This document shows positions 1-64,000 of a stretch of 64,000 nucleotides of DNA, in pieces (the first letter of the stretch is position 1; each line of letters opens with the position of its first letter). A program made the translations under genes and the position numbers. The notes beneath the pieces were generated by a model, which saw nothing but the letters and a program-made list of their open reading frames with translations, did no database searches and was not told the DNA's origin. This DNA is from Takakia lepidozioides. Its lineage: Eukaryota; Plantae; Bryophyta. The stretch covers positions 22,072,001 through 22,136,000 of the forward strand of contig CM060731.1 of assembly GCA_030704615.1 (NCBI GenBank), given 5' to 3'.

Positions 1-348
1 AATATATTTCCAAATAATAAATCACAAATAAAATTTGAATTATTACACGTGGAGTAGGAAGTGGTTTCAACCACTTCCCATCGATGAGGTGTCTATAACC
101 ACTCACTATGTACCACTGCACTCGTCCACGTGGAATATTATATTTATTAATTAAAATGTATTAGCAAATAAATAATAATAAATAATAATAAATAAAAACA
201 AATTATTACACGTGGACTACTGAGTGGTTGAAACCACTTCCAACCACTGTCTGTGATGCCACCGTGGCATTTCATTGGTGGTTTATAGAGTGGAAAAAGA
301 CAGTAGTGGTTAAAGGGCCAGTGGTTATTCCACGTTTTTCTTCTAGTG
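1..348 (-). mobile_element. CACTA (En/Spm) transposon terminus with subterminal repeats; element continues beyond window start
   Basis: Minus strand from 348 reads CACTAGAAGAAAAACGTGGAATAACCAC. Dense ACCACT/AGTGG subterminal motifs. Matches the TIR at 7162-7189 at 26 of 28 positions. Confidence 0.85.
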
Positions 349-619
349 TGAGCAGTACTCCCTGCCTGCTCAATCAATGACAAGGCCTCATCCTGCCCCA
401 TCATCTCATCCTTGAGGACCTCCTCAACCCGAGAAGAATCCCCAACCTCATCCATCACAGCCGCCTTGGCTCCCAACTCCCTTGAACCTCGAGCACCTCC
501 CACGTGTGCCATAGATGTTTACACCCCGTGGTCCTCACTTGCTCGCCCCCACTCACTACTTGTACCATCTCGGTAGGCAGAGAGACCGTAAAGGGAAGTG
601 CACTCCGCACTCTACGTTG

Positions 620-1580
620 CTCAACCATAGCCAAGCTGATAATCCAGGTCAAGCAATTGAGATCCATCGCTTGCCCCAACACCCGACGACGTGATGCCTC
701 AGAAAGAAAAGGCACCACCGTGGTCCCAGTGGAAAAACCCATAGCCCGCTTTTGCTCGTCGGCATTAGGCTCCACTAACTGCTGCAACTGAGCATCCTAC
801 AGGAGGTCAGGTCCACTATCTCGGAAAGCATGCGATCCTGGGAAGCTGAGCAGTGTAGGTGGTGTTGCTCATGGTTGACCCACCTTGTTGACCACTGCCA
901 AAGGCGAACAGTCATCGTGTCTCACACGCTGAGACTGCCTCCCTGTGTACAAAATGCTATTCACTATGAGGTGTGCAGGCCGCTGCACCCAATCAAATGC
1001 ATGCTTGAACAGTGCGGGTGACATCAAGTTAGTCCACCATAACCGTGGACGATAAGCCTGTAACCCCACTGCAGCTGCATCCAGCAACACTGCTGACCCA
1101 AGCCACGACCAAACTTGATGCACACTGGCCATCACCCTGGCCGGAGAATCGCCCATCAGTGGCACATTCTCCAAGATGTATGCTGGAGATACAACTTGAT
1201 GAAGCTGTAAGTGGCGCAAAACCCGCACCATCTCTCAAAACAGACCCGACCTCGAGTCTCGCAATCCATTGTCATGCCCGGCTGATGAATGCCCTTGGCG
1301 GGGCCAACCTGCCACTACCAGATCAATGGAGCCAACCCACTCCAAATCCTGCGCTCCCAGCAACGAAATGTCAAGTCCTGCTGATATCCACGAACTGCAG
1401 ACACCGGCAACAACTCAGGGTATTGTTGCACCAACTGAGCAACATGGCGTAGGGAGATGCGTCGTGCGGTCTTATCCCTCTCCACATAGAGGTAACGCCA
1501 AACTCTTTACACATGCCTATAGAACAGCAGCCAACTCGGTGCTGATCCCACCAAACAAGTTTAGAAGGCAAATGCCTTCA
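620..1580 (-). pseudogene. C5 cytosine DNA methyltransferase domain (Dnmt3-like) inside the retrotransposon polyprotein, inactivated
   Basis: Motif I LLNLFGGIS (1541-1567); motif IV DLVVAGWPRQGHSSAG (~1280-1325, catalytic Cys position is CGC/Arg); motif VI YILENV; motif VIII AYRPRLWWTN; motifs IX/X KRAMGFSTGTT...RRRVLGQAMDLN. In-frame stops and frameshifts present. Confidence 0.9.
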
Positions 1581-1859
1581 TCCGGACACTGCCACATGAT
1601 CGGTGTGGTATCCAATGGTGACAACTAAGGTGGTCCTGGTGCAATTTCCGTACTGTCCTCTTCTCCTGACGGTACAAACGCCTCTACCCAGGCTTATTGC
1701 ACACGACAATCAGCAACCCGATACAAATCCTTGCTCGAGCCCTACAATGGAGTGTGAGCAACCATGGCAAACAACTACGCCATACCATACATGTCATCAT
1801 GCTCTTCCGAAGGTGACACATCCTCTGAATGAGTGTTGTCATCCAACAACTCTCCAGGC

Positions 1860-2425
1860 CAAGTCACTGCAGCTATGAATGCTGCCAATGTCGGCATCTT
1901 GCCTCGTTGGGCAACCGCAATTCCTCCTATAAACATCATAGGGAGCTGCACATGTCGGCCCTCCCCTGACTGCCCTCCAGGGCTATAGGAAGCTGACTCC
2001 TCCCAAAAATCCAGGGTGAAGCCCATGGGGTACAACACTGCCCCACCAACAAGGACATCGTACGAGACTGTGTCTATCACAATGGCCTTGGCTCTCATCA
2101 CTGAGCCATCTGTAGGATGATCCGGTTGTAGTCTGATAGCCAACTCATGTCGTATCATGCCCCAAGCCTGCTCTGATCATCCCAGAGATGTCTGTATCTG
2201 GAAAGGGCACGGCTCCATATCTGCCTCCATGAGGCCCAAGCCTGCAATAGCAGCTCTGCCCATCATCAATGGCTGAGCTCCCGAGTCCAACAAGACTTGC
2301 AGTGGCCGGTACCTCTTGCCTGCCGGTCCACTCAACCAGAAAAAGCCATCTTCGTTGTCTAACATGACAACTCCAGCTGTCACCATGGCGCGCTCAATGG
2401 CTGACATAGCTGGAAGCTCCGCCAA
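1860..2425 (-). pseudogene. Retropepsin-type aspartic protease of the Gypsy element
   Basis: LQVLLDSGAQPLMMG active-site motif, followed by YDVLVGGAVLYPMGFTLDF (D-x-I/L-L-G-like C-terminal motif). Confidence 0.85.
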
Positions 2426-2840
2426 CCTGGCAGCTGCAGCTTGTCATGGCGCCGCCGTGGCAGTCTTGACCCTCACATCCGAGGATCCCTCCGGCACTAC
2501 ACCGCAGCTGACTCCACTTGCACCAGTGGTACTCCTGCCCCGTACATAGTGGTAGTGGTAGTGCTGCCCGACACTAGTGGTAGTGGTGCCCCACCCACAG
2601 TGGTAGTGGTAGTGGCACCACTCACTAGTGGTAGTGCTGCCTCGCACATGAATCCATGCCTCCCATGTCTCCTCCCTCAGGAGCAGGAGGTGGACCATCC
2701 GGCCTTGGAGCCGGTACCACCTGAGCTGTGGCCATGGCAGCGAGCCTCTGCTCTAGCTGCTGAAGCCGGTTGGCCATGCCTTGGTCAACACCCTGACCTC
2801 CACGTTCTTGGCCATGTTGAGCTTGCCCTTGGCCTGCACC

Positions 2841-4194
2841 TCATGCCTGACCACCTCGTCCTCTCTGTGCTGCTCCACCTCGCCCCCGGCCACCATTGTT
2901 CCCTTGGAACTGGCCTGGGCGCAACTCAGGATGCAAACCATAGAACTGGGCCTCTCCATGCCCGTAGTTGCCACAATGCCCACATTGCAACTGTGCAGGC
3001 TGTGCCGGTGCCAAACCATTGCCTCCCTCTGGGCAATCCTTCTTGACATGGGGTCCTCCACATGTCCAGCACACCACATCCGCCCGTTGTTGGCTTGCAA
3101 ATGAAGGGAGAGACCCCTGCAATCTGAGGTCCTCTTTGCCCTTCCCTGGGCTTCACTTGAGCCCCCTTGTTGCCTTGAGCACATTGAGGTAGTGGCTGGC
3201 TAGGAGCACCACTACCCCGTGGTGCCTCCTTAGCAAATCCCACCATGATCACTCGTTCCTCCACCATGTTGAGCTCTATCCGCACTGCTAGCAAAAACAC
3301 ATTTGCTAAGGTGGGTTGGGCCGCTTGTTGGAGAGTTGCATCTCGCACCGTTCTCCTCAGCTCTTTGTCCAATATCCCATACCAGAATTGGACTGCCTGA
3401 GCCTCCCTAACCCCTTGGGTTACATTTATCAAGCGCCTCATGCGAGTGAAAGCCTCCCTCAAGCTCTCAGTAGGCTTCCGTTGGAACTCTTGCAAGCTTC
3501 TCAACTTCTCTGTCATCACCCCTTGGTAGTTCCTTCTCAACTCTTCGATGAACTCCACAATAGGGTTGAAGGCAGACACCGTCACTAGTGCTGGTGCAGC
3601 AGTAGCTTGGGTGGACGTCGTAGTTGCTGTACCACTAGTCCCACTACTGCTTGTGGAAGCTACTGTTGCACTTGCAGCTGCTGGTGTAGCTGCCGGCGTG
3701 GCTGCTGCCCTTGTGCCTCTAGTGCCTCTAGTGATGGAGACATAGTCGGGTGACCAGTACATCCTCCACTCCTCGATCTCAACATCGTGCCCCCGCCTAA
3801 ACTCATGGTAATCATCCATGGGCGGCCCCTCAAGGTGCTGAAACAGCCCCTTCCATGCCATGAAAGGCGTAAATAGTTGTGGATTGCGCATTAGCTGCAA
3901 GTCACACCAACTATCAAACTCTTGGATAAAATCATCCAACTCAATGGTGCCCACCGCCCCAGAGTACCTTCATGGCCCCTTGGTAGTTCCATACATCTCC
4001 TCCATTGTGTCCCACGACAATGACAAGGAAACAACTTGCACCGCCGGTGTGAGTCCTCCTGATTCACAATCCGAATTAGAACCTTCCATAGAAGACACAG
4101 GAGGTGAAGGTGGCCTAAACCGCACACCTCGTCTCGTATACCCGCTATTATCGCTAGTGCTCGTACCGGCACTTTCCCCAGCAACTAGTGGCAC
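2841..4194 (-). pseudogene. Gag with two zinc knuckles, frameshifted and with stops
   Basis: Retrotrans_gag-like LQEFQRKPTESLREAFTRMRRL. Knuckles CWTCGGPHVKKDC and degenerate CGHCGNYGHGEAQF, then an RGG-rich tail. Confidence 0.85.
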
Positions 4195-5440
4195 CTCCGT
4201 GTTGACAAACTGAAACTCAACTGGTCATGAACCTATCTCTAACACCCTCTCCACAAGGTAACCGGGTATAGAACCTGATGCGGCTTATGGTTTGGAATAC
4301 TAGGTTCCTAACATAGCCTGCACCTGCACCTGCATCCACCGCAGGAACTCCTATGGTTGGTTGGTCATCATCTCCAACCTCACCACAGGAGAAACAAAGA
4401 TGGTCTGACTGGTCATCAACCCAGCCTCACCATCGACAACATGTTCTAGGGTTGAATTGGCGATCAAGCCCGAGTCAACCACCTATAAAATCAAGCGCCC
4501 ATACAAAACTAGCATGACGCACAATTAAGCATGCGGGTGTGGAGGGGATCCAAACACAAGAATGAAAACAACAACTCCCCCACACCAAAAACAACTCCAC
4601 AATGTCGCTCCTGCAACCTAGCCCAAACCCGGACTGACTATTGTCTCCACCTACGGAAATGTCTCGGCCTACAGAGAAGGTGGAAAGCTATGAGGAAGGG
4701 AAACTAAAGCAATGCCTATCCCCAGCACGCTCTCATCCCAACACCTTTTTTTTTTTCTCTTTTCTCTCACTTGCATGACCATGAGAGCATCCTGTAGACA
4801 CTTCTCAAACCGCCCTCCACGAGCTCATGAAACTTGGCCTCCAAGGCCCCATGCAAGCCTCCACAGGGTCTGCCAGTGCCTCTTTATGTCCACCAACCAT
4901 TCCTCAGAATGGAACCACCTTAGGAAACCACACCATTTGCTGAAGGTTAAAAAATGGAGCAAATAGAGGTACATATAGGCCCCAACAACATACTATCCGA
5001 AGGAATTACCTGCAGGCTGGTCTCCCCATAGTTAAGAATTGGGTTTTTTATTTATTTTATTTTATTTTTTTCACTCTGCCTGTTCGCGGCCTTCCGTGGC
5101 TCTAACTGCCACGACTCCTCACAGCCCGCCTAAGGCGCTCGTTGGCCACGGGCTGCCCGTGATACCCTGTGGTACCACGCCCACGAGCCTCCACGGCCCG
5201 CCATCCCCCGATCTGGTCACCGTGCCAACCCGTGGTGTCCGCACCACGGCTTCCAACGGTCACGGTCAACAGTTCCCTGCGTTCCCATGAACTCCACACG
5301 AGTTCTCATGCGTTCCCGAGGCGTCCTGGGCGTTCCCACGCGTTCCTGAGCTCTCTCCGAGCTGGGGTTTGCTCCTACAACTGCTGCCACTGAGTGGAGC
5401 CATCAGCCCCGTTGCCCTGCACTCCTGAGCTCTCATGGCC

Positions 5441-7189
5441 CACTAGAAGCACCCTAAACTCAACAAGCAAGCAATATGCTGCCCAACAAGCTCCATTTCT
5501 TCATGAAGCTCACAAAAACTGTTGGCTATCAGTTTTGTACAATGTGGCCATTTACATGTTGGGTACTTCAAACTATTAGTAGATGCATTGCTAAATGTAA
5601 CTGCTAAGGGGTGTTGGGTGTGATGTTTGCAGGCTGAGAAAGCCACTCTTGATATTGCCACCGACAGTGCACCAACTACGGCGCCTTCAAAAGCAGCCCC
5701 CAAATATCAACCCCCTGCCACAGTGGCAGATATTCTTATGCTACCAAAAGTACTTTGTACTTTGAGTGATTGCTTATACTGGACGGTCCTCATTATCTAG
5801 TTTTCAATGTACATGTAAGTCTTCATGGGTTGATTAATGTGGGTTTTATGGTGGGTGTTGTGTGCAGTTTAAATTGAAGGACAAAATCAGCCTGTATGAT
5901 CCTCATTTACCACGACACAAGGCTGCTTGTGGAATTGTCACTGGTGTGCCTGACAAAGACACATATCATTGCCGTATTATACCTAAAGGATTGTGGTGGG
6001 TTGAGGTGAATGATATCTATATTGCCAATTGTGTCTTGCCTCACCCTAACGAGGAAGAGGTCCCACCGCAAACAATGTTGGAGGATGTCGTCGGTCTGAA
6101 TTGTCTTTGGCCAGAGAAGAACATGAAGAGGGCTTAGATTTCGTTCGTCCGGGCATAGACATTGCTGGCAGTGAGAAGAAGGCAGGAAAGCAGTTCAGTG
6201 TTCCTAGCATGCATATGGAGACGTCGTGTAGAAGTTAGGCTCAGACTTTTATCATGGCTGGATTTTGTTGACAGTGTTCCAACACTTAATTCTCTGGGAT
6301 TCTAGTCTATTTTGTGGAGCTTGAATCCCCAATGGTACTTCTTTCACTACACTAGTGGTATGTGTTCCTCTAGTCATGTTCATAATCACTTGCACATCAC
6401 TGTAATAGTGGTATAATTTAAAACTGTGGGAGTAGCCAAATGCACACAATTGCCTACATTACCACTCGTATAGTGGTATAAGTAGTCACATATATATTAC
6501 TGTATTAGTGGTATGAATTCCTCTAGTGGTATTCCTAAACACTTACACACCACTCTGTAAGTAATCACTCCAATCCATAGTTCCCACTCAGAGAGACACC
6601 ATGAATGACTCAAATAGCTTACACACCACTATGTGGGTAATCATTCTAATGACCTGTTGAGAGACGTCATCCACTCACATAACCACTCTGTGAATGATAT
6701 TGTATATTCTCCATTTTCATAGAATGACTCTATGAGTCATTTTGTGATCACTCAACAAGTGGTTTCGGAAGTCATTGAATATCACTCCATCCATTTCGTA
6801 GCACTGACACATGACACGTGTCCATGCTGAGAGTGTCACCACGTGTCGACATAATCTCCAATATCATCCACGGACCACCGGCTTACACGTCTCCACTACA
6901 AAACGGAAGTGGTTACTTTACCACTATGACACGTCATAAGTGGTTGGTTTACCTCAGTGACATGTCACAGTGGTTAATTTACCACTGTGACACGTCAGCT
7001 AACAGGTGGACCCGGACGTGAGTGGTTCGAACCACCGTCCTTAACCACCGGTGCCACGTAATGTCTTTTACCACTCACTTGTCCTAATGCACTGGTTCTT
7101 CATCACTCTGGGGCCAGAGTGGTTTAGTGTCTTTTACCACTCAAAATGAGTGGTTAACAGAGTGGCTATTCCGCGTTTTTCTTCTAGTG
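5441..7189 (+). mobile_element. 3' part of a CACTA transposon (TnpA-like exon, subterminal repeats, TIR)
   Basis: Ends GTGGCTATTCCGCGTTTTTCTTCTAGTG at 7189, followed by TCA. ACCACT/AGTGG repeats at 6340-7170. Left boundary approximate. Confidence 0.8.
5868..6137 (+). CDS. Terminal exon of a CACTA TnpA/ORF2-like protein
   Basis: Starts after a TGCAG acceptor. The pattern GIVTG...H...IP.G.WWVEV..I....LPHP......T.LEDVVG.NCLWP resembles the C-terminal domain of CACTA accessory proteins. Lies just inside the TIR. Confidence 0.6.
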   Translation, partial: FKLKDKISLYDPHLPRHKAACGIVTGVPDKDTYHCRIIPKGLWWVEVNDIYIANCVLPHPNEEEVPPQTMLEDVVGLNCLWPEKNMKRA

Positions 7190-7589
7190 TCATGAGGTTG
7201 TGGCATAGCAACCACGGGACGCATCTCCTACCTCTAAGTCTGCTGGACTTAAGGTTGCAATTACGGAGGACAATTGGGAGCCTAACATTGGACCCATTGT
7301 CTTGGAGGAGAAAGACAACGTATACGGTGGTTCCTGAGGGCTTACAGGAATTGCTTTGCCTTCAGTTTGAAAGATTTGGGAGCACTGAAGGGTCAGAAGA
7401 TTCATATTGAGTTGGCCACAGACACGCCAATCTTTCGGAGACCCTACAGGTACAGTGACATGGAGAGTTCTTTGATTTAGATGAGGACTCAAGATCTCTG
7501 GGAGGCTGGTTTGGTGGAGCTCTCTGGTGGAGAGTATTCTTTAGCCACGGTGATACCAGCCAAGAAGGATGTCTATGGCAATTGGACGG

Positions 7590-8336
7590 GGGTGAATGCA
7601 GGGTTGACTAGACCAAAATAGACGTTACCGACACAGTTTTAGATGACTGCAATTGATGGTGTCATCAATTGAATTTGAATTGACTCATTAAAACCAGAAA
7701 ATATATATGTCATTGAATTCCTAGCTTCAATACGCACCCATCGCAACTCTTCAATCATGAATCCGATAAGAAATGACTGTGCTATGGACTTTTGAATACC
7801 GTCATTGTGGATTGTTACCGCAGTGAATGGAATTACAATGGACTTAAGTTCTCTTATGTGCCATTGGTGAATTCCATTGAAATTTGGACTTAAGGTGACC
7901 ATTTTGGTCCACATCATAGGTATGGATTTGAAGTGGCAAAATCATTTGTCATTTGACTCATATGGACTAATATATGTCCAAGAAATAGGCGTTTTTTTAA
8001 AAGTCCATAGTTTTATCTTGTTTTTTGGATTTTGGATGTCATTGTTTTTCTAGAAGTATAAAAACCTATAATCTTCAATGGCTAGGTGGCATATTGATTT
8101 TTTTTGTAAACTCTAATTTTTAGTTTTTCATAATTTCTCTAAATAATAGACTAAAATATTTAATGAATTATATCTTTAATATTTGGGGTAGAACTCTTTA
8201 CTAAATATGTTCAGTATACCATTATCTATCACTAAGAAAATATTTTGGATAGTATCATCAATTTTTTGTTTTTTGGTCATGTACTTTCATAGAGCAGGAT
8301 CTGCCGTTTTTGGTCCATTTAACTGTGCAACTACCC
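7590..8336. mobile_element. MITE (~747 bp) with imperfect GGGT TIRs and 4-bp TSD ACGG, inserted in RT
   Basis: ACGG at 7586-7589 and 8337-8340. TIRs GGGTGAATGCAGGGTTGACTAGACCAAAA / GGGTAGTTGCACAGTTAAATGGACCAAAA. Removing it restores the NWT-ERRMCGDY frame. Confidence 0.9.
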
Positions 8337-8619
8337 ACGGAGAGACGTATGTGCGGTGATTACCGGCCTGTAATTCGTCAGACCAAGTCCAATAAGTATG
8401 CCATGCCCACAGCGGAAGAGATCTTTGATGGCATTGGGCATTTCAAGGTATTTAACACTTTGGACTTGCGGTCCGGATATCACCAGTTGCCGATCAGGGA
8501 GGCGGACAAGCAAAAGACGACATTCTGGGGGATCAATGAGCATGGGAAGGATTGCCTATATCAGTGGCGGTTCTTACCATTCGGGCTTAAGAATGCTCCT
8601 ACAAAGTTCCAAAGAGTCA

Positions 8620-9080
8620 TCCCCCTGATAGGTCGTCTCAAGATGGGCGTCGAGGTCATCCTCGCCTTGAGCTCCTGAAAAGCTCGCTCTTGCTCATCTT
8701 CCCACTGCCACTCCTAGTCTACCTTGGTCAGCTTGGTTAGAGCCTTTGCAATAACACTAAATCCCTTGACAAACCGTCTATAGTAGTTTGCCAACCCCAT
8801 GAAAGCTCGAACTCGGCTCACATCAGTGGGGCATGGAATCTGTGCAATGGCCTCTACCTTAGTCTGCTGCACCCCCAATCCTCCAGGATATATCATGTGG
8901 CCCAGATTCTCAATCTGGTTGTGGAGAAACTTGTACTTCCCCGGATGTAATTTCAATCCATGCACTCTCAAGCGCTCAAACACCACCTGAAGGTGTTTCT
9001 TGTGCTCCTCCACCATAGCACTAAAGATGATGATGTCATCTATGTAGCACCGAGCAAAGTCTATCCCTGCTAGAACCCTT
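8620..9080 (-). other. Internally inverted RT segment (YIDD motif through connection domain)
   Basis: Minus strand reads RVLAGIDFARCYIDDIIIFS...FMGLANYYRRFVKGFS...TPILRRPIRG, which fits between plus-strand FQRV and PFQLHTD. Confidence 0.92.
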
Positions 9081-9907
9081 TCAGCTGCATACAGATTGGA
9101 GCATGCTGGGGCTTGGAGCAGTGCTCACACAAGTGGATGATGAGGGAAGAGAGTTCGTACTGGCTTATGCTAACCGCTCGAACAACGCTGTAGAGTCTAA
9201 GTATAGCTCATATGAGGGGGAGTGCTTCGCTCCAGTGTTGGCCGTGGCACACTTCAGGTGCTATCTATACGACAATCTCTTCACCTTTGTCACAGATCAC
9301 CAGCTACTCAAGTGGTTAATGGAGTCAGACAAGCTTACGAGGAAGCTTGCACAGTGGGCACTCATACTCCAAGAATATGACTTTCAGGTTGTGCATCGAC
9401 CGGGTTTGGTCAATAGGGATGCGGATGGATTGAGTCGCAATCCATGCACGAGTCAGCAGGATGATACTGGAGCTCGGTGGCATAATGAGACGAACGAGGA
9501 GATGGTGTAGGGATGACATGCATCTGTTTTTTTGTGTATCTTGACATCGGGAAGTTAGGTTGGACCTACAACATGGATGACTGTAGACGGAGTGTCTGAG
9601 GACCCCGAGGCTAGTGATGAGCCAGGTGGTGCCAAAGATATGCATGAGGATTCGGTTGTGTTGGACTACCTCCACACTGGAGACACTGCAGCTAGTGTGA
9701 CTGCCAAGGAGAGGGATCGGATCCTACAACGAGCCAAGAGGTTCAAGTGGGAGGGGATACACCTGCTTCGAGTGTGGGAGGATGGTCTGGTGAGGATCGT
9801 GCCTCACCCAACACAGCGTGCACGGTTAGTGCGGCAGTTTCATGTGCAAGTATGTGAGTTTGAGAGAGCTTGTGTGCTTATATCTTTCCTTTCTTTATCA
9901 TTGTGAT

Positions 9908-10015
9908 GGGCTACTGGCAGCCTAGTGGTGGACTAGTGGCTGCACTAGTGGTGGCTAGTGGTTGTCTAGTGGCAGCCTAGTGGTGCATTAGTGGTGGACT
10001 AGTGATAGACTAGTG
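9908..10015. repeat. Degenerate ~11-bp tandem repeat with CTAGTGG core
   Basis: Repeated ctagtgg units directly after the truncated pol; probably 3' UTR/LTR sequence. Confidence 0.65.
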
Positions 10016-12224
10016 TTTGGTATGCACATGTGTTGTGTGGTTTTGGACAACGATGTAGTTGTGTAGCGATATGTATGCGCACGACATCTGTTATTGGCTG
10101 TGCATGGCCTGTTTGGTTGAACCTGGTACGCTGAAACCTGGAACTACCTCCTGAAGGATCCATATCCGTTGTTGACCATGCCTTTGGAAGAATACCTCAC
10201 AACAAATGTTTGTTGTGGATATTGCGAATGAGTATATCTTTTCTCTCTTGCAATGATGATGGTTCTAGATCCCGGTTCTGCATGATGACCTAGTTTACTA
10301 ATCAAATCATCACTGATCTTCAAGTAGAAGTTCCTCGCATTGTTGATTTGGTAGTTTCTGTTGATCAACATTATAAATATCATAATCTATGTTTGATAGC
10401 TATACGCCTGAATTTTGTTGAGCTTGTTTGATAGATCTATTATATATCTACATGTACTTGTAGCGACTAAAATCATCAGTGGACGGAATAGACTTGTAGT
10501 TGAGTCACAAAATGGTAGAACCTCCTCACAGCCAAATGAGTGTCATTCTACTATCCATACAGTGGTGGAACTAACCATGATGCATCATGTATAATTGCCT
10601 GGTCAAAGGGAAAGATCATCACAGCAGCATGGGTTGTAGGGGAATTATATGGCTTGAGCTTGCAGCTCTGATTTCCAATGAACCAACAGTTAAGGCATTG
10701 CAGCTATTTATTGTATATAACCCTCAGCCTCTATACAACACAAGGTCTCCAAGCAAGGCTGGTCCCAAAATAGTAAAGCAACGGGAGCTTATGGCACGCG
10801 GACTGGCTTCTAAGTTGTCGGCTTCTTAAACTGATCAAGACTCAGAAGCCTTGGTTTTTGCAGATCTCTCTCACAATCCCTCTCACAAATCCCTGAGCCT
10901 CTCAATTGCTTCAAAATTAGCCCTACAAGCAACCCTACTGATAAAGCTAGGGGGACTGTAAACCATGGGGTAGATAGCCCATGGCTCTGGAGAATCGGTC
11001 AGCAGAAAAACTGACTAGCCATCTTCAAATATTAACTCCATCGCATCACTGTAGCAAAATTAGTATGAAAACGGACACAACAGATATTATATATGTATAG
11101 GGGTTGATCTAAGTTGTTTTCTTTTCGATAGAAAGGGGACGGAGGCCCAGAGGTCTACTTTCATGGATTGTGTTCACGTAAGAATGATGCACACAAACTG
11201 CTTTGCATGACTGGAAAGACGGTGTCGCAATCATGTCTCTGCTTTTGCAAATGTACAGGAAATTACTAGCTCTACTGCTTCTTCTCTTAAGATCTTTATA
11301 TTACACTCCAAAGGATTACATGGCTCATATTACTTCTTCTATACCAAGATGCAAGTATGACCGAAGCATAACCATCCTCGTGAGCTCTGTTATTTTAGCC
11401 ATCCTGAAAAGCTTCCAATAGTCGGGAGCTAATCGGGACAGGATATACTATGACCCAGCGGAAGTATGACCGACTCCTAATTCGGTCGCAGGTCATTTTA
11501 GCAGCCCGGTTATGCAGGGATAACCAGCGCCTAACCGGCTAGGTACGGCAGAACCCAAAGTAGGTAACATTTAATCAATGGATGTGATCCATGGTCAAAA
11601 TTGTTTTACATGAATCTGTCATAGAACGGGAACGGGTTTACATGGAAATTAACAAAAAAGAGTTCCATGTGAATCCGAACCATATCACTATTTTCTCTTA
11701 ATCCCACTTTGTCATTTCAACACATCTGATTCTTTCTAGGTATGATCCATACAACTGTCCAAACATTGAAAGTTACATTCAATTTATATATTTTGACCTC
11801 AATGAATTGTTACTCTAGAGTTTGATTTTCATAGAAATACTCGTATGAATTACATCCATGATCTAGATTGGCAGTTTCCGCTTGAAATCTTTATTAGGCT
11901 GCATCCCTCTCACCCTGAATCTTTTGTGGAGTATTTGGATTGAGCCATAACCTGGATTGAGCCATAACCTGCAATCATATAGAGGTGAATGCACAATAAC
12001 ATGATGCAATTGCAAACATTGATGTGGGTAAAAAATACTTATATAATGTTTCTTTTTTCCTTTTTGTACTACATTTTTAAGTTTAGAATGTACTTTAAAA
12101 TAATAATAATATAATCACCCAAAATCACAAGTATATACTTAGGTTATTTTTTCCTTAACCATTAACTGCAGGCCATTGGGCAAATAATTTCACCTCCAAA
12201 TGAGCCCATGCCAAAAATCGACTA

Positions 12225-12360
12225 TTGGATAATGAGATATTTCATTCAATACATGCTGTTAAGGTGTAGAATGCACTACAATAGTGAGCCTATTTCCAAA
12301 AAAAACCTAGATCCAAGGGTGGAATTTACAAATGTGGGCGGTCCTCCAAATGGGCCCATT
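12225..12360. repeat. Dispersed repeat, second copy at ~15785-15915
   Basis: Shared GATAATGAGAT.TTTCA.TCAAT...GAATGCA..ACAA.AGTGAGCCTA...CTAGATCCAAG..TGGAATTTACAAATGT. Confidence 0.75.
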
Positions 12361-12449
12361 AACCGGTTTTCTGTCTACCTATTTACAAATAACCCTCTTC
12401 GCCTTTGCCTACATTAAGCATTGACAAAGCCTTCAGTTGTTTTGCATTT

Positions 12450-13610
12450 AAAGTCCATTCAATTAAAAAAAACCAGAATTGGCTTCAACGGGATTCATAC
12501 AAAGTATTATGTGCATGTCCAGAATGCCAAAGTTCTTTTAAAACTTTGCAGATGCCAAGGGGTAATGAAAATGATCTTATTGGTACGAAAACCATCTCTG
12601 TAGAGTATCATATGCAGATAAGCTAAGTAATTCCAGATTTGATGCAGATTCCAAATCGGATCCGATTCCAAATCTGATGCACCATTCCATATTGTCAAAG
12701 CATCACAAGTCTTTGATAAACCAGACTGCTTATCAGATACAACTCTGAAATATGTTATGAGCTATAGATGTTGTTTTCCAGATATTGACAAACCACTCAA
12801 GTATGTAGCTCTGTAGAGTGTCTGTGCAGAACTCAAGCATATTTCTAGATTGGCAAAGCAACTCAAGCCTTTGCAGATGCTTCAGGTGACCAAAAAGTCT
12901 TTTTATAACATAGCACAACAGCTAGTTACTTATAGCAGAACAGATTTTCTTAAAAGTCTTGGGTACTCCAATATTGCAGAAACCAAAACCAGTGAGGGTT
13001 CATACTGGCATCACATACAGCTCTGAAAAGTTTATTAGGCATCAGCCGGTGCTGATGCTAGTTTTCCCATATGGTTTGAGTACCCCAGACAATATCAGAT
13101 GCTAAAGGTATTGAAATACCAGACTCGTAAGTATCTTTGCAAAATGATTGTACAAATCTGATGCACCATTCCAAATTGTCAAAGCATAAGTCTTTGCAGA
13201 TGCTAAGGGAGTGTAAACATTTAGATATTGGTACCCAAAGCATTTCTGCAAAATGTACTTCCAATAATTCAAAACTTTGCTCATGCTAAGGGATGGTAGA
13301 TACAGGAATAACATAACATATCAGTTACACTTATCAGAAAAGAATGTTTTCCTTAAGGCCTGGGTATCTCAAAAAATGCAGAAATCAAGGGTCAGTAAGA
13401 GTTCATACTGCATCTGATACAAATTTGAAAGATTTTGGCATCAAGTAGTGATGTCAATTTTTCCAGATAGCCTTTAAGTAATCCAGACTATGGCATATAG
13501 TAAGTTGATTTGAAAAACCAAACTGGTATACAGCTCTGCAACGTGGTTGTGTAGGTCTTATGCGCTGTCCCAAATTGCCCAAACTTCTCAGATTTATACA
13601 GATGCTATGC
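12450..13610 (-). pseudogene. Highly decayed internally repetitive region, probably an LRR-encoding remnant
   Basis: FGHLKHLQRLEL / TLQSYIL LRR-like words. Internal duplications (~12950-13080 vs ~13350-13470; TGATGCACCATTCCA at ~12675 and ~13160). Confidence 0.4.
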
Positions 13611-14224
13611 TAAGGTAAAAAAATACAGCCCAATTCATGTTTTTTTCTCTACTCTTCAGTAGTTATTTCTCTGGACATAGATCAAACGTGATTCGCGCTC
13701 TTTTGATGTACTATCATCCACTACTTTTCTATTCTTGCTATCAAGAAATGGTCACCACTGTGAATAATAATAGCTCTGTCCAATGTCTTTAAAATTGATA
13801 ACGTGACCAAATAATCTCTCTTCAATCTTGTACACTGATGTTTTTGGACTAGATTTGCTTAGAACTCAAGCCTTTCACGCATAAACCATTTTTTTTTTTG
13901 CAAAAACCTTGTGTGAGATAGAACCATCATCTCCCAACTTATGAACTTCATCATCAATGGCGCTGCAAAGACTGCAGTCTTAGACCCTTTCCATGGAAAT
14001 CCTCCTCATGTTTAACTCTACATATCATATCATGTTAGTTCTCTACACAATACTTGCGACTTCAACTTGGCTGACCATTTCTTCTATAGTACTTGAGGCA
14101 CATGTTTTCAATTTTTGTAGCGCGTAGAGTACTTCTGATGGGATTTTGCAAGAATGAGTGGATTGTAACAGATCTGAGATGATACTTAATAAAGTGAGAG
14201 ATGATTACGTGTCATAGCCCATAT

Positions 14225-14958
14225 GGGTGAGTGCAAACTAAGGTGGCTCAGTTTGGACATCACACTGTAGTTTTTCAGTGAGTGTTTTTCATCTTATCTA
14301 TAACATTGTACAAATAAGTTTATTTCATTCCAAATGAGATTGAATGTTGATAGCCATTTACCAGATGTATATGTTGGTATGATTATTTTGCAAGTTTAGA
14401 TGATTTTTCATGGAACTATAGACTTTTTAGGATTTGCACTTTGGGCTATCACATTTCCAGTTTGTCCACAATTGGACTCTCAAACACTAACTTGCACTTA
14501 GCCATTTTACACATGGACTCCGAATATAGATTACCGTTGAGGAATAAGAGACATGGATGAATTTGTAGACAATTTCATTTATTTATTAGTGTGCTATGGA
14601 CTTTTATACACCTCCAAATATACCCAAAATTTCAAAAGTCCATGGTATTAAAAAAATTTCATATTTTGGTAGAACTCTTCGATGACAATATAAAGATTGT
14701 CATTATCTGCAAGTTCTTATAACTGGATAGACAAATGTCCTCTAGAATTGGGGACCTACAAATTAGTTATTTTTTTAATCATGGAATAATATTTCTAATA
14801 AAAAATATCTCGGGATCCCTTTACTAAAAATGTTAGGCATATCATTATCTATCAATGTAAAAATAAATTGAACAAAAAACATAAATTAATTTTTTGCCAA
14901 TAGACTTTCATGGAGGTCACATTTGCCATTTTTGAGCCACTTGATCTTGCACTCACCC
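14225..14958. mobile_element. MITE (~734 bp), same family as 7590-8336, 4-bp TSD ATAT
   Basis: TIRs GGGTGAGTGCAAACTAAGGTGGCTCA / GGGTGAGTGCAAGATCAAGTGGCTCA. ATAT at 14221-14224 and 14959-14962. Shared internal TTTACTAAA.ATGTT...CATTATCTATCA. Confidence 0.9.
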
Positions 14959-15969
14959 ATATCCCCACTCCTTAGAGCTCCCAAAATCGTCGATCACCGA
15001 TTGTGTAGGAAAACCGCAATTTGAAAACTCTCCTCTAATTTATTATCTGACATTGTCAACAATATATGGTCTAGATCAACTCAACCGTGTAAATCCAACG
15101 GTTGGTTTTTCAATGAGATTGAGATAATATGTGGGCATCAATGCCCCCATATAATGTCATCCGGCCTGTCTTGGAGCATGTTTTTTTTGCTTTATAATAT
15201 TTGACCAATTTATGTACTGTTAGGGACCATGATCTGCCGTTTTTGGTCTACTGTTTGCAATCACTCATATATAGTCTTGAAGTTGCCACCAGAATATTCT
15301 GTTCATATTTGTAATGAATGACATGCGGTGGATGAACAGTTTCATGGTCTGTAGGTCTGGAGTTCAACTTCTTGTGTGGGTTTGTGTAGAGAAGGATTGT
15401 TGGCCTGCACCAAAATATAGGTATTGGATCTACTGACATCACTGACCTCTGGAACCACTTGAAGACCATTTGTGTGATCTTCCAGATTTTTACTATCTAT
15501 TTATAATTACTAGAGGGCAGGGCTTGCATGAATTGCATGAATTTGTTTTGTTTTTGCATTAGTATGAATTTTGAGGTTTGACCCAACTATTTGAGTTATA
15601 GGTTGATTTTTCCTGTTCCTGCCTCCCACAGAGAAATTTGGTATGGTATCCTAGCCAACTACGGTGAAAATTCGAGTCACACAAACTTTTTATTTATTAG
15701 GATCTTTTGAATGTGTTTGAGGGGGTTCAAATGACCTCCATAGCTTGGCAACTCAAGGTGAGCATATGCCAACTATTGACTCCTTGATAATGAGATGTTT
15801 CACTCAATCCCTTTTGTGAGGGTGTGGAATGCATCACAACAGTGAGCCTAGTCAAAAAAATTCTAGATCCAAGAATGGAATTTACAAATGTACCCCTCTC
15901 TGAGTGGGCCCAACCATGGGCCATTTATGACTATCAAGCCATAGGGTCAACTCTCCCTAACCCCTCTTA

Positions 15970-17220
15970 TATGCGAGAAGAATGATGAAGGTCAGAGGGG
16001 TTAGAAAGGAGCCAGGTCGCTGCTGCATTGAGATTTGCAACAGGGTGCACACCTTCGCTGTAGATGACAGGTTGCATCCCAGAATTAAGGAAATCCATGC
16101 TGAGCTGAGAAGATTGTCTGGGCAGATGACAGGAGGCGGGGTATGTGCCTGACACGTGCTTTGTATTTCATGATGTGGGGAAGGAGGAAAAGGAATTTTC
16201 TCTTTGCCACCACAGTGAGAAGCTGGCCATTGGTTTTGGGCTGATCAGGTTTGTGTGTATTTGCAGTGCGTGTGCAAGCCTGGCAGCCCTGGAGAAGGGC
16301 AAAAAGGTGCATGGTTGCATTGCCAAAGCTGAAATTGTACCAGATGTGATTATGAACAATACCCTCATGGACATGTATGCCAAATGTGGGAGCATTGAGG
16401 ATGCGGAGGGAGTGTTCTTGCTTGCAGGATATGCCAGCAGGGGCGCAGGATGGAGGCCTTGGAGACCTATGAACAAATGCTGGGGAAAAGGTGAAGTGCA
16501 ACCACATCACGTTTGTGTGCATTGGCAATGCTTGTGCAAGCCTGACAGCCCTGGAAAAGGGAAAAGTGTGGGTCCAGATTCAGCAGCAGCGGCACAATTC
16601 ATAAAATCAGGCACTGCTAATGAAGACACCTTCTTCAAAACATTTCACCCTGTTTTCCCCTCTTATCGAAATCGTCCTTAAATTTTCATGTTCATTTCTG
16701 CAAGTTACTGGTTGAGTAAACCTTTGATAGTTTGCTGAGATGTGGTGTCGTGGAACTCGATGCTTGCAGGGTATGCACAGCAGGGGCACTGGATGAGGCT
16801 TTGGCACCAGATGTTGTGTTTGGCACACTATGTAAATCCACTAAGACCAGGGAGTAGTTGAGCAGCTCAGTCTGAACCCTTTCCTAGTGCCAACAAACTC
16901 TGATGTGGATTCACGCCAAGAAAGGTCTGGAAGCTAGAAAGCAGGTGCACACTCACAAACATCGCATGGTATGCACAGCAGGGACGTGGGATGGTGGATT
17001 TGGAGACCTATGATCAAATTATGGGGGAAGGGGTGAAGCCCAACCACATCATGTTTTTGTGTGATTGCAATGCTTGTGCAAGCCTGGCAGCCCTGGAAAA
17101 GGTCAAAAGAGGTCTATGGTGACATTGTCAAAGCTGGAATTGTACCAGATGTTATTCTGAACTCTGCCCTGGTGGACATGTATGCCCAATGTGGGTGCAT
17201 TGAGGATGCAAAGCAAGGAA
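15970..17220 (+). pseudogene. Scrambled PLS-class PPR / E+ / partial DYW fragments
   Basis: PG box KEPGRCCIEICNRVHTF, YVPDT...[13 protein letters not shown], then out-of-order PPR motifs ([31 protein letters not shown]). Frameshifts present. Confidence 0.88.
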
Positions 17221-17818
17221 CTTATGTGTACTCTGTTTATGTACTGGGTGTGGCAGGGAGGCTTTGGAGATTGTGAATGGGTGATGCCTGGTAGGTGAAC
17301 GTCATGTGTATTCTGATGCCTTTGCCAGTCTTTGAGCACTGAAAAAGTGCAGATGGATCTGTATGTATTTGTAAGCCTATACGTTCTGATGTGAGGTTCT
17401 CTGGTTTTATGACAGGAACAAAACAATTGTGATCAGGAAGTGAAGGGCCATCTCCTATTGGAATTCCTCAATCAACATAGCTGGGCCTGAATAAAACATC
17501 AATGGACTAGGCCTTTCGTCTTCACTAGGTGTTGCTGCTAAAAAAATAACCGATTGTGAGAGGGTTCCTAATCGAATGATGCTTCCAAGTACAGGTGAAG
17601 CAGAGGAATATAACATACTGTTACATCGCACCTTGCACCTAACTTCCCAGCAAAGCGGTGTAGCATCAACCTCGGTTTGAGAGAGAAAGCCACAGTTCTA
17701 TAGATTAGCGTGATTAATTTTAAAGTCGCACTCGTAAGGTTTAATTCTCCTAAAAAACCCTACTTTCATCTGCCCCTGCCCCTCTCTCTCTCTCTCTCTC
17801 TGCACCATACAAACAACC

Positions 17819-18543
17819 ATGTCAACGTTGGAAATAGCCGACACAATAGACACTGAAACGGACCAACAAATCCAGGAAATAGCCCACCAGGACATGACAA
17901 ACGTGATATACGACAGTTTCGCGTCCAAAGACCATCATACCTTAAAGGTGGGGAACACATAGAAGCGCCTGCCCTACAGGACAAACTCCCATAGTGCCTT
18001 GTGGAACGTCCCTTCGGACCGTGAAGAAATAGCAATCTTTGTAGGTATTGGCAAAACTGGGATTACAGATTCGTGACTTTCGCCAAAGAACTAAAAGATG
18101 CAAAATTCACAATATTGATAGAAGACAACCTTTTCTTGTTCGACTATGCAAATACAATACAAAATGGTTCGATAATTGAAGGAGGAGAGGCGAGGACATG
18201 ACGTGGATAGGTGGAAACAACATAAGCTTCACGAAAAGCTCCTAAAAATTGACGCAAACAACTTTGGCTCGATGTCCGGTAACAACAAACGTCAAAAAAC
18301 AAACAACGACAAGATGTACAATACAATAGAAGTCCTTAACGAAAATGGCCAAAAAATGGATGGAGAATCCGTACGTTCAGGGGATCTCGTTGCAGTCAAG
18401 TGTAACATCCGATCTTGATGAATTTTCGTCAAAAGAAACACGGGCTTTCATTCCAACTAGAAGGGGTCAAACTGTTGGCCAAAGCACGGGAGGAGACAGA
18501 GTCCAATGACGACGACAACTGGAGCAAAAGCATAGCTTGGTAG
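17819..18543 (+). pseudogene. Intronless decayed ORF, possibly a phage/virus-type ssDNA-binding (OB-fold) protein
   Basis: ATG at 17819. C-terminus EVLNENGQKMDGESVRSGDLVAVKCNIRS / HGLSFQLEGVKLL..EETESNDDDNWSKSIAW* across a frameshift. Motif resemblance only. Confidence 0.35.
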
Positions 18544-18858
18544 AGCTTAAATTAGACATATCTAAACGTTCCATGTAAGGGCCACCATATTTTATAGAGA
18601 CCATCCTCCTTCTCCTTTTCAAAAAGTCTATCATGTCCCAATGCATGCTCACAACGGATAATAAAAAAATACTGATTTATCATAGTCCAAATCTACTTGT
18701 TTACCAAGACGACCCATGGAAAACCCCTCAAACTCTCTCTCAAGTTCCTCCAGTTGGCCCATCCGTCCGGACGTCCTTCTCATAAGTCGTGGCTAGTAGT
18801 GCGGAGCAACGCGAAGTCCTAGTATATCTACAAACAAAAGGCGCCACGCTACAACAAC

Positions 18859-18940
18859 GTCAACATGGCCGAGTGGTTAAGGCGATAGACTTGAAATCTA
18901 TTGGGCTACGCCCGCGCAGGTTCGAACCCTGCTGTTGACG
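18859..18940 (+). tRNA. trnS-UGA: tRNA-Ser (anticodon UGA)
   Basis: Acceptor stem GTCAACA/TGTTGAC, D loop GCCGAGTGGTTAAGGC, anticodon stem ATAGA-CTTGAAA-TCTAT, long variable arm, GGTTCGAACC. Upstream CAA and downstream TTTT terminator. Confidence 0.97.
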
Positions 18941-20059
18941 TTTTCTTCCTACATCTTGGTAGTGCATGCACGTCCTTCCAGTCAGAGACGGGAAAGTATC
19001 GGACGGAGCTGAAAAAAAGCCCTGTTCTTTTTGAAGGGCTGGAAGAAGTGGGTCCAGACACCAGATTCCTCAACTGGTAAGATTACAACGATGGAAATGA
19101 CATCATCTCTACTGAAAAATTGTTAGCCAGACTATACAAGTTCTCCTTAATCGTGAAGTGAAACCTCTATGCATCAATCGCTGGAAACCCTGGAACAATC
19201 GAACAAACCCTTCCTGTAGTGACCGAACAGGCAGGCCCACACACAACATTCCACCTATGAATGAATTAGGACCCGAAAGGAATAAGCAGTTTCAGGATTT
19301 TTCCGACGTTTCCCCTGGCACCTTTTCAGTCACTGTGCAGGGAGGGGTGAGGGCCAATGCACCATTGAATGCCGTGTCGTGCCTGTTTCACTGCACCTTA
19401 CAGCCTAAGGCAGCTAGATCTCCCCATTCAATATTTTGTTTCCAAGGCTTGTACACAACTGTATGTGATTAAACTTGATGTTGGTGGCTGTTCTGGTGGT
19501 TTTTGAATGAAAGGACTTGGAAAATGGGTTGGTGTGTAAGTGCAGGTGCGTATTCAGCTTGGGCAGGGTGGTGTGATGCAAGTGGCACGCGATGTTATGC
19601 GCAGAAAGAGGGCTTTTGTGGTTTTTACAAGGTTGGTTTTCTTGGAAGTTGGAGTTCAATTAGCATAGTTGAGACATTATCCTTTCTCTTGTCTATGCAG
19701 ATATACAAACTTTTGTGTCTGTCCTGGCTTGGTTGAGATTTTCGGGTCACAATCCATACCCTGGTTTGCATTGTACCTCACAGACCTCACTATGTTTTTT
19801 CAAAAGAATTTGTTGATCTCTTTCATGACTCCCGTTTCTTTGTAGACTTCAAGGTGACCCTTTATCTGTCCTTGTTGATACCTTCCAGTTGAATGTGATA
19901 ATTGGTGATACTTATTTTTTTTAGCTGTCTTCATAAAGGGCATTAAGGTGATGTTGACCATGCTTATGTTTGAGTTAGCATGTCATATGAATGCTACATA
20001 TTTCTACTCTCTTGAGTGTAAAATCTGGATGCTGTCAGTCTGAGCTCAATTGGATTACA

Positions 20060-20762
20060 GGATTTGTCAGCAGGATTGCTGAGACAAGCCATTTCCACCA
20101 CAGCCCGCCTGGGAACTTCAGGTATGCAACCAGCAAGCTGTGTCGGTGACTTGTAGTCCATTTACACACGCACTGAAACTCTGTGGATGTTGGCTTGTTG
20201 ATCTTGGTCGTCCATCTCTGCGTTGCCCTCACTCTTGCTTCTTCTAAGAGACGAGATAATGGTAGCCTTGCATTTGGTTTACTAGCACACTTTAAGTCAA
20301 CAGGCGATTTCGTAGGCAGCTCCAAAAGCAGCGAGGGAGACTAGGAGAAAATAAAACCACCCAATGAAGGCACAAGGTGATGGTTTTGAAGTGGTATTGT
20401 TGAGTTGGATGTGGCTGATAGGGTGTTGACGAACAAGGCCATGGTAGCCAAGGAGGAGAAGCCATTACCTCTGTACCAGAAAGGGCTTTGTGGACTAACT
20501 GCTGGTGCAATTGGGGCCAGCGTTGGGAGCCCTGCTGATCTTACTCTGATTCCAGAGGCTCAACGTCGCCATTATAAGAATGTATTCCACCCATTAACAC
20601 ATATTTCAAAGGATGAGGGAGTGTTAGCCCTGTGGAAGGGTGCAGGCCCTACAGTCGTTCGAACCATGGCCCTCAACATGGGATCTCTTGCATCATCTGA
20701 TCACCAGAGTGTGGAGTTCTTTAGGGACCAATAGAGCTTTGGGGAGATTCCAACTTTCATTG
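20060..20762 (+). pseudogene. DTC: Mitochondrial dicarboxylate/tricarboxylate carrier fragment (2 exons)
   Basis: LSAGLLRQA..TTARLG exon; KPLPLYQKGLCGLTAGAIGASVGSPADL...LWKGAGPTVVRTMALNMG. The RMQAD segment is missing and there is an in-frame stop. Confidence 0.85.
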
Positions 20763-21146
20763 GTACGTAGATTGTCTTTCCCATCATTGGGCAGTAGATG
20801 TGCAGTAAATAGCATTTCTGTTCACAGGCAGAATTCACTTCACTTCATTTTCAGATCACAGCAGAAGTGGGCTGGGCAATGTACCCCACCCTCGTTGGCT
20901 GACAGTCTACTGCACCCCTGAACATTCGAGCTACTTGATTCACCCATTTCCACAAAAAAACTCAGTTTGTGGAAATTTCCAAAGACAGGTCTCTCATTAC
21001 CACAAGCTAAGGCCTCTTTGTACAGACAAGCAGCCTTGTAACTGCATAACCGACAATTTGATAAATAACTATGTAGTTCAACTAGAACTGCTCTTACCTG
21101 TGTTGTCTTGGCTTACAGTATTGATCCTATTCCCATTGTCTTGCCA

Positions 21147-22965
21147 TCAAATAGGCAGTGGGTGGGCTTCGGTGTTGAGCACGAAGTGAGTTAAAGGCAA
21201 CACATTAGTGTCCCCAAATAACAAATACAGGTACTTCAAAGTCTCTCCAAGGAAGAATGTCTCCATCTTGTCTCTCTTTGGGGCTGGCACTATAGTCACG
21301 TCATCAAGAGATGCATAGCCACCGGAGATGACCTTGGTGAGGGTTTGAAAAGCCTGAAAATTTTCCAACCCCATTTCCGGTACCTACAGAAAACGTGGTG
21401 CATAAGACACATTAACATGACCATGTCCACAAGTCATTGTGCACAAACAGATTAGTTTTGAGGGCTAAACTATCCAGGCCATCAGGATTCCTCACAGGTA
21501 CACCAACTGGCCACACTGGTGATAGTGTAGTTCACAGCATGTTTAAAGAGGTGATGGGTGGCCATATTGCACAGTTTAGTGAGCACAATACGACACAAAG
21601 AAGTATTTTTGTAAAACATGGTGACTAGACAAATTATTTGCACCGAGTACTGTGCAAATACTGAGCATATTCATTGCAAAAATCAAGAAAGTATTGGTAA
21701 ACACTGATTTGAAAAAGAATGCCCAGGGTAATATATGCACAGTACAAGGACTCAAGAGGAAAGGTTTTTCTCTGGTCACTTAACACCTGGGAAGTTGGAG
21801 AGCACTGAGAGCTCCGAGTGGCAAACATCTAGAGACTGCTACTAACATTAATGTGGATACTTCCAATGCAGCCAAACAGAGCTAGGATGCCCGCCAGCTA
21901 TATGTTCGGCGCCTGGCACACGGAGGGGCCCAATGATTATCCAACCCCCAGGCAATCACCCAGTAACACAATGGTGAACTGAGCTTGATACACTTTCGTC
22001 ACGTTGAAGCTACTTGCTATCCGTAGGAACTGAAGTCTTCCGTTCCGGTGGTGAACACTTCCTCATTTTCAGATGGCCCTATTTGCTTGTCCATTGGGAC
22101 AATTTACAGTGGTGCCCTGAACTCAATATAATATGGTACTTACATTTTTATCTCGCTCTTAAGATCACACTAAACCATAATGACATGAACCACGTTCCTT
22201 GATACAAGAGTTCATCTGTTAAGTAATTCTGGTAGAGGAAGATGCTTACCTCGCTCTCAGAGCAGATTTTTTAACACATTCTTGAAGAGAGGTGACAAGT
22301 TGCATGTAGGCACTTACTTCAAGTCCCCAGTAATTCGATATAACACAAATAGTGACTCAACCATTTCTGGGCGAAGAAGGTTATGGCGATCAGCAGGTTT
22401 GATGATGATGTCATGCTTAAAAAAGGCATCTGGCTTCCCTCCCTCCACGTTCAGCTTGATACCCTGCTGCAACCCACACCTGCTTTTTAGTTTTGACACA
22501 GGAGAGGTTGCCAACTAGGAACCTTATTCCTACCTAGGCCTTGGACCATAGTTTTAAGAGAACATCCTGACAAGCCTCTTGCCTTACTGACAGGGCTCCC
22601 AGGAAGGTCTTGCCCACCTAGTGTCCCCACTTGAGGGACTCCACTCTGTCCTCTCTTTCAAGCAACAGTCTGATGGGTCTGGGTACTGGGATGAAAACTT
22701 TCCCTTAGACAATATTTTCCCAACGTAGCTTAACAAAGAAGCAGTAGGAAGTCAGGTCTGGAAATCATTGAACACTGAACCAACTAATGCAGGTCAGAAC
22801 GACAACTGGCCACTTACATTCAAGTTGAAGTAGGCCATCTCTGGTGCCAGACCTGTGGCAGTGACCTCATGAATCTCATAGCATGTCTTTGCCAAGTCTT
22901 CTGCCAGATTGAAGTCTTGGATTCCATTTGCACTCAAAAGACCTGCAGCCAAGCTCTTTGCTCAC
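21147..22965 (-). pseudogene. GH47 class I alpha-1,2-mannosidase (MNS3-like), last three exons only
   Basis: LAEDLAKTCYE..TATGLAPEMAYF; [30 protein letters not shown]; DKMETFFLGETLKYLYLLF...NTEAHPLPI*. No 5' exons found. Confidence 0.88.
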
Positions 22966-23562
22966 TAAGATTTATCATATCTCAATGTGAGAGCCTAGTA
23001 AACTTTAAACTCACATATGAGAGGTAACTAATGATAACATGACAGTAACATCCAAGGTAAGGCAAACAAAAACACGAGGATAAAACATCAAGAGACGGAA
23101 GACAATAATACAAAGAGGGAGGAAACCAGAAAGAATGCTGCTCATAACTTAGAGAGTCAATCAAGAATACGAGACAAATCGCCTGTATCATGTATAACAG
23201 CGAACAGCTGTTGTAACTCCCACTGACTTCATCAGTTCCCGACACAGCCTGCAGACTTACTGGGTTTCTGTGTCAACATGTGAAGAGTCAGCCAAAATAT
23301 TTTAGCCTTACAATCATAGATTAACCAAACTTAGAGAACATACTCGTAAGACTTTATTTGCCGTACCCTTGTGGCCATAAACCCCACACCCGGTTTGGAC
23401 AGAACAAGAGGGAACAGACACTACCTTTGTTAGGGGCTCACTCCAGTAGTGGTTGGTATAAACAATTATTCAGGCTTTCCAGGTATCCTCTAGAAAGGCC
23501 CTTCACACAAGTGTCAATCTGCTGTGTATGAGCTGCTCAGCAATTAGACCCCAACAGGGCCA

Positions 23563-24535
23563 TGTTGAAAGTCAGCTCAGATTTAGTTAACCATTGGGAC
23601 TGTTAGCTAGGGTTCTGTTAGGGTTTTTTGATGGCTAGGGATGGTTCCCACCAGAACGTTCCGGCAGAAGGTTCCAGCGAACCTGTGTAGGATTTAGGGA
23701 AGGGCTGAGGCAATGCCCAGCATTTCTTCTGGCCTAGTAGATTGCAGAGAGGAGGAGGAGAAGTCCAGCATCTACAGTAAACTCTATAATTAGCTTTCTT
23801 TTGTAGAAGGGAGCAAGGGAGCCAGTTGTCTGATCTTGTTAGTACTAACTAATTCCGGTATTATTCAGCTGTCAAGCTTTTGTACTGCTGCTTGTGAATA
23901 GAAGCTTCCTGTCAATATCTCTAGAGTGAGGACAGGTCTAGTTTTCTAACAGTTTATGGGCCCACAAGACGTTACAACTACTTGGAGAGTTGAGCCGACT
24001 GATGAGCCTTCAGAGGATGACTTGAAGGATGCCACGTGGAAGCAAAAGAATGAGGCATATGTGATGGTGAACATGAGATCAGAGGTGATAGAGTTGGTAA
24101 GGGGCCTTAAAATTGCTCATGAGGTCTCGCAGAAGTTAGACAAACTGCACCAGACAGATGTGGTAGGGCAAATGCTTGCCTCATGGAAACAGCTCATGAA
24201 CATGAGAATGGGAGAATGTGAGAGCATATCTGCTCACATTGCAAAGGTTAGAGGCATGTGTATGGAAATAGTTGCTCCAGAAATAGTGAGTTGCTTCGGA
24301 TCATGACCTTGTTGGCACCTTGCCAAAGAGTTATGACATGGTGCAAAGCTCGTTGTCTACTCATGCTGACTTAGAAGTTTGTCACTGGACAACTTCTCAT
24401 GGAAGAAAACAAGCTGAATAGGAGTAGCTCAAGTATGGACAGTGCTCTCATGGCTACCTCCACCAAGAAAGAGAGGGCATGCTTCCGATGTGGCAAACTT
24501 GGCCATTTCCAAAAGGATTGCAAGGTCAACAAGTG
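23563..24535 (+). mobile_element. Ty1/Copia remnant: 5' LTR (23563-23951), half-tRNA-Met type PBS, decayed gag
   Basis: TGTTGAAAG...TTTCTAACA termini; GTTTATGGGCCCA at 23952-23964; UBN2-like gag (MRMGECESISAHI) and knuckle CFRCGKLGHFQKDC. Confidence 0.85.
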
Positions 24536-24559
24536 GAGAACACTGATTTTCCACTTCAT

Positions 24560-24905
24560 TCACAAATTTCTTGAACGCCTCCAGCACTTGAAGAGAAAGG
24601 AGTACAAGAATGTCTTTCTACTCATGTCATCAGTGAAGGTGATAAAGTACCTAGATCCTCCCAGTGATGTTGTCTTCATGGGCCCAGACACATCTGCATG
24701 TATCAACTCCAGCCTTTCCTTGGCTCTTGTGGTGGATTCCTTGGGCATTGGGGACTTGTGCTGTTCCCTTTAGCACATCCTTCGCAGAACTGTAGCTCGT
24801 GTGACCAGTCCACCTTCAGCCCCAATGCCAATTTTTAAAGGTCCTTGACCCAACCTTCTATGCCACAATGGTGTAGTGTCCATTGTGTCCCCAACATAGG
24901 CCTCC
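24560..24905 (-). pseudogene. Copia GAG-pre-integrase/integrase fragment, opposite orientation to the adjacent gag
   Basis: LWHRRLG, CEGC, LELIHADVSGPMKTTSLGGSRYFITFTDDMSRKT. Confidence 0.88.
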
Positions 24906-25386
24906 TCCTGAGGTCAGACATACTCAGAAGCTTGTAACGTGTGCTTCTTCACATTGCTGGTCCGTACTGCTTGCACCACTTTCTGCCACAAATTGATCAT
25001 AAGGAGGAATCAGATCCAACAAATATGTAGGCTCAAGGTCAAGTATACAAGTGCACTTGTTCCACATTTGATACAAGGATTGATGCAATGGGGACTCCCT
25101 CACTTGAGCAATAACCATATACATCATTTGACAGAAACAAAAGGAAGATTTTGAGGGCATGGAGAAGCCAAATTGACCTCAAGATGGATTGAGAGCTTGT
25201 AGGCCCTCTAAAAGCAGAGCAGACCAACACTGCTGTTCCGTCAATGAAAAAACACTATTTTCCTTGCATTGGACTATGCTTGACGAAGGTGCAATAAGAT
25301 TCTGTGTTGAACGAAGATTAGCTGAATAAGAGTCCACAGAAAAGGAGGGTACATAAAGAGCACCCGAAGAATCTCAAAGCCTGCCA

Positions 25387-26076
25387 TTAGAATCCGAAGC
25401 GGGGTAATAATCCATGGGCCCCATGATTCTCTAGTTCAAGGCTGGCTATGGAATCTACTTGCAGAGCGCCTCTATACAAGTGATGAGAGCTTGCTAGGAG
25501 ACCTTCAAGGGATAGAGCCTGTGGGATCTGCAGATGCTCGTCTGAGTGACTGGTGACCAGCGGTAGATGTAACCGGTGGCGGGCGGTGGGAGAGGCAGGG
25601 CAACGTCGTCCATGGTTATTGTAACTAACCGGACAACGGTTGCTTGGATTGTTAGCATCCATGGGTGCCTCTCGCATTCTAGCTAGTTACCAGAATATTG
25701 TGATGTAATAGCGGGTTGCAAAATGTCGAGCAGAAGAAATCTCTCGAAACAGCGAAGGTCACCTTCTCCTAGAGCGCGATCTGCCTCTCCGGCCAGACCT
25801 GCCGATTTGATTCCTGGAGGGATTTGGAAGAAGATTCCTGTATTTCTGTGGGTCCCTTGCCTCATCGGTAAGTACATACCTCCACTTGTATCGTTGCGAT
25901 TGCTTGTGAGATCCTACTTGGTGGTGTGCGCTTGTTCATCCGACCCCTGTCGGTCTCTTAGCTCATGCTGGATATACTCCTTATGAGACGTGCTCGGAAT
26001 TCTCCTTGAGTCATATTATTAGGAGGTAAAAAAATGCAGTAGCTGGTAATTCTCCTAAATGTGTGCGGATTCAACA
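25387..26076 (-). mobile_element. Probable LTR (~690 bp)
   Basis: Inverted termini TGTTGAATCCG ... CGGATTCTAA followed by TGG on the minus strand. No clear TSD. Confidence 0.5.
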
Positions 26077-28699
26077 GGGTATGCAAGAATTGCGGCACAT
26101 TCTAAAGCTTTCGGGGTAGCCTTCGCGAACAGAAAATTGTTTGTAACTCTCTATGTCGTAAGGTGATGAACATCTCTGATTTTGATTCCAAAAGTGAAAT
26201 TACTAGGACACAACATACATGGATCAAAGTTAATTCAAGAAGAAAGAGAAGATTGAACATTGCCTAATCTCCTTGCAGCTTATACTGATAGAGTGAAATG
26301 GTAAGACCATCATTTGTCAAATCCATCTCACTAAATGAATCGCATAAGTTAGAGCCTTACTGTATACTGGACAGTTCTAGGGAAGAATAGATACTTATGA
26401 TGTTAGTGTCCATGCATATGTGGAAAGAGGGAGGTGATTCTATTAATTTTAGTGCAAGACATTTTTCCTATGTTTTTACTATTACCTCATTTGAATGAGC
26501 TTTGGTTTGCAGCTTCATGTGTGCCGACATTATGAATCGAATCGCACGCGCGATTCATCAGGGTAAGGAGTGGGAATGCCTTGCATATGATCAACTTGCT
26601 TTCCACATAATAGTTGCTTTCTAATTAACAAGACATTTTGATCTGATTTACCTATCTTGGGGTGTCACATGCCAACAGTCTCTACAAATGGAGCTGTCTT
26701 ACACATGGTTGTTGACAGGTTATTTCCTTGCCTACCTTATGGCTTCATGTAAAATTTGTGTTGAATATGACATTGAAAGCATAATCTGTGTATATCACGG
26801 TCACGGACTACCTTTAACACGATCATATTCACCTTTTCAAATACAAACATATTAAGTGTTGCTTCACAAGTATATTGTTTCAAATTGAGCGGAGTCCCTT
26901 ACATGAATGGTTCTCCTCAATGGATACATGGTGGATGCAGGGTTGGCAGTGCAGGATTGCTGATGACACTCTCGCATCTATACAAGTAGGCTCAGCTACC
27001 TCTCTCTTTCACAAATATTGTCCACTAATTATGTTCTTAACTATATATTCTTTTTGGAGTCCAAGTTCGCAATCCATGACTATTCTCCTTCGTTTCAAGA
27101 AATTGTTGAGCTGCCCATTTGGACATCACGTAGGGGTTTAAACCTCCCCCTAAACTAGCTTTCAATATGCTTCAGTCACTTGACAACTCCTCAAAATAGT
27201 TGGGTTGCGCCTCACAGTCAATCAGCTTGTACTCTGAATGAGTGGCATCCATTGAAGAGTGTTTATTAGCTTACAAACTTCAGCTTGCCACCTAAATTCA
27301 AGGATCCATTAGCAAACTAGAAACAATAATCAAGAATCTAATTTTGAGCAAACATTCGTGCTCCCACAACAATGTTGTACACGGAATTAGGAGTTAGCGA
27401 AACCCTCTTTCAAATGGTGCGAGATATTAGTGAGATTATTAAGGAATTAATTCAATTGTTCGTCATCTTGTTTGATGTTACAAACTTCTTCAGCCTTGCT
27501 TGGGCTACAACTGTAAAGTTGCATTCAGTTTCAGATCATCTAATTGCGTCTAGTGGGCTCACATATGACTCAATGGTAGGCTTCATTACAAGGTCTTTCT
27601 GGGGTTGTTTGCTCTTGATATCGCCAGCCACTGGTTCAAGATGTATAGGTGTGTAGTTTAGCCCGTCACTTATTAACTCTGTGTGTGTGAGAGAGAGGAA
27701 TGCAATTCACTATGAAGTGTAATTTGCTTTTCACGGATTTCAACCACATAACCCTAAGTTTGTATGCATTCAATAACTGAAATGGATGAGAGAGATAGTA
27801 GAAGATCTCGATTCCTTGCTTTCCCTCCAGCCATCCCGCCATACGATGAATGGCGACAAAGGCTTTTACAGCAAATAAAGCCTTTAGCAAACCTCTTAGA
27901 AGTATGTATGAATAGGAATATATGAAAATGAACTATGGAGCATTTTGCAATATGGTACGGTTGTAGCTACACCATCTCCTGATCACAGTTTTTGTGACCT
28001 ATTTCAGATCCCATCCAACGCGGCTCTAATAACAATAGCATCGTATGCTAAAACAAATGACGCAAATGTTGTGAAAGTTGTTCATCCCCTAGACGCCCAA
28101 GAGGCCCTACAGTGGCTCCTCTCTGGTCAAACTTAGTTTATTTATTTATTTATTATTAAATTAAGAAAGGGGACAGAAGCCCTGTTGATCAAATTAAATA
28201 TGAAGGAGCTACACAGGGGTGGAAAAAATAACCACCCGGGGGGGGGGGGGGGGGGGGGGGCGTGAGGCTTACTGAGGGGGAACATCCCCGGAACCATAGC
28301 GAACATGCTAAGAAAGGAGCAAGGAAACCCGAAGAGATGACTTTGAGAAGGAAGGTTTGAGAGAGTGGTGAGGGGGGCCGAGAGAGATGCGGTAGGGGTG
28401 GGGGATTAGAAGCAAGGATTCACTGATGGGAAGAAGACAAAGTCAGGAAAAAAGCAATGTGCTAAGTCTTTAAAAAGACTTGAAACCAGCGAGTGATGCG
28501 TGGGGATGGTGGAAGTTGATTTGAGGGTGATGCAACTCGGAACCATCGCAGAGACGACTGCAGATGCCAGACTTCTAGAACTGTAGCTGCGCGCGGAATT
28601 TGGGGGCTCTAGCACATTTATGGTGCCAGTTGCAATCTCCCTCATCACCTTCACCAGGGGACTTCCCATTGAGAGGGGATGGAATGTTGCCAAGTGAAT

Positions 28700-31600
28700 T
28701 TAGAGTTGGAAAAACCGGCGCCGAGCATGCTGCTTTTGGCCCCAGGTGTCATGGAAGTCTTGAAGCAATTTCCTCCCTCGCTGCTCCGAAGTTCTGGAAA
28801 CAGCTACACAGACAGTTAACCAAGCCTTCCGCCCCTCAGTCAACAGATCTTGGTAAGTATTGAATAATACCGATCTGCCCCTGGGGGGTTTTCCCTCATA
28901 AACCCAATCACATCTTGTTTTCCATAAGTTCCACAAGGTAAGCGCTCTAAGAGCAGCCCAAACCAGGCAGATAGTTTGCACTTGACCCACGGTGAAATTC
29001 AGAAGCAACAGAGAAGGTGGGGGGGGGGGAAGAGGGGAAGCTATTCCACCAGGAGTAGAAACCAAGAACCAAGTGCCAGACTCTAAACAGCCAAATTGCA
29101 AAACATCAGGCAATGTTCAATGGATTCGGGAGAAGAACCACACAGAGAGCAGTTAGGGTTGTCTTCATGGGTGCGTTCTCTGACTGGAAGAATTCTATGC
29201 AGGATTTTCCATAGAAAACCGGATAGCATGGCTGGTCTGTCTTTTCTCCATATGTCTCTCCAGATTTTGTCCCATCATTGGTGGTCTAGCAACGGGATGC
29301 CCCATTTTGCTTTCCACTTGAATTCAAATGAACGGGGGGGTTTAGGAGGGAGTATCTTTTTTTCACGGAGTACGCAAAGAAAGGGGTCTTTTTCTATCCA
29401 TCCCTCCCTGGGATCAAATTGCAGGTCTACTAGTGGGCAGCTCAGAAACCAGGTGAGGTTTTCTTGTCCCGCCCATTGGGTCTCCATACCTTGCGGGGGC
29501 AGCGGGTTTGGGTTGCCCAGATTATCCAGAACTCTGATGTGAAAGAGGTCAGCTTTATCTGCTTCCATTCTTCGTTGATACTGAAGAAGACCATCTCCAT
29601 CTGCAGAAAAACCCAGACCTGTTGCTCTAACACCTTGGCAGGCTGTGACCAGCATGACCGGGGTCTGAATCTGCTGACTAGTGGCCATCCAAGTGGGTAT
29701 TTTTATGACCAATGCATCAGCGAGGAGAGGTTCCATGTACTGAGGCACATTTGCCAGAATGGTGTCCCAGGTTTTAGCTCTTCTGTGCCCAACCATGGTG
29801 GCGACTTGTGCCTTGGATAAGAACTGATGATGATAGCGCATGTTTGATATGTGCGTGAATCCTGTCTGCTCCCAAAAAGCCCACTGCGGGGCCTGCGAAA
29901 GAAGAATGTCTGAATCCATGTTATAATTAGCAAAAACAGGCTGTCTCAAACACTCCTGGTGAGTCAGAGGCATTCGCTGCGTGAGATTGCCTCTCACGCC
30001 ATGCCAGGCCCTCCATATGGACTGCCATGGTTTGGAGCCCAAGGAAATAGGCCCTTCTTGATGGGGCCGCAGAAGTAGCTCCCCATATGAAATTACGATT
30101 GAGCGCCTTAATTTCTTTGACCATGTCCTCATCTGGGTCCCAAAACTGCCGTAGAAAACCACATTGATGCCACCAAAACCTGGTTAGCAACTAAAGCTCT
30201 ACCCACAATGGAGAGCATTGCAGCACTCCAGAATGCCGGGTTTTTTTTTAGCCTAGCAATCACATCCTTGAAGCGGTCATGATTTGACATGTTGAGACCT
30301 ATTTGATGGCCCAGCAGCTTGTGCGTTCGGCCCTCTTGCAGCCACCCAAGACCCATGTCTGCCCCCCATGGCTGACAATGGCTTGTCGTTGCCTCATTAT
30401 GCAGCTTGGACAAAATGCACATTGATTTTTTTCAATTGACCTTGAGCCCTGTAGCCAAACAGAAGGTGTGGAGAATTTGAAGTGCCTTGTCAACGTTGGC
30501 CTTAGTGGAGTTGTCCAACAATAGAGTAGTGTCATCTGCATACATTGAGAGTTTCAGCATCTCCGGGGTCAGTGTGGGCAAGTGAAGGCCAATGATGTCT
30601 TGCCTGTAGTGCAACATGTGACCCAACGAGTCCGCCGCTATGAGGAAGAGGAAGGGTGCCAGGGGGCAACCCTGCCGCACCGATCTAGAAATGTGAAAGG
30701 GCTTCAATATAACCCCATTAACCATGACCTTGCTGGATGTTGCATGCAAGAGGATGTGGACCCATGTCAGGAAGGGCCCCCCAAACCCTGATTTCTCCAT
30801 AGCCCCTTCCAGAAAGGTCCAATCAATGGAGTCAAAGGCCTTTTCAAAATCAAGCATTAAGAAGGCCAGCGGCTGGCTGTTTATTTCTGCTCTGTGGAGG
30901 GCCTCGTGGGCCAGCAAGATGTTGTCTAAGATCATGCGATCTTTGAGAAAGCCAGTATGCTCTTTCCTAATAATTTTCGGCAGGAGAGGCTGCAACCTCA
31001 AGGCCAAGGTCTTTGCGATAATCTTGTAAGTTGAGTTTAGCAAAGTGATTGGCCGGTAGTTGGCCATATCTTCTCTATCTCATTAAAGACTAGAGTAATG
31101 AGACCTTCCGCCATCTGCGAGGGCATTATCTGTTTTACTATAATATCATTAGCCATAAGGAGGAAGTCCTCCCCAATTGTATGCCATAGTGCTTTAAAAA
31201 GTTCAATTGGGAGACCATCCAGTCCTGGCGACTTTTGTGATGCCAAAGAGTTGACCGCCTGCCCCAATTCATACACTGACAGGGGGGCTGCCAGGTTTGA
31301 TTTGTCCAGTTGAGAGATCGAGGAGGGGATGTGGTGCAACAAAGCCGCAGTTGCATCTTGTTTCTGCTGCGAGGCATCTCGCCTTTGAAACAGAGCTTGA
31401 AAATATGAGGCTGCCACTTCTGCCATGATTTTTGGCTTATCTACCAAACGTCCATCTGCATCTCGCAAAGCTGGGACCATTGTGGCAGCTCGCCACTGCG
31501 CAGCCTTAACAAAGAAATATCTACTCATTTTCTCCCCTTTAAGGCTCCAATTGACTCCAGCTTTGACTCTGGAGAATTGCTCCTTGGCGTGTAATAGCAT

Positions 31601-32677
31601 GGAGAGATTCCTCTTGGCATCTTTGTAAGCAGTTATGGTGTGTGCTCCCTCCAAACCCGACTGCAGTTTGAACTGGCAGACTTCCAAGCACTTAGTCAGA
31701 GCCTTTTGCCTTCTCGTATTGTCCTTTGCCTTTTCCCTTGCCATGACTTTACAAAGGTCTCTTAAAAGTTCCATCTTCGCCAAGAATCTGGCAGTGGGAG
31801 AGACAAGCTGTGTGGTTGCCGATTCCCAGACATTCTGAAGGGTCTGTACGACGATGGGGTCCTGCAATATGCTTGGGTTTAGCTTGAAAAAACCCCTGCC
31901 TCTCACTCTGGACCCTCGGGGTGTTGAGCATCAGTTGCACCATGGCATGGTCAAACTCCGGGAGGATAGGCTGCAGCGGGACACTGGTTGACCAAGACTT
32001 TAGAGTGTAGGAGCAATAAAATTTGTCCAACCGAGCCTGGCATAGGTGAGGGGGGTCCTTGTTGTTCGACCAAGTGAATTTCAATTCTCCCTGGCTTGGA
32101 GACGAAGCGTCGAGCGGCCCCACTAGCAAGCACAAGGCATCCCAGGTGTTCTTTTCTGTCATGGAGAGACCATTCACCAATCTCCCAAGCCTGTCTCTTT
32201 TTTCCTCCACCATATTGAAGTCGCCGCCTACCAGCCAGTGCTGGAGATGATGTCACTGCTGCATGTTACATCTGATCTGGTTCCAGAGGTCTATCATGTC
32301 TTCCTCCCCATTTGGAGCATAGATGTTTAGAAAACCCACTTGCCCCATTGATTGACCTATGTTCAAGACAAGAACTGCACTCTGCCTTGCAACCAGATCT
32401 CATGGGAGACAATGGATTGTTGTAAGGAGGGGGAAGCAAGGATGGCTGTGCCCCCTCTGGAATCCGAGATGGTGGGATTCCAGAAGGTTGTGACCGCTGG
32501 CCAAATGGAGGCACCAAGGGAATTAATTTTTTGTTGATTTAATTTATGTTCTTGCAAAAAGATAATATTGGAACCACGTAACAGAGTGGAGGCCCGGGCT
32601 CTGACCCTTGCCCTTTTGGGGGCAGAGTGGTCAGAGCCAAGACCTCGCACATTCCAGGAGACAAGAGACAAATTCAT
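28700..32677 (-). pseudogene. LINE ORF2: APE endonuclease, reverse transcriptase, zf-RVT
   Basis: SWNVRGLG, IIFLQEHK, ARLDKFY, FDHAMV; KSPGLDG, NYRPITLLN, LDFEKAFD, VRQGCPLAP, YADD; LWNLWKTRC. Multiple frameshifts. Confidence 0.95.
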
Positions 32678-33975
32678 GTGGATGTGACTATCAGGCCCAC
32701 GCTCTTTGCGTGACTTGATGGCCATTGTAGGAGGAAGAAATACTTTGAACGCTTGTTGGCTGGTGGCGGGGTGGTGAACCACTTAAACCCTTGTGGAGGA
32801 TTGATCAAAACAAGGAGATGATAGGTGAACACAATCGTTGCCTTTTTTCGTTTGCAGTTGTTTTGAAAAGGTACGAAGTGGGTCCCTCCGTCTCTAAGAA
32901 TTGAAAACATGTCTGCAGAGATGTCCCAGGCTAGAGCTTTTGAAAGGCGAGAGAGGGATTGTGGGGAGGATGGAAGGCCTGCTGAGTTCCACCAGGCTGG
33001 CAGGATTTTCTGCTTATGAACATTGTCCAGCAACAAAGTCCGTACCCGTTTACAGTCTGAGTGGTCAAGCACATAAAAGAAGAGGGGGGAGCACGCAATA
33101 GAGATGCTCACCTGTGGGGGTGAGTCCACTGTCTCTTCTGTTAGCAGAAAGGTGATGGCGGGATCTGCTGCAACATTTGAGGATGTATTGAAGTGATTTG
33201 TGTTTGCCAGCACCAATTGCGTGTTGAGATTTGGCTCCTGCTGGGGTTGCCCTGATTCCGTCTGAGGATGTAGCAGCTGGTAATGCTCATCTACCAGCTT
33301 GGAACCTACCTCCATTTTTTTTGTGCCTCTTGCCCACTCAGTTGGGTCTTTGACTCTGCAAGACAGGTAGTGCTTACTCACCCAAATCAATGAGTTATGA
33401 GCCCCAGAGGTATCCAAGCCCCTACCAAAAATAACGGGCATGACATGAACAACAGCAAGATCTGGAAGAGAGGCAAAATTTTCAACCATTATGCCAATGT
33501 GCTGCATATGAGATAGAGTCAGGTTCAGTTTTGGAAAGAAGTCATTGAGAATGTTTTGCATGAGGGTCAATGCAAGCTCTCTTTCTTTCCCGATGCCGAA
33601 CTGAAGAGCCAGGGCTTCTGAAACCCATGTAGACCAGAATCCTTGCTTCACACTTGGCATGAAGAAACTGGTGTAATCATCTACAAAATTGTAGAGCAGG
33701 GGGGTGACACATATTGCCGCCTTTTCTCTCTGAAATGAGGAACCTGGTTCCCACCCTGGCAGGGGACTGAGCTTGAAAGAATGCAACTCCAGAATCGTTA
33801 TTGCCACGCTGGTAGAGTCTAGCTGCTGCATATCAGAGACTGAGAAAGGGAAGGAACCCCAAGCCTCCATGATGCGCACTGGGAAGAAGCCCGACCCTGT
33901 TGGTTTAATGGGGGACTCCACTTCAATCAATACTGAGCGTCTTTTCCTTATCTTGGAATGAAGCATGTCAACCAT
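32674..33975 (-). CDS. 433-aa open frame of unknown function between LINE ORF1 and ORF2 (separate ORF or frameshifted ORF1 C-terminus)
   Basis: Uninterrupted ORF. Its TGA (32676-32674) overlaps the ORF2 ATG (32677-32675). Confidence 0.65.
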   Translation of the reverse strand: MVDMLHSKIRKRRSVLIEVESPIKPTGSGFFPVRIMEAWGSFPFSVSDMQQLDSTSVAITILELHSFKLSPLPGWEPGSSFQREKAAICVTPLLYNFVDDYTSFFMPSVKQGFWSTWVSEALALQFGIGKERELALTLMQNILNDFFPKLNLTLSHMQHIGIMVENFASLPDLAVVHVMPVIFGRGLDTSGAHNSLIWVSKHYLSCRVKDPTEWARGTKKMEVGSKLVDEHYQLLHPQTESGQPQQEPNLNTQLVLANTNHFNTSSNVAADPAITFLLTEETVDSPPQVSISIACSPLFFYVLDHSDCKRVRTLLLDNVHKQKILPAWWNSAGLPSSPQSLSRLSKALAWDISADMFSILRDGGTHFVPFQNNCKRKKATIVFTYHLLVLINPPQGFKWFTTPPPANKRSKYFFLLQWPSSHAKSVGLIVTST

Positions 33976-34947
33976 TGCTTGATCATCTGAATTTCTTTGA
34001 GCTTCTTTCTCCTGCTGTGTTTGATTGGCCTTGGAGGTATCAATTGGCTAGGAGGAGCCCTCCTCCTTTCTTGTGAACTTGATGGTTGGGCAGTCTGCCT
34101 TGATATGCCCTTCAGCATTGCAGTGGTAATCTCCTCTTTCATTGCTACTACAATGTAAGAGTCATCCAGGGTGGGGAGTTGGATAGAGGTGCCAATGGCT
34201 GCATTTTCAGGCATGAGCACAATCTTGGGGATGCCAATGTCTTCAGTAAGTGTGACTTCGGTATCTACACTGAGAATCTTGTCCTGAGCTGGCTCCAGAA
34301 CGTTGATTGCCCCTATGAATGAGCCAAAGCTGGCACCTATCTCTGGGAGCGAAGTCAGATATGTGGGAGGTAGGAAGGGGATGGCAATGACTCTCGGCTT
34401 CCACAAGATGCCTTTCTTGTGTCCCCAATCCTGGGTCCAAGGAAAAATGTGGACTTTGGAGGCGAAAGTCGGCGTGTTGAAGCGCAGAGCCTTTTCTGCA
34501 TCTGCTGGCGAGCTAAAGATGATAGCGTAGAAGCCTTTCCCCATTGAAAGGCTAAAGTGTTGTGCCAATCCACCAGTAGTTCCTAGGTGCTCGATAATCC
34601 AAGTACGAATTGATTTTCTCGTCCGCGGCTTTCCAGGGAAGTACAAGAGGATGCATGTCTTTGCACAGCTTTTGCACTTGAGCCTGCAATTTAGCTTTGT
34701 TCAAATTTATGATAGGCTGCTCCTTGTCTTCTTTCACCGTTGTGTCCTCCCATGCGTTCTCAGTCAACAACGGTGAGGGCGAGGGGGCAGTGGCTGAGGG
34801 GCCCTTTCCCAGAATGGAGGCAGCTTCGACTTGCAGCATGGAGGATTTCCTGGTCCAAATCTGATTTTTGGCTTTCGCTGCCGGAGATGAGCCGTCTGAT
34901 ACTCCACCGCGTCTGGCCTTTCTGGAGCCACGACCTCTGGAATCCAT
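33948..34947 (-). pseudogene. LINE ORF1 (DUF4283/RRM-like), frameshift near 34646
   Basis: SMGKGFYAIIFSSPADAEKAL...VHIFPWT...IPFLP...LPEIGASFGSFI, typical of plant L1 ORF1. Confidence 0.85.
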
Positions 34948-36284
34948 GGGACAGAACTGCGATCAACAGGCGTTTTCAGGTAGACGACATGCGCGAGAAG
35001 CAAGAGCGCCGGGAATAAGAAGCAAGAGCGCCGGGAATAAGAATTAGAGCGGAGAGGGGAGAGGAGTGAGGTAGTGAGTGGAGTGGTGGGATAGACGTGG
35101 ATTATGCAAAGGAACGATGTGGAGCGAAGACTGCAAATGCGACAAGCTGTTAGAGATGATAGATAACTGAATCAGCTGATTGCATGTAGAATTACATCAA
35201 CATCAACAATTAGAGAAAACACATGAGCTCACCTCAATCCTTGGTCTATGCAGCAGTGTGAGGGGGTTAATAAAAGAAGAGAATACTTCTCTTCTTGTAG
35301 AGAATGCATGGCGGCTTGGCAGCGTCTCCCTACTGCACTCTTTCAAGACTCATTAAGAGCCGCTGCACCGAGCAGACCACTGCAGGTCTCGGGGAGCCAC
35401 CGATTAGCGACAAGAGCTTAAGTGCCTGAGACAATGGCAGAGTGTGGGTGTGTGAGCATGGCGGCTCATTAAACCAGCATGGGAAGCCGGGGGGGGGGGG
35501 GGGGGGGTGGGAAGAACTCTGTTGGATCTTATGAATGAAGAGAGACTTGAGAAGAGAGACTTGAGAAGAGAGACACATTGAGATGAACACTGGGAAGATG
35601 AAATCTCAGCAGATGCTTTAGGTTTCCTTTTTTCGTCATTGCTTTGAGAGAGAGCGCAGGGAGGAGTTGGCTGGGGTAGCGTAGCAGAACTTGCTCATGT
35701 TACCGCCTGATGGGGTAACTTGACTTGCAAGAGAGATTGAGGGGGGGGAAGCCGGATGGCCTTTTGCATCGTGAGAGAGATAGGGGAACTGGATCTAGTT
35801 TTCACTTTTGAAAAAAATCTTTTTTTGCATTTGAGTTGAACTAACAAAGTAAAGATAATCAAGTCTAGTTTCTATTCCACTTTATGATTCATCAAAATTC
35901 CAATTATTGAATCTTTTATAGCAATTACCAATTCAATGGGTCAAGAGCCAATTTGTTCTTCAGCATGGTTTTTCTATTGAATTTTTCAACTTGAAAACTT
36001 TTTTTGACTTTTAGATATACTAAAGTGTTTTTCATTCAGTGTGATTTACACCCAAGGTAAAATTTTCATAAATTTTGGATACTTATTGTGATTGATATGA
36101 TTTTCGAAGACATTAAGCTTAAGAAAATCATAATATTTCACTTTTTATGAGACAATTCTGAAAAATTTAAGATTTTGTCTTTTTCAAAGAAAAAGATTTA
36201 AGATTTAAGATTTAAGATTCAAGATTTATAGTAAACATATAGGTTCATCTATGAAAAATATTTAAAAATAAGTTTCTCAATTTT

Positions 36285-36605
36285 AAAAGGAAAGGGGACA
36301 GAGGCCCTTTTAATCAAATTAAATAAAATAAAGGTTCACAAAAGGTGGAAAAAAGAAGCCGTGGAGGCTAATAACAGAGGGGAACTTCCCCGTTGAACTT
36401 ACCCTAGCGAACCTGGTAAGCAGGGGAGAGACAGAGAGATTCAGAAAAGAGCCTAAGATACAAGCGCGAAGGGGAACTGAGGAAGAAGAGGATTTTGGAG
36501 TGGGTAGCTAAGAGACGGGAAATCAAATTCAAATTCAAGACGGGAAATTGAGCTACAGATCGAAGCACAACACAATGTAAATGCTTTGTCTCAAGAAAAA
36601 TGATA
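36285..36605 (-). mobile_element. Truncated 3' end of the same LINE family
   Basis: GAAAGGGGACAGA.GCCCT.TT.ATCAAATTAAATA matches 28165-28200. A shorter trace lies at ~11130-11150. Confidence 0.75.
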
Positions 36606-38902
36606 TGCTTACCGAAGTTGCGGTGGATGTAGATAGGAATGGAGGGAGAGAGGAGGTTACACATGCCTTCCCGGAACATGATACTTGCACCTGGCGCCAG
36701 AGTGGAGGTGAGTACGAACGACCCCGGATTCGAAGGGGCGTGGTTTGAGGCTAGAATTGTTTTTTATGAAGAAGAGAGTCACCGTTGCAGGGTTCGTTAC
36801 GAGCAGCTGCTTGATGAAAATTACAAGATGTTGGAGGAGTGGGCTGACCCAGATCTCTTACGACCAATTCCCCCTTCCCTAAACATATTTCAGTGGGAAA
36901 CTGGTGACCCAGTGGAGGCCCTTGATAAAGATGGCTGGTGGGCAGGCAAGGTGATCTGCAAAATGAATGAAGAGCTCTACAAAATCGGATTCGCACAAAA
37001 CGAAACGTTGGACTTGATTGTCCCCAAAATTCGCACACAGCAAGACTGGGTTGATGGCGCATGGTCCATTGCGAGAGGGTCAATCACCAGTCCTTCCAGT
37101 GGACCTTGGGAGTCCATGTTTGCATATGGAGATCAGAAGGGCCACGAAGTGATGGATAGTGTGACTGGCTCTAAGGCATTGAAACAGCCCAATGCGAGGA
37201 AACAATACAAAAAGAGGATACCCAAAAGGCCCACAGTCAGGAAGGACCAGCCTGCAAGCAAGCAAAAAAGAAAAGGTACCCTATATTATCACCTTTCTTC
37301 TTGTGTGCCATGTGGTGCATCAGTGTTATTTCTAATAGTGTTTATAATTCATCCATGCCATTCACTGAACCAAAAGTCAACTGATAGACTTTGAAATCAG
37401 GTGCAGGACCTGGTAGATCACTTGAAAAGAAGCAAAAGGAGACTGTGGATGCCCTGGAGACAGAGGGGACAAGGGGGACAAAGCATTTGAGTCCCACCTC
37501 ACCATTGTGTGCACTCAGTTCGTCACCTTCCGACAAGACTGCACAAGGGTTTAGTAAGCATAGGCGGGACATTGGGGCTGATTTGGGTGTTTCCAGCAAT
37601 GGCTCTTCAGCATTGTGTAAGACCTTCTCAGAATTCACAAGAAGCCTCAGTGCATCACCAGATGGAATTTCCATAGATGCCAACAACACAGACAAGGTAA
37701 CAAGATTCAATTTCTACTGTACATGGTGCCATCGATTGAGTGATAATCCTTTTTGGCTTCAAGATGTTCCCATTTAGCTGAATTGCATGCTGTTTAATTG
37801 AGCTATTCATGTCAGCGTTTGTAGCATTCGTCAAATTTTTCTTCTTGGAAAATGTGGTGGAAAGGTGGAGAAAATCAAGCTTGTTGCACACCTAGGATTT
37901 TTGAGGGTTGTGCATGTGCACATGCCTCTCCATGATTTTGAAGAAGCCAAAACATCCATTGAAAAAATTACAGCCTATCCCACATTGCCAGCAAGCGAAC
38001 TCATTGTCCGAGTTGCTCAATAATGCGATAATAGTACTTTCAGATTGAGATTTGCTCTAAGGGTTGCAACATCTCTCAAACTGTGGTCTGTTTTTGGGTG
38101 GTTTGGATGACAGGCAACACAGTTGGAGCAAGTGGCATATGTTGCAGTTTTGACGGCCATGCGAGCGCGGTCCAACATGGTTACTTGGAAGGCGCAAGCG
38201 TTTCTACTCGACCTACGTGAGGCACTTCACCTCACCAATGAGGACCACCTACGTTTGAGTAAGTTACAATTTCTTGACGATAGTGGCTCTGGTATATAAT
38301 ATGTTGGAGAATCCGACAAGCTTCGCTTGTGTCATATGTTCACAAGCCTAGGAGATGCTCCACAAGACAGGAGATTGAATGCCCATAATTGATTGGCTTT
38401 CCCTGAAAGGTAGTAAGTCCTAGGGGCACCAAAAGGATCCATACTTTTTATATCAACCCCACATTTTCTGCTTTGATAGACTTGTGAAAATGGCACAACA
38501 TATTTTTGAAACAACAGGAGATGGGGGGTTGGTGGTTATTTGACGATGGATAGCGCAATGATGATCACTCCTCAGAATGTCAAGCTCAACGTCCCTGTTG
38601 CTGTCTACATCGGCAGATATTTCGGCATTTTTTTTTCCTTGTGCCAAAGTACTCTAATATGGGTCGGTGTACCTTTCTAAGCTTTCATCAAACTTCAAAA
38701 GAAGTGTTGTGTTGAACTCTGCAGCAAAGCTCAGGAACCATCATTTTGTAGCTCATACTTGGAAAGTCCTGAACCGTACCATTGGCATTGTCGTCCCCAA
38801 TGTTGTATCTGAATACCAAGCTTTTGTTGGTTTCAAGTAGATGGGACTCCGACTCCACAGAAGATCTCCATGTCTGTGTGTAAGTTTGTATTATATTTTC
38901 CC
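36606..38902 (+). repeat. ~2.3-kb direct duplication, second copy at 44155-46452
   Basis: Near-identical sequence at an offset of ~7549 bp, introns included. Confidence 0.97.
36639..38299 (+). CDS. Agenet (plant Tudor) x2 + C-terminal ENT domain protein, copy 1; exons 36639-37275, 37401-37696, 38114-38299
   Basis: GARVEVSTNDPGFEGAWFEARI, LLRPIPP, GDPVEALDKDGWWAG, RTQQDWVDGAW; ENT LEQVAYVAVLTAMRA...TWKAQAFLLDLREALHLTNEDH. GT-AG introns keep the frame. Confidence 0.88.
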
Positions 38903-40069
38903 CTACATCTTTTACCTTCTCATCTTGGAATACTAGACACAACCCCAAGTAGTTGAAGTGGCCGCAACAGTTTGTGCAATCCTTGCCAACGCAGATTTCT
39001 CAGCGCTCCAGAATTTTCCTTTTCCAACTCAACTTTCAGTATTTGCCTCATCTGAAATTCACTTCATTATGTACTTGGAATATTCTGAGAAACCTGCCAC
39101 AACATTGATCCTCCCATGAAAGTTGCATGCACTGTGCACTTCAACTGGAGTATTATTGTAATAGCTTTATGTGTAGATTGTTGATAAGTTTGAATTGATA
39201 AATAATCCACATGATGTATTTAGACATTTTTTATCAAACAAATTGGAATAAAAGATACATTCAAAGATGTTGGCATTCATATTTAGAAGCGCGCAGCTGA
39301 GTACAAAGTAAGCCAAAGAGAACTAAATCCCTGAAAAGAGTTATCCCCTTGCGCTCTCATTTTTGGAATATTTTTTCTGAATGTTGCTATAAGCTCAAAT
39401 TAGAGATGTGAAGCATACCGAAAAGAAGAAAATGGGTCGGTCAAGCCTGGGGGCAAGAACCTGCTTATGTTCACCAGCCTTCTTTCTTAACAGGGTGAGC
39501 TAGAGCTGAAAAACTTCATAATAACTAACCTCACCTAATCTCCAACCCTGGCCACTACTATGCTTATGGTACGACTGAAGTCTCGCATTGAATCAGCAGA
39601 GAATTGGAAGCACGCAAGAGTAGAAACTAGGGTACAAGTTCTGGGAAGCATAAAACGACTGTAAATGATTGCTGTTGGCGATGCTCATCATCCTATCATT
39701 ACCAATACTAAAACCAACCGATATTTGACATCCCTGTTCATCAAAACCTGTTTGGATTCGGAGGAACCGTCAATGCTGAGGTTCGCTGGGAGACGAGACC
39801 AGCACTCGCCACTCGCATCCACCGTACCCTGCGGATGTCCGAACGACAGGAGAACCAGACCCCACCAGAACTCCCCCCCCCTTGCACCAACTCACAGATG
39901 TTTGAGGAACGCAACAACTTTGATCACTTTTTCAGGGACCAAACTAGCATGGAAACAGGGGTACATATTTTCATCATTGTCATTTCTTCGCATACTGCAA
40001 ATCAGATGCGGCAAGCAGAGCAGCCCCAATTCCCGAGGGAGTTGGGGCGGAACAAAAGGAAGAGAGAGG

Positions 40070-40135
40070 ATGATCCATGAGATCAAATCTGTCTTGGGCA
40101 TCATATCAAACACGCGGCGTGCAAATACCACACTC
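40070..40135 (-). pseudogene. Single PPR motif fragment
   Basis: ECG..ARRVFDMMPKTDLISW. Confidence 0.65.
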
Positions 40136-40399
40136 CAAAAACTGTATCCAGTAGAACAACCTTACCTCCGAACCATCTCGAAGAGTGGTGAGCAGACCTG
40201 GCGCAGTAGCTGCCTGAAGAAAGCCCCCTCTCAGTGTCTTGCAATCATCCACCAGCACGGCCATCATCGAAATCTGCCCCCTTGCTGGCATCCGCCCTCT
40301 TTTTGTGTCTTCCCAGCTCATGCAAAAGCAGTCCCTTTGCAATATATAACAACAATTTGACATGAAGTGGATTCTTAACTGACAAAATAATCAGAAGAA

Positions 40400-41172
40400 C
40401 TGAAAGCCAGAATACTCACCAATAGAACCCAATTATAAAAGACATTTTTTTGAAACGCAGATCCAAAAGTGAAGACAAATGCTGCTGTGATGAACTGAAA
40501 GTACATCACCAAAAAAATAATAGTTGACTCCCAATTATCTCCAGGGATCCACCAGCTTGCTCCATGTGAATAGCTGCATGGAAACACCCAAATGAAAGAC
40601 GTCAACAAATCATTCATACACATTACTGGAAGTGCAACTTTCATGAGCACAATCTCCAGAAACATGTTTTTAGGAGTGTGATGAGCCACACCCCTACCAC
40701 TGATGCCACATTCAATGGCCCCAATAGACTCATTGTCGGTCGCACCTGCAACTCATTCCCATCCCACCATCATCTGTGACCTCAGTGTAAACCATTTGTC
40801 ACAAGCTTATATCCGGGTATATTGGTCTGTGTTAAACATGCCTGAACTGGTAGTCATGTGTACAAACAATCACCACAAAACTTTGCATTAAACCTACTGT
40901 GAAAACTGCCTTGGTGTGTCTTTGTTGACGGATGACTTTAATGATGCACATTGGGTGGTTGATCAATACAGAGCTTCCAATCAAAGTCATTCTGTAGGAA
41001 CTTGTACATCCTGAGCCCCAAAGCTTAACAACTAACCAACTTCATGATGAAAGAGACCAGACTTGCCCAGGTTGTCTTCTGGGTAACTTAAAGTCATAGC
41101 ATAACCCAGACTTAACACTGCCACTCCATCGATAAAAATGTAATCCATTTGGCAAAGGATGAGGCCATACCT
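40400..41172 (-). pseudogene. P5 (P5B-like) ATPase C-terminal membrane exons
   Basis: YGLILCQMDYIFIDGVAVLSLGYAMTLSYPED (~41070-41170) and WWIPGDNWESTIIFLVMYFQFITAAFVFTFGSAFQKNVFYN. Confidence 0.7.
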
Positions 41173-41229
41173 GCAAAACATGCCGTCAACGGGTTGAGAG
41201 GAGCATCACTAACTCCAGGACTGGAAACT

Positions 41230-42065
41230 TACCCACACACCAGGGTGGAGTCTATCAATGTGGCTCTTATTGTCAAAAACTAAAGGTAGGTGGTGCAACT
41301 CTCCCCCTATGACCTGTTCGATGGCTCTAGAAAGAGGCTATGCTGGTAGTGGCTGCATTTCTTAGCTCCTGGCTTGTCATCGGCCCCACATCTGCCTTGG
41401 TTTCCATTCCTACAATGGTATATAAACAGCCAAATGATATTGCAGACATTGGTGAAAACCCCGTGTGGTAACCTCAATGTATTAACAAACTATTTTATGT
41501 AGATTGTTTGCTAACTTCCTTGCACAGTGGCATACCTCAAGAGATTGGAGACAGCAGTCTGATCGTCCCAAAGCACTAGCGGTAGGGAGTCGCCAGCATC
41601 ATCACATAGTGTCATGAGTTGCTGCTTCACATGGTTCCGCTGCCCTTGCATCTCCACCTCCCCTTTCTTATCCAACCTGCCCATGTTCACCTCTCTTATT
41701 CTCTGCCGAGCATATATGTAGCACACAACTCACATCCAAATGCTCAAGCCACCCCATCTTCTTCATACTCCATCAATCCAGAGCTCAAAACCGAGGCACT
41801 GTAGTCTGTACAATCTCCAAAGATGACCAGAGACAAGCTTGAAATAGCTTGAAAGATAGCTTGAAATTCCATGGCAGTGACACAAGCACTCCACACACTT
41901 CGAGTTGGAACCGACTCATAGGGATGAAGAAGAGAACCTAGCATAGAAGCAGTAATCGACGCCATTCTCAACAGACTTGAGCTGGATGCTTGCAAAAGTG
42001 TCGGAATAGAACTTGGCACCCAGCAGCACAGCATCATCCTCTTGCTCCTGTTCAATATATGAGCT
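41230..42065 (-). pseudogene. OB-fold protein fragment (CDC24_OB-type plant nucleic-acid-binding protein)
   Basis: EQEDDAVLLGAKFYSDTFASIQLKSVENGVDYCFYAR and KQQLMTLCDDAGDSLPLVLWDDQTAVSNLL exons. Confidence 0.65.
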
Positions 42066-42789
42066 CCTCCCCATTAACTGCCTTTATCACAGCTCAAGCA
42101 GGCTTACCTGCCTTCCCTTCAAAGAACCAGGACGATACCTGCATGACTAAGTTGGGGATATGCGATAAGGAGCTTGATTTACTGAAAAATAGATACACTG
42201 TATTGGAAGCAATAACAGGGCTGACTTAGCACTGTGGAGAACCTTGTCTTGTCTCTTAGCCCTCTACAGAGTATAATACACATCCATGCACACAGAACCT
42301 TGACATGAGTATTATTGACCAGTACCAGTGTGTACACCTCTCATTGTTGACATGCATTTAGCCTTACATGGATGTCCCTTGAAATATACAGGTAGTATTG
42401 GCGCACATTCTGTGAGCACACTATTTCTTGGAATTAGAAAAAAAGGCTGTCAAGCATTGTTGCAGAGATGGCATAGCAGGGCAGATTCTGGAGAATCCTC
42501 CCCCCTTTGCCCCTCCCGCTTTCTCACCTGGTATCCACCCCGGTCTTTACATACTAGATCCACACCCCCACAGAGCTCATGAAACATGATGCTACAACTC
42601 AAAATACATCATTTCTTTCCATTGTGAGGAGCCTAGGATTGCCCCTCATCCGAATTCTGGTTGTGTGATAGCACTATCTCTAAGCTACCATAAAGTGACT
42701 TCCTCATTCAATCTAGCATATGTAAAGGTGAGTTAGTGTTTGGCTCAAGTGCTTTGCTGTGAGGGCAAGGACTCGGTGCTAAGAGGGCA

Positions 42790-43470
42790 AGGAGTGATGT
42801 ACTGAGCATCTTCGTTGCCCTTGCGGTGGAGAACGCCCTGCGACCCATGACGTCGTCTGGGATGCAGCTGCCGGTTCGCGATGTTGGAACAAGTGCACGT
42901 ACTCCCATCCACCGGCGATCCCCATTCCACACGACCCGACGGGTTGACATTGTTCTCTCACATACGAATTGCGTACATTGGCGGGACGTTGTCATCGTTG
43001 ATCCTATTAGGTTGGATCTCTCTCCGCATAGCCATTACAGGGAGTTGTTGCTTTTGTAGCTTGCGCAGGGAAAGGGAAAGGAGCGGCGACACTCCACATA
43101 CACCTTCCTTTGACAGTCGAGATCTTTGGTTGTTTGCATCATCAGTTCAACGACTTCCCTTGGAAGCCCATACGCCTCTCTGTTCTTGTAGCTTTCTTTA
43201 GACAACGAGCTGTTGCTATGCAAAAGGCTCGGGCTCAATCTATTTTACGTCGGGCAGAGGTTGCTGGGGCGGCTTCATCTCGCCTTCCGGCACTTTCTGA
43301 TCCATCCCGTTTCCTGTTGTCTGACCTTCTTCAGGCCGTAGGTGATATTAGAATAGTTTGATTTCTTTCTTTGTGTCAATATATCTAGCTCTACGAGGTT
43401 TGGTTTTTCCCTCATGGGGACAGTTTACTTGTACCCATTTGTACAGTCACCCCACTTGGGTCATTTTATA
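42790..43470 (+). mobile_element. 3' fragment of a CRE-like non-LTR retrotransposon (Zn finger + restriction-like endonuclease)
   Basis: HLRCPCGGERPATHD, EQVHVLP, RRVDIVL, DVVIVDP, VEIFGCLH, RQR.VAMQKARAQSILRRA. Confidence 0.8.
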
Positions 43471-44187
43471 AAGCTATGCAGGTTGACTTCTACTGAGCAG
43501 TCCTGACTCATTCCTTTCTAGATTCTAGATTCTTGACTGCTAGTTGCTTGCACATAAATGCTTAAAGATGATATTTTCATCCAAATGTGACTTTCTACAT
43601 CCATATTGTACATGGTTCAGGGTTCCAATGTGCCCTAATTGGCTCCCTTCTCTCTCTCGTCGTTTTCTCCTTCCCCAAGCCCTTGATGAATTAACCAAAC
43701 CTTTCACAGATCGAAGACCTCCAGACCTGCACCAGAAAAATCATTCTTCATCTTTGCATGGCTTTGTGACTGAGTTACAACGTCACTGGTGTCTGCCTGT
43801 GTGGTTGAAGAGGACTGAGAAGCGAACAGGCCAGCGAGTGATGAAACTTGGTCTCTTGTGCCTCTTGCAGATGACACTCCACTCTTCATCTTTGCAATTT
43901 TTCTGACTGTCTGATGGCGTCACTAATGTCTGATTGTAGGTGTGAAGAGCAGAAACTGTACTTTTCACCTGTGACGACTTGCACTTCTGCTGTACCAGAC
44001 ATAGTTTGTGACAGATGCTCAGCAGCTCCAGTCTTCTTCTTCTGAGCAACTTTTCTCTTCTTTGCAGGGCTCGGTGACGGATTCATGATATCACGAATGT
44101 GTACTGCCTGTGAAGACGAATTTGGAGCAGGTCCAGTCTTCTTTTGCCGGGCTTTGCTTACCGAAGTTGCGGTGGATGTAGATAGGA

Positions 44188-45848
44188 ATGGAGGGAGAGA
44201 GGAGGTTACACATGCCTTCCCGGAACATGATACTTGCACCTGGCGCCAGAGTGGAGGTGAGTACGAACGACCCCGGATTCGAAGGGGCGTGGTTTGAGGC
44301 TAGAATTGTTTTTTATGAAGAAGAGAGTCACCGTTGTAGGGTTCGTTACGAGCAGCTGCTTGATGAAAATTACAAGATGTTGGAGGAGTGGGCTGACCCA
44401 GATCTCTTACGACCAATTCCCCCTTCCCTAAACATATTTCAGTGGGAAACTGGTGACCCAGTGGAGGCCCTTGATAACGATGGCTGGTGGGCAGGCAAGG
44501 TGATCTGCAAAATGAATGACGAGCTCTACAAAATCGGATTCGCACAAAACGAAACGTTGGACTTGGTTGTCCCCAAAATTCGCACACGGCAAGATTGGGT
44601 TGATGGTGCATGGTCCATTGCGAGAGGGTCAATCACCAGTCCTTCCAGTGGACCTTGGGAGTCCATGTTTGCATATGGAGGTCAGAAGGGCTACCAAGTG
44701 ATGGATAGTGTGACTGGCTCTAAGGCATTGAAACAGCCCAATGCGAGGAAACAATACAAAAAGAGGATACCCAAAAGGCCCACAGTCAGGAAGGACCAGC
44801 CTGCAAGCAAGCAAAAAAGAAAAGGTACCCTATATTATCACCTTTCTTCTTGTGTGCCATGTGGTGCATCAGTGTTATATCTAATAGTGTTTATAATTCA
44901 TCCATGCCATTCACTGAACCAAAAGTCAACTGATAGACTTTGAAATCAGGTGCAGGACCTGATAGATCACTTGAAAAGAAGCAAAAGGAGACTGTGGATG
45001 CCCTGGAGACAGAGGGGACAAGGGGAACAAAGCATTTGAGTCCCACCTCACCATTGTGTGCACTCAGTTCGTCACCTTCCAACAAGACTGCACAAGGGTT
45101 TAGTAAGCATAGGAGGGACTTTGTGGCTGATTTGGGTGTTTCCAGCAATGGCTCTTCAGCATTGTGTAAGACCTTCTCAGAATTCACAAGAAGCCTCAGT
45201 GCATCACCAGATGGAATTTCCACAGATGCCAACAACACAGACAAGGTAACAAGATTCAATTTCTACTGTACATGGTGCCATCGATTGAGTGATAATCCTT
45301 TTTGGCTTCAAGATGTTCCCATTTAGCTGAATTGCATGCTGTTTAATTGAGCTATTCATGTCAGCGTTTGTAGCATTCGTCAAATTTTTCTTCTTGGAAA
45401 ATGTGGTGGAAAGGTGGAGAAAATCAAGCTTGTTGCACACCTAGGATTTTTGAGGGTTGTGCATGTGCACATGCCTCTCCATGATTTTGAAGAAGCCAAA
45501 AAATCCATTGAAAATATTACAGCTTATCCCACATTGCGAGCAAGCAAACTCGTTGTCCGAGTTGCTCAATAATGCGATAATAGTACTTTCAGATTGAGAT
45601 TTGCTCTAGGGGTTGCAACATCTCTCAAATTGTGGTCTGTTTTTGGGTGGTTTGGATGACAGGCAACACAGTTGGAGCAAGTGGCATATGTTGCAGTTTT
45701 GACGGCCATGCGAGCGCGGTCCAACATGGTTACTTGGAAGGCGCAAGCGTTTCTACTCGACCTACGTGAGGCACTTCACCTCACCAATGAGGACCACCTA
45801 CGTTTGAGTAAGTTACAATTTCTTGACGATAGTGGCTCTGGTATATAA
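44188..45848 (+). CDS. Agenet x2 + ENT protein, copy 2; exons 44188-44824, 44950-45245, 45663-45848
   Basis: Same structure and splice sites as copy 1; frame intact. Confidence 0.88.
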
Positions 45849-46709
45849 TATGTTGGAGAATCCGACAAAGCTTCGCTTGTGTCATATGTTCACAAGCCTA
45901 GGAGATGCTGCACAAGACAGGAGATTGAATGCCCATAATTGATTGGCTTTACCCTGAAAGGTAGTAAGTCCTAGGGGCACCAAAAGGATCCATACTTTTT
46001 ACATCAACCCCACATTTTCTGCTTTGATAGACTTGTGAAAATGGCACAACATATTTTTGAAACAACAGGAGATGGGGGGTTGGTGGTTATTTGACGATGG
46101 ATAGCGCAATGATGATCACTCCTCAGAATGTCAAGTTCAACGTCCCTGTTGCAGTCTACATTGGCAGATATTTCGGCATTTTTTTTTCCTTGTGCCAAAG
46201 TACTCTAATATGGGTCGGTGTACCTCTCTAAGCTTTCATCAAACTTCAAAAGAAGTGTTGTGTTGAACTCTGCAGCAAAGCTCAGGAACCATCATTTTGT
46301 AGCTCATACTTGGAAAGTCCTGAACTGTACCATTGGCATTGTCGTCCCCAATGTTGTATCTGAATACCAAGCTTTTGTTGGTTTCAAGTAGATGGACTCA
46401 GACTCCACAGAAGATGTCCATGTATGTGTGTAAGTTTGTATTATATTTTCCCTATAATTCCAACACGGTCTTAGTGGTGAAAAAAAATGTCAATATCATA
46501 TGATAATTTTTTATATATCACACGTACAAGATTGATATTGTTTTTGGTCATCACCAGCTAATATGACAAGCACACTGATGCACTGGGTGTTTTTAACGCA
46601 CAATCTTTGTGTGGAGGCGCTACGAACCTATGAAAGAACAATTTTCACACGACTACTGTTACAAAAACGTTAGGTCAAAAGTTCGAGATGTCACCATTCG
46701 AAACTGTAA

Positions 46710-49700
46710 GATGGGAATATGCATGGAGGCGGAAGAGGAGCTCCGCGTTCTGCGGTGAGAGGATTGGTTCCTTCGCAATCCTCCGTAGTTTCTCCCCAGG
46801 CAACCCTAAGCCTTGGCCTGCTTTGAGCCCCCAATCATGCCAAGCAGGCTTCCTTAAGCTCTCATATCGCTGGTTCGTAAACAGATTTCCTTCCTAAAGC
46901 AGCAACTGTTGCTAAGGTTAAGATGAATACATCCTTTTCATCCTTTCGGCATGCTTGACGGTCCTTTCCCAAGTCACCTCTAATAACTCTCCTTAAAGCA
47001 CAGCCGCCATGCTCTCAGGCCACTTCCCCAAAACACTTGTCTTCGATCATATCCAATCACCCCCTGTCATCCAAGTAATGAGCACTGCCAATCCCTGCCT
47101 TCAGCCACCAAGTTGTCGCCTTTACTAAATTCATTCCCCCAGCCACATTCCCGTTGGTGCTTCCCCCGTTGATCAGTCTCTGGCATTCGACCTTGCGAGA
47201 GCTCCGCTGATCTTCCTCGAGTCTTCTCCCTTGCGTGAGCCGCTTTGCAGTAATCTGGGTCTTGGGTCAGCTCTCTCTCGCTGGTCCCAGATTCCCATCT
47301 CGTTGTCTGTGGCTCATACCCTTCTTCTACTCTTTCACCTCAATCTTTCCCTCTTCCTCTATGGCACCTTTTCTCAACAAAGCTTTCATCTCTGCTCCAG
47401 CCAGATCGGGGCCTCCAAGGTTCACAGATCCCCGTCGGCTCCACCCCTCGACTGGAACAGGCTTCTTCATAGCACATCAAATTCACTCCATGAGACTCAG
47501 CTCCCATCGTTCAGCTCAGAGACCTCATTCCTCAGTCCACGATGCTTTGGGACTCCCCTCTTTGCCCACCTACCAGGGATCTCATGCAACATGGAACCCA
47601 GACTTCCAGACTTCCGTTCCAGACAGCCCGCCTTCAGACAATTCGGGAGAATCCCTCAGTGATGCGGAGGCCCTGCAACTTGCTATGAAGGAAGATGACC
47701 CGCTAGTTCCAGTGGAGCTCAGCCAGATAGAGTCTGATGTAGAGCACATCGAAACCAAAGGGGTCCTTCTGCACTTCCCAGGCAGACGAGTGAGCAGAAA
47801 TCAAGCAAGGGATTGGGCAATTCGCCATTTTGGAGGATCTGGTGACCTTCTTCATCACTTCTGCCACGCTAGAGGTAATGGATTCTTCTCCATCCTCTTT
47901 CACTCCAAGGAAGCAGCTGATAGAGCACTCGCGTTCAACCCTCAACTGCATGGACTCAACGTCAACATTTTCCCTTGGTCTAAATGCATGTGCAATAGGA
48001 ACGGCAAAATTTGGAGTCCAAGGATCATATCGATCCCTTACTTCCCGATCAATACTTATTCAGCCTTCCTGCGATTGGGAATTTCTTTGGAGCATTTCTT
48101 GGTTGCTTGGTAGTTTTCGATCCTAGTATGTGTCTATCAGCCCTGAGACAGCGACCACAATGGAGGGGAGCAACAATTTCCTCAAGGGCTCATGAGAATG
48201 GTTTTGCCAAGATTGTGGTGCTCATGCCTAATGACAAATTATTACCAGCTTTCATCAGGCTACCTATCGACAATCAGGGCAATTTCTTCTCAGTTAAAGT
48301 GTCCGAGGACACGTCGGCTTTGGCCTGTTATTGTTGTGGAAAATCAGGGCACCGCAAGGCACAATGCCCGTAGGCCAAGAAGAACACAAAGCTCAAAATC
48401 AAGCTGAGCCTGGAAGATCATCACTTATTAAAAAATCTGCTCCAGCCACTATTCCCCGCCACCAGATTCCCCTCAACCATCAACACAACTCCTTCTTTCA
48501 CCCTATCCCTCTGCAGGATGCTAGCCTGCTGCAGGCGAAAGTTCATTCCTACCAACAATGAGACTCAGCGGTCAACCAGATTTCAACCTCCCCACCTGCG
48601 AAGAAAAGGAGACAAATCATCGACCCCATGATTGTGGAAGCTACCTCAGCATCGGCTTCTAAAGTAAGGAAAGGCTTAGGACCACTCAACCCAGAATTCG
48701 AGGCGGCAAGTATCCAAGGCTCATCTTCATCAAGCATTCTCAAAGCACATCTTCCAGCATCCCTTCCAGAGGCACCAACCCCACTCCCAATACCCCAAAT
48801 CATCTCTTGGGAATTAGAACAGGCGAAAGGCAAGGGGAAAGTATGCCCCAACATCCACATCAGGCCTCCAGTCGACCAGGTTCTAGCACAGCTTCCCCTG
48901 GCACACAACCCAACGATAGCAAAAATCTGTGCCACTCTTGGCTCCTTCCCTAACCTACCACTAGCAGGTTGTTCACAGCTATCATCTAAGGGGGAGCCGG
49001 CTGCCACTTGCCTTACCCCACTGATCTTCAGAAGGAATCCCAATCCAGCATTTCTCGTCACTGCTAGGGACAACATGAGCTTTGACTCTATTTGGATCTC
49101 AATGCAAGACATTCAATCCTTCCTGTCCAAATGCCCTATGGACAATTCCCCCATTCCCACCTTATGCAACAAAATTCATGCTTATCTAAAAAACAACCTC
49201 CCCCTCTACTCTCTTCTCCCTCACTCTTTGGTCACCTGGGGCTCTTACATAGAAGCCTTCCCTGGCTTGCGTCAGGACCTTTCTCCCAATACCAATATAT
49301 TGGCTCTAATGGATGAGGATCTCCTAAACTCCAGCGGTAACACTGTTCCAGGAGTCTGGGCTGAGCAGGATCACTTTGTCGGTCCTTGCATCCCAAGCAA
49401 GGCCCTGACCAGAGCCAAAGACACCTTAGGCAACGCGCTCACGGTTCTCAATGCCATACTGGATCCAAAGGCTCTCTGTCAACCTCCAGCTCCTCCGAAC
49501 TGCAGATCTCGCAATTCTTCACGCAGCACTCACCGGTGGTTTCACAACAGCCCTTCAAGCCCTGCCTCCAGGTGTCATCTCAACTGCCTTCCCCAACGCC
49601 TGCACCCTTCTCTTCTCCATCTGACCTTTGGCGACCAAGAAACCAGAGCGTTTGCCAGCACTCATCACTACTGTCAGGGCTACCTGGGGTCACAATGGGC

Positions 49701-50301
49701 TCATTTGCACATGCTCCAGTGACCTCACCTGTCTTTGGGCAGACAAAATTCCACATTCATGGGAGGGACACAGAAATCCCTCTTCAACCTCCCCTGAATT
49801 TGACAGATCCGAGATCAACTGGAAGCACGCTCGATCGTCTTCAGCAGCAAGGCTCCACTTCCATCGCTAGGATTTCTTCGTTGCATGCTACACCACCTCT
49901 TGACTGCCCTGCCTCGCCTCTTATCCCGCTGCACGCCGTTCCGTTCTCCCTCACTCATCACCATAGGGCTCCAACCCTTATTTCCCTCAGGTCTTAGTTA
50001 AGTCCACGTTCAACTCGACGTGGCTTTTGTCTCTCCCTCAAACGGTTGTAACTCCGCTTTATTAAGAGTGTTAACTCTATATTTTAGGCCATACGCCTCT
50101 GATTTTAGGTGGTGGTCACTAGCCCAGGAAAAGGGCTCTCAGATACTGTTCTCAGGCATCCGGCACGGTCTCCGTGCGATCAGCCTCATGGCAGCCTTGT
50201 GGCACTCTAAGGGTTTTTATTTTTTCCCTTCAATAATCCCAAATAAAGCTTCCAGTGCCAGACCCCTGTTCTCAAAAAAAAAAAAAAAAAAAAAAAAAAA
50301 A
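46710..50301 (+). mobile_element. Non-autonomous ORF1-only LINE derivative with poly(A) and TSD
   Basis: TSD AAACTGTAA at 46701-46709 and 50299-50307; AATAAA at 50242; A-tract 50274-50301. ORF1 RRM (GNGFFSILFHSKEAADRAL...IFPWS) and knuckle CYCCGKSGHRKAQC. No EN or RT motifs. Confidence 0.85.
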
Positions 50302-53300
50302 CTGTAAATGTGACATTGACACATCAGTCAGCCACGCGATATAGTTCCTGAAGATGGTAAGGTTCACACTTCGTTTACTATTACTCTCTAGTTTTTGAAG
50401 ATGGTAAGGTCCATACACATTGTTTTCTGCTAATCTGAATAATGACTAGGTGTGCTTAAAAATCCTTAGCACCCTATTTTTCTCTTGTTACTATCTGATA
50501 TTTTAGTTTAACATTTGGCATGTTGTAGACATAAAGGTCACTCTGGAGCCATTAGTAGTCTGCCACGCTCGAACAGTTTCTGAAGATGTTAAGCTCCACT
50601 TCTTGTCACTCTGGAGCCATAAATTTCAAAGCCTCTGTTCCAGTGGCCTCCTCTTCCCTTGTAGCATTCTTATTCTCAAATGCTTGTGGCCCAGGTGAGT
50701 ATGTGGCCCATGCACATCGTGTAGGGTTGACAGTGTGAATATGCATGAGCTCGATGACATTGGCGACTTTGAATGCTTGAGGACCAACAGGGCCATGGAT
50801 GCTAAGGCAAGCTCTTTCAAATAAAAAGTAACTCCTTTCTTACCTACCCTGTAGTAATGAAAACTGTGTCTTGTGGGATGGGCTACAGGTGGAAAGTTGT
50901 TGTTGTCCTTTGCTCTCAATTTGCACTCAACACGTGCTACTTGATTGAAGTCTATGGCTTGATTTTGCAGACTGCAACTGTGGCCTCCTAGTCTCCAGCA
51001 TTTGTCGCTTGAGAAGATCTTCCACACTACTTACCAAGGATTCTGAATACATTTCGACTGTACAGACTGCAGGACAGAATATTCAGACACCACCCGCCTG
51101 CATGTATAGCCAGGGCCTGCTTGGAAGTCCCAGTTCTGATCCTTCTTGATGTAAGAGGGAACAGGGTTTATTGTCAATGGCATGAGACTGGGATGGCTGG
51201 CAATTCAGCTACATTGTGTGCACCTCAAGCACATCAGACTTGTATCTAGCTCTAGAGCTGTATCCAGCCATTTGCATCATTGACTGTAAGTCTTGTGTCC
51301 TCCTGTGATGAGCCAACTTTCCATATACTAGAGTACTTTTCATTTGGTTGCCTTTGGACAGTAGAGCTACATCTCAACAAATCTCACTGACAAGTATATG
51401 TTGTGATCTGGGTTCTTTTCAATTATCTATTTGTCAAGACCGACAATTCCTAGGAATGTAAGTCTTAAAGGGGTGCATCTCTGCATTGCATCCTTAAAAG
51501 TGGCTGTGGGGTCAAAGCAGGTTCCAAAGAACCCAGAAGAGAGAATGGCAGATGAGAGGGAAGGAGCTGACACTCTCCAAGTTTTGTTGCAGTGATTCTC
51601 ATTTTCTGCTGAACACACATTCTCCCTCTTCTCCTCCCTACACCCCACACAATCACATCTTGCAATGTGTTCTGCCCTGGTTGCCTTGATCCAAGAATGC
51701 TTATATACAACACGCTTCAGTACTGAAGCTTCCAAGAAATGGTTGACCGGTTACACACTTTGGGTGGTGCTGAATTCAAATCCACATCTAGGGTGGATAT
51801 TAGACCAGGTCCATCTGCAGGCAGGGGCATTCCTTCATCAAAGTGGTACATGATTTCAAGAACCAAGGGGGATGATGGGGAAATTGGCTGGAATGGAGGT
51901 TAATAACACATCTTGCTCCAATGAAAATGTACAGACACTTTCAGTGGAACGGTGATCTCGACAGAGATGCTACCTGGCATTATGTCTTGTGGAGGATCAT
52001 GCCCTCTGGTGATTTTGTTACAAGATCAAGAGGCAGGCCTTGTTCGTTCTGGCATTTGCCTCTCAAGCCCAGGTGAGGCCAGTCATGCTTTACTTTGATG
52101 TGACAATGTGGGTTTTAGGGGTTGAAACTTAAAACATGTTGCATCAGCCAGGATGCCTACTGTGTCGACCATTGTGGAAGCAGTGCATGTCAGGGGATCG
52201 TTGTTACAGCTGTAACCAATGCCATCAGTGAACATTGTGGTTAGATAATAGGAACATTTGAGTGCTACAATTCTCCTTACAGCAACTGCCAGGCTGGATT
52301 GGTGACAACAGATGTGACCCTTTTTTTTGAACTGGAGTTAACAAATGCCCCATGCATGGTCTTCAAGGAGCTAGTTTGTGCTGGTAAGCCTGCAGGAAAT
52401 TGTGACCACAGCAACTGGCAATCTAGTGGCTAAGAAGGGTCATCAGGCCCGTTGTTGCATCCAGTGGCTTTTTGATTGGGAGGATGCTGCTTTGGGAGGA
52501 TGTACCTTTTGTCTCAGCCCTTTGAGGTACCCTGCAGAGCCTTGGTCTGTATTGCAGTGAGACCATGTAGTTAATGTCATGCATGTCTGCACTAACACTT
52601 AAGTTGGGCCCCAAAAGTTCTTAAGATTTTAACAGGTGAAGTGAGTTCAATGAGTACATAATTTTCAGAGGTTGGTTTGATGGTGGACAAGGTTGTTTGC
52701 TGCCGGGATAGTCCTTGGTGGTATGTCAGGTGCTCCACTTGGGAGCAATGTGCATGCAATCAAGGGGATGCAATGTTTATGTCAGACTCTTGGTTTACAC
52801 TGTGATTGTAAGTTGTATTTCTTACAATCTGGACTTTAATGGGAGGATCATTGTTGTGGCAGATTTCTCAGAATATTCCATGATCAAGGTGGCTGCCGTT
52901 GACATGCGCTTATGAGAAGCCAGCCTTGGGAATCTTCTTTGCCCTTTCAACAAGTGGGCGCAAAATGGGATTTTCACTCACTATGCTATACCAGGAGCTG
53001 CAAAGCACTTCAAATGGCCCAACATTCAGAGGGAAGCAGGCAGCTGGTCAGTACATAATAAAATGAATTTCAGATTACGCAAATAGTGAAAGTTGAGTTG
53101 GAAAAGGAAAATTCTGGAGGGCTGAGAAGTCTGCGTTGGCAAGGATTGCACAAACTGCTGAGGCCACTTCAACTACTTGGGGTTGTGTCTCTTCTTCCAA
53201 GACGAGAAGGTAAAAGAAATGACGCAGAACTTTCATTCTTCATGTGGCATTTCTATGCACACAACAACCATATCACATCTATGTCAACATAGCTCAAAGT

Positions 53301-53551
53301 CTGATACTTGGATTCGGAGCAACTAGCTCCATATATCCAGAATATACAGTTGTCAGAGACGAAATCATGCGTGCCTTCAACATAGATTTGACATATGCAA
53401 ACTTTAAAAAGCATTGGGGGAGTCGATGAACAACAAGTATCAAGATGCACACTCTAGCTTAAATCAGTGACATTTTGACATAGATGTAAGATGGTTGTCG
53501 CGTGCATAGAAATGCCGCATGAAGAATGAAACGTCTATGTCATTTTCTCTA

Positions 53552-53730
53552 CAATTCCAACACAATCTTAGTGGGTGAAAAAAAATGTCAATATCACATG
53601 ATAACTTTTCATGTATCATATGTACAAGATTGATATTATTTTCGGTCATCACCAGCTAGCACACTGATGCAGTGGGTGTTTTTTATGCACAATATTTGTG
53701 TGGAGGAGCTATGAACATATGAAAGAACTT
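53552..53730. repeat. Dispersed repeat also present at ~46456-46640, with continuation at ~54290-54328 vs ~46650-46690
   Basis: AATTCCAACAC..TCTTAGTGG.TGAAAAAAAATGTCAATATCA...GGTCATCACCAGCTA...TATGAAAGAAC shared. Confidence 0.85.
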
Positions 53731-53911
53731 ATTTAAGCCAAAGTGTGCATCTTGCTATGGAGTTTGCAATAAAGCTCCCCGAATTTGTTGACTGGCAATA
53801 CATCAAGGTAACTTCATTTATAGCCTTTCATTCAATTTGATTGAGGAATTTGATGTTTATATCTAGTCATGACCAACCCAATATTCTATGGAGGGGTGGT
53901 TCACCACTGCA

Positions 53912-54090
53912 GGATGGATCTAAGTGGTGGCCTTCATGATGCGGGCGACCATGTGAAGTTTGGACTGCCCATGGCTTTCACTGCCACTTTGCTAGCATGG
54001 AGTGTATTGGAGTATGATCCCATCATGGATGCAACCCAACAGTTAAGTCCTGCCACTGAATCCATCCGTTGGGTAACCGACTACCTGATC
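53912..54090 (+). pseudogene. GH9 endo-1,4-beta-glucanase single-exon fragment
   Basis: [33 protein letters not shown]...IRWVTDYL after a CAG acceptor. No other exons found. Confidence 0.9.
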
Positions 54091-56869
54091 ATAAATTCCA
54101 TTTGTATATTAATGGAGCAGCACAAGATCTAAGTCCCAATACAGGTTGGAAAGGATTCACGTAGAAAATCCAGACGAATTAGGAGTTGAAGGCTTTGGTG
54201 GATGTTGTGTACCCAATGATAGACCAGATGTGAGAGATTATCACCATGGAAAGGCAGCAACGAGCTCCACCGGAGTGCACACGAGAGTGACTAATGTTAT
54301 AAAAACGTTAGGTCCAAAGTTCAAGATGGATATGTCTCTTTGCGATGAGTGTTATTCAGGTGAACAAGTTCATCAAATCGTTTATCAATTGGGATCTCTG
54401 TGCACCATCTGGCCATACTATCATGTGCAAAAATTCAAAACATGGTCGGTTGTATACTTGGAAATGTATGCTTGGGTCTTGTGGGGAGCTTGGTCGCTCA
54501 TATCTCGGGGGTTGATACTCTGGATCGCTATCTAGGTCACCTGGGTCTTGGCTGGATCCTCCTCCGCGATCACCTCCTCGGCCTGAGGGAGAAAACTTAT
54601 CCAAACCCATTGGAAGTTTGAATGAGGCTCTCTTATCATCCAAAATTGACTTTATGAGGCAAGCAATAGCAGCGACCAATGTCGGACTGTCCCCAGTCCA
54701 CGAGATCCCCTCACTGATATATAAAACACGGTCTTCTCACTTCAGGAGAAAAGTCCAATCCCTCGACGATACCATTCCATAACCACTATCCCTGACCAAC
54801 ATATAACTATAGGCTTGCAAGACGGCGTTATACATGATTCTCTCCCTTTGTCGGAAATCCCCGGTTAGAGCACTTTGACAAGCCCCGTACAGGCTATCTG
54901 ATAGGATCAGTTGTGCTACTAATGCTAGTCTCTTCACCTCTCCTACCATGAGGCATTTTTCACCCTTTTAATACCACAAGATCAGCATATGAGGTGCGCA
55001 CTGCGACATCAAAGAGCTCACTTGTGTGCTCATCTGAACCGGTTGTTGCTGCTGTTCTTAGATGTGTCTGCCTTGCAGAGTGAGACACATCGCTCGTTAA
55101 ACATAAGAAGCAGGCGAAAGGAAGGAGAGTGAGTGAGAGGATGAACGAGGCAATGAGAGCCGCAGGAGAGAGATGAAGAGAGCGAAAGAGAAATTGAAAA
55201 AGGCAGGGGAGGAGATGAAGTCATCCCCCAAATCCTAAATCGTCCACAACCATGTTGCTTTCTAATGAAACAACCATAAATGATGTGCTTCGTATCCTCT
55301 GCCAACATGAGTTTGCAAATACTGATCAATATTGAGATATTGACATCCCTGTCCGTGCCCCTGTTAACCTTAATGTTAGTTCTACAAATGAATTTTGCTG
55401 TCGCGGATGCATTATATTTCAATGGAGTTTGGTACTATGAACACCGATCATTGATGTTTCTATAAAGTGAAATATATGAAGTGAGTTCGTGCGCATTTTC
55501 TGTATAAAATTAGCTCTCTGACATATTTTGTTTCATGTCATTTTAATTTTTGATGTGGCTGTATGGACCTGTGATTTTCGAAAGATTGCGAAGTGAATAA
55601 TATGAGAGAGATTATGTGAACATGGAGATTTGCTATCAACGTTGACGGTCTTCTAATCTCAGGGGGCTCATGATGAACAAAACTTCACATTTTACGGAGT
55701 TTGTAAGTCTTGGTGTCTGTCAACATATAAATGGAACATGGTAACGGGTAGGTAGTGCATTTTTAAATATGAACACTATTTTAACTAATTCTGGACTTTT
55801 GTTTGGTCCAGAAATAATATGAGAAATATATATGATTATTTTGGTTATTTTATGCACAATATAACCATGAACAATAATCCTCCAAACATTTTTTGGAGAC
55901 AATATAAGTATGTATTGTGGTTTTAGAAGAACATCCACTGCCAAGTTGACGTTCACGAAAAAAATGGGAGGATGCAATAAATTTCACCATGATGTGAGGT
56001 TTGTAAAACTTTTTACACAAAATGGTTGCCATATCAGATGACATACAAAACCAAACATAGAACAATCATGGCATGTGATGAAGAGGATGACATGAAAGAA
56101 TATGTCCGCATACATTGATGATAAACATTCATATTTTATTAGAGATTGCAACTTTGGCGTTGCAGTCAGACATAATGTAAAGTCAACTGTACATCCGTTG
56201 GACTTAATGTTATCCAACGGCTCGAAGCCATACAATGGCTTACACTAACCCATTAATATTACATAGCCTCCTCCCAAACGGCTCGCAGTCGAGGCATGTG
56301 TTCGAAGACGCCTCCAGTTACCACAACCACTTGCAACGGTCTCCGCACCAGAGGAAACGGAAATACTTTCGGAGAACTCAAACCTAGTAGTAACATTATC
56401 ATCCGAAATGTTACTTGGAACTCTACTTGTTGAATCTCTTGATGCCCTTGAAGCCTGCCGGGAAGCCGCCATTCTTGCCATCACGAAGCTCTTCTTCTTC
56501 TTTTCGAATTCGCTCCTTGAATGTGACTGGGCAAAACAATTTTTGATATGACAAATGTCAGCTGAAATGTGGAACATTTGTAGAAAAAATGATAAAGTAA
56601 AAGTGCAAGTGGAAGATACTTTCAAGATCAAATTCTCCATACACAACAAACAGTGGGATAAGTACATACAAGGTAATCAGGTTCTTTTTGTTGTGGGATC
56701 CAAACACAATGATCAACATATCTTCCATACCAAGCCTAATAGGCATGGTCGCGACCAATAGACTTACGAAAAAACTTGGCAGGTTTCTCGCTGATGTAAT
56801 CTACAACTATTGAAGCTGCAGCCATTTTCCATATATATGGCCACACAGCTTTTGTCATATCAGCTTGGT

Positions 56870-57365
56870 CAACCAAGCCCTTTGGTGATGGCTTGTATGA
56901 AATATGGAAGAATCTAGTATTTGGTGGGTTTCGGAGGCCCTTTGATGACTCATCATCAACAAGGAGTATTTGTCCCTGCGTTTCAAAGGGTGTACCAGGG
57001 TACTTGGCAAGAACTTGGCAAGAACAGTGCGAATATCTTTAACGAGATATTTCATCTCAGGCATGATGTAACCGGTTGTGTCTTTGCAATCCTCAGCTGA
57101 CCAGATGAAGCAAAATTTCTTCGCAATTTTCGTGGGAACTAAGCACTCGAGCATCTTACAAAGAACACTCTTTCAGCACATGACCAGATCGCCACGTGGA
57201 AATGCATGAACGCAAGACTTCGGGCCGGGGAACCACAAAAGGTCTGTCGGGAACATGAACTGTAACTTTCCTGAAACGAAATCTCTCCTTAAGCAATTCA
57301 CCGCCGGTTGGAGGTGGCCGATAGCAGAGGAGTCCGTTGACACTCAATATTAACAACATCCGTTT
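56870..57365 (-). pseudogene. NIF/FCP1-homology HAD phosphatase-like domain, frameshifted
   Basis: LLILSVNGLL, RP, FIWSAEDC..TTG, KDIRTV, ILLVDDESSKGLRNPPNT. Confidence 0.7.
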
Positions 57366-57794
57366 CCTCTTCCCTAATGTGGCAAATGAAGGTTGATGGA
57401 CGATGCCATCCTACGCAATTAAGTGTTCCCGCCGTCAGAAACAACACGATGTAGTGTTTCTTAGTTTTAGAGTGACCTCTACGTTTTCGGAGACATAAAT
57501 GTCCCGACAATGGACTACTATAAAGGACCAAGAGTAGACCATATATTGAAGAGTTCGAGATCACGAAAAGATGAATGTCGGCTGTCAAGTGGAGGTTAGT
57601 GGACGCACTTTGTCGGGAGGCGCATTCAAGAAGTTATGCGGCTCCATATTCGTTTGTATAAAAATTACGGAGTTAGTTTGGGACCGCAAAACAAATTGCA
57701 AACGAAAGTGGAGAAATTGTTTTGAAATGTATCATTGAAGCCTTATTGGAATGTCTTGCAGAAGAACAGTGGATTCTCGCGGGCTTGGATTGAC

Positions 57795-59971
57795 GACCAT
57801 ATGTGATTCTGAACACTGCCCTGGTGGAAATGTATGTCAAATGTGCGTGCATCGAGGATCCAAAGGGAGTGCTCGAAAGTATGGCTGAACGAGATGTGGT
57901 GTCGTGGAGTGCGATGATTGCAGGCTATGCACAGCAAGGGTGCGGGATGGAGGCTTTGGAGACCTATGAACAAATGATGTGCGAAGGGGTGAAGCCCAAC
58001 CACATAACGTTTGTTTTTGCTTGCAAGTGCAAGCCTGGGAGCTCTGGAAAAGGGGAAAGAGGTTCATGGTGACATCGTCAAAGCTGGAATTGTATGCACA
58101 GGATGGAGGCTTTGGAGACCTATGAGCAAATGATGTGCGAAGGGGTGAAGCCCAACCACATAACGTTTGTTTTTGTTTGCAATGCGTGTGCAAGCCTGGG
58201 AGCTCTGGAAAAGGGGAAAGAGGTCCATGGTGACATCGTCAAAGCTGGAATTGTACCAGATGTCTTCCTGAACACTGCCCTGGTGGACATGTACACGGGA
58301 TGGAGGCTTTGGAGACCTATGAGCAAATGATGTGCGAAGGGTTGAAGCCCAACCACATAACGTTTGTTTTTGTTTGCAATGTGTGTGCAAGCCTGGGAGC
58401 TCTGGAAAAGGGGAAAGAGGTCCATGGTGACATCGTCAAAGCTGGAATTGTACCAGATGTCATCCTGAACACTGCCCTGGTGGACATGTATGCAAAATGT
58501 GCGTGCATTGAGGCTGGACTTGAGGGGGATGTCCATGTGGGGACTGCCCTTGTCAGCATGTATTACAGGTGTGAGGGTTTGACGGATGCCACCCGAGTAT
58601 TTGACACAATGCCCAAGCGAGATGGGGTCTCATGGACTGCTATGATTGCAGGATCTGCTCAGCATGGTCATGGTGAGGAGGCTTTTAAACTCTTTCAGCG
58701 CATGCAAAGAGAAGGCATGAAGGCAGATATTGTCACCTTTATTAGTGTCCTCAACGCTTGTGCTGGCCCAGAGGCTTTAGAACGTGGCAAGCAGCTCCAT
58801 GCCAGCATCATCAAAGCTGAATTTGAGTCAGATGTTGGTCTCGGGATGTCAGTATGTATTGCAAGTGCAGGAGTGTGATGGATGCACTCAATGTGTTTGA
58901 CAGAATGCCTAAGCGAGATGTGGTCTCCTGGACTGCGATGATTGGAGAATGTGCACAGAGTGGTCATGGTGAGGAGGCTTTCAAACTCTTTCGACAAATG
59001 CAAAGAGAGGGTGTGCAGCATCCCTGGAACAGGGCAAGTGGGTCCATGCCTACATTATCAGATCTAGGTGTGAGTCAGATGTCTATGTCAGGAGTGCCCT
59101 CATTGATATGTATACCAAATGTGGGAGTGTAGATGCATGGGAGGTGTTTGACAAAATTCTTAAACCAGATGTGGTCTCATGGACTGCGATGATTATAGGA
59201 TATGCTCAGCATGGGCGTGGTCACGAGTCTCTCCAACTGTTTGAACTGATGCAATTGAAAGGTGTGAAGCCAAATGAGGGCACATTTATTGGTGTTCTCT
59301 CTGCATGCAACCATTTGGGCCTTGTAGATGAAGGTGGTCATTATTTTCAATCCATGTGTCAAGAGCATGACATTACACCAACAAAAAAGCATTGCACCTG
59401 CATGGTTGACCTCCTTGGCCATGCAGGGCGCTTAGATGAGGCAGAAGATTTCATTGCCAACATGGCACTCAAAACCAAGTGCTTCAGTGTGGGGGGGGGC
59501 CTTGCTTGGTGCCTGCAGAATCTTATGGAAGTGTGGAGTTAGCAGAGTGTGCTGCAGAATGTATTTTCAAGGTGGAATCACAAGATGCTGCAGTGTATAT
59601 GCTGCTTTCAAGCATCTATGCTGCAGCTGGTAGGTGGGCAATGGACCAGAGGTGAAAAAGGAACCAGGCCACACTTGGATTGAGGCGGAAAACAGGGTGT
59701 ATACATTTGCCGTTGGAGATAGATCTCACCCACGAGGAGAGGAGATCTATGCTAGATTGACTTGGCAGATTAAGGAGGCCATTGCTTTTGGGCTCATTAG
59801 CACACCCCCTGGGACCCTATCCGCATCATTAAAAACCTACGTGTATGTAGGGACTGCCACACTGCCACCAAGTTGATATCCAAAATTGTTGCACGAGAAA
59901 TTATTGCAAGGGATGCCATCTGCTTTCATCACTTCAACAATGGGGTGTGTTCTTGTGGGGACTACTGGTAA
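57795..59971 (+). pseudogene. PLS-class PPR-E-DYW RNA editing factor pseudogene
   Basis: Repeated DVVSWTAMI.GYAQHG / ALVDMYAKC motifs, HCTCMVDLLGHAG, KKEPGHTWIE, ends [14 protein letters not shown] (59971). Frameshifts, an internal tandem duplication at ~57945-58490, and the HxE segment is deleted. Confidence 0.95.
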
Positions 59972-60189
59972 ACTCAGGGTAAATACAACAGCCAGAAAAC
60001 ACTCCAGACAGCTGTTTCACCTACCGGACTAAAAAATATCTTTCCCGAGGGTATGTTACCCACCTTCCGGTAAAGCCTTAAAGTTCTCCCAAGGTTATGT
60101 CCCTTGATGTAATACGAGTTGCCGTATATATATAAAGAAAAATCAACCTTGTGCCCCAACCCCCCGGGGTCCTTGAACCTTGTGCTCAG

Positions 60190-60400
60190 GTAGTGATCCT
60201 GGGTTCAATCCTTCAACATGTGTCTTCAAACCGACCATTGGCCTCTTGATGGGCTGTGTTGAGCAGTAGGCTCTGTAGATTCATTGGACATTAAGGAAAA
60301 TTTACCTTTATCTATCAAAGAGGTTATTTTCCCCTCACTATAATGAAGGGCCTGATGTGTGAGAAGTAGCTTCCAGTTTTTTCCTTTTCTTTTCCATTTT
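60190..60400 (+). mobile_element. Degenerate SINE copy
   Basis: B box GGGTTCAATCC and shared body AAAGAGGTTATTTTC.CCTC.CTA.AAT.AAGGGCCTGAT; T-rich tail. Confidence 0.6.
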
Positions 60401-60756
60401 TTTCTTTTGAAAGTCTTAGGTGTCTACCTATGGTGCAACTTCGTCTTAGTGGCAATCTTTATCAAACTTGTCAAACTTTGGGGATGCCGCAGGGAAGGGA
60501 CCAGCAGAACCAGCAGAATTTTGGCCCTCTTTTCTTTGAAAAATAAAAATAACATGATAGCTTCGGCAACACTCCTCCGTTCTTCTTCCGAAAAACAATG
60601 AATATACGGGGTGTATGTATGGAACACCATGGGGATGACCCAGCCCTTTTTGTGAAAATTGAACATAGTTCTCAGAAGGTGTCGCTAGTAGTGCCTAGTC
60701 ATCTGAAGCCCTAGTCATCTATTGACTGGCCCGGACCTGGATTGAATTTCAAGTCA

Positions 60757-60990
60757 CCAGTCGGTAGCTCAGTTGGATAGAGCATTGAGTGCCACCCAGG
60801 CGATTCTGGGTTCAAAATCCTGCTACCTTGTCGGGTGGTATAATCTCCTCCCCCTTCCCTTGGGTGGTGTCCCTTGAGCCTTTGTGCTCTGCGCCTCATG
60901 GCGAGGTTACTATGAAAGAGGTTATTTTCTCCTCTCGCTACAATTAAGGGGCCTGATTTGCGAGCAGTCGCTCCGGGTTATTTCCCTTTA
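60757..60990 (+). mobile_element. tRNA-derived SINE
   Basis: A box TAGCTCAGTTGG, B box GGGTTCAAAATCC, no proper cloverleaf. The ~230-bp body is shared with 63645-63864. Confidence 0.85.
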
Positions 60991-62035
60991 AAATAGATAG
61001 ATATATATATATATATCTTCTTTAAAAAAAAATCAAGAAAAAAAAAGAAAGATGCCAAATTACCCGGATGCGGAGGAGGGTAAGTTAAAATCAATTACCC
61101 GCCCAACATTGGTTTACACTGGGGCCTCCAACCCATGTAACCTTGTCACCTTGAGTTACACACTGTTTAGTTCCATGTCACTCTCTCAAGAGAGGGTGGG
61201 AAGATTTGACATGCAGGAAACCGGCGTACAATCCTGTCAGAGGTTGCGGCGTGTGCATTACGTTCTTACTCGTTCCTAGTGTTTCTCCATTTTCACCGTA
61301 TGGATGGGATCATAACTTGTTTGTGGGCTGCAACTTGGAAGTGCCCAGCCCTAGAAACTATCAGCCCCTCCTAAATGGCAGCTCCAAATGACATGAGATT
61401 GACATACAACCTGCCTCATCATGTAGCCTCCTATCCTTCAACTTTCAAAAAAATTGGGCGAGATCTTGGGGTAGCTCCTTTGTTGGGGTGTGTTCCAATA
61501 GAGATATTGGGCACTGCACATTGACTTAAACTTGGACAAATTGCTCAATGATTATAATGTAAAGTATTTGCATAGCTCCAGCAACAATGACTGGCACGGT
61601 ACTCTATATAAAAGCCTGCTCGTGCACATGTATAAGCATATGTAGCAGAAAGTTGTCCATCTACTTAGCAAAAGCCTACTCTGATAAGTATGATCTACGA
61701 GAGTGTGCATGATGCTGACTCGAAGATTTGAATACGGGCTCGGATTTATGGAGGCATACTCGGACTTTCACAACTTGAGCTTGCGAGTCGGCCGGCCCTG
61801 ACCCGAGTTCACAGAGGGTTCTGGCTCTGAGAGTTTGAGTGCAAATTCTTGTGGCTTGGGAAAGATGGAGTTCGTAGTGTTTGGTGGCACTGTCGAGACT
61901 CACATATCAAATTCGTATAACGTGAATGAGATCAACAACTGGTGGGCTTTCACCCCTTTTCATGCTGCAGGCTGGCCGCTGTGCAATACTATCCCATGGA
62001 ATATTAATGCATCCGGCCGAACTACGACGATCCTT

Positions 62036-62941
62036 TCAATGCGACAAGGCGAAAATGAAGACCAATGATGCGATGAAGCTGAGCACCGTGATGCGGATAG
62101 AAAGATGCGACTTCGATCTTGTGGTCTCTGATCCATTGAGATATAGCGGGGGCGCAAGCAGTGTGCCTGGTATAATTTCAGCAGGAGGTGCCACTGGAGC
62201 TTTCTTCTTGGCTGTCTTCGCAGTTGGAATCCATGGAAGCGGAGCTGCAGTAGGAACAAGAGTCGGTGCTTCCCCAGGAGTTAATCTTACGCCATTGTAG
62301 TTATCAGATGTACTCAGCAGCATTGCATTTATACCATGAACAGCAATAGTTCCGTCGGTATAGAGATCAGGATCTATAACATCGGCGTTATCTAGTCCAT
62401 ATCGGTCCAATGCAATACTGGTGACCGGGATAGTGAAGCCATCCACAGATGTTGGCAGCCTGGTTCCCACCTGCAACCGCAACAGGTCTGAAAACGGATA
62501 TATCTCGGGCACAATGTAAAACTTCATCAGCTCAACCAAATGGCCCGATCCATTCAAAGTAATCAGAGCCTCGTCAGTGGGAGCGAACAGGGTGATACCC
62601 TGATGAATAATTGATCCGTCAGTGTCTATAACTCCCGCGATCGCCCCGTATCGTCGGGTTGCTCGCAAAGCCCCCACCACCTCTTCATGCAACGTCTGTT
62701 GCGGTGGTGCCTCTGCTGGTACCGGTGTTGTTGGAGATGAGCTTGAACGTGGTGCTGGCGCTGTTACCGGTGAAGATAAATCTGCTTCCTGCGCTAGGAC
62801 TACTGCGTACGCCGTAATGTAGATGTAGAGCGATGCAAAGCACAGGAAGTCTCTGATGACTGCTTTCTTTCCAGTCGACCTGTGAATCGAGAATCGACCT
62901 GCCATGATCCTTCTGGCCTCAGGCCGATATGTTGGTCCCAA
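62036..62941 (-). CDS. Fasciclin-like arabinogalactan protein (single FAS1, probable GPI anchor); start may be the second Met (MAGRF)
   Basis: Hydrophobic signal region, AP/SP/TP-rich flanks, H1 ITLFAPTDEA, H2 PDLYTDGTIAVHGINAML, hydrophobic C-terminus. Intact 301-aa ORF. Confidence 0.92.
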   Translation of the reverse strand: MGPTYRPEARRIMAGRFSIHRSTGKKAVIRDFLCFASLYIYITAYAVVLAQEADLSSPVTAPAPRSSSSPTTPVPAEAPPQQTLHEEVVGALRATRRYGAIAGVIDTDGSIIHQGITLFAPTDEALITLNGSGHLVELMKFYIVPEIYPFSDLLRLQVGTRLPTSVDGFTIPVTSIALDRYGLDNADVIDPDLYTDGTIAVHGINAMLLSTSDNYNGVRLTPGEAPTLVPTAAPLPWIPTAKTAKKKAPVAPPAEIIPGTLLAPPLYLNGSETTRSKSHLSIRITVLSFIASLVFIFALSH

Positions 62942-63644
62942 GGCTTAATATTAAGCCTTTGGAGCCAGAAGTGACGCAATTCAAACAGAAGTCTACCGTA
63001 CGAACAGTTATCGGGCCTGATCAAAGTTCTGAACAACCTCGATAATTATACCTGAAGGTACCCTCACCTGAACAACAATCCACAGTAAAACCTCATTGTT
63101 TTAGAGAACGAGGATAACAACAAAGCTTCTGGCGGCAAGAAAGTACTTAATACATCTGCGGGAATGGAAGGAGGAATGGACCAAATGTCTAGAGCAAGCA
63201 ACGTCTTCAGTATACTCGAATTTCCAGATCTCTCTAACCTGTGGAAAACCCTACAATAATCTACATAAAAGAAACAGGCCAGAAATCGAATTCGGCGGCT
63301 TTGAAACATTAGTCTAGCCCAAAAGACGGATCATCAAATGCCGCGTGCCAACTTGAAGGGAGCCAAAGATTACGAGAATATACCAAAAGACGCGAACGAC
63401 AAAGCTGCAGGGAAGCCAAAGTAGAAAAGCAACGTCTCCCAGAGAAACACACGCGATGGGCTCACGGCTCTCTTCTTTGCTTTGGAAAGCAGGAGCGGGA
63501 GAGACAGATGATGCTGCTGATGCTGCTGATGATGGTCGCATGTGCTCATGACCATACATATATCCATACCATGAATGGACGAACACCAATTTTTCGAAAT
63601 TTTGCTCTTGAGTTTGTATCTGAGTACAAATACGTTTAACACCA

Positions 63645-63864
63645 ACGGTCAGTAGCTCAGTTGGTTAGTGCACTGAGTGTCACCCAGATGATTCTGGGGT
63701 CAAATCCTGCTACTTGACAGGTGTGGTTCCCCCCCTTCCCTGGGCGGTGTCCTATTTCTCAGCCTCCATGGCGTGGTTACTGTGAAAGAGGTTATTTTCT
63801 CCTCTCACTGTATTAAGGGGCATGATTTATGAGCTGTCGCTGCCAGGTGTTTCACTTTTTTTTT
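63645..63864 (+). mobile_element. tRNA-derived SINE, same family
   Basis: A box TAGCTCAGTTGG, B box GGGTCAAATCC, shared body, poly(T) end. Confidence 0.85.
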
Positions 63865-64000
63865 AAACAAATAAATAAAAAAGATAAAAACAATATTTAA
63901 CTTAATTATGATTCAGAGAATTCTAATATAATATATATTCTAATTGTTTTTGAATTGTTTTATAAAAAGACATATATATACCTGGAATATATTTGATATA

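Follow-up and report, generated by a model that had tools for sequence, protein, structure and literature searches.

In the 64,000-nucleotide window (the whole stretch of DNA analysed), a copy of a Gypsy-type retrotransposon carrying a DNA methyltransferase (DNMT) domain was probably split at a TCA triplet by two ends of a CACTA transposon, and breakage and rejoining after the CACTA insertion probably inverted the 5' half of the retrotransposon. The two halves lie in opposite orientation in the assembly, and in other copies of the same genome the DNMT tail runs directly into the stretch preceding the reverse transcriptase (RT) through a single TCA. The features are summarized in Table 1.

Table 1. 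Coordinates of the retrotransposon and CACTA features in the window
Feature	Position	Strand	Evidence or remark
CACTA terminal region A	1..348		terminal inverted repeat 321-348 ending ...CTTCTAGTG; subterminal repeats 1-320; piece cut by the left window edge
Target-site duplication, reverse-complement copy TGA	349..351		joint 349<->7193 shares 3 letters between its sides
Gypsy-type 5' coding half	352..4005	-	tblastn with Marchantia models and PF00145
gag	4005->3133	-	part of the 5' coding half
Zinc-knuckle region	3110->2724	-	part of the 5' coding half
Protease and C5 DNA methyltransferase domain	2401->494	-	part of the 5' coding half
Poorly conserved tail	to 352	-	behind the protease and DNMT part
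Retrotransposon 5' non-coding part	4006..4780	-	contig depth and loose ends; high-copy like the coding part to ~4745
Interval holding the inversion breakpoint (retrotransposon side meets CACTA side)	4781..5640		contig depth
CACTA terminal region B	5641..7189	+	subterminal array 6301-7161; terminal inverted repeat 7162-7189
Target-site duplication TCA, original orientation	7190..7192		flank triplet and joints in other copies
Retrotransposon continuation (TAG, pre-RT stretch, RT N-terminus)	7193..7585	+	7307-7588, 67% over 94 aa against relatives
Private 751-bp insertion	7586..8336		joints skipping 751-752 bases in contigs of other copies
RT fingers/palm part	8337..8621	+	profile and tblastn matches
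Second small in-place inversion (458 bp), RT palm/thumb with YIDD region	8622..9079	-	tblastn 9082->8597 (minus); PF00078 on 8714-9124 (minus)
RNase H and pre-integrase stretch	9080..9860	+	likeness to the family stops at ~9836-9860

Results

CACTA termini and the split target-site duplication

Two CACTA termini were found in the window, ending at 348 and 7189 and running in the same direction, both on the plus strand. Positions 321-348 read GTGGTTATTCCACGTTTTTCTTCTAGTG, and 7162-7189 carry the same string with two mismatches, an agreement of 26 of 28 letters. When up to 3 mismatches were allowed, the 28-nt terminus was matched twice in the window and never in 100 of 100 shuffled sequences, and BLAST stretched the likeness to 45 nt at 84% (305-349 vs 7149-7190). 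The reverse complements of both termini start with CACTAGAAGAAAAACG, which gives the CACTA start and the terminal inverted repeat of this class of element. The termini are followed by TGA at 349-351 and TCA at 7190-7192, mutually reverse-complementary triplets (chance odds of 1 in 64), which together with the single TCA of other copies constitute the 3-bp target-site duplication of CACTA / En-Spm elements. The near-identical, same-direction termini and their flanks are as the original prediction described them. The motif GTGGT/ACCAC is dense in both pieces, with 28.7 copies per kb in the left one (1-348) and 27.0 per kb over 6301-7189, and the rest of the window has about 2 per kb; this density represents the short subterminal repeat array of CACTA / En-Spm elements. 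The left piece also contains a direct repeat (13-78 vs 177-241, 79% alike).

The opposite terminus for the right piece is absent from the window, so that this piece is one-ended (fractured), as expected for a broken CACTA. The CACTAGAAG at 5441 was examined as a possible left terminus of an intact 1.75-kb CACTA and was rejected: 9 of its 28 terminal letters match, the preceding triplet is GCC and not TCA, the subterminal motif is at background in 5441-6300 (2.3 per kb), and a contig of another copy continues through 5398-5503. No transposase was recognisable in the CACTA parts within the window, most of the CACTA being outside it or absent, and the open frames of 5036-6137 gave neither a Pfam match nor a homologue. 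One of these, 5838-6137, was considered as the end of a CACTA gene and was left unnamed: even at E 10 Pfam gave nothing, and a comparison with longer proteins revealed no homologue. A metagenome scan for the CACTA terminus returned 0 matches.

Joining of the two halves in other copies

Other copies were examined in the Logan contigs of the runs holding this genome (X1, X2, X3 and X5), of which X5 is the sole run from another study. The joint 349<->7193, on opposite strands and with three shared letters, was present in 7 contigs of three runs (1 in X1, 2 in X2, 4 in X3), and a variant joint 362<->7190 in two contigs. Loose ends before 349 in 43 contigs corresponded to the reverse complement of 7193-7222, at 27 of 30 letters in X1 (35 contigs) and 24 of 30 in X2 (8 contigs). 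X5 gave no joint 349<->7193 among 1,161 contigs examined, too few to weigh either way. The joints and the consensus of the loose ends indicate that the halves at 352-4005 (minus) and from 7193 onward (plus) adjoin in the family; the direct joining through one TCA, forecast for other copies, was thus observed. The reading across the TCA was also reproduced: the minus-strand translation of 518->351 ends in ...SLIEQAGSTA, the plus strand from 7191 reads HEVVA*QPRDASPTSKSAGLKVAITEDNWEPNIGPIV..., and the plus-strand frame shifted by one base, from 7307, gives ...RWFLRAYRNCFAFSLKDLG.... A one-base frame change around 7303 distinguishes this copy from the others.

Coding content of the split element

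From its sequence matches, the element split by the CACTA ends is predicted to be a Gypsy retrotransposon with a DNMT3-like domain, of a kind known from streptophytes. The Marchantia models matched the 5' coding half in tblastn at 49% over 649 aa and 57% over 296 aa, and PF00145 was found on 455-2200 (minus, stops read as X) with E 3.1e-8 and 33.8 bits against a cut-off of 22. RT and RNase H were matched as well, and the DNMT and RT assignments made earlier stand on these matches. A C5 DNA methyltransferase thus lies within the coding region, as in DNMT-bearing Gypsy elements; in relatives it is placed between protease (PR) and RT. The best protein matches were models of Marchantia polymorpha, Calypogeia fissa and Sphagnum fallax, and the relatives P0005, P0015, P0016 and P0018 have the order gag-PR-DNMT-RT-RH-INT. 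Against solved structures, the DNMT of the closest relative (Marchantia P0002) matched DNMT3A/3B/3C chains best, with E from 1.7e-8 (DNMT3A) to 1e-6; the decayed DNMT of this copy gave weak matches to M.HhaI alone (E 0.02). The 5' half is decayed: its 582 codons are interrupted by 12 in-frame stops, the frame changes near 480-500 and, by eye, PRQ stands where the relatives carry the PCQ motif.

The other copies remain alike to at least ~4775 on the 5' side in the Logan contigs. No LTR partner, direct or inverted, was present in the window for 4006-5640; the 3' end of this copy is missing, so this result informs little on the family. No primer-binding site was recognised by eye in the retrotransposon 5' region, and no LTR boundary was identified there.

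With both inversions undone, gag, PR, RT and RNase H (RH) follow one another in Gypsy order; the integrase, present in the full-length relative P0016, was not found anywhere in the window, none of 135 tblastn hits lying beyond 9900. Loose ends behind 9836 were seen in 44 (X1), 28 (X2) and 2 (X5) contigs. The joints that skip 751-752 bases were found in 20 (X1), 13 (X2), 12 (X3) and 1 (X5) contigs. The inserted 751 bp have imperfect 32-nt ends forming an inverted repeat (7587-7618 / 8308-8339, 72% complementary) and look like a non-autonomous DNA transposon. The 458-bp inversion is likewise limited to this copy, as joints of 8620/8621 with 9076/9079 on opposite strands were obtained in contigs of other copies (22 in X1, 9 in X2, 15 in X3, 2 in X5). 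This second inversion within the same copy hints that the event was more complicated or that the assembly has a problem here. Owing to the stops, the frame changes, the lost catalytic motif, the insertion, the 458-bp inversion and the missing integrase, this copy is inactive now.

The stop codon between the DNMT and RT frames

The original prediction held that the split duplication showed the DNMT and RT halves to have been one polyprotein. The joints of the other copies support one element; one open frame is not supported, since an in-frame TAG at 7206-7208, five codons beyond the junction, occurs both here and in the consensus of the family. The gene models of the liverwort relatives finish at the matching place, and in the family the upstream frame and the RT frame are in register with the stop between them. 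The evidence accordingly points to one element rather than one open frame, and in bryophyte DNMT Gypsy elements the gag-protease-DNMT frame appears to be closed by a conserved stop just before RT. The predicted RNA fold after the TAG (7203-7300) had z = -0.75, with no sign of a read-through structure. In murine leukaemia virus, gag and pol are separated by a UAG that is read through, and in pea Ogre elements an intron lies between protease and RT. As in both of these, the upstream frame is parted from the RT frame, here by a stop; unlike in them, the upstream frame here also holds the protease and the DNMT.

The breakpoint interval

The contig depth fell stepwise from 4745 to 4880 and then stayed low and level. 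Contigs from other copies diverge after 5315/5319 and before 5324, and weak hints of the breakpoint were noted near 5.32 kb (~5316-5324) and at 5.04-5.08 kb (AT tract 5039-5077, masked). Fine mapping of 4350-5650 in the contigs revealed no joints and no dominant loose end. The breakpoint had been placed inside the CACTA at ~5.4 kb; no clear break was seen in the contigs, which bracket it to ~4.78-5.64 kb. An inverted AT-rich match (170-208 / 5033-5070) was dropped as a recombination site, being of low complexity (E 0.65), and it is also disfavoured by the CACTA-type repeats which carry on to the left of 170.

Discussion

When the inversion is undone, the arrangement ...DNMT tail-TCA-[CACTAG...CTAGTG]-TCA-pre-RT is a textbook case of CACTA insertion. 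In the simplest reading, and the one we consider probable by a modest degree of confidence, a CACTA would have inserted at the TCA between the DNMT and RT parts, and a later inversion of >5 kb, with one break within the CACTA and the other on the 5' side of the retrotransposon, would have reversed the 5' half, the breaks presumably being mended by end joining. This retains the originally proposed course of insertion and then inversion: the insertion point and the reversed half agree with it, and the insertion would presumably have preceded the inversion. The left and right CACTA pieces would then belong to one element and both halves to one retrotransposon copy.

The same arrangement may be obtained in one step, if the CACTA transposase carried out an inversion and duplication by reversed-ends alternative transposition into the TCA. 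Same-direction termini, each beside one copy of a reverse-complement target duplication, are what such an event leaves, and a plain later inversion leaves them equally. This would have required, upstream of an intact retrotransposon, two CACTA termini facing each other, such as those of a whole and a fractured element; excised together, they would have inserted into the TCA and flipped the segment from the right-hand terminus to the target. Worked on paper, this would yield exactly the observed termini, flank triplets, inverted segment and one-ended element, and the right CACTA piece is indeed one-ended. Transposition of this type is established for maize Ac/Ds and has been proposed for VANDAL elements of Arabidopsis, according to the accessible parts of PMC1592236 and PMC12312487. 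The need for two suitably oriented termini beforehand makes it less economical than insertion followed by inversion, a literature search drawing on partial texts returned no CACTA case of alternative-transposition inversion, and the window contains nothing to tell the one-step event from a later inversion. On balance the one-step event is considered rather unlikely.

An artefact of assembly, in which the true locus is a plain CACTA nested in the retrotransposon and the segment was flipped in a repeat-rich region, is improbable. In favour of it, the retrotransposon family is very abundant, X1 having a summed word depth of ~0.2-0.9 million over 331-4620 and of 18,000-49,000 over the CACTA part. 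The best run contains just 45% of the sampled words of 1-9900, and the second small inversion within the same copy also speaks for an artefact. This copy's own junctions (348/349, the breakpoint and 7189/7190) were bridged by no contig among those listed, the contigs of high-copy repeats being too short. Against an artefact, the window is without N, a flip requires two false joins, and no misleading inverted repeat links 4.8-5.6 kb to any other part of the window, the strongest candidate being a 41-nt low-complexity AT tract with E 0.65. Far less credible is a reading in which the halves stem from two copies that each independently received a CACTA at the same TCA, or in which the nested structure underwent inverted duplication and then deletions. 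Both families are repeated in the genome and the window alone cannot show a shared history; independent hits at the same triplet with adjoining, exactly complementary halves would nevertheless be a large coincidence, and the tblastn hits showed no further piece of the retrotransposon family in the window. Later breakage and rejoining after the CACTA insertion is retained as the preferred reading.

The split target-site duplication, read carefully, recovers the history of nested transposons, and the prediction drawn from it was upheld by the other copies of the family. Insertion of one dead transposon into another with a subsequent local inversion is a frequent event in plant genomes rich in repeats, and its biology is ordinary. 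Gypsy elements that carry a DNMT have been published for the alga Klebsormidium; they are abundant in the present bryophyte-like genome, and Marchantia, Calypogeia and Sphagnum have them among their unnamed gene models. The conserved stop before RT bears on the amount of methyltransferase relative to reverse transcriptase in these elements. Both side results, the abundance of the elements and the conserved stop, are possibly worth more than the inversion. The joint proposal that the CACTA transposase made the inversion in one step and that a bryophyte DNMT3-Gypsy lineage with the conserved stop would make methyltransferase in excess of RT by read-through is unlikely.

Comparison with known systems

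Like CACTA (En/Spm) elements, the pieces described here have termini starting with CACTA, 28-nt terminal inverted repeats, a 3-bp duplication and dense subterminal repeats; unlike them, they are two one-ended pieces with no recognisable transposase within the window. The inversion resembles the Ac/Ds inversions of maize and, as cited in the available part of PMC12312487, the knob inversion on Arabidopsis chromosome 4 that is linked to Vandal, in that its ends carry transposon termini beside split copies of the target duplication. It differs from these hAT (Ac/Ds) and Mutator-type (Vandal) cases, as far as the same text describes them, in that the family here is CACTA and that a plain inversion at a later time accounts for the data at least equally well. 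KnitGypsy-Dnmt3 of Klebsormidium nitens comprises Gypsy LTR retrotransposons with a DNMT3-type domain, in the accessible portion of de Mendoza et al. 2018 (PMC5890265). Compared with that portion, the present element likewise has a C5 DNA methyltransferase domain within a Gypsy-type coding region; its host is a bryophyte-like land plant, its DNMT lies between protease and RT with the frame stopped before RT, and no LTRs were identified here.

Architecture of the split retrotransposon

The domains of the retrotransposon lie in two segments and are summarized in the table below. In tblastn, Marchantia polymorpha gene models matched gag at 57% over 296 aa and the protease-DNMT stretch at 49% over 649 aa. 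The stretch 455-2200, translated through its 12 stops with the stops written as X, matched Pfam PF00145 with an E value of 3.1e-8 (33.8 bits, cut-off 22). The order gag-PR-DNMT-RT-RH(-INT) was found in full-length metagenome relatives (protein models P0015, P0016 and P0018) and in the Marchantia model P0005, so the window element is a Gypsy-type retrotransposon having a DNMT domain between protease and RT. Among solved structures, the best match for the DNMT of the closest relative was DNMT3A (E 1.7e-8); the window's own decayed DNMT gave weak M.HhaI matches alone.

Features of the retrotransposon copy and of other transposons in the window
Feature	Position	Strand	Basis
gag, zinc-knuckle stretch, aspartic protease region, C5 DNA methyltransferase domain	4005 to 494	minus	tblastn with Marchantia polymorpha models
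Poorly conserved tail after DNMT, ending ...SLIEQAGSTA	to 352	minus	translation
Pre-RT stretch (as in relatives), then RT, RNase H	from 7193	plus	domain and tblastn matches
Private insertion in RT, 751 bp, imperfect 32-nt inverted ends (72% complementary)	7586-8336		contig joints
Private in-place inversion, 458 bp, RT YIDD region	8622-9079		tblastn, domain matches, contig joints
Copia-type gag with zinc knuckle	23950-24770	plus	
LINE with RT and endonuclease domains	30435-32782	minus	

CACTA termini and junction of the two halves

A 28-letter string ending ...CTTCTAGTG was found at 321-348 and 7162-7189, both on the plus strand and 26/28 identical, and the opposite-strand reading of both starts with CACTAGAAGAAAAACG. 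These were the two matches in the 64 kb when up to three mismatches were allowed, and none was obtained in 100 shuffles. TGA (349-351) comes directly after the first terminus and TCA (7190-7192) after the second, each triplet being the reverse complement of the other, and the GTGGT/ACCAC motif inward of both termini reaches 27-29 per kb compared with about 2 per kb in the remaining window. The termini, the flanking triplets and the dense motif are characteristic of CACTA (En/Spm) ends, and the original prediction of two such ends lying in the same direction, flanked by TGA and TCA, was confirmed by these data. TCA occurs twice in the window's copy, once beside each CACTA end, and is single in the other family copies; turned back, the locus would look like a CACTA insertion of the textbook kind, flanked by a 3-bp duplication.

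Five sequencing runs containing parts of 1-9900 were found, X1-X4 from one sample and X5 from another study, and the Logan contigs of X1, X2, X3 and X5 were aligned to window 1-9900 at 80% likeness. A joint of 349 with 7193 on opposite strands, with three letters fitting either side, was present in one X1, two X2 and four X3 contigs and in none of the X5 contigs aligned to 1-9900; two X1 contigs carried a variant joint of 362 with 7190. The reverse complement of the consensus preceding 349 matched window 7193-7222 at 27/30 letters for 35 X1 contigs and at 24/30 for 8 X2 contigs. The joints and the consensus together indicate that in other copies in the genome the DNMT tail is continued directly by the pre-RT stretch, with just one TCA at the joint, and the predicted joining of both segments in intact copies was thus borne out in X1, X2 and X3. 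The same arrangement would also arise if two different copies, left with adjacent complementary halves, had each been struck by a CACTA at the same triplet. Such an independent double strike is very unlikely, and the halves are therefore taken as one copy; the DNMT and RT halves are one element.

Stop codon between DNMT and RT

An in-frame TAG lies at 7206-7208 in the window copy, five codons beyond the junction, and the consensus of the other family copies, taken from the contigs of these runs, has the same TAG. The frame after it continues into RT in those copies; in the window copy the frame shifts by one base near 7303. The gene models of relatives terminate at the corresponding position, 74-96 residues past the motif MDLNCLTW (about 110 in the window's virtual frame). 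These are P0002, P0003, P0008, P0033, P0034 and P0035 from Marchantia, Calypogeia and two unnamed sources, with a similar tail of the form ...E-V-V/A-A/S/V. The ends read ...LEQVS, ...LQCVA and ...LEEVS in Marchantia models, ...LEVVV in a Calypogeia model, ...PEGVA in a JGI protein and ...PDVAK in a Logan protein, and the window's virtual frame ends with ...HEVVA and the stop. All four models bridging DNMT and RT (P0004, P0005, P0009, P0014) skip the stop-containing stretch. The TAG in the consensus, the model ends and the skipped stretch point to a likely conserved stop between gag-PR-DNMT and RT-RH-INT, indirectly so for the relatives. The claim that both halves formed one polyprotein therefore goes beyond the evidence, as the TAG interrupts the frame in the window copy and in the family consensus. 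The RNA after the TAG folded no better than shuffles (z = -0.75).

Breakpoint and origin of the inversion

For breakpoint mapping, a second contig alignment was restricted to 4350-5650; the AT tract 5039-5077 was masked in contig alignment. The depth of the retrotransposon family was very high up to about 4745 (about 100,000-600,000 in X1), dropped stepwise to 4880 and then stayed at 3,000-55,000 until 5650, similar in magnitude to the depth across the CACTA part; the lowest-depth bin was 5274-5317. Other copies were alike to at least about 4775, and contigs turned unlike after 5315/5319 (two from X1) and before 5324 (one from X5). The depth profile and these limits of likeness bracket the break to about 4.78-5.64 kb. 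The breakpoint proposed at about 5.4 kb falls within this interval, but neither there nor elsewhere in 4350-5650 did the alignment contain a joint or a dominant loose end. The string CACTAGAAG at 5441 was rejected as an element end. The 64-kb window contains no N and no inverted repeat able to mislead an assembler was found in it, which speaks for the assembly; among the contigs listed, none bridged the window copy's own junctions.

In the simplest history, a CACTA would have inserted at the TCA of the retrotransposon, and the DNA would later have broken twice, within the CACTA and on the retrotransposon's 5' side, and been rejoined with the segment flipped. By reversed-ends alternative transposition, two facing CACTA termini upstream of an intact retrotransposon would instead be jointly excised and inserted into the TCA, inverting the segment and splitting the duplication in one step. 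This process is known for Ac/Ds and has been proposed for VANDAL elements (PMC1592236, PMC12312487), and the portions of the literature searched yielded no case of alternative transposition in CACTA elements. The window fits both models alike. Insertion followed by inversion, as in the original prediction, would still be the simplest account, but its order goes beyond the evidence because the one-step model yields the same picture.

Decay of the copy and other contents of the window

The window retrotransposon copy is dead. Its DNMT half carries 12 stops in 582 codons, all 12 breaks there being stops without frame change, and has PRQ where relatives carry PCQ, the catalytic motif as in M.HhaI. 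Besides the frame change near 7303 there is another near 482, which is common to most other copies; the variant differing there forms a minority of the depth (3% in X1, 7% in X3, 14% in X5). At the joint of the private insertion four letters fit both sides. The private inversion was evident from other copies, in which 8621 is joined to 9076/9079 on the opposite strand (22 X1, 9 X2, 15 X3 and 2 X5 contigs), and no inverted repeat was seen by eye at its edges. Likeness to the family stops at about 9836-9860; past 9836 the contigs continue with different, shared sequence (X1 44, X2 28, X5 2), and no integrase was found anywhere in the window. At differing sites in 1-9900, A/T in the window copy against G/C in others was about twice as frequent as the opposite case (X1 counts: A>G 160 and T>C 180; G>A 99 and C>T 79), an excess consistent with decay by deamination.

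Besides several transposons, the window, which is plant nuclear DNA, has PPR/DYW, mitochondrial carrier and fasciclin fragments. The right part of the 751-bp insertion (8196-8320) resembles 14819-14942 at 70%, and this insertion may therefore have a second copy near 14.8 kb. Two direct 2.3-kb copies, 98.3% alike and 7.5 kb apart, lie at 36606-38902 and 44155-46452; in each, an open frame contains an Agenet domain (E 4e-18). The pair may have arisen by recent duplication or represent the LTRs of a young element. Units of about 200 bp in tandem, 80-88% alike, are common to 16088-17210 and 57900-59540; at the first place they overlap a DYW-deaminase fragment (16130-16678), at the second PPR repeats (58234-59539).

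Comparison with known elements

The database contains unnamed models of such DNMT-carrying elements from Marchantia, Calypogeia and Sphagnum, and the portions of the literature searched gave no published description of Gypsy-DNMT elements in liverworts or mosses. For the charophyte Klebsormidium nitens, Gypsy elements that carry a DNMT3-type domain have been published (PMC5890265), and streptophyte 'Gypsy-DNMT3' is a name used in a 2026 preprint (10.64898/2026.05.21.726589). Like those of Klebsormidium nitens, the window element is Gypsy-type with a DNMT. The window retrotransposon belongs to an already known kind, Gypsy with a DNMT3-like domain, and the rearrangement around it is an ordinary nested-transposon event.

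Follow-up and report, generated by a model that had tools for sequence, protein, structure and literature searches.

A DNMT3-like methyltransferase domain in a Ty3/Gypsy retrotransposon family of Takakia lepidozioides and other bryophytes

Layout of the Takakia copy

The window (the whole 64,000-nt stretch analysed here, positions 22,072,001 to 22,136,000 of Takakia lepidozioides contig CM060731.1) carries a dead copy of a Ty3/Gypsy retrotransposon family, scrambled by a CACTA insertion and inversions. The 5' half of the element lies on the minus strand. It begins with a probable 5' leader (4189..5440), over which host-run depth is high to about 4900, and continues with a frameshifted Gag region with zinc knuckles (2841..4188), which is matched by ORF1 of the relative L001 (tblastn, E 2e-72) and, under the Pfam cut-off, by Retrotrans_gag (E 0.0024). 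The aspartic protease (PR; 1919..2323, LDSG at 2290-2279) has a weak Pfam score (E 0.11-0.18) and aligns as a single block with ORF1 of L001 (E 1e-156). In the frame of the protease follow a DNMT3-like C5 cytosine methyltransferase (DNMT) domain (620..1579), interrupted by stops, and the 5' part of the linker from DNMT to reverse transcriptase (RT) (349..619), which has a frameshift in this copy ahead of the DNMT/RT junction. As the initial annotation had described, methyltransferase motifs I (1558-1544), IV (1309-1277), VI (1171-1163), VIII (1051-1028), IX (748-734) and X (679-662) are in canonical order on the minus strand, in a single frame with the protease and with no intron. The domain also gives the expected PF00145 match (35.1 bits, E 1.3e-8, cut-off 22) when stops are read as X, while single ORF fragments give none. 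Neither a 5' terminal repeat (A repeat) nor a self-priming site was found within the window.

The inverted 5' half is split from the RT by a CACTA-type element with both termini (5441..7189, plus strand), the flanking triplets of which are not alike, as an inversion between two copies of CACTA would leave them. Another CACTA-type end occupies 1..348, where the terminal repeat stops at 348 and has a 93% match to the terminus at 7161-7189; the opposite end of this element is located ahead of position 1. The target-site duplication of the CACTA insertion (3 nt) is found at 349-351, at the end of the linker, and again at the start of the plus-strand segment 7190..7585, which holds the linker remainder and the RT N-terminus (tblastn E 7e-30 to 6e-35). 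This segment is followed by a 751-nt insertion within the RT (7586..8336) that has a 4-nt duplication and is missing from other copies, as the insertion-free joint 7585-8337 occurs in 16, 10, 3 and 1 contigs of four host runs. The first half of the RT (8337..8621, plus strand; RVT_1 E 2e-9) precedes a second half with YIDD and connection (8621..9079; RVT_1 E 1e-11), which is inverted to the minus strand here, with joints 8621-9079 in other copies. RNase H and the linker to the integrase start (9079..9836, plus strand; RT_RNaseH E 2e-29) come next. The integrase is deleted after 9836, a position at which host-run contigs have loose ends, and is followed by a 3' non-coding remnant (9837..10091, plus strand) with blastn matches in relatives and a B-terminal-repeat-like end (35/45 nt identical to the B-A junction of the relative L031). 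The copy is thus dead, as first proposed: the PR-DNMT frame has 11 stops, the catalytic Cys of motif IV is changed to Arg, and the frameshift, the 751-nt insertion, the RT inversion and the loss of the integrase add to the damage.

The initial annotation placed the DNMT between PR and RT. This order holds for other copies in the host, not for the copy in the window, whose RT and RNase H run on the plus strand from 7190. It is reconstructed from the CACTA target-site duplication together with contigs of other copies in which 349 is linked directly with 7190/7193 (joints 349-7193 and 362-7190). In addition, a 2,173-nt contig of host run X9 extends from the DNMT end through linker, RT and RNase H without the breaks of the window copy; it serves for domain order and not for expression, as the RNA nature of runs X9 and X10 is a guess. 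The host copies thus follow the Ty3/Gypsy order as far as RNase H, and the order gag-PR-RT-RH-INT is complete in L043 and L001. Host-run depth is as high over the DNMT as over gag and RT, which is evidence of a repeat rather than a measure of copy number (56,435 contigs aligned, run X1).

The host is a land plant and not an alga or contaminant, since genes of land-plant type share the window: a DYW-PPR gene (DYW E 1.3e-8, plus PPR), a fasciclin gene with best named matches in Sphagnum, Riccia and Adiantum, and an Agenet gene that falls in streptophyte clusters. The fasciclin tree does not part moss from liverwort or fern. A contig of host run X4 spans the right end of the element and its unique flank with zero differences.

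Range of the family

The same PR-DNMT arrangement is present in records of Marchantia, Calypogeia, Riccia and Sphagnum and in the algae Closterium and Klebsormidium. Marchantia polymorpha has at least 15 gene models with such elements; two, Mp4g09160 and Mp8g17980, end about 70 residues past the DNMT, as known from gene models alone. Among metagenome loci, an RT follows the DNMT within 2.2 kb in 33 of 76, and 27 of those 33 have a protease just before it. The family is abundant (high-copy) in the host and occurs widely among liverworts and peat mosses, and its copies retain the DNMT in place between PR and RT, which supports the proposal of a gag-PR-DNMT-RT-RH-INT lineage in a land plant. In the papers found, DNMT-carrying elements of such kind are known from algae only, and a 2019 opinion paper (PMC6338049) states that land plants such as tracheophytes lack them. 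The land-plant range is new, as is the conserved in-frame stop, with a hexamer of the tobacco mosaic virus (TMV) type or a one-base variant, between DNMT and RT. Fern, lycophyte, hornwort and seed-plant names do not occur among 32 matches, 120 of 199 matches listed and 30 clusters, and since both searches for relatives scored about 8,000 candidates only, an absence from these plants is tentative. In the DNMT tree, the family is on the same side as the Klebsormidium enzyme versus the RH-DNMT-INT class, but the two form separate branches at an unresolved fork; the trees fit descent from a common ancestor and horizontal transfer alike. The 29 matches among viral contigs are partial and weak (E 2e-11 or weaker); they were interpreted as enzymes of phages or bacteria and serve as outgroup only.

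Class and conservation of the methyltransferase domain

The DNMT domain is 53-59% identical to its six best relatives, of which four are liverwort records. Its alignment profile matches DNMT3A at E 1e-21 versus 2e-8 for HhaI, 6e-7 for DRM2 and 2e-8 or weaker for DNMT2. The predicted model of the L001 DNMT (pLDDT 92) matches DNMT3A bound to DNA (E 6e-21, TM 0.73/0.83), and all fold matches listed for it are DNMT3A/B/C. Profile and model point to an enzyme of the DNMT3 class, nearer to DNMT3 than to DNMT1, DNMT2, DRM or bacterial enzymes, with the DNMT trees built without host DNMT3 sequences. A DNMT3-type catalytic domain is common to the element enzyme and to the plant host DNMT3 (PpDNMT3a/b) and DRM proteins. 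Host DNMT3 bears a DUF3444 domain (PMC6453930), which Pfam does not report in the element enzyme; DRM is permuted, whereas the element enzyme is intronless and resides inside a polyprotein.

The catalytic Cys is found in 49/49 motif matches of relatives, and the catalytic and SAM-binding motifs show little or no variation across 15 divergent sequences. The dN/dS of the DNMT is 0.14 for L043/L044 and 0.17-0.20 for L001 compared to Sphagnum-like copies, while recent pairs of Sphagnum-like copies range from 0.40 to 0.98. Judged from these ratios, the domain is held by purifying selection between subfamilies. A signature of self-methylation was sought as CpG depletion: the element has values of 0.46-0.53, and a LINE in the same window is depleted more strongly (0.37). 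The depletion is thus unspecific and provides no self-methylation mark in the element.

The stop codon between DNMT and RT

The initial annotation proposed to look for copies with PR, DNMT and RT in one ORF. Instead, an in-frame stop usually separates DNMT from RT, in 38 of 42 loci as scored by motif, spanning four subfamilies, and in the window; among loci with RT in frame with DNMT, it is present in 17 of 18. These counts are from DNA-read loci, with Marchantia loci outside them. The intact relative L043 consists of 1,369 codons, TAG CAG TTA and 1,047 codons. By contrast, DNMT and RT share one open frame in some relatives (P0026, P0028, P0048, P0075 from Closterium, and P0144). TAA accounts for 13 of the 38 stops.

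The stop is set in a recurrent context. UAG followed by CAR YYA is the readthrough signal of TMV, and a plant reporter carrying the TMV, BNYVV or TRV context is reported to give 9-32% readthrough (PMC2754532). The amber stop of the window, followed by CAA CCA (7206..7214, plus strand), fits this type I signal, as do L001, L024, L043 and L044, each with the frame continuing downstream; the exact hexamer is thus found in three divergent subfamilies as well as the window, versus a background of 0.23%. In 33 of the 38 stops, all of one subfamily, the hexamer is CAA CCC, one base off the consensus. In TMV-type systems, stop and hexamer set a fixed ratio of short to long product, and here they form a candidate signal after a retrotransposon methyltransferase. 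The stop is probably read through to add RT, RNase H and integrase. Such conservation implies that the DNMT would be made at the level of Gag, and the RT, integrase and PHD finger only via the likely readthrough.

Relation to known elements

The closest described element, KnitGypsy-Dnmt3 of Klebsormidium nitens (de Mendoza et al. 2018, PMC5890265), is of the same kind: a Gypsy element whose DNMT3-like domain is non-permuted, lacks introns and evolves under purifying selection. P0087, a K. nitens record marked partial (GAQ93235.1), likewise has the protease ahead of the DNMT and stops directly past the latter. Split repeats of the form A-coding-B-A-B are common to KnitGypsy-Dnmt3 and to L031, which has the full set; they are partial in L006, L048 and L058, and the window keeps the B-like end only. 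Within the present family, these repeats and the 4-nt target duplications that go with them belong to the Sphagnum-like subfamily. By contrast, the present family has a land-plant host, a high copy number and a DNMT on a separate tree branch, and it has an in-frame stop with a readthrough hexamer where the paper puts the DNMT in the Pol ORF. The main text of the paper makes no mention of an integrase PHD finger, a self-priming-like site or a 4-nt target duplication as seen in the present relatives. SymbioDIRS-Dnmt3 and SymbioLINE-Dnmt (PMC5890265) and the EpiLTRs (bioRxiv 10.64898/2026.05.21.726589) are likewise retrotransposons that encode C5 methyltransferases, of which SymbioDIRS-Dnmt3 is the only one shown active (CG). 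These differ in being built on a DIRS or LINE backbone, or in an enzyme sister to DNMT4 that comes with DAM and chromodomain, and in their algal or protist hosts.

Phygy, a moss Ty3/Gypsy lineage of REXdb, is alike in being a bryophyte Gypsy element of about 8-9 kb with a 4-nt target duplication. It is listed with an NCGN duplication, a tRNA-Trp primer site and no extra domain (PMC6317226). The present relatives have AAGG and CACA duplications and no tRNA-type primer site (both established for the Sphagnum-like subfamily only), and they carry a DNMT and, in L043 and most relatives of the second architecture, a PHD finger on the integrase. By these traits, the Sphagnum-like subfamily does not fit the description of Phygy.

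Proposed function and alternatives

Why a transposon carries a transposon-silencing enzyme has been a question since 2018. The Gag polyprotein of LTR elements is packaged together with the RNA. Intact members of the family encode Gag, the protease and the DNMT3-like enzyme, then the likely leaky stop and RT-RH-INT, and the reading favoured here, by a modest margin over even odds, is that the DNMT is packaged at Gag level and methylates new cDNA. The DNMT would be made in bulk within the Gag polyprotein, ahead of the likely leaky stop, and set free within the particle by the element's protease. Methylation of the cDNA in CG context before integration, by which new copies would arrive pre-marked, is put at about an even chance; the Symbiodinium retro-DNMT3 is a de novo CG methyltransferase (PMC5890265). 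In the Sphagnum-like subfamily only, tRNA-free self-priming may be followed by integration of a permuted two-LTR circle. The fullest version, an ancient, high-copy bryophyte Gypsy element with an active, particle-packed DNMT3 made at Gag level by way of a TMV-type leaky stop, tRNA-free priming and a pre-methylated, permuted two-LTR circle inserted by a PHD integrase, is tentative and rather improbable as a whole.

An unlikely alternative is that an active DNMT works in the nucleus, be it on older copies, the site of insertion or host DNA elsewhere, perhaps with the PHD finger as a guide, and so limits or shapes spread. The bulk output implied by the stop exceeds the need of one cDNA, and the PHD finger of the integrases is consistent with guidance; however, the DNMT sits in the Gag polyprotein that is packaged with the RNA, it has no attached targeting domain, and no CpG or NCGN target preference is seen in the flanking tetramers (by eye, loci partly redundant). 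A nuclear role is raised as an option in PMC5890265. KnitGypsy-Dnmt3, the only Gypsy example until now, gave no methylation in yeast, a result that its authors call inconclusive and that counts against the favoured reading. This lack of DNA activity, together with a Gag-level stoichiometry that fits a structural part, would suit a nucleic-acid-binding coat or an RNA methyltransferase. Such a role has a low probability, as the catalytic and SAM-binding motifs are nearly invariant and the fold and profile are those of DNMT3, not DNMT2.

The architecture would be unchanged if ribosomes made the RT-integrase part by reinitiating or from an internal start, or if it came from a spliced RNA, a route that has perhaps one chance in a handful. 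It finds support in an in-frame ATG at codon 3 past the stop in five translated CAA CCC copies of the Sphagnum-like subfamily (L006, L019, L021, L030 and L058), a Met at codon 5 in L044 and L016, and the imperfect hexamer of the largest subfamily. Against it, the first Met of ORF2 comes no earlier than codon 117 in L043 and codon 48 in L001 and none is early in the window, the exact hexamer recurs across divergent subfamilies, the frame is held across the stop, and the X9 contig (RNA by guess) retains the stop region unspliced. Least credible, and refuted by the records of relatives, the host-run depth and the X9 contig, is the idea that this copy alone captured a methyltransferase from a host or a bacterium, that the insertion is nested or that the sequence is an algal contaminant. 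The opposite strands of DNMT and RT in the window copy and the modest Pfam score would fit a capture; the same order recurs in the 33 loci as well as in records under the names of Marchantia and Sphagnum, and the land-plant genes and the X4 contig that bridges element and unique flank speak against contamination.

Marchantia polymorpha is a genetic model with methylation mutants, and the question thus becomes testable in planta. The conserved stop is a clue that the enzyme is wanted in Gag-like amounts. If the fullest version of the packaged-DNMT reading were true, the transposon would write its own epigenetic state and, in bursts, would add de novo methylation of a hitherto overlooked origin to land-plant genomes, including that of Marchantia. 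In bryophyte genomes, such copies also make methyltransferase counts too high or ambiguous.

Domain order and decay of the studied copy

The retrotransposon-borne C5 methyltransferase (DNMT) of the initial annotation is real and was correctly read. By six-frame reading, all of its named motifs lie in canonical order on the minus strand, as do gag (4188-2841) and the LDSG aspartic protease (PR; 2290), and protease and DNMT occupy a common, intron-free frame (2443 to 458) that 11 stops interrupt. When the stops are read as X, PF00145 matches the DNMT domain of the reconstructed polyprotein (35.1 bits, E 1.3e-8, cut-off 22); the separate ORF fragments of this copy give no match. Gag, PR and DNMT share a strand, as annotated; reverse transcriptase (RT) and RNase H (RH) are encoded on the plus strand, starting at 7190, and RT is inverted in its second half. 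CACTA termini (of a DNA transposon type) at 348 and 7189 have beside them, on the element's strand, an identical triplet that forms a target-site duplication, and a third CACTA end (5441) is the border of the inverted block. The copy is dead, as had been claimed: in addition to the stops, an Arg replaces the catalytic Cys of the DNMT and the integrase (INT) is deleted after 9836. At an unclassified 751-nt insert (7586-8336) the 4 nt ACGG are duplicated, and the ends of the insert are short and inverted (GGGT...ACCC). A CACTA-type interior (5600-6270; joint 5690-5866) has the highest coverage in two sequencing runs guessed to be RNA.

Contigs of public sequencing runs (X1, X2 and X4 from one sample, X5 from a second) were compared with the window at 80%. 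In other copies, 349/362 is joined to 7193/7190 on opposite strands, 7586-8336 is skipped and the 8621-9079 inversion is absent, and a single 2,173-nt contig of run X9 passes from the DNMT end through a linker to RT and RNase H in order. Because of these joints and this contig, the family order is gag-PR-DNMT-RT-RH; the annotated position of DNMT between PR and RT extends to other host copies, which join DNMT to RT directly. This is a highly repetitive family: 56,435 X1 contigs matched the window. The summed depth of DNMT is about that of gag and RT and exceeds that of the flank (10151-10500) by a factor of thousands, which is not a copy number.

The host is an embryophyte, in agreement with the initial annotation, and probably a bryophyte, although a fasciclin tree did not separate moss from liverwort or fern: the element shares the window with a DYW fragment (E 1.3e-8), PPR repeats, a fasciclin gene with named matches in Sphagnum (51%), Riccia, Adiantum and Quillaja, and an Agenet gene that falls in streptophyte clusters. 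An X4 contig spans 10063-10255 without any difference from the window.

Relatives and range

Named land-plant records account for 18 of 32 longer relative proteins (15 Marchantia polymorpha, 1 Calypogeia and 2 Sphagnum), several of which continue into RT, RNase H or integrase; a profile search adds Riccia and M. paleacea (best 120 of 199 matches). In a representative search, 280 proteins reached E 1e-30 or lower, and the names looked up among them include Closterium, Klebsormidium nitens (GAQ93235.1) and Hariotina. RT lies directly 3' of DNMT in 33 of 76 metagenome loci (L-numbers), 27 of these 33 with protease directly 5', and DNMT lies between RNase H and integrase in 9; other loci are too short or without PR/RT/RH/INT domains. 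The careful DNMT tree, built from a hand-picked subset of 32 rows, places the window together with Calypogeia, Marchantia and Sphagnum (99/97). Klebsormidium and Closterium diverge separately on that side of the tree; members of the RH-DNMT-INT class form a single clade (100/97, root arbitrary). The RT-RNase H tree, where the window is present by RNase H only, agrees. The lineage said to have persisted in an embryophyte is thus found in embryophytes (Marchantia, Calypogeia, Sphagnum and Riccia relatives), but the trees do not separate vertical persistence from horizontal transfer, and the grouping of Marchantia and Sphagnum against Calypogeia is compatible with transfer.

Closterium (Zygnematophyceae) proteins P0052, P0059, P0061, P0075, P0144 and P0131 have the same PR-DNMT(-RT) arrangement, and P0209, from a bin labelled cyanobacteria-related metagenome, is a family member that likely reflects plant DNA in the bin. 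A second architecture has a continuous open frame for RT-RH-DNMT-INT-PHD (L049, L051, L052, L054, L055, L056, L060, L062 and L072; P0056, P0072, P0078, P0098 and others; 29 complete cases among 181 proteins). It is one clade in both trees, with a chlorophyte Hariotina DNMT-PHD record; no description of it was found in the literature searched.

The Klebsormidium Gypsy-DNMT described in PMC5890265 (KnitGypsy-Dnmt3), the species table of which lists neither Marchantia nor Sphagnum, is of the same kind; the land-plant range and the in-frame stop described below are features of the present family. According to PMC6338049, land plants such as tracheophytes lack transposon methylases; PMC12344493 and bioRxiv 10.64898/2026.05.21.726589 name only 'streptophytes' (their trees could include land-plant sequences), PMC5784723 counts five Marchantia methyltransferases, and REXdb (PMC6317226) gives no extra domain for Phygy, whereas the family here carries DNMT. 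A literature search, with subscription papers, theses and Repbase outside its range, turned up nothing published on the bryophyte family, on its gene ids or on the stop; the land-plant range and Gag-level DNMT expression via a likely leaky stop are likely new.

Enzyme class and selection

A 15-sequence DNMT profile best matches DNMT3A (E 1.2e-21); none of the next entries (tobacco-type DRM, HhaI and DNMT2) does better than 2e-9. The predicted model of the L001 DNMT (pLDDT 92.3, pTM 0.91) matches DNMT3A on DNA (E 6.3e-21), pointing to a DNMT3-type fold. All 49 motif-IV matches in loci L001-L068 have the catalytic Cys, by a search pattern that requires flanking residues. The dN/dS of DNMT is 0.14 for L043/L044 (dS 0.25; protease 0.11, RT 0.27 over 84 codons) and 0.17-0.20 for L001 versus copies of the commonest, Sphagnum-like subfamily (dS near 1.6), many deeper pairs being saturated; these ratios indicate purifying selection on DNMT in the relatives. 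Recent copy pairs range from 0.40 to 0.98, as expected of decay after insertion.

In-frame stop and proposed mechanism

The annotated order of a PR-DNMT-RT polyprotein stands, but a single open frame is not the usual case. Intact L043 encodes gag-PR-DNMT (1,369 codons), TAG CAG TTA, and, without a change of frame, RT-RH-INT-PHD (1,047 codons), and an in-frame stop occurs in 17 of 18 loci with RT in the DNMT frame (unbiased listing). A motif search, its pattern taken from the commonest subfamily, finds the stop in 38 of 42 loci (25 TAG, 13 TAA); of the remaining four, one carries a sense codon instead and three do not contain the region. The search left out 3 short loci, second-architecture loci, L053, L063 and L069, and the 42 collapse to 33 insertions of 4 subfamilies. 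UAG followed by CAR YYA is the readthrough signal of TMV (PMC2754532). Exact CAR-YYA (background frequency 0.23%) follows the stop in L001, L024, L043, L044 and the window (7209-7214); the hexamer is CAA CCC in 33 loci, and L016 has TAG CCA. In L044, L016 and those Sphagnum-like copies that were translated, an in-frame ATG comes within five codons after the stop, which counts against readthrough, as do some algal-type relatives without a stop between DNMT and RT; such an ATG is absent within five codons in L043, L001 and the window. On balance, the stop is probably leaky, with readthrough predicted from sequence.

Particle assembly, readthrough and protease release are proposed from established LTR-element biology. 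By this scheme, ORF1 (gag-PR-DNMT) would be made in bulk and assemble the particle, occasional readthrough would append RT-RH-INT, and the protease would release DNMT next to the cDNA, which it may methylate. Whether the DNMT does methylate its own cDNA is evenly balanced; the context would likely be CG, by analogy to SymbioDIRS-Dnmt3. CpG depletion, compared in the window, does not discriminate self-methylation. The family occurs in a model organism where the idea can be tested.

Terminal repeats and other features of the window

End structures are known from the Sphagnum-like subfamily, the window retaining a B-like end only. L031 is arranged A-coding-B-A-B (A and B being split terminal repeats) with a 4-nt duplication; another 4-nt duplication is found in L018. 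The A/B arrangement resembles a permuted two-LTR circle. A and B each run from TG to CA with 2-nt spacers between, and a polypurine tract lies 5' of B. Immediately beyond the 5' A repeat, 15-20 nt form the complement of a segment within A that lies ~27 nt downstream of a TATA-like box, suggestive of self-priming (L031:1679-2040 and 10225-10810; also L006, L028, L030, L034 and L066).

Elsewhere in the window are two broken PPR genes, one with the DYW fragment (16130-17210 and 57758-59542), a decayed LINE with endonuclease and RT (29275-34700, minus strand), and what looks by eye like a second, ORF1-like remnant (47211-49997, plus strand). A recent duplication (36606-38902 and 44155-46452; 7.55-kb spacing, 95-100%) includes the Agenet-domain gene, and a pair of related short repeats, each headed by a tRNA-like stretch (60755-60950 and 63643-63820), are possibly SINEs.
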